The notes under the pieces are model-generated. The model was not told where the DNA came from, did not search any database, and saw only the letters and a list, made by a program, of their open reading frames with translations. The position numbers were made by a program, and so were the translations under genes. 64,000 nucleotides of DNA from Mobula hypostoma (Eukaryota): contig NC_086097.1 in NCBI RefSeq assembly GCF_963921235.1, positions 130,202,001 through 130,266,000 on the forward strand, in the 5' to 3' direction. Shown here piece by piece: positions 1-64,000 of this stretch (position 1 is the first letter of the stretch; every line of letters begins with the position of its first letter).

Positions 1-765
1 GAGAGATTAAGTCACCTGGGACTGTACCTGCTGGAATTCAGAAGAATGAGAAGAAATCTTACAGAAACATATAAAACATAGATAACATAGAGGCATGAAA
101 GTTGCTTCCACTGGTAGGTGAGAATAGAACTAGGGGACATAGCCTCAAGATTCGGGGGAGTAGATTTAGGATGAAGATGAGGAGCAGCTGCTTTTCCTAG
201 AGAGTGGTGAATCTGTGGAATTCTCTGACAATGAAGCACTGGAGGCTACCTCAGTAAATATATTTAAAATAAACTTGGATAGATTTTTGCATCGTCGTCG
301 TCAGGTCACATCTGGAATTTCCAGTTGGTGGACGATTTCCCTCCACGTCGCTCTGACTTATTGGGAAATCATATACTTGGCAAGTTACAGCAGTGGTTTG
401 CCTTTGCCTTCTGCCGAGTGAGTTTAAAGAGATCACCACTTCTTGCAGTGGATGACCAGGACATCTAAATGCCTTGTCATGCTCTTAGTGCTCCACAAAC
501 GCCTGTTGGCCTGCCTTCTTGACCGTTGGACCATTAATCGGTCTCCTCCGCTCCATCTGCCAGGGCCAGACTTCACACGCTGGGATAGGCAGATCCCCTA
601 CCTCACCAAGGGTCAAAGAATTTTGCATAGGGGAAATTAAGGGTTATCGGGAAAAGGCAGGTAGGTGGAGATGAGGTTCATGGCCAGATCAGCCATAATC
701 TTATTGAATGGCGGAGCAGGCTCAACGGGCCAGATGGCCTACTCCTGTTCCTATTTCTTATGTTC
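1..765 (+). mobile_element. CR1-type LINE 3' end, interrupted at 293-620
   Basis: ORF2 C-terminal motifs (LGLYLLEFRRMR, RTRGHSLKI) followed by a typical 3' UTR ending TTCTTATGTTC. Confidence 0.8.
293..620 (-). mobile_element. RTE-related short retroelement with (GAC)n tail
   Basis: 8-bp TSD TTTTGCAT at 285-292 and 621-628. (CGT)n at the left end. Contains the RTE-type motif AGTGGTTTGCCTTTGCCTTCT. Confidence 0.7.
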
Positions 766-1499
766 AACAATTTGCAAGTACATTCTGCACAAGGGCAAAC
801 ACATACCTTTGCTTGAGTGTTACAAAGACAAGAATGAAACCAGATCCTTGGTAAAGAATGTGGAGTTCTACTACTTCTGCACTTCTCCCTATCCATTACA
901 AAAAATAAATCACACCCCAGGTTTTAAAATTCCACATCCAAATGATGACCTTCTTTCCTCTCTCTTCATCTGAAACAAATGTAGTCATATACAAAATGTT
1001 GCAAGAGATCCATTATTTTGCAAAGTATGAGGATAAAAGGGAGTTAGAGGCACCATAGGTTCAACATGGAGATGAGAAGGAGTTCCTTCACTTGGCAGTA
1101 CATCTTTGGAACCCTCCACCCTGGACAGCTGTGGCTGTTCAGTAACAAACTGTAATCAAAGCCAAGAATTGAAGAGTTATCAGGCACTCGGGAAGTAAAG
1201 ATTAATGGGAATTGTATAATGAAATGAACTTTAAACGCGGGATCAGCCAAGACCACACAGAAAACACTCAAACTCCTAAACTAAAAACAAATAACTTTGC
1301 ATCAGCAGGCACACCTGAGCCGTTTCCAGGTATATATATTTGAAAGACAGTTACTTCATATTCATATCCTCACACATGGAGTAAGGAATCTAAACCACTA
1401 CAAATAACCTCAAATAATTTACCACAGCTGCAGACTACATCCCCATTAAGGGTCAGACCAAGATGAAAATATAAACTTGGCCATGACTGATCATCGTAC

Positions 1500-2670
1500 A
1501 TCACTGAGGGATCAGTAGTGGAAAGGGTGAGCAGCCTCAAGCTCCTGGGTGCCAACATCTCAATCTATCTATCTTCTGCCCAACATATTGATGGAACCAT
1601 GAAGAAAGCACACCAGTGACTAGACTTCATTTGGACTTTGAGGAGATTTGGTATGTCACCAAAGACTCGAGCAAATTTCTGTAAGTGTGCAGTCAAGAGC
1701 ATTCTGGATGGTTCATCACTACTTCATTTGGGGTCTCCAGTACATAGGATTGAAAGAGGCTTCAGAAGATTGTAAACAGCCAGCTCCATCACAGGCATAA
1801 GCCTCCCTACCATCAAGCCCCGCCAAGAGGCATGGCTCAAGAAGACAGCATCCATTATTGAGAACCCTCACCACCAGGGACATGTCCTCTTCTCATTCCT
1901 TCTGTTACAAGGATTTTCCCTCAATAAGTGACCAGTTAAGTTCAAAGTACCCTATCAAAATATGCATACATTATACAACCTTGAGGTTCACCTCCTAACG
2001 AGCAGCCACGAAACAAAGAAACCCAAAAGAACCCATACATTAAGACTTTCGAACACCAAATGTGCAGAGAACATATCATGCAAACAATAACCGCAAGCAC
2101 CTAGCATTCTTAACTGAATTCTGTGAAGTCTCCCATAGTTCAGCACAGACAGCGGACATGTGGAGCAGCAAGCTGAACTGGCCCGGCCCTGACACCCTGA
2201 CCTTTTGAACCTGGCCCAGCACCTAAATTGACATCCAGTTAAGCACAGAGAGGAGCTGTATTTGCTGACAAATACCTTTATTGGCTTAGTTAGCAAAGAC
2301 ATGAATTTACAAAACTAACTACCTGTGTGCATACCCTCCAGGGTTTCCCTTACCTTCCATGAACAGTCATAGAAGAGAAAAGTAATACCCAGGCAAAGCA
2401 GTCTACACTGACCAGGCATCCTCTTAATCCCAACGTAACCTCCAGGGAGGGGTATAGGAGCCTGAAGAACCATAGCCAATGTTTTAGGAACAGCTTCTTC
2501 TCCTCTGCCAAAAGATGCTCTATGAACCAATGAACACTACCTCGCTATTCCTCTTTTGCACTATTTGTTTATTGTAATTTACAGTATTTTTATGGCCTGC
2601 ACCGTACAACTGCCACAAAATAACAAATTTCACAACATATGTACGTGGTAATAAACCCAATTCCAGTTCT
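1500..2670. mobile_element. Cluster of decayed Rex1/Babar-like LINE 3' fragments (+ 1500-1900, - 1950-2230, + 2340-2670)
   Basis: Degenerate [21 protein letters not shown] and GRRYRSL motifs and Rex1-like 3' UTRs. Confidence 0.6.
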
Positions 2671-2851
2671 CATTTGGCAGAGTGTTATTCGTGGCAATTT
2701 GCCACGCAAAAATTAATTGCTGCTGCCATGCAGAAAATGCAGTGACCACACATCGAAAGTACAGCTTACTGCAGAGCCCTTCGGTACATTCTCCAAGTGC
2801 AAAACACACTGAATAAATTTGGGAAATAAAAACAGAGAGCCTGAAATATTG

Positions 2852-3040
2852 CAAATACAGGAAAATCTGCAGATGCTGGAAATTCAAGCAACACACACAC
2901 AAAATGCTGGAGGAACTCAGCAGGGCAGGTAGCATCAATGGAAAAGAGTAGTCAACGTTTCAGCAGGGATCATGGCCTGATACATCAACTGTACGCTTTT
3001 CCATAGATGCTGCCTGGCCTTCAGCGTTGTGTGTGTTACT
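2852..3040. repeat. Older fold-back of a Penelope-like terminal repeat
   Basis: Imperfect inverted arms (GGCAGGTAGCATCAATGGAAAAG / CTTTTCCATAGATGCTGCCTGGCC) homologous to the 5119-5361 element. Centre partly deleted. Confidence 0.7.
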
Positions 3041-3559
3041 AGCACAGACAGCAACTGTGAAGGAAGAAACAGCTTTGGGTCAATAACCCTTGATCAAAAA
3101 TTCATCCAAAGTCAGCTGGGACCCAAAACATTGATACCCTTGCTCTCTCATCAGGTGTCACATCAGTTACTACGTACTTTGAGTCTTTTCCATTTAATTT
3201 CAGGTTTCATGCACCTGCAGGTTTCTACTTGTCAATGAAAGAAACACTTTTTTAAAAATAATTATATAGCTATAACGATACATTTCTATTGTAATCAAAC
3301 GTTGCCAATTCATAGAATGGTAAACAACTGTATTTAGTTGCACCTGCCTGTTCTTTTACAACCAACACCTACGTCTGTGAACAGCTGCTGGAGGACAATA
3401 AATTTTGCCCCAAAAGTCATGGGCCCTTTGACCATGATAAAATAGACTGCTGTCTGTTATGGAATGATCCTAAATGGAGGCCAACAATTTTCTCATACAT
3501 ATCAACAACTTGCAAGTAGGGGAAACCATTTTATATCATCAATCATTGAGCGTCCTCAT

Positions 3560-3870
3560 GGCACCGCTGCTAGAACTGTTTCCTCACAGCTCCAGCACCT
3601 TGAATACAGTGCTGACCTTGCAAGCTACCTGTGCAGAGTTTACAACCTCTCCTTGTGGCTGCATGGATCTTTCCTGATGCTTCACTTTCCTCCCATATCT
3701 CAAACGAGATACAAATTGGTAGATTAATTGGTCCCTATAAACGGCCGCGAATGTGAAAGAATGTAGGGAAAAATAAAACTATATTAATACAGATGAGTGT
3801 GCAATGCAGACTTGACAGGTCGAGGGTGTAGCCTTGATGAACAGAAGGGCCCACTTCCTTGCTGCATGAC
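3560..3870 (+). mobile_element. Decayed V-SINE (HE1-like)
   Basis: V-domain-like TGTGCAGAGTTTACAACCTCTCC...TTTCCTCCCATATCTCAAA...TAATTGG. Related copies at ~10626-10810, 27770-28030 and 38451-38565. Confidence 0.6.
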
Positions 3871-5216
3871 TCCATGACCTACAATGAAGAAAACTGCTCA
3901 CTGTATATAATCACAGAACACAGGCAGAAGCTGAAGGGGCAGAAGAATCAAAGAAACAGGGAGAGTAGGGAGTGGTGGGAAGAAAGACATTGCATCAAGA
4001 GGCACCAAGTCCAAGAGCCAGGAAGTTATGCTGTAGTTTTATAAATCTGTCACATACATAATTTGGTTGCTGCATTATCGGATGGATGTGGAGGCCATAA
4101 GACAGAGGCAGAATTAGGCCATTCAGCCCATTGAATCGGATCCACCATTCCATCCTGGCTGATTTATTATCCCTCTCAACCTTATTGCCCTGCCTGCTCC
4201 TCATAACCTTTGACGCCTTAATTGATCAAGAACCGATCCACCTCCGCTTTAAATATACCCAATGACTTGGTTTGCATTGCCATCTGTGGTAACAAATTCC
4301 ATAAATTCACCATCCTCTAGCAAAAGAAATTTTCTTCATCTCTGTTCTAAATGGATGGACCTCTATTGTGAGACTGTACCCTCTAGTCATAGACTCCCCC
4401 CACTATAAAAAAAAACCCACTCCACATCCACTCTATTCAAGCTTGTCAATGTTCGATATTTTCTAAACTCCAGTGTGTATAGTCACAGAGCCATTAAATA
4501 GTCCCCATACATTAACCTTTTCATTCCTGGGATAATTCTCATATCCTCTGAACCTTCTCCAATGCCAGCATATCTTTTCTCAGATACGGGTCCAAAACTG
4601 CTCATAATACTCCAAGTATGATCTGATTAATGCCTTATAAAACCTCATCATTACATCTTTGCTTTTGTATTCTATTTCTCTCGAAATGAATGCTCAAATT
4701 GCATTTTCCTTCCTTACCACCGACTCAACTGGCAAGTGAACCTTTAGGGAATCCTGCACATGGACTACCAAGTCTCTTTGCGCCTCAGATTTTTGAATTT
4801 TTTTTCCCCAATTTAGAAAATAGTCTACACCTCTATTCCTTCTACCATGACCATACACTTCCCTACACTATATTCCATTTGCCATTTCCTTGGCCATTCT
4901 CCCAATCTATCCAAGTCCTTGTGCAGGCACCCTGCTTTCTCAATACAACTTGCCCCTCCATCCATCTTCGTATTATCTGCATACTTGGCCACAAAACCAT
5001 CAATTCCTTCATCCAAATCACTGATATATAATGAGAAAAGAAGCAATCCCAACACAGACCCCTGCAGAACACCACTGGTCACCAACAACTAAACAAAAAA
5101 GGCCCCCTTTATTCCCGCAAACAACAGGAATTCTGCAGATGCTGGAAATTCAAGCAACACACATCAAAGTTGCTGGTGAATGCAGCAGACCAGGCAGCAT
5201 CTCTAGGAAGAGGTGC

Positions 5217-5250
5217 AGTCGACGTTTCAGGCCGAGACCCTTCGTCAGGA
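5217..5250 (-). ncRNA. Minimal type I hammerhead ribozyme motif, mirror copy on the CTDP1 sense strand
   Basis: Minus strand reads TC-CTGACGA-AGG-GTCTCGG-CCT-GAAA-CGTC-GACT, identical to the plus-strand copy. Confidence 0.7.
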
Positions 5251-5265
5251 TGAGGAGACCCTTCA

Positions 5266-5299
5266 TCCTGACGAAGGGTCTCGGCCTGAAACGTCGACT
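5266..5299 (+). ncRNA. Minimal type I hammerhead ribozyme motif (Penelope-associated)
   Basis: CTGACGA (5268-5274), helix II AGG/CCT with loop GTCTCGG, GAAA (5288-5291), CGTC with predicted cleavage after 5295. Palindromic ACGT in place of helix III. Helix I is only 2 bp. Confidence 0.7.
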
Positions 5300-5977
5300 G
5301 CACCTCTTCCTAGAGATGCTGCCTGGCCTGCTGCATTCACCAGCAACTTTGATGTGTGTTGCCCCTTTATACCCGCTCTTTACCTCCTGCCAGTCAACTA
5401 ATCTTCTACCCATGCTAGTATCTTTCCTGTAATACCATGGGGCTCTTATCTTGCTAAGCAGCCTCATGTGAGGCACCTTGTCAAAGGCCTTCTGAAAATC
5501 CACTGACTCTCCTTTGCCTATCCTGCCTGTTATTTCCTCATAGAATTGCAACAGATTTGTCAGGCAAGATTTTCCCTAAAGGAAGCCATACTGACTTTGG
5601 CCTACTTTGTTATGTGCCTCCAAGTACCCCAAAACCTCATCCTTAATAATAGCTTCCCAACCACTGAAGTCAGACTAAGTGGCCTATAATTTCCTTTCTT
5701 CTGCCTCTCTTCTTAAACAGTGAGGCAACATTTGCAATTTTCTAGCCTACCTGTACGATTCCAGATTCTAAGGATTCTTGAAAGATCATTACTAATACCT
5801 CCACAATCTCTTCAGCTACCTCTTTCAGAACCCTAGTAGTGCATTTGGTCCAGGGGCCATGCTGTATCTTCAGACCTTTCAGTTTCCCAAGCACCTTCGC
5901 CTTAGTAATAGCAACAACATTCACGACTGCCCCCTAATATTCTCGATTTTCTGGCATATTACTTGCGTTGTCAATAG

Positions 5978-7855
5978 ACCGGGAGGCTTACAGCTTAGCC
6001 AGGGCCAACCTGAGGAGGGGAATCTCTCAGGCTAAACACATACACAAACAGAGAATCGAGGAGCATTTCAGCTCCTCGGACCCCCGGCACGTGGCATGGC
6101 ATACAGGTCATTACAGACTTCAAACCACCTAGTACTGTGCCCCCTTACAGCTCTGCTTTCCTCCCTAATGAGCTCAGTTACTTCTACGCTCACTTTGACT
6201 GAGAGAACAAGGAGGTCACCCTCAAAGCAGATCTCCCACCTGATGAACTGCCTCTCTCACTTTCCACCTCTGATATTTGCGCCACCCTGAGTAGGGTGAA
6301 TGTATGGAAGGCAGCTGGTCCAGATGGAATACCTGGCCGTGTGCTCAGAGTCTGTGCAGGGCAGTTGGCCGGGGTCTTCACAGACATTTTTAATCTGTCC
6401 CTGGCCCAGGCAGTTGTCCCCACAAGCTTCAAGATCGCCACCGTCGTGCCAGTGCTGAAGCATTCCACTGCCACGGGCCTGAATGACTTCCGCCCTGTTG
6501 CACTCACCCCCATCATTGCAAAGTTCTTTGAGAGACCGGTTCTATCACATCTGAAATCCTGTCTGCCCACTACCCTGGACCCCCATTAATTGCCTGGACC
6601 CCCATTAATTTGCCTATCGCACCAACAGGTCAACAGAGGACGCCATCTCCACAGCACTTCACTCTGACCTGACCCACCAGGACAGCCCCAACTCTTACGT
6701 CAGAATGCTGTTCATTAACTTTAGTTCGGCATTCAATACTGTGATCCCCTCCAAGCTGATCGCCAAGCTTCACCAGCTTGGTACCAGCTCATCCCTCTGC
6801 AATTGGACCTTGGACTTTCTGACTAACAGAACTCAATCAGTTAAGTTAGACAACTTCTCCTCCTCCACTCTCACCCTGAACACCGGCGTGCCTCAAGGCT
6901 GTGTGCTGAACCCTCTTCTGTACTCCCTTTTCACCTATGACTGCATTCCTGTACATGGTTCTAACTCCATAATCAAATTCGCAGATGACACCATGGTGGT
7001 TGGCCTGATCAGAGGGTATGATGAGACAGCCTACAGAGTCGAGGTCCAGCACCTGGCCGTGCAGTGTGCCAACAAAAACCTGGCCCTTAACACCCAGAAG
7101 ACCAAGGAGATCATTGTGGACTTCAGGCATGCTGGGAGCCACACTCACATCCCCATCTACATCAACGGAGCTGTAGTGGAGCGTGTATCAAGCTTCAAAT
7201 TCCTTGGTGGCCACATTTCCGAAGATCTCACCTGGTCCCTGGACTTCTCCATCCTGATCAAAAAGGCGCAACAGCGCCTTTATTTCCGGCAGAGCATCAA
7301 GAAAGCTCACCTCTGTCCCAGGATACTGTCGGACTTTTAGCGCTGTACCATTGAGAGCATACCCACCAACTGCAACTCAGTGTGGTATGGCAATTGTCCC
7401 GTATCGGACTGCAAAGCACTCCAGCGTAGGTGAAAATTGCCCAGCGGATTATCGGCACCCAATTGCCCACCATTCAGCACATCTACCATAAACGCTGCCT
7501 GGGCAGGGTGAAAAGCATTATCAGGGATGCATCTCACCCTAACCATGGACTTTTTAACTCTCCTCCCATCCAGTAGGTGCTACAGGAGCCTCCGCTCCTG
7601 CACCAGCAGGCACAGGAAGAGATTCTTCCCTGAGGCTGTGACCCTGCTGAACCTCATATCACAGCGCTAAGCAGTATTGCACCCATATTGTACTGTCTCA
7701 GTACTTTTATATTTGTGTGCTGTAGCACTTTTTATTCGCATTTATATTGTAAATAACACTATTTTTTGCATTTCTGGTTAGATGCTAACTACATTTCATT
7801 GGCTTTGTATCTGTACTCGGCACAATGACAATAAAGTTGAACCTAATCTAATCTA
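5978..7855 (+). mobile_element. Rex1/Babar LINE, 5'-truncated RT pseudogene
   Basis: [41 protein letters not shown] and KFADD motifs. AATAAA followed by (AATCT)n tail. Short TSD AATAG at 5973-5977 and 7856-7860. A ~20-bp tandem duplication near 6573-6612 breaks the frame. Confidence 0.9.
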
Positions 7856-8539
7856 AATAGTAAAGACTGGCAGAAAATACTTAAAGATCATTCACCATTT
7901 CTTTGTTCCCCTTATACCACCTCTCCAGTGTCATTTTCCAGCAGTCAGATACCCACTCCTGGCTCTCTTCTATTTATATCTGAAAAGAAAATCTTTGGTG
8001 TGCTCTTTTATACTGCTGGATAGCTTACATTCATATTTTAACTTTTCTCTCTTTATGTTATTTTGGTTTTTTTTATAAAAGCTTCTCAATCCTTTACCCC
8101 ATTTATTTTTACTATGTTATATGCCCACTCTTTTCTTTTAACGCTTTCTTTGACTTCCCTTGTCAACCATGGTTGCCTCATCCTCTCTTTTTCATCTTTG
8201 GGATTTTTTTCTTTCCTGTGCCTTCTGAATTGCTCCCAGAAACTCCAGCCATTGCTGTTCTACCTTCATGCCCACTAGTTTCCACTGCCAATCAACTTTG
8301 GCCAGCTCCTCTCACATACCTCTGTAATTCTACTATAATACTGATACATCCAATTTTAACTTCTCTTTCTCAAACTGCAGGGTGAATTCTATCATATTAT
8401 GATCACTGCCTCTCAAGGGTTCCTTTACCTTAAGCTCCTATCAAATCATAATACCTAATTCAGAAGTGCCATTCCTCTAGTGGCCTCAAGCACAAGCTGC
8501 TCTAAAAAGCCATCTCGTAGGCATTCTCTTGGGATTTAG

Positions 8540-9000
8540 CAAATATTTGGCTATGGAGAGGGTGCAGAGGAAGTTTACCAGGATGCTGCCTGGAGTAGAG
8601 GATGTGCGCTTTTAGGAGAGGTTGGACAAACCAGGCTAAGGGGTGACCTGATAACAGTTTAGAAAATTATGGTCTAATAACCAGCATCTTTATTTTCCCC
8701 CACCCCACCTCCCATCATTATATATAGGCACAATTTGAGGCAAGAGGGGGGTAAAGTTCACAGGACACGTGCTTGGATGTGTTAGCGTGTGGTAGGTCTC
8801 TGCAGTGCAATGCCAGGGATGGTTGTGGAGGAACATATGATCGAGGAAATTAAGAAGCCCTTACATAAGCACATGAATACGTAAACAAAGGAGGACCACG
8901 TGCTGACAGAATGGATTAGGTATCATTAGCTTAACTCACTTGGCACAACACTGTGGACTATTCTTGTGCAGTACAGCTTCATGTTCTATGTTCTATGTTC
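8540..9000 (+). mobile_element. Old CR1 3' fragment
   Basis: ERVQRKFTRMLPG motif and (TTCTATG)n tail. Confidence 0.65.
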
Positions 9001-9643
9001 CTGGTAAACTGGATGCATTTCCCAAGAGAGTACATTCAATCAGAACGTCAACAGAAAAGTTAGAGCAGAAACATATTCAAGGCTGTGAGGGAAAAAAGTA
9101 AGTGGAGTGGGACAAATTGGAGAACTCTTTCAACAACTTTCAGTTACATAGCAGCTTTAGTACAGCAAAAATATTCCAGGGTATTTCCCAAGAGTATTAT
9201 CAAATTAAAAATGCTAACGAGTATTAGGACAGGTGACCAGAGGTTTGGTGGCACAATTAAAGGATGACACAGACAGAGCTTTAGGGCAGGAATTCCAGAG
9301 CAGAGGTGCAGCAAGGATGACCAGGAGGCCAAACAGGAAAATCACGGAGTTGTAGGACTGGAAAAGGTTACAGAAACAGGGAGGGGTAAGACACTAAAGG
9401 ATCTGAAAATACCACGGAGAATTTTCTTATCAAATTATCCAGAAAGGCATAAAGAATTGAGAAGACTCCAGTGCAGTATCGGTTACAATTCCCTACCAGA
9501 GAGCACTTTTTGTTTAGGTTATATACTTAGCAGCAGGCAGAAGGGCAAACTGGCCAATGCAGCTTGTATGATGGATCACAGCATAATCAAGTTTCATAGG
9601 CAACTATGGCTAAGCTTACTTCATGCTTATATATTCATATATA

Positions 9644-10048
9644 CAGTAATGTCCCTAAGTATTAGGCATCCTAGAATTTTAATACGGATTCAAATGGTGT
9701 GGTCTCCACAGAGACCCGACCTCAACATCATTAAGCCTGTCTGGGATTACCTGGAAAGACGGAAGCAAGTGGGGCAGCTGAAGTCTGCAGAACTGTGGCA
9801 AGTTCCCCAAAATGCTTGGGACAAACTACCAGCCAAGTTTAAAAAAAACTGCACAACAGTGTACCAAAGAGAATTGATGCAGTTTTAAAAGCAAAGGATG
9901 GTCACACTAAATATTGATTTCATTTTTTTTGTTTACTGCTTTTATAGTATTTTTTATAAATTATAAACTTTTCATTTCATTATTTTGAAAGCATCTTCAC
10001 CTTAGAGATTTTTTTTAAACATGTGCCTAAGACTTCTGCACAGTACAG
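9644..10048 (+). mobile_element. Internally deleted Tc1-like DNA transposon
   Basis: Transposase C-terminus WSPQRPDLNIIKPVWDYLER. Degenerate TIRs CAGTAATGTCCCTAAGTATTAGGCA / TGCCTAAGACTTCTGCACAGTACAG. TA before the left end. Confidence 0.75.
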
Positions 10049-10979
10049 TGCAAAAGAATATAAATAAAATGACCCAATGGATTACAAAATAAAGGGCTTA
10101 CAGTTGGGTGGAATAAAAAAGTTGAAATTAAATATTGAGCCAAACAATGGTTCTGTTTCAAAATACTATGCAGATATCAATTAATAGCCCATCTCCCAAC
10201 CTACAAATGCATATTTTTTCTGCATTAGTTAATATCTGGGAACAACAATACTATCCCTCATGATAAATAAAGGAAGGTAAACTATGAGCGACACACAGAT
10301 GGCTTCCAAATAGCGTAAGCCTTACATATCAAAAGAGCATGAAAACATCACCATCTTTATACAAGAAGAAAGTTACAATATACACATTGTCATTTCCATT
10401 AAATCACAAGATGCAAAAATCTATTCAAGGAAAATAATGGGACGATGGGACATTTATGGCTTTAGTGAATTCTCAAACTGTGAGCTTCACAGCACTGCCA
10501 CTGTTAATTGCCTGTCTCTAACAGCCCTTGACCTGAATGGCCAGCTAGCCAGCTATTCATAGGGTAGTTAAGATCACCAGGCTGCTGTAGGAGATCTTGC
10601 CCAAGGACATCAGTGAACTGGAAGCAGCACAGCAGACACCACTGCTACCTCACAGCTACAGCAACCCAGGTTCAATCCTGACTTCAGGTGTTGACTGAGA
10701 GGGTTCTGCATGTGCTCCGTGACCACAAGCACTCGAGCCAGGTCCCACAGCCTAAAAGAAGTGCTAACAGAACACCAGCTAACTGCAAATTACCCCCGTG
10801 TAGGAGGCTGTCAGGAGAATGGAGACGGATGCTCAGTGGGGAAGCTGGACTGATAAGAATGTGATGACAAAGAAAATAATTGGAGATATTAGAGAAAACT
10901 ACAACAACAAGCCCTTTGGCCCATCTAGTCCATGCCCTATAGTTTTATAACAATTTGATAGCTGCATGGTCATTATAAC

Positions 10980-11690
10980 CATAGATTTATACAACAAAGC
11001 TACACTGCACTGTGGTTTGGCCACACTTGGAGTTTTGTGTGCAACTGTGGTACCTTCATGACAGGAAGAGCTTTGGAAATGGTGCAGAGGTGGTTTTCTA
11101 GGATGCTGTCTGGCTTAGACTACACATGCTGTTAGGTTAGACAACATTGGGCTGTTTTCTCTGGAGAACCAAAAGCCGAGGGACGACCAAATAGAAGCTT
11201 TTCATAGGAGGCGCATAGTGTAAACAGCCGATATTTCTCACAGGATAGAAAGGTCAAATAACAGAAGACATGGCTTTAAGGTGATAAGGGGCAAGTTTAA
11301 AGAAGGTATGCGAGGCAAGTTTCTTTTCTTAAAAAAAAATTGGTAGGCACCTGGAACAGGCTACCAGGGACAGTGGTAATAGATAAACTTTTAGACAGAC
11401 ATGAACGTAATAAGACTACAAGACATAGGAGCAGAATTGGGCCATTCGACCCATCAGGGATGCTCTGCCATTCACTCATGGCTGATTTATTCCCTGTCAA
11501 CCCCATTCTCCTACCCTGTCTTCAAATCTTTGACACCCTTACTTACCAAGAAATTATCAGGCTCTACTTTAAATATGATATGCAGGGAATGGAGAAATAT
11601 GGAGACAAAAGAGATATAGTGCAATTTGGCACTGTATTTAGCACATATCATGGGTCAAAAAGACTATTCCTGAGCTATACCGTTCTATTG
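10980..11690 (+). mobile_element. Old CR1 3' fragment containing a minus-strand CR1 tail (~11410-11575)
   Basis: PHLEFCVQLW-like motif and typical CR1 3' UTR segments. Confidence 0.6.
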
Positions 11691-11731
11691 AATTTAAGAT
11701 TTACCATATAGAGAATTAATATTTAACATGA

Positions 11732-12069
11732 TCATTGTTATCTCCATGTCCTGTGTCATACGGTCTATGACCATGATTGTTTTGGCATTTTTTCATTGCC
11801 TTCTTCTGGGCAGTGTCTTTACAAGATGGGTGATCCCAGCCATTATCAATACTCTTCAGAGATTGTCTGCCTGGTGTCAGTGGTCACATGAACAGGATTT
11901 GTGATATGTAACAGCTGCTCGTACGATCATTGTCACCTGCTCCCATGGCTTTACGTGACCCTGATCAAGGGTGGGGGGGTGGTGCCCAAGGGTGACCTGC
12001 AGACCAGCAGAGGGAAGAAGAGCCTTACACCTCCTTTGGTAGAGAGGCACCTCCACCCCTGCCAGCCAA
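11732..12069 (-). mobile_element. RTE-related short retroelement
   Basis: Exact 11-bp TSD ATTTAACATGA at 11721-11731 and 12070-12080. Contains the CATTGCCTTCTTCTGGG motif. Confidence 0.7.
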
Positions 12070-13289
12070 ATTTAACATGAAGCCTACTCAAATACACTTT
12101 TCAGGTGACAGTGAAAAATGAAGTACATTGGGATGAAGTCTAGTTTGTTATGAATGTCACCAACATGTCTGGTTCACTAAAAATCACACAACTTTAAAAG
12201 GGCTACATAACAGAACCGGGTGACTGCAAGCTCAGTATGGAACTCTGGAGTGCTTGACAGCAAAACGCTGTTCTCAGAATTAAAGGAAAGAAAAAAGAGA
12301 GAAGAAAAAAAATTGGCAGGATGAAAGCAGAAGACGAAGACAAAAGGCTTGAACTACTGAGGAAATGTTGCAGCTACCATCTTCCAGAATAGACATCATG
12401 CACATGGAACTGAAAGACCTTCACTCTCTTCACAGCACTGGATGCATTTCCCAGTATCTTTCATCCTGCACATCACTGGAACAAAAACTCTGGTTATCAT
12501 CGCCCCTGGGTAAGGGAGTCCAAGACTAGAGGACAAAGTTTCAAAGTGAGAGGGGAAACATTTAAAAGGGACCTAACAAGCAATCTTTTCCACGTAGATG
12601 GTGGTGCGAAAATGGTTGAGGCAGGCAGAATTGTGCTATTTAAAATACACTTGGACAGGTATATGGATAGAAAACTTCAGAGGGATAAGGGCATAACACA
12701 GGCAAGTAAGTCTAGTTTAATTGGTCAGCATAGATAAGTTGGGTCAACAGGCATACCTCCTTGCTGTAAAACTCCATAGCTCCATGTCATTGTGAGACCT
12801 CACTGCATGTACAACAATTCCCACTTCCCAAGCTATTATAGTTCCCATGTTTTGCTTACTTCAAGATATACCAGGTTGTGAAAAATTCTACACAAACTTG
12901 CATGTTTCTTCTTTCCTGAGAAGAGACATCAGGAGAAAGTGACCTGACATTTAAAAAAATGCTAGGAGATTCAAAGAATGAGATTGACCAGTGGTCTGGA
13001 TAAATTTTGTGTGATACAGGTGAAAGAATGGGGTAAAAAGAGGAAATGGCAACAGATACTGGATGTTGTATGCACTACATGGGCCAGTGTTTGGAAAACA
13101 CAGATCATCCAATTTGCAACTCCACAGATAATCTGCTAGCTTTGATTTAGAGATCTGAATGATAAACCATGATTTACAAATCCAATTAGGAATTTTAAAA
13201 ACATTTGGTACATCCTTCAGCACTGTCTGCTCAATGTGGATGTTCTTTTATTTATAGCAGCAAATACAACTTCCAACTTTACAGTGAGA

Positions 13290-13660
13290 GAAAGACTGGT
13301 GTTGCACTTCTTCACATCCCTTTCAGAAAACCCCAAAGCACTTTGCTACAGCCAAGTGACTCACAGCTTGCTTCAATGAACAGCAACGCTCAGGTAAATG
13401 TTTTTCTACAAACCCGATTCAGGGTTAATTGCAGGCTAGTAGCCTCTGCCATTCTTCAATGCCATGGGACTTCATGTTACATTTAACCAATGGGGCCTTG
13501 GGCTAACACCTCAGTTAAAAAACAGAAACGGGCAGATTGCAACACTTACCATTATAGCACCATGTGTCAACCCCGGTCTCGGTGCCAAGCCTCAATAGCA
13601 GGATTGAAACTCAACCCTCAAATAACACTCTTGCAAAGTGTGCCCTATCACTAAGCCATG
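13290..13660 (-). mobile_element. Ancient Deu-domain SINE relic (SacSINE1/AmnSINE-like)
   Basis: CCCAAAGCACTTT...GCCATGGGAC...GGGGCCTTGGGCTAACACCTCA resembles the reverse complement of the recalled Deu domain, followed by a tRNA-like head remnant. Confidence 0.55.
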
Positions 13661-14845
13661 CAACTTCCTACAATCAATGAATACAGGTTCAAAGAAAGTA
13701 ACTTTACGCCATATTAATCATGTACCAGCCACAATGTAACACTAACCAATACAACACTTTTAAATGTTCCTGAGCAGTGGAAGTCTGGTAAACAACTGCT
13801 CAAAGTTTAACAAAATGTGATCCAGAGGGCTTTTATCAACACTTGGCTGGAGCAACCACATTTCTGCAGAACTCGATTCCCCGAAGAGAGTGACAATCAA
13901 GTTTACATCAACTCTGCCAACCCTATCCATAATGGTCTAGGCATAACAGCTAAAATTGGAGGGACAAGTTTTACTTCCCGAAGCCACGACGTCAGCTTAA
14001 ATCAAGTACGCGGGGGTGGCAGAAATGATAGACACCCCGGTCTCTAGTCACTTATTTATCAGACAACCGCCATTAAACTTTTATTTCTGTTATTACAACG
14101 GGAGCGTGAAGAGCTAAAACGACAGCAAACGGAAGGCCGTCTGTTGAAGGTTCCCGGACCTGAAACGACAACTGTTTCTCGGTCCGCAAATGCTGCTCGA
14201 CTTAAAAACAAACAACTCCATTCCCAAGCTTCAACAACACGAGTGTGCAAAACACCTCGCTAATATCATCCATAAGAAAGTCAATTTTTCGCTGAAATGC
14301 TAGGATGAAGACCTCCAAAATGGATGGGACAAAAATGGCAAACACGATAACCTTGGGTGCCAACTACAAATGAGAAAGAATTTGAAGCGGCTTTATCTTG
14401 GTGAACGCAAATTTGAAATTACAGGGGGGAACGTAGACACGAAACCACTCCACAGTAATCACCTGTGTTAAATTTCACCTCGTTTCACCTGAGAGCAGCT
14501 CAAAGAAAAGCATATTACTGTGTGCACCCTTTACACTCAAAATTTACACACGTTTACAACTGCATAGTCAAGTTAAAAATTCATGTTGCTTAAGCCCTCC
14601 CACAAAAGAAACACACCCCCTTCTCCAAGCAATCGACGTGCGTTTTGGGCAAAACATTTTGCTTCTTGTAAGTGGCCCGTGGATGGATCTCTCTCTCTCT
14701 CATAGCGCACACTCCCGCACTCCATCCCCACTTGTAGACAGTTGAGCTGTTTCACCCCTTTCACGGACGTTTCATCCCAGGGACAGATCCCGTTCCCACA
14801 GTAAAGCATTCAGTCATGCGTTGTAATTCCTAGCCTGCTTCTTAC

Positions 14846-15165
14846 CCACTGGGCACCACTTGGCCCGGTTGCCAGCACAGTTCCTTCACCACTCCTGCCT
14901 GGTCCGACTTCACCCGCTTCTCCTGCGGCCGGGACCGGGGCCTTTCGCGTTCGGCGCCACCGTCCGGCTCCACCGGGAGGCAGTGGGCCAGCACCGAGCC
15001 GATCTGCACCGGACAGCCTACTTTCACGCTCCATTCCAGGAGCCGCAGCGGCACGGAGCCCGGGGCCGACACTTCCAGCGCGGCCCCGGCTGCGGGCGTC
15101 TGGACCTGGTCTCGATCTCCTTCTCGGTCCCTGTCGGACTCCCCCGCCTCCGCTAGAGTCGCCAT
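14846..15165 (-). CDS. CTDP1: Coding exon 1 of RNA polymerase II CTD phosphatase FCP1 (CTDP1)
   Basis: Translation ...APGSVPLRLLEWSVKVGCPVQIGSVLAH...EKRVKSDQAGVVKELCWQPGQVVPSG matches the recalled human CTDP1 N-terminus (PGPAPLRLLEWRVAAGAAVRIGSVLA...ERRLRSERAGVVRELCAQPGQVVAPG). Strong Kozak AAGATGG. Ends at phase-2 donor GG|GTAAG (intron starts at 14845). Lies in a CpG island. Confidence 0.93.
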
Positions 15166-15337
15166 CTTCTCGCCGCTAGGAAAAGGGCGAAGAGACGATT
15201 TCTCCGCGTTCTGTCTTTTGTAAATCCTCAGGCTCCAAGCCAGGAATATTCAGAGGCAAAAGTGTAAGAAAAGGTTCACTCTTCCCGCCTGTAAACAGGA
15301 AATAATACACCCGGAGCCTGCACAGGGAACTTCCGGT
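15160..15337 (-). promoter_or_regulatory. Candidate YY1, E2F and ETS/GABP promoter motifs
   Basis: AAGATGGCG (YY1-like) overlaps the ATG at 15168-15160. TTCCCGCC (E2F-like) at 15282-15289. ACCGGAAGT (ETS) on minus at 15337-15329. Confidence 0.55.
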
Positions 15338-15779
15338 ACACATGCAGGGATCTTACAGTACGTCTTCCGACCGCACTGCCCCAGCGCTTGAACACACACT
15401 GAGGCGCTTGTAAATTCTTACTTTGCAGCCTGACCTTGCAATCCGAGAGATATTTTCACGCGCGTAGATTTGACCACGCTGCATAATGACACAAGCTTTC
15501 ATATTGCATTCAGGGAGAGCTAGCCCAATAATTTCAAACCAATGCTGGCGACTCGAAACCTCGCCACGTTTTTTTTGGTTTAAAGAGAGAAAACAACGAT
15601 GATTATCGGGCCCGAATCATTTTTAAAGGTCAAAACGGGGGGGGGGGTGGTCTAATTGCGGCTGATCAAGGGCTTGTCATGTGTTCGTTTGATCGGTGTC
15701 GACTTGGTAATTTAGCAAGTTTTAAACTCCAAGCTACCCCAAAAACTAAAATACAGACATGCAGGCTGTTGCACTCGCG

Positions 15780-15940
15780 AAGTATCGAGGGAGTGCAGCG
15801 CTGTCAGGCGTGCTGCGTTAGAGCAACCTTAACATGAAGTTTCATCAGCTTTTGAGTGGACATAAATGATACACAAAACTGATGAAACTCCATTTGAAAA
15901 TTGATCTCTCAACAAAGCAGGGCAGTTATTTCTACTAGAC
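15780..15940 (+). mobile_element. Deu-domain SINE relic upstream of the CTDP1 start codon
   Basis: AGTATCGAGGGAGTGCAGCGCTGTCAGGCGTGCTGCG...GTGGACATAAATGAT...GCAGGGCAGTT resembles the recalled Deu core (AGTACTGAGGGAGTGCTGCACTGTCGGAGGTGCCG...GTGGACGTAAAAGAT...GCAGGGGAGTT). Confidence 0.55.
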
Positions 15941-16344
15941 TAACTCAGTGTAGGAAGAAATAAAAAAAACAAACGAGTCTCAAAATTGTGATTCTTTGAC
16001 CTGGGGTAGGACGGCAAGACGTGAGAAGTTGACCGACGAAAGCGTTAAGAATCATTAACTGTGAGTTCTCTTCACTTGTAGAATTGGGAAATAGAGATGG
16101 CATAAGTTTTTAATTTCAGTGAAGGGTAATGCGAATGACGTGAATGTAGCTTCAAGTAGGATAGTCCCGCAGAAAAGGTTTGAGTTGCTTGCCTTTTTCA
16201 CATTTTAGCCAGGTGTAAATTTGACTTTTTTGCGAAAACTCCGCACCCAAATGATATTAAATGCTTAAAATACAAAAATAAAAATAGTATCAGGGAGTTT
16301 AATGTAACTTGAAAGCTCTGGTGAATCATAACGCAGTTTAGAAA

Positions 16345-16715
16345 CAGCTATCGAGTCAGACAGCACCACAGCACAGAATCAGGCCTTTCAGCCCATCTAG
16401 TCTGTGCCAAACTATTACTCCGTCGACTGCCATCAACCAGCGCCTGAACTACAGCCCTCCCATCCATGTACTTCTCCAAACTTACCTTAAATTTTGAAAT
16501 CAAATCTGCATCCACTGCTTCCGCTGGCAGCTCAATCCACACTCTCACCACCATCTGGGTGAAAAAGTTCCTCCTTAGGTTCCTCTCAAATATTTCATCT
16601 TAACATATGACCTCTAGTTCCAGTCTCACCCAATCTCAGTAAGGAAAGAGGCTGCTTGCATTTACCCTATCAAAACCCCTCATAATTTTGTATCCCTCCA
16701 TCAAATCTCCCCTTG
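16345..16715 (-). mobile_element. CR1 3' fragment
   Basis: VVRVWIELPAEAV...LEKYMD motif and CR1 3' UTR. Confidence 0.65.
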
Positions 16716-16717
16716 TT

Positions 16718-19700
16718 CAAAGTTCAAATTAAATTTACAATCAAAGTACTAACAGTAAAAGTCACATATACAGCCCTGAGATTCAGTTTATTGTGGGTGT
16801 CACAGTAAATGCAAGAAACACAACAGAAGCAATGAAAGACCGCACCCAACAGGACGAACAAACAGCCACGTGCAAAAGGTGACAAACTGTGCAAATACAA
16901 AAAGAAAAATAATAATAATAAATATGCAATAAATATTGAGAACATGATATGAAGAGTTCTTGAAAGGGAGTCCATAGATTGTGGGAACAGTTCAGTGATG
17001 GGGCGAGTGAAGTTGAGTGAACTATCCCCTCCGGTTCAAAAGCCTGATGGTTGAGCAGTAATAACAGTTCCTGAACCTGGTGGTGTGGTTCCTGAGGCTC
17101 TTGTATCTCCTTGCTGATGGCAGCAGTGAGAGAGAGAGAAGCCTGGATGGTGGAGGTCCTTGATGACGGATGCTGTTTTCCAGTGACAGCACTCCGTGTA
17201 GACATGCTCAATAGTGGGGAGGGCTTTACCTGTGATGGACTGGGCCATATCCACTGCTTTTTTATAGGCTTTTCCATTTAAGGCATTGTTGTTTCCATAC
17301 GAGGCCATGATACAACCAGTCAATATACTCTCCACCACACATCTATGGAGGTTTCTCAAAATTCTTGATGACATGATGAATCTTAGCAAACTTCTAAGAA
17401 AGTAGAGGCGCTGCCATACTTTCTTCATAATGGCACTTACGTGCTGGGCCCAGGGCTGATCCTCTGAAATGATAACACAGAGGAATTTTAAATTGATGAC
17501 CTTTTCCACCTCTGATTCCCCGATGAGAACTGGCTCATAGACCTCCAGTTTCCTCCGCGTGAAGTCAATCATAAGACCATAAGACATAGGAGCAGAGATT
17601 AGGCCATTTGGCCCATTGAGCCTTCTCCGCCATTCAATCATGATTGATCCTTTTTTCCTCCTCCTCAACCCTACTCCCTGGTTTTCTCCCTGTAACTTTT
17701 GATGCTGTGTCCAATCAAGAACCTGTCAAGCTCTGCCTTAAATACACCCAAAGACCTGGCCCCCACAGCAGACTGTGGAAATAAATTCCACAATTCACCA
17801 CACTCTGGCTAAAGAAATTACTATGCATCTTTGTTTTAAATGAATATCCTTCTACCTTAGACTCCTCCACCATAGGAAACATCCTTTCTGCCTCTACTGT
17901 GTCTAGGCCTTTCAACATTTGAAAGGTTTCAATGAGATCTCCCCTCATCCTTCTAAATTCCAGCAAGTACAGACCTAGAGCTATCAAATATTCCTCATAT
18001 GATAACCCTTTCATTCCCGGAATCATTCTTTTGAACCTCCTCTGAACCCTCTCCAACGCTAATACATCTTTTCTTAGATGAGGAGCCCCAAACTGTTCAC
18101 AATACTCAAGGTGAGGCCTCATCAGTGCCTTATAAAGCCTCAGCATCACATCCTTGCTCTTGTATTCCAGCCCTCTTGCAATGAATGCTAACATTGCATT
18201 TGCCTTCCTCACCACCGACTCTATCCGTATGATAACCTGTAGGGTGTTTTGCACAAGGACTCCCATGTCTTTTTGCATCTCAGATTTTTGGATTTTCTCC
18301 CCATTTAGAAAATGATCTGCACATTTATTTCTTCTACCAAAGTATATGACCATGCATTTTCCAACATTGTATTTCATTTGCCACTTTCTTGCCCATTCTC
18401 CTGATCTGTCGAGCTCTTTCTGCACTCTACCTGTTTCTTCGACACTACCTGCCCCTCCACCAATCTTCATTTCATCTGCAAACTTGGCAACAAAGCCATC
18501 TATTCCATCATCTAAATCATTGATTTACAGCATAAAAAGAAGTGGTCCCAACACTGACCCCTGCTGAACAACACTAGTCACTGGCAGCCTACCAGAAAAG
18601 GATCCTTTTATTTCCACTCACTGCCTCCTACCGATCAGCCATTGTTCTAACCATGCCAGTAACTTTCCTGTAATCCCATGGGCTCTTAACTTGGTAAGCA
18701 GCCTCAAAGGTCTTCTGAAAGTCCAAATATACAACATCCACTACATCCCCTTTACCTATCCTACTTGTAATCTCCTCAAATAATTCTAACAGGTTTGCCA
18801 GGCAAGATTTTCCCTTAAGGAAACCATGCTGACTTTGTCCTATCTTGTCCTGTGTCACCCAGTACTCCATAATCTCATCCTTAACAATTGATTCCAACGT
18901 CTTCCCAGCCACTGACTTCAGGCTAACTCGTCTATAACTTCCTTTCTGCTGCCTTCCTCCTTTCTTCAAGAGTGGAGTGACGTGTGCAGTTTTCTAGTCC
19001 TTTGGCATCATGCCAGAGTCCAGTGATTTTTGAAAGATCATTGCTAATGCCTTCACAATTTCAACCACTACCTCTTTTTAGAACCCTAGGGTGCAGTTGA
19101 TCTGGTCCAGGTGACCTATATACCTTTAAGTCTTTCAGCTTTTTGAGCACCTTCTCCCTCGTAATAGTAACTGCACTCATTTCTCTTCCCTCACACCCTT
19201 CAACACCTGGCACACTGCTAGTATCTTCCACAGTGAAGACCGATGCAAAATACTCATTTAGTTCATCCACCATCTGCTTGGCCCCTGTTATTATTTCTCC
19301 GGCCTCATTTTCTTGCAGTCCTATATCCACTCTCATCTCTTTTATTTTTTTACATACTTGAAAAAGCTTTTACGATCCACTTTGATATTATTTGATAGCT
19401 TGCTCTCATATTTCATCTTTTCGCTCCTAATGATTCATTTAGTTGCTCTCTGTAGGGTTTTAAAAGCTTCCCAATCCTCTGTGTTCCCACTAATTTTTGG
19501 TTTGTTGTATGCACTCTCTTTTGCTTTTACATTAGCTCTAACTTCCCTTGTCAGCCACAGTTGTGCTTCTTTTCCATTTGAGTATTTCATTGTTTTTGGA
19601 ATAGATCTATCCTGTACCTTACTCATTTTTCACTGAAACGCACGCAATGGCTGCTCTACTATCATCTCTGCCAGCATCTTCTTCCAGTTTACTTTGGCCA

Positions 19701-20510
19701 ACTCTTCTCTCATACCACTGTAATTTCCCTTACTCCACTGAAATACTGCTGCGTCAGACATTACATTCTCCCTATCAAATTTCAAGTTGAACTTAATCAT
19801 ATTATGATCACTGTTTCCTAAGGGTTCTTTTACCTAATCACCTTCCTTGCCCATTCTCCTGATCTGATTAAGTCCTTCTGCGGCCTACCTGTTTCCTCAA
19901 CACTCCCTGCCCTTCCACCAGTCTTCGTACCATCTGAAAACTTGGCAACAAATCTATCTATTCCATCATCATATATGCAGCATAAAAAGAAGCGGAACCA
20001 ACACCGACCCCTGCAGAATACCACTAGTCACTGGCAGCAAAACAGAAAAGAATCCTTTTATTCCCATTCACTGCCTCCTACCAATCAGCAATGTTCTATC
20101 CATGCCAGTAACTTTCCTGTAATACCAAGGGCTCTTAACTTGGTCAGCAGCCTCATGTGTGGCAACTTGTCAAAGGCCTTCTATGGTCTTGCTGACATTG
20201 AGTGAGATGTTATTGCTGTGGCACCATTCAGCCAGATTTTCAATGTCTCTCCTACATGTTGATTCATCACCACGTTGAACTCAGCCAATGACAATAGTGT
20301 TGTTAGCAAACATACGTAAGTATAGCTTTGCAGCTGTATTAAGCCTCACAATCATAAGCATAAAGTGAGCAGAGCAGGAGGCTAAGTGTACAGTCTTGTG
20401 GTTCATCTGTGCTGTTGGAGGTAGTGGAGGAGATGTTTTTGCCAATCCAAACTGACTGGAGTCTGCAAGTGAGGAAATCGATGATCCAGTTGCACAAGAA
20501 GGTGAGCGGG
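16718..20510 (-). mobile_element. Rex1/Babar LINE split by CR1 (parts 16718-17570 and ~20185-20510)
   Basis: QRLYFLRSL, VVESILTGCI and IKDLHHPG in the left part. [10 protein letters not shown] and [10 protein letters not shown] in the right part. Confidence 0.8.
17571..19835 (-). mobile_element. CR1-type LINE ORF2 pseudogene
   Basis: ORFs 17715-18470, 18628-18969 and 19061-19336 with QHGFLKGKSC, YLDFQK and RPHLEYCEQF. (CATAAGAC) tail at 17571. Confidence 0.9.
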
Positions 20511-20519
20511 GAGGGATGA

Positions 20520-21490
20520 ATCACCTACAACTCCATCGACCTCTCTGTCTCACCTAACACCCCATCAGCATCCACATCCGGGACATAATTCTCAGTAATT
20601 TCCACCATCTCTAATGGGATCCCACCACCAAGCGCATCCTTCCCTCCCCCCACTTTTCGCTTTCCACAGCGATTGCTCCCTACACGACTCTCTTGTCCGT
20701 GTGTCCCTCCCCACTGATCTCCCTCCTGGCACTGACCCTTGCAAGTGGAACAAGTGCCATACCTGCCCCTACACCTCCTCCCTCACTACCATTCAGGACC
20801 CCAACATGCCTTCCAGGTGAGGCGACACTTCAGCTGTAAGTTTGCTAGGGTCATCTACTGTATCCTGTTCTCCTGCTGTGACCTCCTGTATATTGGTGAG
20901 GCCTAAGATAGATTGGGAGACCACTTCCCTGAGCACTTAAGCTCCGTCTGCCAATAAAGGCGGGATCTCCCAGTGGCTAGCCATTTCAATTCTACTTCCC
21001 ATTCCCATTCCAACATGTCAGTCTGTAGCCTCCTCTACCACTACGATGAAGCCACACTCGTGTTGGAGGAGAAACACCATATATTCTCTCTGGGCAGCCT
21101 CCAACCTGATGGCATGAACATCGATTTCTCGAACTTCCAGTACTTGCCCTCCCTTCTCCTTCATCATTCCCGATTCCCCTCTCATCTCCTTATCTCCTTA
21201 CCTGCCCATCACCTCCCTCTGGTGCTCTTCCGCCTTCCCTTTCTTTCATGGCCTTCGATCCACTCCCATCAGATACCTCCTTCTCCAGCCCTTTCTCTAT
21301 TTCACAAATCTATTTCCCAGCTCTCTGATTCACGCCTCCCCATCTCCTGGTTTCACCTGTCACCTACTACCTTCTACGTATTCCTCCCCAGCCCCACCTT
21401 CTTAGCGTGACTTTTGATCACTTTATTTCCTTCCTGATCTCGGCCCAAAACAGCGACCATCTACTCTTTTCCATAGATGCTGCCTGGCCT
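20520..21490 (+). mobile_element. Penelope-like element, GIY-YIG endonuclease region plus 3' terminal repeat (decayed)
   Basis: PCKWNKCHTCP and VIYCILFSCCDLLYIGE (from 20850) motifs, pyrimidine-rich 3' region, and a terminal repeat with a deleted hammerhead core at ~21433-21455. Confidence 0.85.
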
Positions 21491-24400
21491 AAACATAGAA
21501 ACATAAAAAACCTACAGCATAATTCAGGTCCTTCGGCCCACTAAGCTGTGCCGAACATGTCCTTACCTTAGAAATTACCTCGGCTTACCCATAACCCCCT
21601 ATTTTTCTAAGCTCCATGTACGTATCCATCAGTCTCTTAAAAGACTCTATCATTTCTGCCTCCACCACTGCCGCCAGCAGCCTATTCTATGCACTCACCA
21701 CTATCTGTGTAAGACACTTACCCCTGACATCTCCTCTGTACCTACTTCCAAGCACCTTAAAACTAAGCCCTCTTGTGCTAGCCATTTCAGCCCTGGGAAA
21801 AAGCCTCTGACTATCCAGAAGATCAATGCCTCTCATCATCTTGTGCACCTCTATCAAGTTACCTCTCAGCCTCCGTCTCTCCAAGGAGAAAAGGCCAAGT
21901 TCACTCAACCTATTCTCATAAGGCATGGTCCCCAATCCAGGCAACATCCTTGTAAATCTCCTCTGCACCCTTTCTATGGTTTCCACGCCCTTCCTGTAAT
22001 GAGGCGACCAGAACTGAGCACAGTACTTCAAGTGAGGTCTGACCAGGGTCCTATATAGCTGCAACATCACCTCCCGGCACTTAAACTCAATCCCACAATT
22101 GATGAAGGCCAACGCACCATATGCCTTCTTAACCACAGAGTCAACCTGCGTAGCAGCTTTGAGTGCCTTATGGACTCAGACCCCAAGATCCCTCTGATCC
22201 TCCACACTGCCAAGAGTCTTACCATTAATACTATATTCCACCATCATGTTTGATCTACCAAAATGAACCACCTGACACTTATCTGGGTTGAACTCCATCT
22301 GCCACCTCGCAGCCCAGTTTTGCATCCTGTCAATGTCCTGCTGTAACCTCTGATAGCCCTCCACACTATCCACAACTACCCCAACCTTTGTGTCATCAGC
22401 AAATTTACTAACCCATCCCTCCACTTCCTCATCCAGGTCATTTATAAAAATCACGAAGAGTAGGGGTCCCAGAACAGATCCCTGAGGCACACCATTAGTC
22501 ACCGACCTCCAAGCAGAATATGACCCATCTACAACCACTCTTTGCCTTCTGTGGGCAAGCCAGTTCTGGATCCACAAAGCAATGACCCCCTTGGATCACA
22601 TGCCTCCTTACTTTCTCAATAAGCCTTACATGGGGTACCTTATCAAATGCCTTGCTGAAATCCATATACACTGCATCTATGGCTCTACCTTCATCAATGT
22701 GTTTAGTCACATACTCAAAAAATTCAATCAAGCTCGTAAGGGACGACCTGCCTTTCACAAAACCATGCTGACTATTCCTAATCATATTATGCCTCTCCAA
22801 ATGTTCATAAATCCTGCCTCTCAGGATCGTCTCCATCAACTTACCAACCACTGAAGTAAGACTCACTGGTCTATAATTTCCTGGGCTATCTCTACTCTCT
22901 TTTTTGAATAAGGGAACAACATCCACAACACTTCAATCCTCTGGAACCTCTCCCGTCCTCATTGATGATGCAAAGATCATCGGCAGAGGCTCAGCAATCT
23001 CCTCCCTTGCTTCCCACAGTAGACTGGGGTACATCCCGTCCAGTCCCAGTGACTTATCCAACTTGATGCTTTCCAAAAGCTCTAGAACATCCTCTTCGTT
23101 AATATCTACATGTTCAAGCTTTTCAGTCCACTACAAGTCATCCCTACAATCACCAAGATTTTTTTCCGTATTGAGTACTAAAGCAAAGTATTCATTAAGT
23201 ACTTCTGCTATCTCCTCCGGTTCAATACACACTTTTCTATTGTTACACTTGATTCGTTCTATTCTCTTAAGTTTTATCCTCTTGCTCTTCACATTCTTGT
23301 AGAATGCCTTGGGGTTTTCTTTAATCCTGTCTGCCAAGGCCTTTTCATGGCCCCTTCTGGCTCTACTAATTTCATTCTTAAACTCCTTCCTGGTAGCCTT
23401 ATAATTTTCTAGATTTCTATTATTACCTAGTTTTCTGAACCTTTTGTAAGCTTTTCTTTTCTTCTTGGCTAGATTTACAACAGCCTTTGTACACCATGGT
23501 TCCTGTACCCTACCAGCCTTTCCCTGTCACATTGGAACGTACCTATGCAGAACCTCACGCAAATATCCCCTGAACGTTTTCCACATTTCTTCCGTACATT
23601 TCCCTGAGAAAATCTGTTTCCAATTTATGCTTCCAAGTTCCTGCTTGAGAGTCTCATCGTTCCCCTTACTCCAATTAAATGTTTCCGTGACTTCTCTATT
23701 CCTATCCCTCTCCAATGCTATGGTAAAGGAGATAGTGTTGTGATCACTGTCTCTAAAATTCTCTCCTACTGAGAGATCTGACACCTGACCAGGTTCATTT
23801 CCCAACACTAGATCAAGTACAGCCTCTCCTCTTGCAGAATTATCTACATACTGTGTCAAGAAACCTTCCTGAACACACCTCGTAAACTCTACCCCATCTA
23901 AACCCCTCACTCTAAGGAGATGCAAATTAATATTTGGGAAATTAAAATCTCCCACCACAACAACCCTGTTGTTATTACTCCTTTCCAGAATCTGTCTCCT
24001 ATCTGCTCCCCGATGTCCCTGTTACTATTGGGTGGTCTATAAAAATCATCCAGTGGTGTTATTGACCCCTTCCTATTCCTCACTTCCACCCACAGAGATT
24101 GCGTAACAACCACTCCATGACTTCCTCCTTTTCTGCAGCCATGACACTATCTCTGATCAACAGTGCCACATCCTCATCTCTTTTGCCTCCCTCCCTGTCC
24201 TTTCTGAAACATCTAAAGCCTGGCATTTGAAGTAGCCATTCCTGCCCCTGCACCATCCAAGTCTCTGTAATGGCCACAACATCATAGCTCCAAGTACTGA
24301 TCCATGCTCCAAGCTCATCCGCTTTGTTCATAATACTCCTTGCATTAAAATAGACACATCTCAAGCCATTGGTCTGAGCATGTCCCTTCTCTATCACCTG

Positions 24401-24545
24401 CCTATTCTCCCTCTCACACTCTGTCCAAGCTTCCTCTATTTGTGAGCCAACCGCTCCTTCCTCCGCCACTTTAGTTCTGTTCCCACCCCCCCCAGCAATT
24501 CTAGTTCAAACTTTCCCCAATAGCCCAATAGCCCAATCTCCCAGT
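21491..24545 (-). mobile_element. Long CR1-type LINE (APE + RT) pseudogene
   Basis: CVYFNARSI, VAITETW, GDFNFP, SDHN, YMDFSKAFDKVPH, KFADDTK and RPHLKYCAQFW motifs. (CATAGAAA) tail at 21491. Confidence 0.92.
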
Positions 24546-24834
24546 TTTCAGTTTTTATTTCTGAATTGAAGGAATTTTAGAGAATCTCCACTAATTAATC
24601 CATTATTTTTGCAGCCACATCTTGAGGATGTAATCCAATATGCACCAAAATACCAGATCAATTTTTAGCCCCCTTAAATTAACCAGTAGTTCTTTTATAA
24701 ATATTAAATACTTTAAGTTCCTCACATCAAGAACTCTTGGTCTCTCCATTGAATGGTTCAACTCAGAAGAAGTAGGTAAGATTCACAAGAGTTTTGCTGA
24801 GACTAGCAAGCTTTAGTTATGAAGAAAGACTGGA

Positions 24835-26640
24835 TAAGGTTCAAGTATGTGAAGAACAAGAGGGTAAGATATGAGAGAATCGGACCAATCAAATGTGACA
24901 GTGGAAAAGTGTATATGGAACCGGAGGAGATAGCAGAGGTACTTAATGAGTACCTTGCTTCAGTATTCACTATGGAAAAGGCAATTCTAGGGATGACTTA
25001 CAGTGGACTGAAAAGCTTGAGCATGTGGATATTAAGAAAGAGGATGTGCAGGAGCTTTTGGAAAGCATCAAGTTGGATAAGTCACCAGAACCGGATGGGA
25101 TATACCCCAGGCTACTGTGGGATGCAAGGGAGGAGATTGCTGAGCCTCTGGCGATGATCTTTGCATCATCAGTGAGGACGGGAGAGGTTCCGGAGGACTG
25201 GAGGGTTGCGGAAGTTGTTCCATTATTCAAGAAAGGGACTAGAGATAGCCCAGGAAATTATAGACCAGTGTGTCTTACTTCAGTGGTTGGTAAGTTGATG
25301 GAGAAGATCCTGAGAGGCAGGAATTATGAACATTTGGAGAGGCATAATATGATTAGGAATAATCAGCATGGCTTTGTGAAAGGCGGGTTGTGCCTTACGA
25401 GCCTGATTGAATTTTTTGAGGATGTGACTAAACACATTGATGAAGGTAGAGCAGTAGATGTAGTGTATATCAATTTCAGCAAGGCATTTGACACGTGTCC
25501 CCCATGCAAGGCTTATTGAGAAAGTAAGGAGGCATGTGATCCAAGGGGACATTGCTTTGTGGATCCAGAACTGGCTTACCCACAGAAGGCAAAGAGTGGT
25601 TGTAGATGGGCCATTTTCTGCATGGAGGTCGATGACCAGTGGTGTGCCTCAGGGATCTGTTCTGGGACCCCTACTCTTCGTGATTTTTATAAATGACCTG
25701 GATGAGGAAGTGGAGGGATGGGTTAGTAAATTTGCTGATGACACAAAGGTTGGGGTAGTTGTGGATAGTGTGGATAGTGTGGAGGGCTGTCAGAGGTTTC
25801 AACAGGACATTGATAGGATGCAAAACTAGGCTGAGAAGTGTAGATGGAAATCAACCCAGGTAAGTCTAAGGTGGTTCATTTTGGTAGGTCAAATATGATG
25901 GCAGAATATAGTATTAATGGTAAGACTCTTGGCAGAGTGGAGAATCAGAGGGATCTTGAGGTCCGAGTCCATAAGGCACTCAAAGCTGCCGCGCAGGTTG
26001 ACTCTGTGGTTAAGAAGGCATGTGGTACATTGGCCTTCATCAATTGTGGGACTGTGTTTAGGAGCCGGGAGGTAATGTTGCAGATATATAGGACCATAGC
26101 CAGACCCCACTTGGAGTACTGTGCTCAGTTCTGGTCTTCTCACTATAGGAAGGATGTGGAAACTATAGAAAGGGTGCAGAGGAGATTTACAAGATTTGGG
26201 GAGCATGCCTTATGAGAATAGGTTGTGTGAACTTGGCCTTTTGTCCTTGGAGTGTAGAAGGATGAGAGGTGACCTGACAGAGGTGTATAAGATGATGAGA
26301 GGCATTGATCGTGTGGATAGTCAGAGGCTTTTTCCCAGGGCTGAAATGGCTAGCACCAGAGAGCACAGTTTTAAGGTGCTTGGAAGTAGGTACAGAGGAT
26401 ATGTCAGGGGTAGGTTTTTTAAGCAGAGAATGGTGAATACGTGGAATGGGCTGCCGGCGATGGTGGTGGAGACGGATACGATAGGGTCTTTTAAGAGACT
26501 CCTGGACAGGTACATGGAGCTCAGAAAAATAGAGGGCTATGGGTAACCCTAGATAATCTCTAAGGTAAGGGCATTTTTAGACAGCTTTGTGGGTTGAAGG
26601 GCCTGTATTGTGCTGTAGGTTTTCTGTTTCTATCTTTCTA
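24835..26640 (+). mobile_element. CR1-type LINE RT pseudogene, same subfamily as 21491-24545 in opposite orientation
   Basis: ORFs 25025-25519, 25488-25829, 25844-26215 and 26196-26546 are nearly co-linear with the neighbouring minus copy. (TTTCTA) tail. Confidence 0.92.
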
Positions 26641-27040
26641 AGCTGAGATTGTTTTCCCTGGAGCAAAGGTTGCTAAGGGGTGACCTTATAGAGATTTATA
26701 AAATCACAAGGGGTGTAGATACAGTGGATGGCCATGGTCCTTCTCCTGGATTGGAAACTATAAGATTGAATGGCATTGGTTTAAACTCAAAGGGGAGAGT
26801 TTTGAAAGGGACCTGAAGGGTAAGTTTTTTTTATGAGTACAGAATATGGAAGTAGCTGCCCAAGTTAGTGGTAGAGGTGGGTATAATTACAATATTTGGA
26901 AGACATTTGAACAAGCTCATGGATAGGAAAAGTTGAGATGGATATAGACCAAATGCAGGCAAATAGGATTCATTCAAGAGGATATCTTTGTCTGTATGAA
27001 TAAGTTGAGTCAAAGGACCTGTCCTGTTCTGAACAACTTT
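26641..27040 (+). mobile_element. Old CR1 3' fragment
   Basis: LFSLEQRLLRGDLIEIYKI motif and 3' UTR. Confidence 0.65.
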
Positions 27041-28419
27041 GGGACCTTAATTATTGTCTCTTCTACAATATTTATTTAATGTCTCAGTTGTTCCTTTATT
27101 CCCCATTATAATTTCATTTGTCATTCTCTCCACAGTACCCGGATTTATTTTGGTACTCAATATCAAAACTAGTATAATCTTTAGATTTCTCTCTGATTTA
27201 CTATCATATGCACATTCTTCTCCCAGATGTGCTTCATGACTCTATATCATCAGTTTAATTTCATAATAAGCAACAACAAATCTCAACAAATTGAATTCTA
27301 CAGGATGCTTAATTGTTGTTGCATGGAAACCACTGTTTTTAAGGAATCATTTGCTCATCAGTCTATATTCAAGAGCATACAAAATTTTGATGCTGATGCA
27401 AAATTTTTATCTGAGCAACAATTTCACATAAAACAAACAATGTTAAATTTCTTTTTATTCTTGAAAGTATCAACAAAAATTATTATTGTTATTTTATGTG
27501 TTTACTGCAGTAGAATTCCCTAGGACAGTTCACAAGAGCTATTATTAAAATCAATTAGCGATGAAAGATGTCAGAAAATATTGGGACAAGTAACCAAACA
27601 CTTGGTTAAAGTTCAGACTTAAAGCATGCATTAAATGACAGGAGTAAGTTGGAAATGTTTAGGAAGGAAATTCTTGAGCTTAAGTCTTGGTAATGGAGAA
27701 CATGGCTTTGAAGGTAGGAAAAAAAAGTCTCTGGCTGTCCTCTCCATGCCTCTTATTATCTTGTACACCTGAATCTGTGTGGAGTTTGAACGTTCACCTT
27801 GTAACCATATGGGTTTCCTCAGGGTTGTCTGGTTTCATCCCACATCCCAATGACGTGCAGGCTGGTAGGCTAATTGGCGACTACAATTGACCCCTAGTGT
27901 GTAGGTGTGGGATAGAATCTGGGGAGAGTCAAATGGGATTGGTGTAGGTTTAGTGTAGATGGGTGGTTGACGGTTGGTGCAGACCATCATCCACCATCTC
28001 CAAACAGGCTGAAGGGTCTGTTTGAATACTGATTGACTTCATGATAATAGATTTCCTGGAGAAGTTCCAATAATGGTTTTATAGAATTGGAGTGATAACC
28101 AAATGGAACAGCCACACATACCTAAGGAAATCACCTTCCGCAAATGGAAGCCTGCGAACTAATATGATACTGTTTCTTTAAATTTGGCAAGGGAAAGTGT
28201 GTATGGGGGGTGAGGAGCAGGGGCGGGGTTGGGGTTGGAAAGGGAAGTTTACAGCAGATGCGTTTAATTTGCTGATAAGGCTAGAAGTCATGGTCATTTA
28301 TGTAGGACAGTCCACTAACAAGCCCAATAAGGAATTCAGGAGAAATATATTTACCTAGAGAATGGTTGAAAAGTGAAGAGGCAGCAGATTGAACAGGAGT
28401 TTAAATTTGCAAGGGTTTT

Positions 28420-30385
28420 CAAGTCAAGTCAAGTCGTCACTTTTTATTGTCATTTCAACCATAACTGCTGGTACAGTACACAGTAAAAACAAGACAACGT
28501 TTTTCAGGACCATGGTGCTACATGAAACAATACAAAAACTACACTGAACTATGTAAAACAACAAAAAAACTACACTAGACTACAGACCTACCCAGGACTG
28601 CATAAAGAGCACAAAACAGTGCAGGCATTACAATAAATAATAAACAAGACAATAGGCACAGTAGCGGGCTGTAGGTTGGTGCCAGTCCAGGCTCTGGGTA
28701 TTGAGGAGTCTGGTGGCTTGGGGGAAGAAACTGTTACATAGTCTGGTCGTGACAGCCCGAATGCTTGGGTGCCTTTTGCCAGATGACAGGAGGGAGAAGA
28801 GTTTGTATGAGGGGTGCGTGGGGTCCTTCATAATGCTGTTTGCTTTATGGATGCAGCGTGTGGTGTAAATGTCTGTAATGGCGGGAAGAGAGACCCCGAT
28901 GATCTTCTCAGCTGACCTCACTATCCGCTGCAGGGTCTTGTGATCCAAGATGGTGCAATTTCCAAACCAGACAGTGATGCAGCTGCTCAGGATGCTCTCA
29001 ATACAACCTCTGTAGAATGTGGTAAGGTTGGGGGGTGGGAAATGGACTTTTCTCAGCATTCGCAGAAATTAGAGACGCTGCTGGGCTTTCTTTGCTATGG
29101 AGCTGGTGTTGAGAGACCAGGTGAGGTTCTCCGCCAGGTGAACACCAAGAAATTTGGTGCTCTTAACGATCTCTACGGAGGAGTCGTCGCTGTAGTGGAG
29201 AGTGGTCGTTCCGTGTCCTCCTGAAGGCAATAACCATCTCTTTTGTTTTGTTCACATTCAGAGACAGGTTGTTGGCTCTGCACCAGTCCATTAGCCGCTG
29301 TACCTCCTCTCTGTATGCTGACTCATCGTTCTTGCTGATGAGACCCACCACGGACATGTCATCGGCGAACTTGATGATGTGGTTCGAGCTGTGTGTTGCA
29401 GCACAGCCGTGGGTCAGCAGAGTGAACAGCAGTGGACTGAGCACACAGCCCTGGGGGGACCCCGTGCTCAGTGTGATGGTGTTGGAGATGCTGCTTCCAA
29501 TCCGGACTGACTGAGGTCTCCCAGTTAGGAAGTCTAGGATCCAGTTGCAGAGGGAGGTGTTCAGGCCCAGTAGGCTCAGCTTTCCAATCAGTTTCTGAGG
29601 AATGATTGTGTTGAATGCTGAACTGAAGTCTATGAACAGCATTCGAACGTACGTGTCTTTTTTGTCCAGGTGGAGGGTGATGGCAATGGCGTTCTCCGTT
29701 GAATGGTTGGGACAGTATGCGAACTGCAGGGGGTCCAGTGAGGAGGGCAGCAGGGTCTTGATGTGCCTCATGACGAGCCTCTCGAAACACTTCATGATGA
29801 TAGATGTGAGTGCAACGGGACGGTAGTCGTTAAGACAGGACACTGAAGACTTCTTCGGCACAGGGACGATGGTGGCAGCCTTGAAGCATGTAGGAACGGT
29901 GGTGCTGCTCAGGGAGATGTTGAAGGTGTCAGTGAGAATCTCTGCTAGCAGATCTGCACATCCTCTAAGCTCTTTGCCAGGGATATTGTCTGATCCAGCA
30001 GCCTTTCATAGGTTGACCTGCATAGGGTTTTCCTCACATCGGCCACGGTAAGATACAGCACCTGGTCATTTGGAGGAGGGGTGGTCTTCCTCACCACCAC
30101 GTCATTTTCTGCCTCAAAACGAGCGTAGAAGTTGTTCAATGCATCTGGGAGGGAGGCATCACCAGCACAGGCAGGTGGTGTCGTCTTGTAGTTGGTGATG
30201 TCCTGAAAGCCTTTCCACATGCGCTCCGTATCGTGGCTGTGGATTCGCTGGACATGTCCACACTTTGCCTCCCTGATGGCCTGGGACAGTTTGGCCCTCG
30301 CTGTTGCTAGGGCTGCCTTGTTGCCTGCTCTGAAGGTGGAGTCACAGGTTTGAGGGCAAACCTGTGTCTCCTTCATTCTGAAGGG
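28420..30385 (-). mobile_element. Rex1/Babar LINE RT pseudogene
   Basis: [43 protein letters not shown] and KFADD motifs. (CTTGA)n tail at ~28420-28435. Confidence 0.92.
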
Positions 30386-31189
30386 CAAACGTGTTCTATT
30401 CCATGTGGATGATTATCGAGAGCCTGTGCTTCTACTTGTCCCCATCCTCCCACACATGCTTGGAGAAGTTGAGGGAAATTACTTAAATGCGTATGTTTAT
30501 GGTAAGGTTGGATAGGAGAAAAATGAAGCAAAATGAGATCTTGATAGCATGATTCATCAGAATGGGTCTATAGTGCTAGGTGATTCGCTTATGTGCAGTA
30601 GGTACTGCAAATCACCTATTATGCAATAAATTTTGGAGAGAGTATAAAGCTATATGTTTTGCATTGCTAGTCATGGATGCTTCAGAAGCCTTTTGATTTA
30701 TACAATCAATTAAAAAGAGAATAGATTAGCTATACCGCTGCAGCAATCTTTTGTAGCATGGGCTTCATTTTATCTCCTCTTACCTTTGGCACATCAGGCA
30801 AGACACCACAGCACAGCTCCAACCACCAATCAATTCTGGATACATAGGGGAAGGGATATTGGATTTGTCCATGAAGAACTCTTCAAAGCAACTTCCTGGA
30901 CTGGAGGGAATTCTGTGCAGATATTGTAGTTGTTCAAATCCTATGATTCATTAGGTGGAACATTCTGCTCACAGTATTTTGGAAGTTTTCAAACAGGGCT
31001 TTGATTATTACATTCAAATAATTGCTTGAAATCTTTGCAACCATGTTACACTCACTTGACCTACCTCAAATTCAGTAGGCATGGTGCAATAATGGATTTT
31101 AGGGTAATAGAATCATAGGGCAATACTGCAGTCCATGCTAAACACATTACCCACCTAGTTAGTCCCAATGTTCCTCATTCCTGCTTCCA

Positions 31190-33926
31190 CGCACTTAATG
31201 TTAGCCAACTGCAGGCCAGTGACTGAAGTTTGGTTAGCCTGGACCTCTGGGTTAGTAATTTGGTCGGCTGCCATGCCGACACAGCCAACCCCTATGAGTA
31301 CAGCCTCAATGACTGGCCATTAGAAGCAATTAATCACAACATTATTTTTCCCCTTGAAATGTTGTATACCAGTTGTGAACTCTGATATGTAGGCCAGTTG
31401 GTGTTGCTGCCATGCAGACCAACGGTCTGATATTTTGGCCATCAGGAGCACAAGGGGTTTGTGGTCAATGAACACTGTGAAATGGCGACCCTGTAGTAGA
31501 AAATGAAGATGGTGGACAGCCAGATAGAGACCAAGAAACTCACAGTCAAATGTACTGTACTTTCTTTTGGGGGGGTGGGGGTGGGAACAGAGCTGCTGGC
31601 TGAAGAAGGTGAGCGGCTACCACACGCCTCGGCCAAATGTTTGCGCGCAGCATCCACAGCTTAGTCTGAAGCGTTAATAGTAATGGCAATAGGTGTTTTG
31701 AGGGGCGGGTGTGCCAATAGGGTCGCATTGGAAAGAGCTTGTTTAGTATCATCAAATACCCTGGTCCTGTCCACTGACCAGTCAAGTACGTGATTAGGGG
31801 TGTTGCCTTTAAGTGCACTATACAGGAGAAGCAGGTTCAGCAGCTCGCGGAGTGAAGCAGTGATAGAAATTCATCACACCGCAAAACTCCTGTAGTTTTT
31901 CAGTAGTGCAGGGTGGTGGGAAATCCATAATAGCGGCTACCTTTGATAGGAGGTGGTTTTACACCTTCTGCGGAGATACGATGGCCAATAAAGTCAATGG
32001 TTGACAACCCAAACTGGCATTTAGTAGGATTAATAACCAATCCATGTTGGTTTAGGAGCTTGGAAAGTGCATGGAGATGAGATATGTGTTCGGATTTGGA
32101 TGCATTGACATCCAGGTTAAAAAAAAGAGTCCATCAGCCATTGGAAAGTCTGTGTTGCATTTTTCAGCGCAAGTGGCATGCACAGAAACTCAAAAGAGGC
32201 CAAACTAGGTTATCACAGTCATTTAGGGATGAACCTTGGAAAAATTAATTTTCCAGCTAAATGTGCCAAAAAGTTTTGGATATATAAGACTGGGTAATAA
32301 TTAGGGGAGTTGATCTCATTAAGGCATCAGTAATCACCACATTGGCAACAACCACCAATGGACAGGGACTATATGGAGGGGTAAAGCCCAGGGGCTATTC
32401 AACTAGCATACAATGCAAAGTCTTTCCATGTTGGCAAACTCAGCCTTCATGATTGCCAGCTTTTCTGGGCCCAGTCTACATGCATGGGCATGGACTAGGT
32501 GCCCAGTTGTAGAAACGTGGTGCATGACCCCATATTTTGTGACTGTCATCGTGGAGATTGTGGGTTTGGTGAGGATTGGGAATTTGCCCAGCCGTTGAGT
32601 AAACTCACATGCGGTGGTGCATGCATTTGCCAGAGTCGTTGTGGAGAACTTACTGGGGGAGCAGGGTAAAGACCCAAAGTCCTTGACATTCACAAGCCAA
32701 CAGTCCTTAAGATCAATTAATAATCGTTGGGCACACAGGAAATCTACACCAAGCCAAGGTCTAGCCACTTTAGCCAGGATGAAGTTCCATGAGTAATGTC
32801 ACCCACTGAAACAGTGCGTCACCCGTTATATCTCTTAAATTTGGATCCTGCTGCCGTTAGCCGCCTCTAGCAAGGTTTCATCGCTCTTTGCCTTCACATC
32901 AATAGGAGATGCTGGCAGTACACTCACTTCTGCACTCTTGCACACAGAAAGCATGGCCTTGAAAGGGTGTCCATAATGAACAGTAGATGACCCTGGCAGC
33001 TGGAACTCACAGTGTTCTCAGACCTCAGATGTCCTGATGTGCTCACACTGTCAAAGCTCCAAGGTGGTCGGCACTTGCTAGCATTCATACCAAAGCGAGT
33101 GTGGTAAAATCACAGGCCAGGCATCATCTGTTTCATAGCCATGGGCGTCTTTATGTTGGGGGCCTTGCTGACCAGGCCTATTAAGGCAGGGAAAGGAGGA
33201 GGATTGATGCAGCACTGCCTGGCTGAGTATAGACTATCAGCCATTTTAGCAAGCTCCCTATAGTCCATCACAGGTGCATTAGTGAGGGCAGTGTGAACAT
33301 TAGCAGACACTTGGTGCATGAAGAGTTCTTTAAAAATAAAACAAGGTCAGTGATTTCCCAGGGGAGACAGCATGTGGTCCATTAGCTCTGACGGTTTAGC
33401 ATTGCTGAGGCCAGACAAGTGGAGCAACTGTTTGATGTGCTAAGACTCTGATAATCCAAAGTCTGTAAAAGGTGAGTATTCTGTGATCAGTATTTATCAT
33501 GTTCAGGCAGCTGTTCTAGTAGACTCACTACTCTCACAGCTGTGGAGTTGCCAAGTGATGCGACCACATAGTAGAACTTGGTGTTGTCAGCGGTGATTTC
33601 TCACGGCACGAATTGGGCCTTGGTATAAACCACCCAAAACACCAGAGTTTCAAAGTGACTGTGTTAGCCAACACATTCAATAACTCTGGAATCATCCTAA
33701 AGCTTCAGTGTCACCAATGCAGGTTTTTGCAAATAAAACTGTGTGAGGCATTTTATTTATAAGAAAAACCATAACAAATAATTTATTGTACTCCAAATAC
33801 TGAACACAAAGCATGGTAAAAGTACTTTACATAATTACGTCATCACACCAGACCAGTCTCTTAAACCACAACTCAATTTCGGTGGTTGTGAATTATGTGC
33901 ATTTCCACCAATTACATTAACCTACA
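31190..33926 (-). mobile_element. Decayed Gypsy LTR retrotransposon (5' LTR 33718-33926, gag, protease, RT, RNase H; 3' part missing)
   Basis: LTR TGTAGG...TGCA followed by PBS-like TTGGTGAC. gag EITADNTKFYYVVASL, protease PWLGVDFL, RNase H KYSTFDCEFLGLYLAV...FIDHKPL. Confidence 0.8.
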
Positions 33927-33934
33927 GGACCACT

Positions 33935-34930
33935 TCTTTTTATATACATGTCAATGACTTGGATGATGGAATTGATAGCTTTGTGGCCAAGTTTGTGACT
34001 ATATGAAGACAGGTGGAGGGAAAGGTAGTTATGAGGAACCAGAGAGGCTACAGAAGGACTCAGATAGATTAGGAGAATAGGCAAGGAAGTGGCAGATGGA
34101 ATACAGTGTTGGGAAGTGGATGGTCATGCACTTTGGAAGAAGAAATAAAAGGGTGGATTATTTTCTAAATGGAGAGAAAATTCAAACATCTGAGGTGCGA
34201 AGGGACTTGGGAATCTTTCTGCAGGATTCCCGAAAGGTTAAATTGCAGGTTGAGTCAGTGGCAAGAAAGGCAGATACAATGTTAGCATTCATTTCAAGGG
34301 AATTTGAATATAAAAGCAAGGATATAGTGTTGAGGTTCTATAAAGCACTGGTGTTGCCTCACTTGGAGTATTGTGAGCAGTTTTGGGCCCCTTATGTAAG
34401 AAAGGATATGCTGACATTGGAGAAGACTCAAGGGAGGTCTTCAAAAATTGATTCTGGGATTGAAAGGCTTGATATGTGAGGAGTGTTTGATGGTTCTGGG
34501 CCTGTACTCACCAGAATTCAGAAGAATGAGAGGTGAACGATTTGAAACCTATCGAATATTGAAAGGCCTCGATACAGTGAAATGTGGAGAGGATGTTTCC
34601 TATGATGGGGGAGTCTAAGACTAGAGGAACTCAGCCTCAAAATAGAGGGGCATCCTTTTTGAATGGAGATGAGGAGGAATTTCTTTAGCCAGAGAATTGT
34701 AAATCTATGGAATTTGTTGCCACAGGTGGCTGTGGAGACCAAGTCATTGTGTATGCAGTTTTAAAGGCAGACATTGATAGGTTCTTGATTAGTCAGGGCA
34801 TGAAATGATACAGGGAGAAGGCAAGAGATAGGGGCAGAGAGGGAAAATGATGAAATGAACTACGATGAAATGGCAGAGCAGACTCAATAGACCAAAAGGC
34901 CTAATTCTCCTCCTACATCTTATGGTGTTT
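33935..34930 (+). mobile_element. CR1 RT C-terminus and 3' UTR
   Basis: ORF 34096-34479 (PHLEYCEQFWAPY) and TCTTATGG tail. Confidence 0.85.
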
Positions 34931-35046
34931 TTCTCTTATATCTTGTACTTTCCTGTAAATGCCTGCAAGTAAATGAATCTCAAGGAAGTATATGCTGACA
35001 TACATGATCATAAATTTATTTTGAAATTTGAGCTTTGATATTGCGC

Positions 35047-37077
35047 AGTTATGTTTTGTAACTCCAGAGACTAATTGAAAGAAAAACATGTAGCCAGGAG
35101 ATGTGTGTCTATTTTGTTTTACTTTAGTGAGACACTCACATATGACGTGGTGGCGTATTGATGTATGCCAATCACATACTTAGCACACATAACCTGTTAT
35201 GAGTTAAGTATGGCGCGTGGCCAAGTGGTTAAGGTCTAGTGATCTGAAGGTCGCTAGTTCAAGCCTTGGCTGAGGCAGCGTGTTGTGTCCTTGAGCAAGG
35301 TACTTAACCATACATTGCTCTGTGACAACACTGGTGCCAAGCTGTATGGGTTCTAATGCCCTTCCCTTGGACAACATCGGTGGCATGGAGAGGGGAAACT
35401 TGCAGCATCGGCAACTGCCGGTCTTCCATACAACCTTGGCCAGGCCTGTGCCCTGGAAACCTTCCAAGGTGCAAATCATGGTCTCACGAGACTAACGGAT
35501 GCCTATAAAAAGGAGTTAAGTAAACAAACAATATATTGACAATATTACTGAAATATTAAATACACTACACTCCTCCCTGCTTAGCTATAAATTCTAATTG
35601 AAATTAAATATATTTGACAGATGGGACTTGTGGTTGTGAGACAATCTCAGATTCTGAGGCCTCCTCTGTGGTGGCTGTAGGAGTTGACTCGGGGTTTGCA
35701 GGAAGCTCTGGCCACATTTCTTCTTTACCAATTGACTCTGCTCTCCTCCTCTGATCGATATGTTGTCTCCAGATGACACCAGATGCAATCTCCACTGTGT
35801 AGAAGAGTGGACCAGTTCTGTCCTTAATCTTTCCAAGTACCTGCTTTTGATCACCTCTGTAATCCTTCACCAGAACTATTTGCTCAGGAGTAAAATATCG
35901 AGCCTCCTTGTTTGAACAGCCCTCAGTTTGTCTTAGCTATTTGTCCTGCGTACTCCTTCTGAGACTGGGTTTGAGGAGATCCAAGTGTGAACGCCAGGGA
36001 CAACCAGGGAACAGCACAGCAGGTGGGTTGTTGGTTACGGTGTGTGCTGCATTGCGATATGCAAGGAAGAGGTTGTCTAGCTTCTGATTCAACATCAGTG
36101 TAGTGTGTTCTGCTGACATTGCTCGCAGTGCGTTCTTTAGACTTTGGACAAAACTTTCCACCAAGCCATTTGCAGCTGGGTGGTAAGTGGAGATATGATC
36201 TGCCTTATTCAGGAATGTCATTTTCAGGAATGACTGAAACTGTTCCACAAAAAACTGTGGTCCATTGTCACTGATTAACTGTTCTGCATCACCAGCCCCC
36301 TTCCTTTTGATTCCACTTATGAAACCTCAAGTGTTCTGCAATCAATAATAGGTTTGATTCTAAATGTTCCTGCATTAAGTTCACAATATCAGGAAAGCCC
36401 ATTTCAGTTAGTCTGGTTGGAGCAGTAAAACCTCTCATCAAACTGTACTGCTTTTCCAGCAATTGCACTCATTAACACTGACACTGGCTTTTCATTGGCT
36501 ATTTCATTTGCTTCAAAATAGTGCTTAATTCATTCAGTATACATCACCCAGTTATCTGTCATGCAACCGAATGTGTCTAAATTTCAGATGTAGCTAGCTA
36601 TTTCTGATTTTTTAGTTATGATTATTATCACCTGGTACTCACTGCTTATGAACCCGTAATCTTTGTCCGTTTTCTGCCTTTTTTTAACTTAACAGTCCCT
36701 GTCCCCTTCTGAAAAAACACATGCTGCGCTTTTTTTAAAACTTGAACCTCTCTCTCCCCCTTTGAAGGAAAAAAATGTGCTGTGCTTCAACAACTAATTA
36801 ATTGTCCCAGGTACTTTTTAAAACTAACTCATCACCACCGTTAAGTTTTGTAACTCCAGAAACTAATCAAAAGAAAAACACAGAAGCTGGGAGATACGTA
36901 TCTACTTTGCTTTACTTTAGTGAAGCACTCACATATGATGTGGTGGTGTAATGACATATGCCATTCATGTGCAGTACTTCATACATGTACCGTAACCCAT
37001 AATGAATTATGTAAAAAACAAAGAATGCTTAATCAAACAATATATTAACAATATTATTCAAATATTACTGAAATATT
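35047..37077 (-). mobile_element. Internally deleted Gypsy element with two LTRs (35047-35569 and 36839-37077)
   Basis: Direct repeats GTTTTGTAACTCCAGA...AATATTACTGAAATATT. PBS-like TGGTGATGAG and PPT GCAGGGAGGAG. gag start (DNWVMYTE..YFEANEI) abuts integrase (YHPAANGLVESFVQSLK). Confidence 0.85.
35211..35512 (+). mobile_element. tRNA-derived CORE-SINE inserted in an LTR
   Basis: A box TGGCCAAGTGG, B box GTTCAAGCC, CORE-like GTGTCCTTGAGCAAGGTACTTAACC. Exact 10-bp TSD GAGTTAAGTA at 35201-35210 and 35513-35522. Confidence 0.88.
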
Positions 37078-37159
37078 GTGTGTGGACAAAGTCAGCCCCA
37101 GGGGTAACATTAGACAGTAGAGTACAGAACCCTCACAGAATTGCCAGTGGCCTGCGTAA

Positions 37160-37810
37160 GACCATAAGATGTAGGAGCAGAATTAGGTCCATTGACTCTG
37201 CTCTGCTATTTTATCATGGCTGATCTAAATTTCCTCTCACCCTCAATCTCCTCCCGTTTCCTGTATCTCTGACCAATCAAGGTCTATCAACCTCTGCCTT
37301 AAATATACATAAAGTCTTGGCCTCCATAGCTGCTGTGGCAAAGAATTCCACAGATTCACCACTCTCTGGCTAAAGAAATTCCTCCTCATCTCTGCTCTAA
37401 AAGGATGTCCCTCTATTCTGAGGCTGTGTCCTCTGGTCTAAGACTCTCCCATGAAAGAAAACACTCGCCCCTGAGGGTTTTTACCTTAAGCTCTCAAATC
37501 AATTTCAGTTCATTGCACAATACACAATCTAGAATAGCTGATCCCCTAGTGGACTCAACCACGAGCTGCTCTAAAAAGCCATCTTTTAGGCACTCTAGAA
37601 ATTCCCCTCTTGGGATCTAGTACCAACCTGATTTTCCCAATCTACCTGCATATTGAAATCCCACAAGACTATTGTAACATTGCCCTTTTGGCATGCATTT
37701 TCTATCTCCCATTGTAATTTGTAGACCATGTCCTTACTAGTGTTTGGAGGTCCGTATACAACTCACATCAGGATATTTTTACCCTTGCAGTTCCTCAGCT
37801 GTACCCACAT
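37160..37810 (-). mobile_element. CR1 relic (3' end fused to an APE-region fragment)
   Basis: CATAAGATGTAGGAGCAGAATTAGG tail, with an abrupt jump at ~37470 to endonuclease-region sequence. Confidence 0.65.
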
Positions 37811-38564
37811 GATTATGTGACTTTGTGAACTTCAACACAGAAATAGTACTTGAAAGCTGTGAATTACAGTAAGTAACATATAGATTGGGAGAAGGATGTT
37901 CACCAATTTCAATAGCTTGCAAAATAACTTGAACTTTGGTGCCCGTACAGCAATGGTTTCTGCTATGTCAGATAAAAGCAGAACTAGTTCCAGAATTCCT
38001 GTGGCAAATTCAACAGGTCTTTGAAATAGATTACAATTACATACACAGAATTATTGCGAATACAGTGCCTCATCAACAATTACCAAGTAATTGAGGTTCA
38101 TTTCCTCTCTACAATGGAAAATTCCTTTAGAGAAATAGCTGCAGCCACTAAATTAAGTCAGAAGATCCATGATTAATGGTTCACTGTTGGTCAGTTCTCC
38201 CCTCAGTGAAAATGTCATTTGGTTAAAAGACCTTGTGACATCAGAAATCCGTACACTGGAATTGATGAATTATCTGTCAGCTGAATTGTAAAAGCAAGTT
38301 GCCAACCGATTGTTTGTGCGTTTGTGTGTGTATCGTTTATGTCTGTGCATTTATGCTGTATGTCTTGTGCATATCTTTTATGTCTGTGTGAAAACATGCA
38401 CAGATTAAAATCACATATTCCTCTTTCGTCCAAACACATCTAGAAATAAGGGGCGGCAAGGTAGCTTAGCTGTTAGTTTAATGCTATAACAGTGCCAGTG
38501 ACCTGGTTCAATTCTCGCCACTGTCTGTAAGGAGTTAGTACGTTTTCTCCTTGACTGCATGAGT

Positions 38565-38834
38565 CTTTGGATACTGTTGAGGGGTTGGCCTACCAGGAAT
38601 CATGTCTCTGGTACGGAATCTGGCTCTGTGGCTCAGAGTGGAAGGTAGAAGAGGAGAACAGAGGTGATGGGGGGTTCAATAGTTAGGGAACCGAGAGGAG
38701 ATTATGTGGACATGAAAGAGACTCCTGGGTGGTATGTTACCTCCCAGTGCCAAGGCCAGGGTCATCTCAGATTGGGTTCACAGCATCCTTAAGGGGGAAG
38801 GTAAGTAGCCAGAGGTCAAGGCAATGGTACCATC
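38565..38834 (+). mobile_element. CR1 ORF1 esterase fragment, left part of an element continuing at ~51060
   Basis: VMGGSIVRG..RRLCGHERDSWVVCYLP and VHSILKGEG (SGNH esterase block I region). Confidence 0.75.
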
Positions 38835-38955
38835 TGTTATATTTGTTCTTAATAAAGACAAACTCAGTGTGGGTAAACATTAAAATGTTTTATTACTGAA
38901 TGACTGTTCAACACTGAGCACATGCAACCAGGTCACACTTTAAGCTTCTGGGTCC

Positions 38956-39495
38956 TTAAGACCATAAGACATAGAGGCCAAATTAGGCTATTCAGCCATC
39001 AAGTCTGCTCCACTATTCCATCATGGATCCCACTCAACCCCGTACACCTGTCCTCTCGCTATATCCTTTGATGCCCTGACCGATCAGGAAATGATCAACT
39101 TCCGCCTTAAATATACAACTGGACTTTGCCTCCACCGCAGTCTGTGCCAGAACATTCCACAGATTTTCTACACTCTGGCTAAAATATTCCTCCTAACCTC
39201 TGTTCTAAAGGCTCACCGTTCAATTTTGAGACTGTGCCCATTAGTTCTGGACATTCTCACGATAGGAAACATCCTCTCCATGTTCACCTTATCTAGTCCT
39301 TTCAGCATTCAGTAGGTTTCAATGACATCCCTCTGCATTCTTCTAAATTCCCGCAAGTACAGGCCCAAAGCTGCCAAACTTCCTCGTATGTTATCCCCTT
39401 CATTCCTGAAATCATCCTCGTGAACTTCCTCTGGACTCTCTCCAATGAGAACACATCTTTTTTAAGATATAGGGCTCAAAACTGTTGACAATACT
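38956..39495 (-). mobile_element. 5'-truncated CR1 inserted in the Gypsy A 3' LTR
   Basis: TSD TGGGTCC at 38949-38955 and 39496-39502, with a CATAAGAC tail. Confidence 0.85.
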
Positions 39496-41832
39496 TGGGT
39501 CCCAGCATTGCCCACTGGGAACTGAAGTTCTTTATTATGCACACATATAATAGCACATCTTCTCCTTTAAAGAAAAACCAACACAATACAATGTGCACAT
39601 AAACCTGCAATGAACAATAATCCTTTCCAGTGAAGATATCTATATGAATTTCAATTGTAATGAGCAAATGCAGTCCCTAAACCACTCATTAACTTTCAAT
39701 CATTCTCTGAGGTGGTTTAATGATCCATTTTGGTCTGCTGTATGTTTCCACATTTTGCTTGCATTTGGTGCATTAATATTTGTGACTTTCTGAGAACTCT
39801 GATCAACATGTTCATTTTTTACATCTGCTGGCCTTTTTGGTGTACTGACAGGCGATGTGTCACAGCTGTAGGTTGGAGCTTGTGGTTGCAGATCCACATG
39901 GTTCCTTCTCAGAGGTGTTCCTCACTCCATCTGGCTCTGGTAGGAAAGTGGAGCAACTTCCTCTTGCACATATCCTGTCATGGACTATGTGCCAGAGTCA
40001 TGATCTCAGATTCACAATTGTCCTCCAGGCTTCAGGATGGTAGGCATGGTCATGTCATGCTACTATTTCTGTTTTCCTTTCTTTTTCACTTTAGCCAGTT
40101 TGACCTTGTGTGCTCCTTTAGGTGTCAGCAGGTTTTTGTGCACTGGAAGGTTAGTGCATATGTGTCGACCCATCAGCATTTGGGCTGGTGAAAGGTCATT
40201 TTGCAGTGGCACACTTCTGAAAATCTTTAGACTCCTGTGGGTATCCACTCATCCATCCTGTGCCTTCTTCATGAGGACCTTCACTACCTTGACCAAACGC
40301 TTGCTAGGACATTAGATTTTGGGTGATGTGGGGTTGAAGTTTTATGTTGAAACCCCCAATCAGTGGCAAAGAACTCAAATTCACAGCTTGAAAATTGTGG
40401 ACCATTATCTGATACCAATTCACGTAGAACTCCATGCTTTGTAAACAGAGCTTTCAGGAAGGTGATGACCACTTTGCTGGATGTTTATCGCAGTGTTCTA
40501 TCCTCTGGGTAATTGGAAAAGTAGTCTGTTTTAACAAAATGACTCTTCTCATTACAATCAAACAAATCCAGTCCAACTTTCAAGTACGGTCTGTCTCCTA
40601 CAGGACGTGGTGTAAATCATTTTGCTTGCTGCTTTGGTCAGTAGGTAAAACATAATTCAAATGAAGCAGTGTTCTGGCTGATGTCTTGGTTCACTTCCCA
40701 AGCTCTATGTTTACATTTTTCCTCACCAAGTTACCCTTCGTGTATCTTTGGAAGCATTTCCTCATGTAGTGACGCTGGAATCACAAACTTGTTCCTTTTG
40801 AAGACCGTATCTTCCACTATTGACAGTTCAACTCTGCATGCCCAATAATCCCAAATACACATTGGGCTGTCATTCTTAGTTGCTGCCCATGCTTTCTGTG
40901 TTGTATCTTAGAATACTTTCATTGTTTCATCCGTCCCTGCTGCTGTCCTAATCGTCTCTGTTCTATCAAGAGGTATTGGAATGGAGGTGAAAATTATGTC
41001 AACGTAAGCCTGTATATCTGCGTTCATCTCTTGGTCACACTTTTCTTTCTTGATAACTGCATGAAACAGTGCATCAGCACCACCATATATTTTCCCAGTG
41101 TGTACGTCATCTTCATATCATATTTCTGCAACCTTATCAACATGCACTGTATCCTCATGGGACAGTCATTCAGTGGTTTGGATATAATTGAGACCAGCGA
41201 CTTATGGTCCATATCCACTTCAAAAGCTAATACATAGATGTACTGATAGAACTTCTTGCATGCCTATGTGCTGGTGAGAAACTTCTTCTCTATCTGTGCA
41301 TAACTGGCTTCCGCACTTGTTAAAGCCTTTGATGCATAGGCCAGGCCATAGGTTCCTATGTGCCATCATGCTGTTACAGTAATACTGCTACAAGGCTGTA
41401 CCGGGATGCATTAGCTGAGAACTTAGTACGTCTTTTTGGATCATAAAACTTCAACACGGGCTTTTCAGTTAAAATTCTTTTGAGCCTCTGGAAACACACA
41501 TCTTGCTTGTGAGAGCAAATACACTTATTTCACTGCTCAAGGAGTGATCTAAGTGGTACTGACACAGTAGACAGTCGAGGGATGAACTTAGCCAAATAGG
41601 TCACTATCCCTAAGAAACATTTCACCTCCTGTTTGTTTTGGGGCCTCTCCATATTTTCAATGGCTGACATTTTTCTTGGGTCACACTTCACTCCCTCTTT
41701 AGATATGACATCTCCTATGAAAGTCAGTGTCTTAACACCAAACTCACATTTCTCTTTACTTAATTTCAAATTGACATTCTGTGTCACATCAAGCACTTGT
41801 CTCAGTCATGCATCATGTTCATCTGGTTCCTC

Positions 41833-43920
41833 CAGCACCATCCACATTTCTAATGACATTTGAAATATTTCTTTCAGAGCCTCTGCTATTTCCACACTAA
41901 CTTCAGCACCATCCGCATTTCTAATGACATTTGAAATATTTCTTTCAGAGCCTCTGCCATTTCCACACTAACTTCCTTCAAGGTCCTAGGGAATATCCTG
42001 TCAGAAACTGGAGACTTATCCACTTTTATATTCCTTAAAAACGCCAGTACTTCTGCTTCTTTAATCATCATAGTTTCCATAACTACCCTACTTGTTTCCC
42101 TTACCTTACACAATTCAATATCCTTCTCCTTAGTGAATACTGAAGAAAAGAAATTGTTCAAAATTTCCCCCATCTCTTTTGGCTCCGCACATAGCCGTCC
42201 ACTCTGATTCTCTAAGGGACCAATTTTATCCCTCACTATTCTTTTGCTACTAATATAACTGTAGAAACCCTTCGGATTTATTTTCACCTTACTTGCCAAA
42301 GCAACCTCGTATCTTCTTTTAGCTTTTCTAATTTATTTCTTAAGATTCTTTTTACATTCTTTATATTCCTCGAGCACCTCATTTACTCCAAGCTGCCTAT
42401 ATTTATTGTAGATCACATCAAAGTTGATGGTGAACGCAGCAGGCCAGGCAGCATCTCTAGGAAGAGGTACAGTCGATGTTTTGGGCTGAGACCCTCTGTC
42501 AGGACTAACTGAAAGAAGAGCTAGTAAGAGATCTGAAAGTGGGAGGGGGAGGGGAAGATCCAAAGTGATAGGAGAAGGCAGGAGGGGGAGGGATGGAGCC
42601 AAGAGCTGGACAGTTGATTGGCAAAAGGGATATGAGAGGATTATGGGACAGGAGGTCTAACGAGAAAGAAAAGGCGGGGGGGGGAACCCAGAGCATGGGC
42701 AAGGGGTATATTCAGAGGGACAGAGGGAGAAAAAGGAGAGTGAGAGAGAGAATGTGTGTATAAAAATAAATAACGGATGGGGTACGAGGGGGAGGTGGGG
42801 CATTAGCGGAAGTTTGAGAAGTCAATGTTCATGCCATCCGGTTGGAGGCTACCCAACTGGAATATAAAGTGTAGTTCCTCCAACCTGAGTGTGGCTTCAT
42901 CTTGACAGTAGAGGAGGCCGTGGATAGACATATCAGAATGGGAATGGGACATGGAATTAAAATGTGTGGCCACCTGGAGATCCTGCTTTCTTTGGCGGAC
43001 AGAGTGTAGGTGTACAGTGAAACGATCTCCCAGTCTGCGTCTGGTCTCGCCAATATATAGAAGGCCACATCAGGAGCACTGGGCGCAGTATATCACCCCA
43101 GCCAACTCACAGGTGAAATGTCGCCTCACCTGGAAGGACTGTCTGGGGCCCTGAATGGTGGTGAGGGAGGAAGTGTAAGGGCATGTGTAGCACTTGTTCC
43201 GCTAACAAGGATAAGTGCCAGGAGGGAGATCAGTGGGGAGGGATGGGGAGGACGAATGGACAAGGAAGTCGCGATCCTCTTGCCCCTCTGATTCTGTCAC
43301 ACCTGAAGCAACGAAATCCAGGAATATTTAGTTGCCAATCACACCCCTCCTGCAACCATGTTTCACAAATAGCTACAACATCATATTTCCAGGTATCAAT
43401 CCATGCTCTAAGCTCATCCGCCTTTCTTACAATGCTCCTAGCATTAAAATAGATGCATTTAAGAAACTCTCCACCTCTTACTCTCTGTTCATCCCTAATG
43501 GCGCAAACAATTTCGTTATCTTTTTCTTCCTTCTCCCCTACATCTTCGGTCTGAGTGCTCCCGTTCTCTGTCCCCTGCCTATCCTCCCTCACACACTGTC
43601 TACTAGCTTTCCCTATTTGTGAACTAATCTCCTCTCTCCTAGTCTCTTCAATTTGATTCGCACCCCCCAACCATTCTAGTTTAAAGTCTCCCCACTAGCC
43701 TCCACAAATCTTCCCGCCAAGATATTGGTCCTCCTAGGATTCAAGTGCAACCCATCCTTTTTGTACAGGTCACATCTGTGCCAAAAGAGATCCCAATGAT
43801 CCAGACACTTGAATCCCTGCCCCCTGCTCCAATCCCTCAGCCATGCATTTATCCTCCACCTCATTCCATTCCTACTCTCACTGTTGGGTGGCACAGGCAG
43901 TAATCCCGAGATTACTACCT
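41833..43920 (-). mobile_element. CR1 5' half (ORF1 end, APE, linker) lacking its 3' end
   Basis: DHWDLFW..DGLHLN esterase, CIYFNARSIVRKADEL APE and EILNNFFSSVFT motifs. Confidence 0.85.
42414..43272 (-). mobile_element. Penelope-like element fragment (GIY-YIG plus terminal repeat with decayed hammerhead at 42471-42506)
   Basis: VIYCAQCS*CGLLYIGETRRRLGDRF. The terminus reads AGTC-CTGACAG-AGGGTCTCAGCCC-AAAA-CATC-GACT. Confidence 0.88.
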
Positions 43921-44184
43921 TTATGGAGTTTTTAAAATTTATGAGATCAATTTGAAAAAGGTAAGCTAAGCTTAACTACCTGTTATTTTCCAGAAAAGTT
44001 GGCTAAAAATTCATCCTCTACTCAAAAGAGCATTGACAATTAGTTTTGGACTATTATGTCTACAATTTACTGATCACAATAATGTACCATGAGCTGTAGA
44101 TATAATAATTTTTACGCAGGTGTTCCCTGAGACCTGAAAATTATTTCAACATTTCCTCCAGGGTAAGTAAGTTGAGAAAGGCTG
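43921..44184 (+). mobile_element. hAT-Charlie/Buster 3' end (MER112/Charlie9-like)
   Basis: Ends GTTCCCTGAGACCTGAAAATTATTTCAA...GTTGAGAAAGGCTG. Followed by GTATGGAC, a likely decayed GTCTAGAC Buster-type target within the Gypsy RT. Confidence 0.7.
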
Positions 44185-44479
44185 GTATGGACATATCCAC
44201 AATGTTCCATTTTTCTTTTGCACAATGACCAGTAAGCTGGGGTTCTTCAATTTTCTATATGACATTTATCTGTTCCATGCATGCTAGTTCTTGTTTGAGT
44301 TTATCTCTAGATGCAAACAGAACTTTCCTGCTTGCACGAATTTTGCGTACACCAGGTAAGCATCCGAGCCCCTCAAAGACATTTGCATACTCTTCAATGA
44401 GTGTTGGGTGATCATCTTTGGTCTATGAAGCCAGTATGAAAACTCTTTTCACAGGCACTCAGACCTAACATTGGCTGTA

Positions 44480-46290
44480 CAGGTCCACAATCCCTTATTC
44501 AAAATCCTTGGGGCCAGTTGCATTTCGGAACTCAGAATTTTTCGGATTTCAGAAAATTGATAATTATATTGCATGAGTACAACAATGGACACAAACAAGT
44601 CAGCCTTTACAATGAAAGCTGCTTATCAATGGGTTTTACATGGATCCAAGTTGTCTATTCCATTGTGCCTAGTCTGTGGCAAACAACTTACGAATGCAGC
44701 AATGGTGCCAGCAAAATTGAAAAGACACTTAACTATTAATCACAGTTATATCATATGTAAAATGCTGATTATTTTAAATGGCTATTGGAATATTAAAACG
44801 AGCAGAGTAAAGCTTTTGTTAATAAAGTCACAGTCAGTAAAAGGGTCCCAGGAAGCAAGTTACTTAGTAGCAGAACTTTTTACCGAGAAAAGGAAAAGTC
44901 AAATGGTTGGTGAGAACCAGCTTGTAAAATCATAGTGGGTAAAGTGCTGGGGCAAGATACAATATGAGAAATTGAAAAAATTTCACTCTCAAGCAGTGCG
45001 ATAAGTCAATGTATTGATGACATGTCACATGATGCTGAAGACATTTTGTGTGATAAACTGAAAAAAACCATAGCTTCTCGATCCAGGTTGATGAGTCAAC
45101 AGATTCAACCAATAAATGTCATTTGTAAGATTTGTAGATGATGATAAAATTTAGGAAAACTTTTTCTGGTGCAAAGAACTGCCCAAAACAAGCAAAGGCC
45201 AAGATATATTTAATGTTTTGTGTCCATATCTGGAAACAAAAGTTCTGTCTTGGAGGGACTGTGATGGCACCTGTACTGATGGTGCCCCAACAATGGTTGG
45301 TTCTATGAGAGGTTTCGTTTCTCTTGTAGTAAAAGAAATTTCTGACATTGTCGTAACATACTGCTTTCTTCACAGAGTGGTGCGGATGTCAAAAACACTT
45401 GGAGATGAAATGAAAAAAGTTCTGGATGATGCTACACAAATGGTTGACTTTATAAACAAAGACCATTTCATTCAAGAATGCTTAAAAACTGAGCATGCCA
45501 ATCTCCAGCTGCATAGAGAAATCCGGTGGCTTAGCAGAGGAAGAGTTCTCAACAGGGTGTTTGAGCTGAAAGGTGAATTGTGAAAGGTGAACCAGTGTGA
45601 GTGGACTTTAGGACCAGGGGCAGCTCTGGACCTACACACATCCTCCCGTATACTTTAAATCATCTCTAGATTACTTATAATACCTAATACAATGTAAATG
45701 CTATGTAAATAGTTGTTATATTGTATTGTTTAGGGAATACCAACAAGAAAAAAAGTCTGTACATGCTCAAACAACGAGTGCTGGAGAGAGATCTTCCGGG
45801 TTTTCCTGATCCGTGTTCTTTTACAAATACTGTTACAGTTTATTTATAGAGTAATATACTGATAAATGAAATAGTGCGGTAATTATAGACCATAAATACA
45901 GTAGCACATTTTATTTCCAACAAAAACATTCAATAAAACATACAAATATGCAGCTTCAAATGAACCAAATCAAACACATGGTAAATGACTTATTGGAATA
46001 AATGTAGAACGTAAATACTCTAGGACGTATACAGGTTCAAACTAAGCTAAGTACTTACAGGTACCTCTAGTTAACTTACATTACATCTGGCAAACAAAGC
46101 TAAATACTCTACAGGTACCTGATGGGCCAAGAACAGGATTCTGCTAGTGCTGCCACATCACACCTGAGTGATGTCAGCTGGTGGCGTGCCAAACAAGCCT
46201 TGTTACAACACGCTCCACACTCCATGAGAAAAACTTCAGTTTTTAGAGCTTTTCAGATTTCAGGATTTTAGATAAGGGATTGTGGACCTG
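44480..46290. mobile_element. TcMar-Tigger-like element (MER46C-like TIRs) with internal hAT transposase and MER2-like segments
   Basis: TIRs CAGGTCCACAATCCCTTAT / ATAAGGGATTGTGGACCTG with TA TSD at 44478-44479 and 46291-46292. Removing the element and one TA restores the Gypsy frame EKLV|QPMLGLSACEK. Confidence 0.9.
44572..45583 (+). pseudogene. Buster-family hAT transposase fragment (ZBED8/Buster3-like)
   Basis: YNESCLSMGFTW, PLCLVCGKQLTNAAMVPAKLKRHL (BED finger), IQVDESTD, CTDGAPTMVG, YCFLHR and EIRWLSRGRVLNRVFELK motifs, with frameshifts. Confidence 0.88.
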
Positions 46291-47592
46291 TACTAGCTTT
46301 TCTGCAATCAGTAGATGTACCTTTAGGTGCAGCCCCTGGTGCTTGAAGGTCACCATCCAGCCCCAATTACTGGAAAATTCTCTCCAGTATAGCCTATCAC
46401 TTTTAACTTCACTGCATAGATCTTGCTCTTTACTTTGAGAGGCTTGTAATCATTCATGGATAACAGATTCACCTGTGCTCCGGTGTACAGCTTAAAAGGA
46501 ATTACTGTCTCATTCACAGTCACTGGTACAACCCATTCTGTTTTACCAACACCAGCAGTCTGTAAGGAATCCACAAAGACTTGCGCCATTTCCTCATCAA
46601 CTATGTGCACCTTTCTTTTGGTAGCCCCAGCTTTGAAGCACTTTGCAAAATGGTTCGTCTTCCCACAATTATTGCAGGACATTCCATAAGCAGCATACAC
46701 CTTTGTAACATGACTCCCTCCACATTTGCTGTATTTACTGTTTGAGCCTTCCTTTCTGCTCTGCTGTTGCTTTGCGAAACGTCTTGTGCACTGCTCCTCT
46801 GTTTTCACAGCATGCACAGTTGTGTCTGCCCTGTGCAGCACCTTAATTCGTGCCCGTGTGGTTTCTGCTGCCCTACAAATATCCACAGCCTTTTCCAGCA
46901 TCACATCTTTTTCACACAGCAATCTTTCTCTGAGCCCATTGTCTGGGATTCCGCAAAATATTACCTCTCCAACTAACGAGTTTCTCAAATCTCCAAACTC
47001 ACAGGACCTACTCAGTGTGTATCGCTCGGCTTAAGTGTTGGTCAAAGCTATCATCATTTTTCTGGTCACATGGAAAAAACTTATATCTCTCAGACATGAT
47101 ATTTTCACTTGGGACAAAATACTCCTCAAATGTTATCATCAGAGTGTCCAATGAAAAAGGTGTCTCATCAATTTGAAAGCTGTTATAGATTCTCAAGGCA
47201 ACTTCACCAACTACTTGCAGAAAAATAGATGCTTTCAATTTTTCATCACCCCCTCCTGCTCTGCTAGTTGCTAAATATATGTTGAATCGTGTTTGAAGCA
47301 TTTCCAGTTAACAGTTAGTTTGCCAGTAAACTGCATAGATGTGGGAGGACTTCGGTTATCCATGATGGGAACTCACAGCCTCTCACCTGAATTTCTTGGT
47401 GAATTTGGTGAACTTCGGGACACAGCTGAAGCCTCTCTGAATCAGGTCTGCTTCTCTCCGTCCTAGCATCTCTTTCTCAGTTGCTCACGGTATTCATTTA
47501 CTCTGTGTTCAGACCTCATGCCATCTTCTGACACCATGTTATATTTGTTCTTCACAAGGAGAAACTTAGTGTGGGTAAACGTTAGAACCTTT

Positions 47593-50500
47593 TGTAACAT
47601 CCTGGGGAAGGTTTCACTGCCAATGTAATGGCTTCTCTGTAGCTGTAGTGTTTGGGTTATGACTAGAGATAACAGGGCCTTTGCGCTGTCCAATGAGGGG
47701 AGTGTTTTTTTCTTTCTTGTGTGCCTGAGAGTGAGGGATTCACGGTCTTTTGTTTGTCAGAAGACAGAGAGAGAAGATGTCACAATGGAGAGGTCATAGA
47801 CTGCAGGATGGAGTGGACTTGGAATGGGGCCAGGAGTTGATGATGCGTGGGGGGAAATCGATGGGGAACTAATGGATGGAAAACCATAAGCTCCAACGTG
47901 CACATTTGACTGTTTCCTTAAAATGGGCCCTTTTTCTTTTTGTTCTCGTTACTAACCCTATAGTCAAATTAAGAGTTATAAAGCTCAATTGTTTAATTGC
48001 ATATGGTGTACTGTTTGATATTTCGTGGTACTAATTTGTAACAGGGTAACACATCATGCAGCATCCAAACAAATGAGATTTCACAAGTTTGGCGGGCCCG
48101 GAGACTATCTTCCCCTAGACTAACGCTGTCGGCCAAACCTGAGGGTTATAATTGTGGGGGCTCATCTGGGATTGATTTTGTTGGATGCTATGCAATTGCC
48201 CTGAGCATTGAACCAGTAGGTTGGGTGTTTAAGTCTGTGCTGGTATAGATGATGCTGGGGTGGTCAGTGGTGTGCATCCACAGAGTTACCGATAACTAAT
48301 ACGTGTGTGTTGAGTAGGGTAGATATTTGTACTCTGGATGAATTGTTAATTCACCTGTTAAGTATTTCTAAAGTTGTCAGCAAAGTTACGATTGCGGGGC
48401 GGAGGTTTGATAAAATGGTGGGCTCAGATCTCATTTTACTGCAGACTAGCGCTGACATAACGGCATTGAAGCTGCCTGATACTATCGGTGCCCCAGGAGA
48501 AGCGGGGCCGTGGACTCTCCATTCTTTTAGGGAGGGAGAGAATGTAACGGGGTGGGCCGAATCATAAGTCGAGTTTCCCGTAGCTGGGGGGGTGGAGACT
48601 TCAAAAAAAAGGGTTCTATTGTTTCTGAGGAAGAGGGTAAAGAGTAGCTTAGCCCTTCAGAGCCTTTTGGACCGAGGTGGGATGCGAAATGTGAAGAGGC
48701 CTTTCAGTCACTGAAGGAGATGCTGACCCAGGTGCCTGTGCTGGCTTTTGTAGACTCTCGATTGCCGTATGTACTGTGTACGGATGCCAGCATAGGGGGT
48801 GTCCTGTACCAGGATCAGGGCACTGGGTTGAGACCTGTTGTGTTTGTCAGCCGGAGTCTGTTGGTGTCTGAGGAAAAACTATCCCACGCACGTTGGAGTT
48901 TCTGGCGTTGAAATGGGCTGTGATGGATAAGCTTAGTGACTACCTCTATGGTGCCAAGTATGAGGTGAGGGTGGAGAACAATCCCTTGATCTCAGTGAAA
49001 CTGGATGCCACAGGCCATCGGTGGTTGGTGGCGTTGTCTGCCTATGATTTCAGCCTGAAGTACCAGCCGGGAAGCAGGAACATTGATGCTGATGCTTAGT
49101 CCTGACATGCACATGAAGTACTGGACAGGGATGAAGAGTGGGAGAGTATTCCTGCCCCGGGGATTAAAGCCATGTGTCAGTTTGCCATCACAGTTTAGGC
49201 AGAGGGAAGGCAAGGGCAGGATTGAGCGGTAGATCAATTGGGAGATCTGATGATGCCATTCCACAAGTTTACTGTAACCTGACTGCTCTGAAGACAAACT
49301 AGCCACTGGAATTGAGTTCTGGGGAAGTGGCAGCTGCTCAGCGAGATGACCCAGGCATTGGTACCATTTGGTCAGCAGTCGAAAAGAGAGACGTGGCTCA
49401 AGTGGAGAAGATGAAACACGCCGCGGTGCCTCCATTACTGAGAGAATGGCCCAGGTTGGAGATCCTCTACCGGGTCACGTCACCGCCAGACCAACCCCGA
49501 CATTCCCAGCTGGTTTTGCCTGAGAAATATCGGAGGATGGTGTTGAAGTCACTTCATGATGATTCTGGACATTTGGGGGTTGAAAAGACCTATGGATTGC
49601 TCAGAGACCAGTTCTACTGGCCCCGAATGAAGTCGGATGTCAAAGAATACTGCAAGTCATGCATTCGATGCATATGGAGGGAGACGCTGCCTATGTGGGC
49701 AGCTCCCTTGTCCCACTTGCAGAGGGGGGGCCCCTGGACCTGGTGTGTATGGATGTCCTGGCAATAGAGCCAGATGCCAGCAACATGGTGAATGTCTTAG
49801 TCATCACGGATCACTACACCAGATATGCTCAGGCTTTCCCTACCAAGGACCAGGCTGGCCAAATTGTTATGGCAGAAGTATTTCATTTATTATGGCCTCC
49901 TAGGTGGATACATAGTGATCAGGGACGGGATTTTGAGAGTAGGCTTATCCATGAGTTACTGAGCATACTTGGAGTCAAGAAGTCAAGGACTACTCCCTAT
50001 CATTTGCAGGGTGATCCCCAGCCCGAGAGGTTTAATCGGACCTTGGTAGACGTGCTCGGGACCTTGGAGATCAGCAAGAAGTGCAGGTAGAGTTAACATA
50101 TTGGACATCTGGTCCACTGTTACGACTGTACCTGAAATGAAGCTACCAGGTACTCACTGTATTTTCTGATGTTTGGGCGCGAGACGAGGTTGCCCATTGA
50201 CCTTTGTTTTTGGCATTGGCGAGAGCGACTTACCACCGAAAACTTACCTGAAGTATGTGTCTGATATGAGAAGGAAGCTGAAAAAGGCTTAATTATTAGC
50301 TGGGGTCGTGGCTGCCAAGCAGAATCAAGGAAATAAGAGGAGGTATGATCAAAAGGTTAGGCTCTCCCAAATCATGGGGCTACCTGGGAAGCATAAGTTG
50401 GCTGATCGCTGGGTGGCTACACCCTATGTGGTGGAGAGTCAGATGTCAAATGTACCAGTTTTCTGGGTGAAACCAGAGGATGGGAATGGGCCTGTCAAGA

Positions 50501-51060
50501 TTCTCCATGGGAACCACCTTCTGCCTCTGGGACAAGAGGTGCTGGTTGACCCCGAGCCCGACCTGGAGCCTACACCTAGTAAGAGAACTCTGCAGTGACA
50601 CGGGGTGACTGCAGGACCAACAGCAGGAGAGATTAGGCCAGCCCCCGCCCCTGAGTGGGATGTTGATTCGGAGGATGAGGACATGGGAGTGTGGTATATA
50701 CTGCCTTTTGCTAACTGCCCGCTGATTGAAGAAGAGACTCCCAACCCTTCTCCCACTGAGTAGGGTGAAATTGGAGTGGGGGGTACTATCTGTGGACAGC
50801 CTGGGTTGCAGTGGGACCCTGCAAGAGATGAAACGGGGCTTAGCCAAGGGACAGAGAGGTCTGATTTGCAGGTGGGCATAAGTGATAGGCCGGGGGAGGC
50901 CTCGCCAGGTAGACCAGAATTATCCTCATTAGTGTCGGAATATGAAGAAGTAGAGGGGGAACGGAGGTCTCAAAGAATTAGGAGACCAACGGATAGACTG
51001 ACCTATGTAGCACGAGAGGAACAGAGTGTGGCCCCTACCACTGTGGGGAGCTGTTGTCAC
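47593..51060 (+). mobile_element. Gypsy LTR retrotransposon B (PNMA-like gag), inserted in the Gypsy A 5' LTR; internally deleted, 3' LTR lost
   Basis: LTR 47593-48150 (TGTAAC...GTTATA) and tRNA-Pro-like PBS TGGGGGCTCATCTGGGATT at 48155-48173. RNase H LCTDAS/EFLALKWAV, integrase HDDSGHLG..FYWP..C, IHSDQGRDFES and PERFNRTL. Confidence 0.88.
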
Positions 51061-52060
51061 TGGGGATCAATATACTTGCAGGCATACTTACTAGAGCTAT
51101 TGAAGAGGGTTTAATCTAGCTTGGCAGGGGGATTGAACTAGAATGATGGTTAGAAGATGGGGTAATTGGTGTAAAGATAGATGCAGCATCTGGAGAGACT
51201 GTGAGGAAGGATAAGCTGTGGAAAGGGCTTAATTGCAGTCAGCTGGACATGTTGAAATGTGTCTATTTTAATGTGAGGAGTATCAGGAACAAGGGTAATA
51301 AACTTAACACATGGGTCGGTACGTGGATCTATGATATTGTGGCCATTACAGGTACTTGGATGTCATCAGGGCAGGAATGGTTGCTGGATATTCTGGAGTC
51401 AGATGTTTCAAAAGGGACAGGGAGATAGGTAAAAGAGGCGGGCGAGTAATTTGCAAATCAGGGATAATATCGCAGGTGCAGAAAGGGAAGACATCCTGGA
51501 AGGATTGTCTGCTGAATTAGTGTGGGTGGAGATCAGAAACAGAAAGAGAGTGATCACTTTATTCTATAGACTCCACAATAGCATCAAAGACACTGAGGTG
51601 CAGATCTGGAGACAGATTTAGGAAAGGTACAAAAATAGCAGGGTTATTGTCACTGGTGACTTCAATTCCCCTATATGGATTGGCACATCCTCAGTGAAAA
51701 AGGTTTAGATGGGGCAAAATTTATTAAGTGTGTCCAGGAATGATTCCTGACACAGTATGTAAATGGGCCAACTCGAGGAGAGGCTATACTGGATCTGGTA
51801 CTAGAAAATGAACCTAGTCAGGTGACAGGTCTCTTAATGAGTGAGCATTTCAAAGGCAGTGACCACAATTCCCTAATTTTTAACATAGCTTGGACAGGGC
51901 TAGGAGAAGACAATACGGGAAAGTATTTAATCATGTAGGGGGAATTATGATGCTATTGGGCAGGAACTTGGGAGCATAAATTGGGAATCTATATACTCAG
52001 GGAAATGCACAACACATATGTGGAGGTTGTTTAGGGTGCACTGGCAAGGGATTCTGACTT
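51060..52060 (+). mobile_element. CR1 ORF1 end plus APE domain, right part of the 38565 element
   Basis: GINILAGILTRAIEEGL (ORF1 end), then KCVYFNVRSIRNK, GDFNSP and SDHN. Confidence 0.8.
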
Positions 52061-52064
52061 GATG

Positions 52065-52340
52065 ATTAAGTTTGAACTGGATCTAGCAATAGAGTCATAC
52101 ATTAGCAGAGTGAACAGCAGTGGGCTGAGCATGCAGCCCTGGGGGTGTCTGTGCTCAGCGTGATGGAGCTAGAGATGCTTCTGCCAACACTAATGGACTG
52201 TGATCTTTCTGTTAGGGAGTCCGAGATCCAATTACAGAGAGAGGTGTTGAGACCCAATAAGAACAGTTTCCTCACCAGCTTCTGAGGGATGATCGTATTA
52301 AACGCCAAGCTGAAGTTGGCATGAGGAACCATTTTCCAGG
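52065..52340 (-). mobile_element. Rex1 RT fragment
   Basis: [24 protein letters not shown] motif. Confidence 0.8.
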
Positions 52341-53870
52341 TGGGCCAGAATGAGCAGACTGATTAGAGCGATAAATGATCGAGAAAGTGTCCAGTGTAGC
52401 AGGGGATCATAAGTCAATGGGGATGTCACCTAACATTTCATATTGAAAGGGAAAGTCGGTAAGAGGGCAGCACTTTCTCAGCACTGAACTAATGCATTGA
52501 CCTGGACTTTCCAGTTCATATCTTTAGAGTAGGAATTATGACAACGATCATCCAACCCTTTGGCTGAACACTAGCTGCTGATGTTGCAATTGGTGCCTTA
52601 TTCTTTGAGCTTTGTAATGCAGTAACCTGACCCAGTGTCATGATGTCACTTCAGCTCAGGTGGAACTCCCAAAGCTTACCATTTATTGTTTTGGTACAAC
52701 TCTGGAGTGAAACAGTAAGGTATCCAATCACCAGCAGAGACCAAGGAATGAGGAAATAGCCTTCCTCCTTGATCAGTGGACTGGGGGATTGTATTTATAA
52801 CTCTCAGACTCTATAGCAGTAGGTAAATCGGTGTTTAAGTTATCATCAATATCACTATATCAGGATATAGCACAGTAGTTCATACCTAAGTTGTAAGTTA
52901 GGTTATACAAGGTGACCCACAGTGTGGGGAAATGCAGTGCATTCATATTTTTTTTAATTACTAAAATCCATATACACCATGTCTAATGTTCTACTTTGAT
53001 CAATTTGTTTTGTTATTTCCCCCCAAAAAAGCCAATCATGACATGGCCCTCAGAAAGCCATACTGACAATCCCTAATCAGACTGTACTTCTCTGAATTCT
53101 TGTAAATCCCATCTCTAAGAATCCTCCCAAGTAGTTTTCCCACCACTCATGTAAGTAAGACTCACTAATCTATCTTCTTATTTAAAGTGTTCAAAACTGA
53201 TTTTGCACCCAAGTTGGGCGATTGTCCTGATTCACCAGGCCTTTCTGTTTCATGGTGTTAAATCATGAAACAAGATGCTTTATTGAGATACCATGTATAT
53301 GCAAAACATGGAAGCAGGGAGTGATTGTGGATTAACAGTTCTCTTTCTGGTAGTTTTAAGTAATTTTAACTATTGTAGTTTATCAAAATTGCCACTGGAT
53401 GCCACTGTTGCCCCCTCTCTCAGGAAAAGTGAAAACTTGGAAATACTCAAGAGTTCTGTTGAAGAATCATTATGATTAATTTGTTTCTCTTTCCATGGAT
53501 GCTGCCTCATCTGATAAATATCCCCAGCATTTTCTATTTGACTTCAGATTTCCAGTGTGGTTGAATTGCAGATTAGAGATGTATAGAAGAGCAAGCAGAG
53601 AAAAGGCGTAAGGGGAAATGGAAACTCTGAGCAGTGTAGATGAGGAGATGTAAAGCAGTAATACTATTGTAGACCAGTTTGGTAGAACGAACGTATTCTG
53701 GGCATCAGACCATTTGTAGTGGGTGGATTTCTGCTGCTTTCTGCTTCTCTTAGGTCCCACATCATTTCCTAATCTGTCATGTTGTTAACTTACTACAAGA
53801 TCACGAGGACCAAATGAAATCGGAGGAAGGCACACAAATAGCAATTTTAAGTAAACAGCAACAAAACAGT

Positions 53871-54000
53871 GGGTCAGGCAGCATCTGTGGAGGGAAACGG
53901 ACAGTCAACTTCTTCTGTCCATTTCTCTTCACAGGTTCTGACTGACCCATTGAGTTCCTCCAGCATTTTGTGTTGCTCCAGATTCTAGCATCTGTAGCCC
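53871..54000. repeat. Old fold-back of a Penelope-like terminal repeat (ribozyme cores absent)
   Basis: Inverted arms 53871-53904 and 53915-53948 (28/34 complementary). Confidence 0.7.
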
Positions 54001-54319
54001 CATGTGCCTTAATTATATGTCTGTACTTATAAAGATCACAAAGTAAATCTGATTCAGAGAATTTAATGCTATATGTACTATAAACCCACATTGTGAACTC
54101 TGACCCTATTAAACCACAAACTAAGTAGTATCTTCAACTCAGGTATATGCCAATTAATCTAATTGATTTCCCTTGGCTTTTACCGTGGAGATGATTCCCA
54201 AGCTCACCTTTGTCTAACCTTACTACTATAACCCTCTGTTTGTTCTTCCATAATGGGTTAACTCAAGTTCAACTGCAATGTATAGCTGATAATTGGCACA
54301 ACTACTACTCATGTATTAC

Positions 54320-54900
54320 TCATAGTCATAGAGCAATACAGCACAGAAACAGGCCCTGTGTTCCATCTAGTCCATGCCAAACTATTATTCTACTTAGCCC
54401 CAGTGACCTGCACCATCAATACGCCTCCCATTCATGTACCTACCCAAATTTCTCTTAATTATCAAAAGATAACCTGCATTACCACTTCTGGTGGCAGCTT
54501 GTTCTACCCTCTCACCAGCCTCTGAGTGAAAAAGTTCTCCCTCATGTTCTCCTTAAACATTTCACCTTTCACCCTTAACTCATACTAGTTCTCAGTGGAA
54601 AAAGCCTGCTTGCATTTACCCTGTCTATACCCCCTACCCCTCATAATTTTGTGCGCCTCTATCAGATCTCCTCTCACTCTCATACAGTCTAGAGAATGAA
54701 GTCCAAACTTATTCAGCCTTCCCCTACAAGTCAGGTCCTCAAGTCCTGGCAACATCCTTGTAAATTTTCTCTGCACTCTTTCAATCTTATTGATATTTTT
54801 CCTGTAGGTAGGTGACCAGACATGCACACAATATTCCAAATTAGGCTTCACCAGCATCTTATACAACTTCAACATAACATCCCAGCTCTTGAGCTCAATA
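54320..54900 (-). mobile_element. CR1 3' fragment
   Basis: LVKPNLEYCVHVWSP..ERVQRKFTRMLPGL motif. Confidence 0.85.
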
Positions 54901-55388
54901 AACCCTTTTCATTTCCACTTTGTTCATGAAGACATTTATTTTCCTGGGTTTATCAGTGGTCATCCTGTATTACAGGTAATTTTCAACACCCAACCAGTGA
55001 AACTATCTTTTCTCTGTTCACCCCAGCAGCACTTCCACAATCCTAAAGATCTGTATTACTTCATCTATCAGTCTTCTATATTTCCTTTTTGTGAAAAATT
55101 AACTATTTTAAAAATAGTTTGAGTGGTACCATGTGTTATGAATGTCCATCAGTGAGGGGGTGATGCTTACAGAAGCATCAGGCTGTATGGAAAAGAGCCA
55201 CCAGGCGGCAACACATACCTATGTGTCACTGCATTGCCTTCCTTGAATTGGTTTTATTCATTTTATTCTTTTATTTAGAGATACAGCATGGTAACACTAC
55301 CTGCTGGTCCAATGAGCCCGGCTACCCAAAATACATCCAAGCGACCAATTAAACTACAAAGCACTTTATACCTAATTTTTAAAAATTT

Positions 55389-55666
55389 CAGTAAAAACCC
55401 AATAATCCAGTATCCAACCATTTGGAAACCCCAATGGCTCAGTGTCTGGCTCACATTTCCTGTGCTCTCCTGAAACTCACAAGGGTCCAAGTTCTAGTGT
55501 GCTCTTAAGACCTATTGTATCCACAAGCAATTTATTTAATACTGTGTGACATCTAACATAAAATGAATTTGAAGTGCATTGGTATATTAACATCCAATAG
55601 TCTGAAAAATCTGCCAACACATCATCATCAAACTTTTAAGTGTGCTGGATCGTTGGAGTTTTACTG
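55389..55666. mobile_element. Possible Tigger-like MITE
   Basis: Degenerate TIRs CAGTAAAAACCCAATAATCCAG / CTGGATCGTTGGAGTTTTACTG, with TA after the right end. Confidence 0.5.
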
Positions 55667-55869
55667 TAATGGAAGTGCAACATTTTATTCAGAGATTTTA
55701 TATTGCTTAGCGGAAACTCTATAAATCAGAATGTATCACACAGAGGTGCTTTTTGTATCCACTGCTCCTGCATTTTCTCCATTTGTTTGCCTTATTCTAT
55801 CCTCCTGGACTTGCAGTGGAGGTCTGATCTGTCATCTAACAGTGAATGGCAACACCTTATAATGTGACT

Positions 55870-56300
55870 GTGTAACCTCCAACTGGAATATTGATTTCTC
55901 CTTCTGTTAAAAAAAAATCCTTCCCTCACCCCCTTTTTCTATTCCCCAGTGTGGCCTCTCACTTCTTCTCACCTACCTATCATGTCCCCCCACCCCGTGC
56001 CCCTCCTCCTTCCCTTTCTCCTATAGTCCACTCTCCTCTCCTATCGGATTCCCTCATCTCCAGGCCTTTACCTTTCCCACTCACCTGGTTTCACCTATCC
56101 CATTCTAGCTAGCCTCCTTCCCCTCCCCCCACCTTTTTATTCTGATGTCTTCTCCTTTCCTTTCCAGTCCCGAAGAAGGGTCTTGGGCCAAAACGTCAAT
56201 GGTTTGTTCATTTCCATGGATGCTGTCCATCCTGCCGAGTTCCTCTAACATTTTGTGCATGTTGCTCTGGGCTTCCAGCATCTTCAGAATCTCTTGTGTT
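55870..56300 (+). mobile_element. Penelope-like 3' region with decayed hammerhead (56166-56200)
   Basis: Pyrimidine-rich tract homologous to 21120-21420, then AGTC-CCGAAGA-AGGGTCTTGGGCC-AAAA-CGTC. Confidence 0.75.
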
Positions 56301-56885
56301 TATGATTGCATCATAATCTGGTATGGAAACACTAATGCCCCATACTGGAAAAGCCTAAAAAAGTGATGGAGACAGCGCAGTTCATCACAGTCAAAAGTCT
56401 TCTCACAACTGAGCACATCTGCAAGAAGTGCAACCAAAAGAATGCAGCATCCATCATCAAGGATGCCCCCATCCAGTCCATGCTCTTTTCTCACTGCAGC
56501 CATTCTTTAGGGGGTACAGGAGCTTTTTTTCCCACACCACCAGGTTCAGGAACTGTTGTTACCCTTCAACCATCAGGCTCCAACAGGCTCATGGATAACT
56601 TTATTCATCTCTATTCCTTACTGACTCAACAACCTATAGACTCACTTTAGGACACTACAACTCCTGTTTTCAGTATTTTTTTTGTTTCCTTGTTAGTCAT
56701 TTTTTGTATTTGCACAGATTATCTTCTTTTGCACATTGGTTGTTTGTCAGTCATTGTTTGTGTGTGGTTGTTCATTGATTCTATTGTATTTCTTTGTTCC
56801 ACTGTGAATGCTTGCAAGAAATCAAATCTCAGTGTAGTATATAGTGACATATACGTACTTTGATAATAAATCTACTTTGAACTTT
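56301..56885 (+). mobile_element. Rex1-like 3' fragment
   Basis: CIIIWYGN..AASIIKD motifs and a tail ending ACTTTGAACTTTG. Confidence 0.7.
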
Positions 56886-58129
56886 GGCCTACTCATACAC
56901 TCATAGTTTTCTTTGTTTAGGTGTGCAAACAATGTTTCAAATTGAAATAACTCATGTTCTACATTTAAACAAATTTCTGTCATAATCATTATTTCTTTTT
57001 CCTAAAGTTCACCAAACTGCAAGATTATCAATGAACTCTTTCTCTGTGCACAAAACTAGATCTGAAATGTCTATTCTTTAATTGGTTTCTCAACCTCTTG
57101 ACTTTATACACAGAGTTCTACAATCTTACTTAAGGCTGCCATGATTAACATATTGCACTAGTCACACATGCCTCTTCTTTGCCCTACTGTTTGAGAGACA
57201 AAAGACAAAATTGCAACAATATTTTTTAGCTTTTGCTCCGCCCAAATTATTCTACTTCTTGGTTTTCCAAACTATGATAATTTCTCATTTCTCTCCACTG
57301 TGATTACCCCATTCTTTATTATGAACAACAACAACAACAGCAACCATTGTCATCAACCACAAATTATACTTGGAGCCTGTGAAGCCACATGCATGAATTC
57401 AGATTGGAAAAATAGGTGGGCCCTCTCTCAGACAATACCAAAGCAGTTTGTATGTGGGGCAGTAGTTTGTCAGCAGAATAGCGAATGGCAAGGAACTTTT
57501 GGAATACTTGCATTCCCCCAAAAATGTTGGAAGCACCACAGGTTACGTGCAATACACAACTTAATATTTGTTATTCTTTGTTCAACCATTTTAAAGGTCT
57601 TTGACTCTGAAATTGTTTCACACAGTGGATCACTTAGTTTTTATTTCAGAACACATTGGGCTAGATTTTGTGGTCAGCTTTGTGAGAGTAAATCAAACCT
57701 TTGCCCTCTAAGATTCTGCATTAGAACTTGATGTTGTTAGGAAGGCACTTTTACACAGGGAGTACTATGGATTGCCTAGAACCAGTATGAATGCTGCAAA
57801 AAAATGGGCTTTATCCATAACCAACAAAACTGAGCTAACTGCATCTGATCAATCTGATGCAGTCAATCAAGTGTCCAATCTTTTAGGACGCTTAATTCAG
57901 GAAAAATGTATGTGCAGCAAGTGATATAACAGAGGGGTGAGGGCCCGATTAGAGAGAGTAATAAGATATAAAAATAATTGATGAAAAAGTTGATTAGTTC
58001 TGATAAAGGGTCTCAGCCTGAAACATTGCTTGTTTATTTATTTCCGTAGATGCTTGCCTGATCTGCGTTCCTCCACTGTTTTGGGTGTGTTGCCATGAAA
58101 AAGTTGATATTTTATTAGAGCCAAAGTGT

Positions 58130-58480
58130 CATAAAACACTACAGCACAGAAACAGGACCTTTGGCCCATCTAGTCCATGCCAAACGATTATTCAGTATAG
58201 TCCTATTAACCTGCAACTGGGCCATAGCCCTCCATACCCTTCGCATTCATGTACTTATCAAATTTTTTTTAAATGTTGAATTGAACCTGAATCCACCACT
58301 TCTGCTGGCAGCTCGTTCCACACTCTCAACACCCTCTGAGTGAAGACGTTCATCTCAGTTATTTCACTTTTCACCATTAACCCCTGATCTCAATGAGATT
58401 TACATGAGATCCTAGTCTCACCCGACCTCAGTGGAAGAAGTATGCTTGCATCTACCCTATCTGTACTCCTCAATAACATT
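58130..58480 (-). mobile_element. CR1 3' UTR fragment
   Basis: Homologous to 16345-16715 and 54320-54640. Confidence 0.6.
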
Positions 58481-58998
58481 TTAGAAACATCAAATGATAG
58501 TTAAAATTTAAAGGGATAATCTTCTACATTTGCAAAAGAAAATAAGGTTGGAAATATTGTAATGGTAGTTTGGATCTTTCTTTCAGGAATTATGTTGACA
58601 CTGAATTCTGATATGCATTCTGGTGAGTTGAGTGCCTCTTATTTTCAGCCACCTCTGGGTATATGAATCCAGCACTGTTATGCCATGATTTATGGGAGAA
58701 CTGAGAAGCTCGAACATGCAAATTCCAAATTCCTGTACTTAGCCGTCCTTCCATAGTTACTCAAAGCTGTCTTCTGATTAACACTCTAATAATGAAAAGC
58801 ACTGAGAGTCAGAATCCCAAGGTGTTGAAGAGAATTATGGAGGAAACAACAGAGGCTCTGAATGTATCATCTAACACGTGAAAGAGCAGAAGAATTAAGG
58901 ATTTCATCTTTGGTGCCATCATTTAAAATGGAAGTGCATGATAGATTATTTAAATATAGGTCAGTACATGTCTGAGGTTGAGGGATAACCTTATAGTG

Positions 58999-59078
58999 CA
59001 GGGGTTTCCAACATTTTTTATGCCATGGACCAATGTCATTAAGCAAGGGGTCCACAGATCCCAAATTGGGAACCCCTG
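58999..59078. mobile_element. 80-bp hAT MITE inserted in a CR1 3' fragment (58970-59440)
   Basis: TIRs CAGGGGTTTCCAA / TTGGGAACCCCTG. 8-bp TSD TTATAGTG / TTATAGAG at 58991-58998 and 59079-59086. Confidence 0.85.
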
Positions 59079-59759
59079 TTATAGAGCTCATAAAATCATG
59101 AGGGGTGTACGTAAAATGGATATCTCCACCCCTCCCCCCCCCCCCATGGTAGGGCAGCTTAAAGCTAAAGAGCATAGATTCAAGGTGAAAGGGGAAAGAT
59201 TTAGACCTGAAGGGCAAGCTTCTCATAGAGGGCGGTAAGTATATGTAAAGAACTGCCAAAGGAAGCTGCAGCGGTAGGTTTAAAGCCATTTAAAAGATAT
59301 TTGGACAAGTACATGGATAGGAAAGGTTTAGAATGATATGGCCCAAATGCCGGCAAATAGGGCTACCTCAGACAGGCAACTTGGTCAGTGGATGCATTGG
59401 ACTGACGGTTCTGTTTCCAACTGATTCACTCTATGACCTGTTGGCTCTAACATTGTGGATGGGACAAGTTACAGGAACATTTCTGAAGGAGAGGATTAAT
59501 GATCATTCAGAAAGGCTTGGAGAAATCAAGAACATTTAGCTTGGATACCTTACTAAGTCAATTGATAGTTTTGGAATTGCATGTGAAATTATAAGAACAC
59601 AAGAGCAAGGAAATAAGAGAAAAAGTAAGCCACTTTTCTCCTGAAGCCTGTCCCACCAGGAAGGAAAGGAAAAAGGGGTTTATCCAAACCTGTTGTTTAA
59701 TGTTAACTCCAAATATTTAGACCAAAAAATGAGGTGCTGTTCCTTAATCCTCCACTGAG

Positions 59760-60262
59760 GCTCTACAGTGGGTAGTCAAACCTGTCCAGTGCATTACTAG
59801 CACCAGCTTACCCTGCCATATATACAGAAAGATGCCAGAAAAAGACCAGCAATATCAAGAAGGATCCCACCCACCCTGCTCATGTTCCACTCCCTTCAAG
59901 GAGGAGGCTATGTCACATCCACACCAGGATCACCAGACTCAAAAACAGTTATTTCTCCCAAGCAGTAAGGCTGATCAACATCTCCATCCACAAACCCATC
60001 CCACCACAACCCCTACTACCACGACTTTATCATTTCCTGTCAGAGTCACTTCATGTACAGACTCCCCTGTGTCTAGCACTCATATACAATCAATCCATGT
60101 ATATAAGCTGTCTTATGTATTTATATTTATTGTGCTTTGTATTATTCTGCTCTTTATCTTACTGTGTTTTCTGTACTAAATCAGATCTGGAGTAACAATT
60201 ATTTTGTTCTCCTTTACACTTGCCTACTGGAAATGACATTAAACAATCTTGAATCTTGAATC
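59760..60262 (+). mobile_element. Rex1-like 3' fragment
   Basis: KDPTHPAH-like motif, then ATTAAA and a (TCTTGAA)n tail. Confidence 0.7.
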
Positions 60263-62338
60263 TACTAGAGAAATCAAATATAGACTGGGTGATTGCTTTG
60301 CAGAATATCTCTAGTGAGATCTGAGCCCAAGTCCGGGTCATAGGGCTATGAACCCAATGACAAAGGCCTTGTTACCACTCTCTTACATTTTACAGATCTG
60401 TATGTGTCCTGAAATTATCTACTTTTAATCAATAAAACCATTTGAAACATTGCCCAGGATTGTGTCTCAAAGCTGTTGAGACTGCAAAAGTGTCGGTGTA
60501 CTGTAGTTAGACATTGTGAAGTATGGAAATACTTGGACATTGATGGGAGAGACTTCTATTAAAAATGACATTTCCTCTGTAACTGGGGGAATATCTGTCT
60601 GACCTGAAAGGTTTAACCGCAGACTTTTTCCTTGCAAACAAAAATTGGGAGAAGGTGGAACATGATTGAAAACTACTCTTTTGTTACCCTTCTCTTTGTC
60701 CTTACCATGATTATAAAAACTTTTAGGTGCTGATCCATATGAAATACCCCTGCTGCAAGACCATTCAAGTATAGCTGTGGCATCAACATGAAGGTATACA
60801 GTTTCCAAATAATCCCGGCGAATTGAGTCTTTTCTCTGTCATTAGGTGAAAGACATGCAGAGAAACCGTGGCAGCTAAAGAGGTGAGATACATCTCTTTT
60901 ATTCACACAGGATGCTGAAAGGGGGAGAAAAATGCCTTCACTTACCGCACCACCCTCGTCTGATCATTAAACCTCTTCCTGTACTATGTGGCAGCCTGCG
61001 AGAGGTAAAGGCTGCAGTGATCTTTTCTTGCATCACCCTATAGAACATCACACCTATCTTGTCATGGGACTTTCTGTCTTCAGGCACCAGAGACTGTACT
61101 CAGCGTTTTTTTTAATGAAGCAGAGAATCTTAGTATGAACACATTCCCTGCTCCTCCAACACTCAACCTAATGCAAACTAATCTGCATTGTGGACTACAG
61201 CCAAATTTCTGAAGGTGGCTCACAGAAGTGACAATCAAATAACGTAAATCCAACCAGCAGTTCAAGGTTTAGTGCCGAAGAAATTGGTTTACTATTATCA
61301 CACATACTGAGGTGTAGTGGAAGACTTAGCTCTGCATGCCACCCATAGAGATCATTTCACCGCATCAGTACATTGAGACAGTACAAGGGAAGAGTGGTAC
61401 AGAACACAGATCAAGTGATGAAAAGCCAAGTCAAAGAGGAATGCCTAAAAATTTGATGGAAAGGGATGTTTTATTCAGCACTGTGAGTTTCTAGTTTGAG
61501 GTCATTAAGAACAGAAGGGTAGGTTCTGTAATAGATGAGTAAAAATGCTCAGCATAGATACGATGGGCAGAAAGGCCTGCTACGGCGTTATCTGAATGTC
61601 TGACCCTATGATTAAACATTTGAATATCATGAAAGCTGACTGCTCTTCCTCTTGTGAGACAACTGCCTTGCCAGCTTGTCTCTGTGCATGCTATCCCATT
61701 TAACTGTGCAACAGAAGCACCCCCTCCCCACAGCAAGTGCTGCATCAGCTCCCACTGTTACACTGTCTGCCTGCACTGCACTTCCTCCGTAACTCCAACA
61801 CTGTATTTCATATTTTGCTTTCCATTTTACTACCCGGATATATATGGAATATATGGAATGATCTGCCTTAATGGAATGCCATTTAAAGTTTTACACTGTA
61901 CATTGGTAAATAAACTGAAACCCTGTACCACTCTCACTGTAAGAAGTGGTGTCCTGTTCCCTCATCACTCTTCCTCCTCAAATTCTCAGCTGCCTGGGAC
62001 TGCAGAGCACTGCTGATGTATCAAATATGCAGATAAACCAAGTACCACCCCATCCTGTGCACTGATTGGCTGCCTGGCCTCTGACAAGGAGGACTGGGCT
62101 GCAGACTGGATACCACCGACAGGTTTCATCTCAATCATGGAATAACTCCGGCATAGATGGAGGCCATTAAGCCAATTGACTCTGTACAGCTTCACACCAG
62201 AACAATCCAGCCAGTACCATTCCTTCACTTTCCCCAGATTTATGTTTTTTTCCCTTTCAGGGGCAAAGTCAGCTCCATTCTGAATGCTACAATTGAATGT
62301 ACCTTCACTCCAGTGCATTTCAGACCTGCTCTGTCTAA

Positions 62339-63089
62339 AGGCTGACTTATACTTTTGTGTCAAATGTACGCCGTAGGTACGGCATAGCCGCGAACCCTAC
62401 GCTGTACTCTACGCCGAACCCCACGCCGTAGCCTAACGTGCACCTCTCCCAAAGTGTAACTACGAGTCGCGGCATCGCAGACCGCAACAACTGTGATTGG
62501 TCCGCTTGGTAGCATCGCATTTCCTCCTACACTGCAATAGCTTCCCATTGGGCGACTGAAGGGCAGGGGAGGAACTCTGGCTGCAATGCTTTCCATAAAG
62601 CTTTACAGACCTCCAAAATCATGGAGGACCCTGTGCTTGATGCCAGTTTGTAGCTAGCTGCTACAGCTTGTTGACTTCCACTTGAAACTAAAACTCAAAT
62701 GGTGATTGCCAGTCTCTGAGTATACTGTGTGTACACTGATGCGAAATAAATGGTTGGAGACGATGAACCAAATCGTCAAATCTACCTGCCGACATCCGAA
62801 AATATTTGAAATGCATTTCCTCGTCCATGTCTCTCAGTGGCCGGACAAGCACAGAAAATTCACAGACAGTTTCAGTCACCATTGTTTGAAGTTTGAGTTT
62901 CTTCATGTTGAGTTTCAGCACGAAGAAACTCAACACAGTGGCATAGAAACCCCACCGCCAACTAGTACTTTGGCAGTGAATTGCAGAGAGACGCAGACAC
63001 ACCAACGCACAAGTATAAATGCTCACAACGGCGTAGCCCACTTGCGTAAGTTAGAGCGCAAGCTAGTATGCACAAGTATAAATCAGCCT
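62339..63089 (-). mobile_element. Internally deleted PIF/Harbinger DNA transposon
   Basis: TIRs AGGCTGACTTATACTT / AAGTATAAATCAGCCT (15/16). 3-bp TSD TAA / TAG. Harbinger nuclease N-terminal remnant [23 protein letters not shown]. Confidence 0.85.
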
Positions 63090-63552
63090 TAGGACTGCAA
63101 GAAACTGAAGAGAGTGGTGAATACAGCACCAGTTCATCTTGCAAACCAATCTCTCCTCCATTGACTCTATCAACAGTTTCACTGTTTTGAGAAAGCAGCT
63201 ATCATAACAAGCACCATTTCCACCTCAGTCATTCTCTCCTGTCCCCTCTCCTGTTGAGCAGAAGATACAAAAGCCCAAGAGCATGTTCCACCAGGCTCAA
63301 AGAAAGCATCTATAACACTGTGAGAAGGAAACTTTATTTGCAAAATGATGAACTCTTGGTCTGCTAATCTACCCTGTCATGACCATCATACCTTATTTGT
63401 CTATCTGCACTGCACTTTCTTGGTAACTGCAACTATATCTTTTATTTTTTATTTAGAGGTACAGCACGGAACAAGTCTTTCTGCCCAATGAGCCACATTG
63501 CCCAGAAACCCATCTAAATAACTCTAGTCTAATCACAGGATAATTTATAATG

Positions 63553-63573
63553 ATCTCTTTCTCTCTCTCTCTC

Positions 63574-63610
<37 letters not shown>

Positions 63611-63630
63611 ATATATATCCATATATATGG
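63553..63630. repeat. (CT)n/(AT)n microsatellite
   Basis: Directly visible dinucleotide runs. Confidence 0.95.
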
Positions 63631-64000
63631 ATCACATATAATTGGGCCACAAAAAATTCCAATTCCAGTTCTAACAGATCAAAATTGGAGTAGTACAGAT
63701 TTGTCCAGAGGGAAAGTGGAGAGCTTATAGAGATAGGAAACTGAATGGAGGGAGCTGAAAACAAGCCTGAGAGTTGTGAGATATTGTCCCATGGCTGCTG
63801 GCATTCATGCATCATCACATACTGTAAGTAGCCCAATCTCCCTATGTCTCATCGATTCACAAACTGAATACAAACAGATTAAACCAGTGAGTTTCTCAGT
63901 ATTAGTTGTTTTACAACAAAGTCAATCTTTCCAAATAATTATCCATTGACTTCCGCTCATCAATTTTTTCCAGGGATCCTGAATCCTCTTTCCTCAATTT

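Follow-up and report, generated by a model that had tools for sequence, protein, structure and literature searches.

The window, a stretch of 64,000 nucleotides of the Mobula hypostoma genome, contains on its reverse strand the first coding exon (14846-15165) of a host gene that we take, from its protein motifs, to be CTDP1-like; a Pfam search of this exon returned no match. The next exon of the gene was located some 17.6 kb ahead of the first base of the window, which places the element described here in intron 1, the position that an earlier note on this DNA had given it in CTDP1. The insertion splits a decayed LINE fragment on the reverse strand (4092-5923), presumably CR1-like. The paralogue of this fragment at 17574-19179 is continuous, and two paralogous LINE copies in the window each hold the sequence resembling the target site duplication (TSD) once.

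The inserted element occupies 5119-5361 (243 bp) and is flanked in the window sequence by a 15-bp TSD, a direct repeat on the forward strand (5104-5118 and 5362-5376) that matches at 14 of 15 positions and whose left copy shares its last 3 bases with the element's own continuation (microhomology). Its inverted arms (5154-5253 and 5263-5362) are 100 nt each and 99% complementary, with one mismatch and 9 nt between them, and the computed RNA fold (-216.8 kcal/mol, z -30.9) was equalled in stability by none of 200 shuffles. These coordinates bear out the dimensions of insertion, TSD, arms and loop in the earlier note. From left to right, the element consists of a 35-nt tail of a Penelope-like element (PLE), present on arm 1 only (5119-5153, reverse strand) and starting from RT start site 1; the tailed arm 1, a 5′-truncated pLTR copy (5154-5250, reverse strand, element sense) that ends at the hammerhead 5′ edge; a junction of 15 non-native bases (5251-5265, no strand) that is unique in the genome; and the untailed arm 2, an inverted 5′-truncated pLTR copy (5266-5361, forward strand) that starts from RT start site 2. 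The junction includes a templated re-copy of GAGACCCTTC, which is found at 5234-5243 and again at 5255-5264, as had been noticed from the loop. Both arms end 1-2 bases short of the family stop point at the hammerhead 5′ edge, the microhomology of the start sites to the target is 3 and 1 nt, and the insertion has no ORF. The insertion is likely a truncated double copy of the end of an abundant PLE, folded anew on landing in the intron. This pattern has already been described for the Penelope-like class, and as a single locus it is ordinary.

Parent element and hammerhead motifs

An open frame of 1,043 aa was present at six loci, and 5 of the 10 loci examined had a unit of ~3.5 kb flanked by pLTRs that share 95-98% identity with the query arm, which upholds the Penelope origin proposed for the arms. 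The parent protein gave weak matches to RVT_1 and GIY-YIG, below the Pfam curated cut-offs, and carries DKG, CX4CxxC and CxxC-in-GIY-YIG motifs. As expected of an EN+ PLE, the parent combines a single ORF encoding RT and C-terminal GIY-YIG (the same sub-cut-off Pfam matches) with tandem pLTRs, and the insertion combines an inverted 5′-truncated copy, a one-sided tail, a TSD and a hammerhead motif in the pLTR. The CX2-5CxxC linker, the CCHH in the endonuclease and DKG, as defined for Neptune and Nematis in the available text of PMC8557442, were all found, and are common to both clades. Judged from these motifs rather than from a tree, the parent is a Neptune-type PLE with full-length 3.5-kb copies (RT and GIY-YIG) in the genome. 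The tail 28-mer has 46,669 exact matches genome-wide and the hammerhead 14-mer has 44,998 on the forward strand, the reverse-strand count being inflated by the variable gap of the pattern. Full-length units also occur in tandem with a period of ~3.5 kb (L226, L232).

A minimal type I hammerhead motif lies in each arm of the query, at 5219-5250 on the reverse strand, which is that of the host gene (predicted cut 5221/5220), and at 5266-5297 on the forward strand (predicted cut 5295/5296). The core CTGACGA-AGGGTCTCGGCCT-GAAA that the earlier note had reported on both strands was seen at 5268-5291 (forward) and 5248-5225 (reverse), and helix II is also present, with a G-U or, in the other register, an A-U at position 10.1-11.1. 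The description of the hammerhead as intact holds for this core; it does not hold for the whole motif. Helix I is cut to 2 bp on both strands, as had been remarked, compared with the 4-5 bp of a minimal type I hammerhead and with 5 bp in 50 of the 62 family motifs matched by a descriptor of our own. A loose hammerhead pattern had 7 matches in the window against 7.47 expected, which is not above chance; the evidence for the hammerhead is the family context. An Rfam scan returned no hammerhead at E<=1. The copy of the query's PLE near 42.5 kb, with which the short helix I had been compared, is an older, single untailed arm reaching into the 3′ end of the ORF (42414-43250, reverse strand); it does have the AGTC/GACT helix I, although with a decayed core.

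Whichever strand is read, transcription passes through the antisense arm before the hammerhead core, and in computed folds of co-transcriptional prefixes ending at the cut site the unpaired probability of the core was 0.0, in agreement with the suggestion that the hairpin buries it. Because helix I is cut to 2 bp and each core follows its perfect antisense in the transcript, the query hammerheads are predicted to be inactive passengers. Silencing of the ribozyme, which had been put forward as a function, is best read as a by-product of the head-to-head geometry, and nothing suggests selection for function at the locus.

Minimal type I hammerheads of metazoan PLEs are described in the available text of PMC4209133 as cleaving weakly and depending on dimers. 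The query shares with them the CUGANGA / GAAAC-GUC core, the absence of loop III, the palindromic 15.2-16.2 and the extra base ahead of helix II, and Schistosoma is likewise known to have dual motifs, 100-700 bp from each other on opposite strands (PMC4209133). It differs from them in the 2-bp helix I, and the family here has G-U at 10.1-11.1 in place of their conserved G-C. This G-U, found in 51 of 62 motifs of a young subfamily (L137-L195), may reflect relaxed selection on cleavage. A peak of stops at the ribozyme cut site was also sought among the arm ends, and only a few arms stop there. These ends can be put down to GACT/AGTC microhomology or are scattered, and they give no ground for claiming cleavage in vivo.

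Two-armed copies across the family and their formation

Mapping of arms yielded 48 pairs from 50 short-loop loci, 11 from 15 longer-loop loci once three duplicates and one locus without a pair had been dropped, and 26 from 59 unselected loci. In 84 of the 85 pairs, one arm was tailed and the other untailed. In an independent, tail-anchored sample (n=90), which partly overlaps the mapped loci, 49 arms had an inverted partner, which was untailed in every case. TSDs were 13-15 bp long in 57 of the 69 pairs that were scored among the 85, with a mode of 14. RT starts cluster at two sites ~36 nt apart, at which the mean microhomology to the target is 1.0 and 1.9 nt, and single-arm copies start from either site. 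Arm lengths are correlated (rho 0.52) and often very unequal, the untailed arm being longer in 25 of 49 pairs and the tailed arm in 13, and in many copies with TSDs neither arm contains the other (untailed 910 versus tailed 53, 867 versus 176, and 1228 versus 270).

The two arms of a pair carry the same allele in 413 of 449 diagnostic-site comparisons (92%), versus a fraction of 0.587 in shuffles (maximum 0.669). In 54 of 76 pairs the arms agree at every diagnostic site compared, in the other 22 at least one such site is discordant, and a few pairs look like the products of two templates or sources (L191, L169). Rare non-CpG variants are shared between arms 10 times, versus 0.87 expected. At the hammerhead 5′ edge the stop hazard reaches 2.55 per 100 nt, roughly 20-fold the 0.10-0.14 beyond it. 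Among 100 short-loop arms, 40 have their ends on one of two neighbouring bases, where helix I starts and the A of an initiator-like TTAGTCC lies; end positions are upper bounds owing to microhomology, and 7-mers of the TTAGTCC type are common.

We consider it probable that the locus is a truncated Neptune-type PLE insertion, with a tailed and an untailed pLTR head to head within a 15-bp TSD, likely formed by two-ended target-primed reverse transcription. Anatomy, parent element and family statistics were observed directly, and the steps that follow are read back from the end products. The RT/GIY-YIG protein, probably as a dimer, would nick both strands about 14 bp apart, and each 3′ end would prime cDNA at one of the two fixed sites ~36 nt apart, one site per end. 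Both cDNAs would usually be copied from one RNA or one source and would stop at the hot spot at the hammerhead 5′ edge, which could be the 5′ end of the RNA or a place where the RT stalls. Host end-joining would then unite the cDNA ends through microhomology and short templated inserts, making the loop, and the product, having no ORF, is predicted to be dead on arrival. Two-ended priming, mostly on one RNA, would fit because start sites are used one per end, TSDs keep to 13-15 bp, arms are 92% concordant and stops are concentrated about 20-fold.

The in vitro behaviour of the Poseidon PLE protein of Anolis (PAc; Frangieh et al. 2024, PMC11167929) is similar in that, according to the text available from that study, both target strands are nicked and extended, two internal start sites bound the tail, ribozyme cleavage is not needed (the template RNA being uncleaved) and the protein is predicted to be a dimer. 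The same study saw start-site use without a strand difference, a point against the one-site-per-end model; strict pairing is seen in the genome here, whereas it is not reported in vitro in the portion of PMC11167929 available. The parent here also differs from Poseidon in having the CX4CxxC linker of the Neptune/Nematis type, absent in Poseidon, and in an ATG that lies beyond the tail, that of PAc lying in the hammerhead (PMC11167929, in part).

Copying of a single RNA accounts less well for some pairs. The 22 discordant pairs and the two-template appearance of L191 and L169 count against it, and the pairs with a longer tailed arm are not predicted by a strict form in which a trailing RT follows on one RNA without trimming. 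Arm concordance and length correlation are moreover equally expected from fold-back copying or from later arm-to-arm conversion. In fold-back copying, the second arm would be a DNA copy of the first, made when cDNA or antisense RNA self-primes and folds back, and trimming of the hairpin tip would diversify the loops; self-priming and antisense RNA were proposed by Arkhipova et al. 2013 (PMC3846280, in its available text). The high concordance, the excess of shared rare variants, the correlated lengths and two CpG decays of the query that appear symmetric are all in its favour. However, an untailed arm can exceed its tailed partner by hundreds of bases, the starts of untailed arms concentrate at a site that single-arm insertions also use, and some discordant haplotypes lie beneath perfect TSDs (L191), and we regard fold-back copying as unlikely.

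A splice acceptor, with a pyrimidine tract and AG at the same bases, is a possible origin of the stop hot spot, and helix I is also where an intron ends in the Penelope of Drosophila virilis (PMC4209133, in part). Single-arm copies that stop there join the TSD directly (3 of 15 checked), with no sign of an upstream exon. The stretch immediately 5′ of the hammerhead (1930-1966 in L227, and in the family) contains a branch-point-like CTCAC, a pyrimidine tract, two AGs and overlapping initiator-like motifs.

A more specific form of two-ended priming is offered tentatively, as somewhat short of an even chance. A PLE dimer would nick the strands 14 bp apart and copy one RNA twice, once from each start site, and most copies would run off a transcript that starts exactly where hammerhead helix I begins, in the initiator-like TTAGTCC. 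Short hairpins would then be 'strong-stop' products of the 5′ pLTR, and by extrapolation some 20,000 or more inverted pairs might impose a dsRNA load like that of inverted Alus.

Junctions and age of the fold-backs

The earlier note had taken the insertion for a strand-symmetric, non-coding Penelope derivative that might be mobile as a unit, and had asked for a genome-wide search for its junction. The exact junction of the query proved to be single-copy in 3.48 Gb, and a looser pattern found one sister junction. Exact fold-back cores with other junctions number at least 2,502 (1,614 with a gap of 0-30 and 888 with a gap of 31-60). A related junction was present at 43 loci, in a CG form at 34 and in a CA form at 9; 30 of these loci were examined, of which four had no scored arm and two no clear tail, and in the 24 that could be oriented the tail lay on either side in equal numbers (12:12). 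More than ten haplotype strings accompany this junction. Because it occurs on many haplotypes and with the tail on either side, the fold-back junctions appear to be made anew. An apparent excess of a CATCC junction among the best BLAST matches was set aside as query bias, the genome-wide figures being 34 CG versus 9 CA.

A palindromic, non-autonomous element of MITE or SINE type, moving as a unit and regulating its ribozyme through the hairpin, might be suspected from the number of short fold-backs, their similar lengths and the recurrence of some junctions (43 loci). It is nevertheless largely refuted and, in our judgement, very improbable. The query junction is single-copy; the recurrent one shows both tail orientations and many haplotypes, whereas copying from a palindromic master should keep the tail on a constant side of the loop; and the range of arm lengths is continuous up to full length. 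A MITE- or SINE-like element should recur at many loci with junction, orientation and haplotype unchanged, a combination that was not found. The alternative that had been tied to a single-copy junction, a one-off accident, fails as well, fold-back being routine for this PLE family, as the partnered tailed arms (49 of 90) indicate. A chimeric fold-back read giving rise to an assembly artefact is scarcely credible: none of the short-read contigs, among which repeat copies dominate, spanned the loop, but the TSD has the family-typical length and lies inside a split LINE, the tail is asymmetric, thousands of similar loci have individual TSDs, and one contig (run X5) is exact over 5057-5137 across the left junction, with just 19 nt within the element, below the 31-nt bar.

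A census of 65 junctions contained 35 with inserts, many of them visibly templated, 12 with 2-3 nt of microhomology and 18 with 0-1 nt; microhomology of at least 2 nt in 12 of 65 is near the 16% expected for blunt joins, a point against the proposed formation. Several nested templated inserts were seen at three junctions (L139, L182, L099), which to us resemble the products of iterative repair by polymerase theta.

The insertion is fairly young and not exceptional, with one arm mismatch, 8 of 10 family CpG sites intact and one TSD mismatch; 25 of the 69 scored pairs have 0-1 arm mismatches. The recent age claimed from undecayed CpGs is sustained in outline, although the CpGs are not all intact, the AACGC site being decayed in both arms. 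Across the family, CpG decays are shared between arms 8 times versus 2.2 expected. Judging from related junctions, the query junction has probably lost two further CpGs symmetrically since insertion. Because of this probable symmetric loss and the decay of the AACGC site in both arms, arm identity may overstate youth via arm-to-arm conversion.

Comparison with known systems and other repeats of the window

PLE insertions that combine an inverted, truncated copy with a tail of 30-40 bp at one end are already known (available text of PMC8557442, PMC3846280 and PMC2377424). The locus resembles the canonical complex insertions of EN+ PLEs (PMC8557442, Fig. 2 legend; PMC3846280; both in part) in the head-to-head inverted 5′-truncated copy, the tail at one end, the TSD and the hammerhead in the pLTR. 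It differs from them in that both arms are pLTR-only, the ORF is absent and the hairpin is a near-perfect 100 bp, and the family differs in its 13-15-bp TSDs, compared with 8-10 bp in the rotifer examples of the same two sources. Thousands of copies here also permit statistics. Animal non-LTR retrozymes, as described in the available part of bioRxiv 10.64898/2026.07.22.740005, are likewise non-coding, hammerhead-bearing and PLE-derived; they are direct tandem repeats, whereas the query consists of two copies inverted head to head and flanked by a TSD, and no direct tandem units with a hammerhead in each were seen in it. In L1 twin priming, both target nicks prime cDNA and the resulting inversion is joined by microhomology; two different parts of the RNA are copied there, whereas both arms here copy the same part.

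The family statistics add two fixed starts used one per end, 13-15-bp TSDs, 92% concordance and the stop hot spot. No prior description of one-site-per-end pairing, arm concordance or the hot spot was found in the literature searched, which lay mostly outside subscription journals and supplements, and the available part of a ray-genome preprint (10.64898/2026.10.27.761883) does not mention Penelope. Reviews treat the origin of inverted pLTRs and tails in PLEs as still open. Here thousands of young insertions can be studied beside intact parents, which would allow genome-wide counts of one-site-per-end priming, of one versus two templates and of the stop at the hammerhead edge, as well as tests with a natural full-length ORF. 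The many near-perfect hairpins in introns may in addition be a considerable source of endogenous dsRNA.

Other repeats were observed in the window. A related PLE subfamily, about 80% identical to the query, is represented at 2857-3028 by an older fold-back in the order tailed arm, junction, untailed arm, its hammerhead deleted at the join, and decayed pLTR fragments of related subfamilies lie at 21438-21490, 56260-56301 and 58000-58090. A large inverted LINE pair (21491-23299 and 24842-26637), 88% identical over 1.8 kb, adjoins a PLE fragment. Decayed stretches at 46353-47307, 49303-50595, 31323-32798, 35607-36326 and 41533-41805 are presumably related to genes of Gypsy-type LTR retrotransposons, and fragments at 44564-45580 and 62691-63050 are taken to resemble hAT-type and Harbinger-type transposase genes, respectively.
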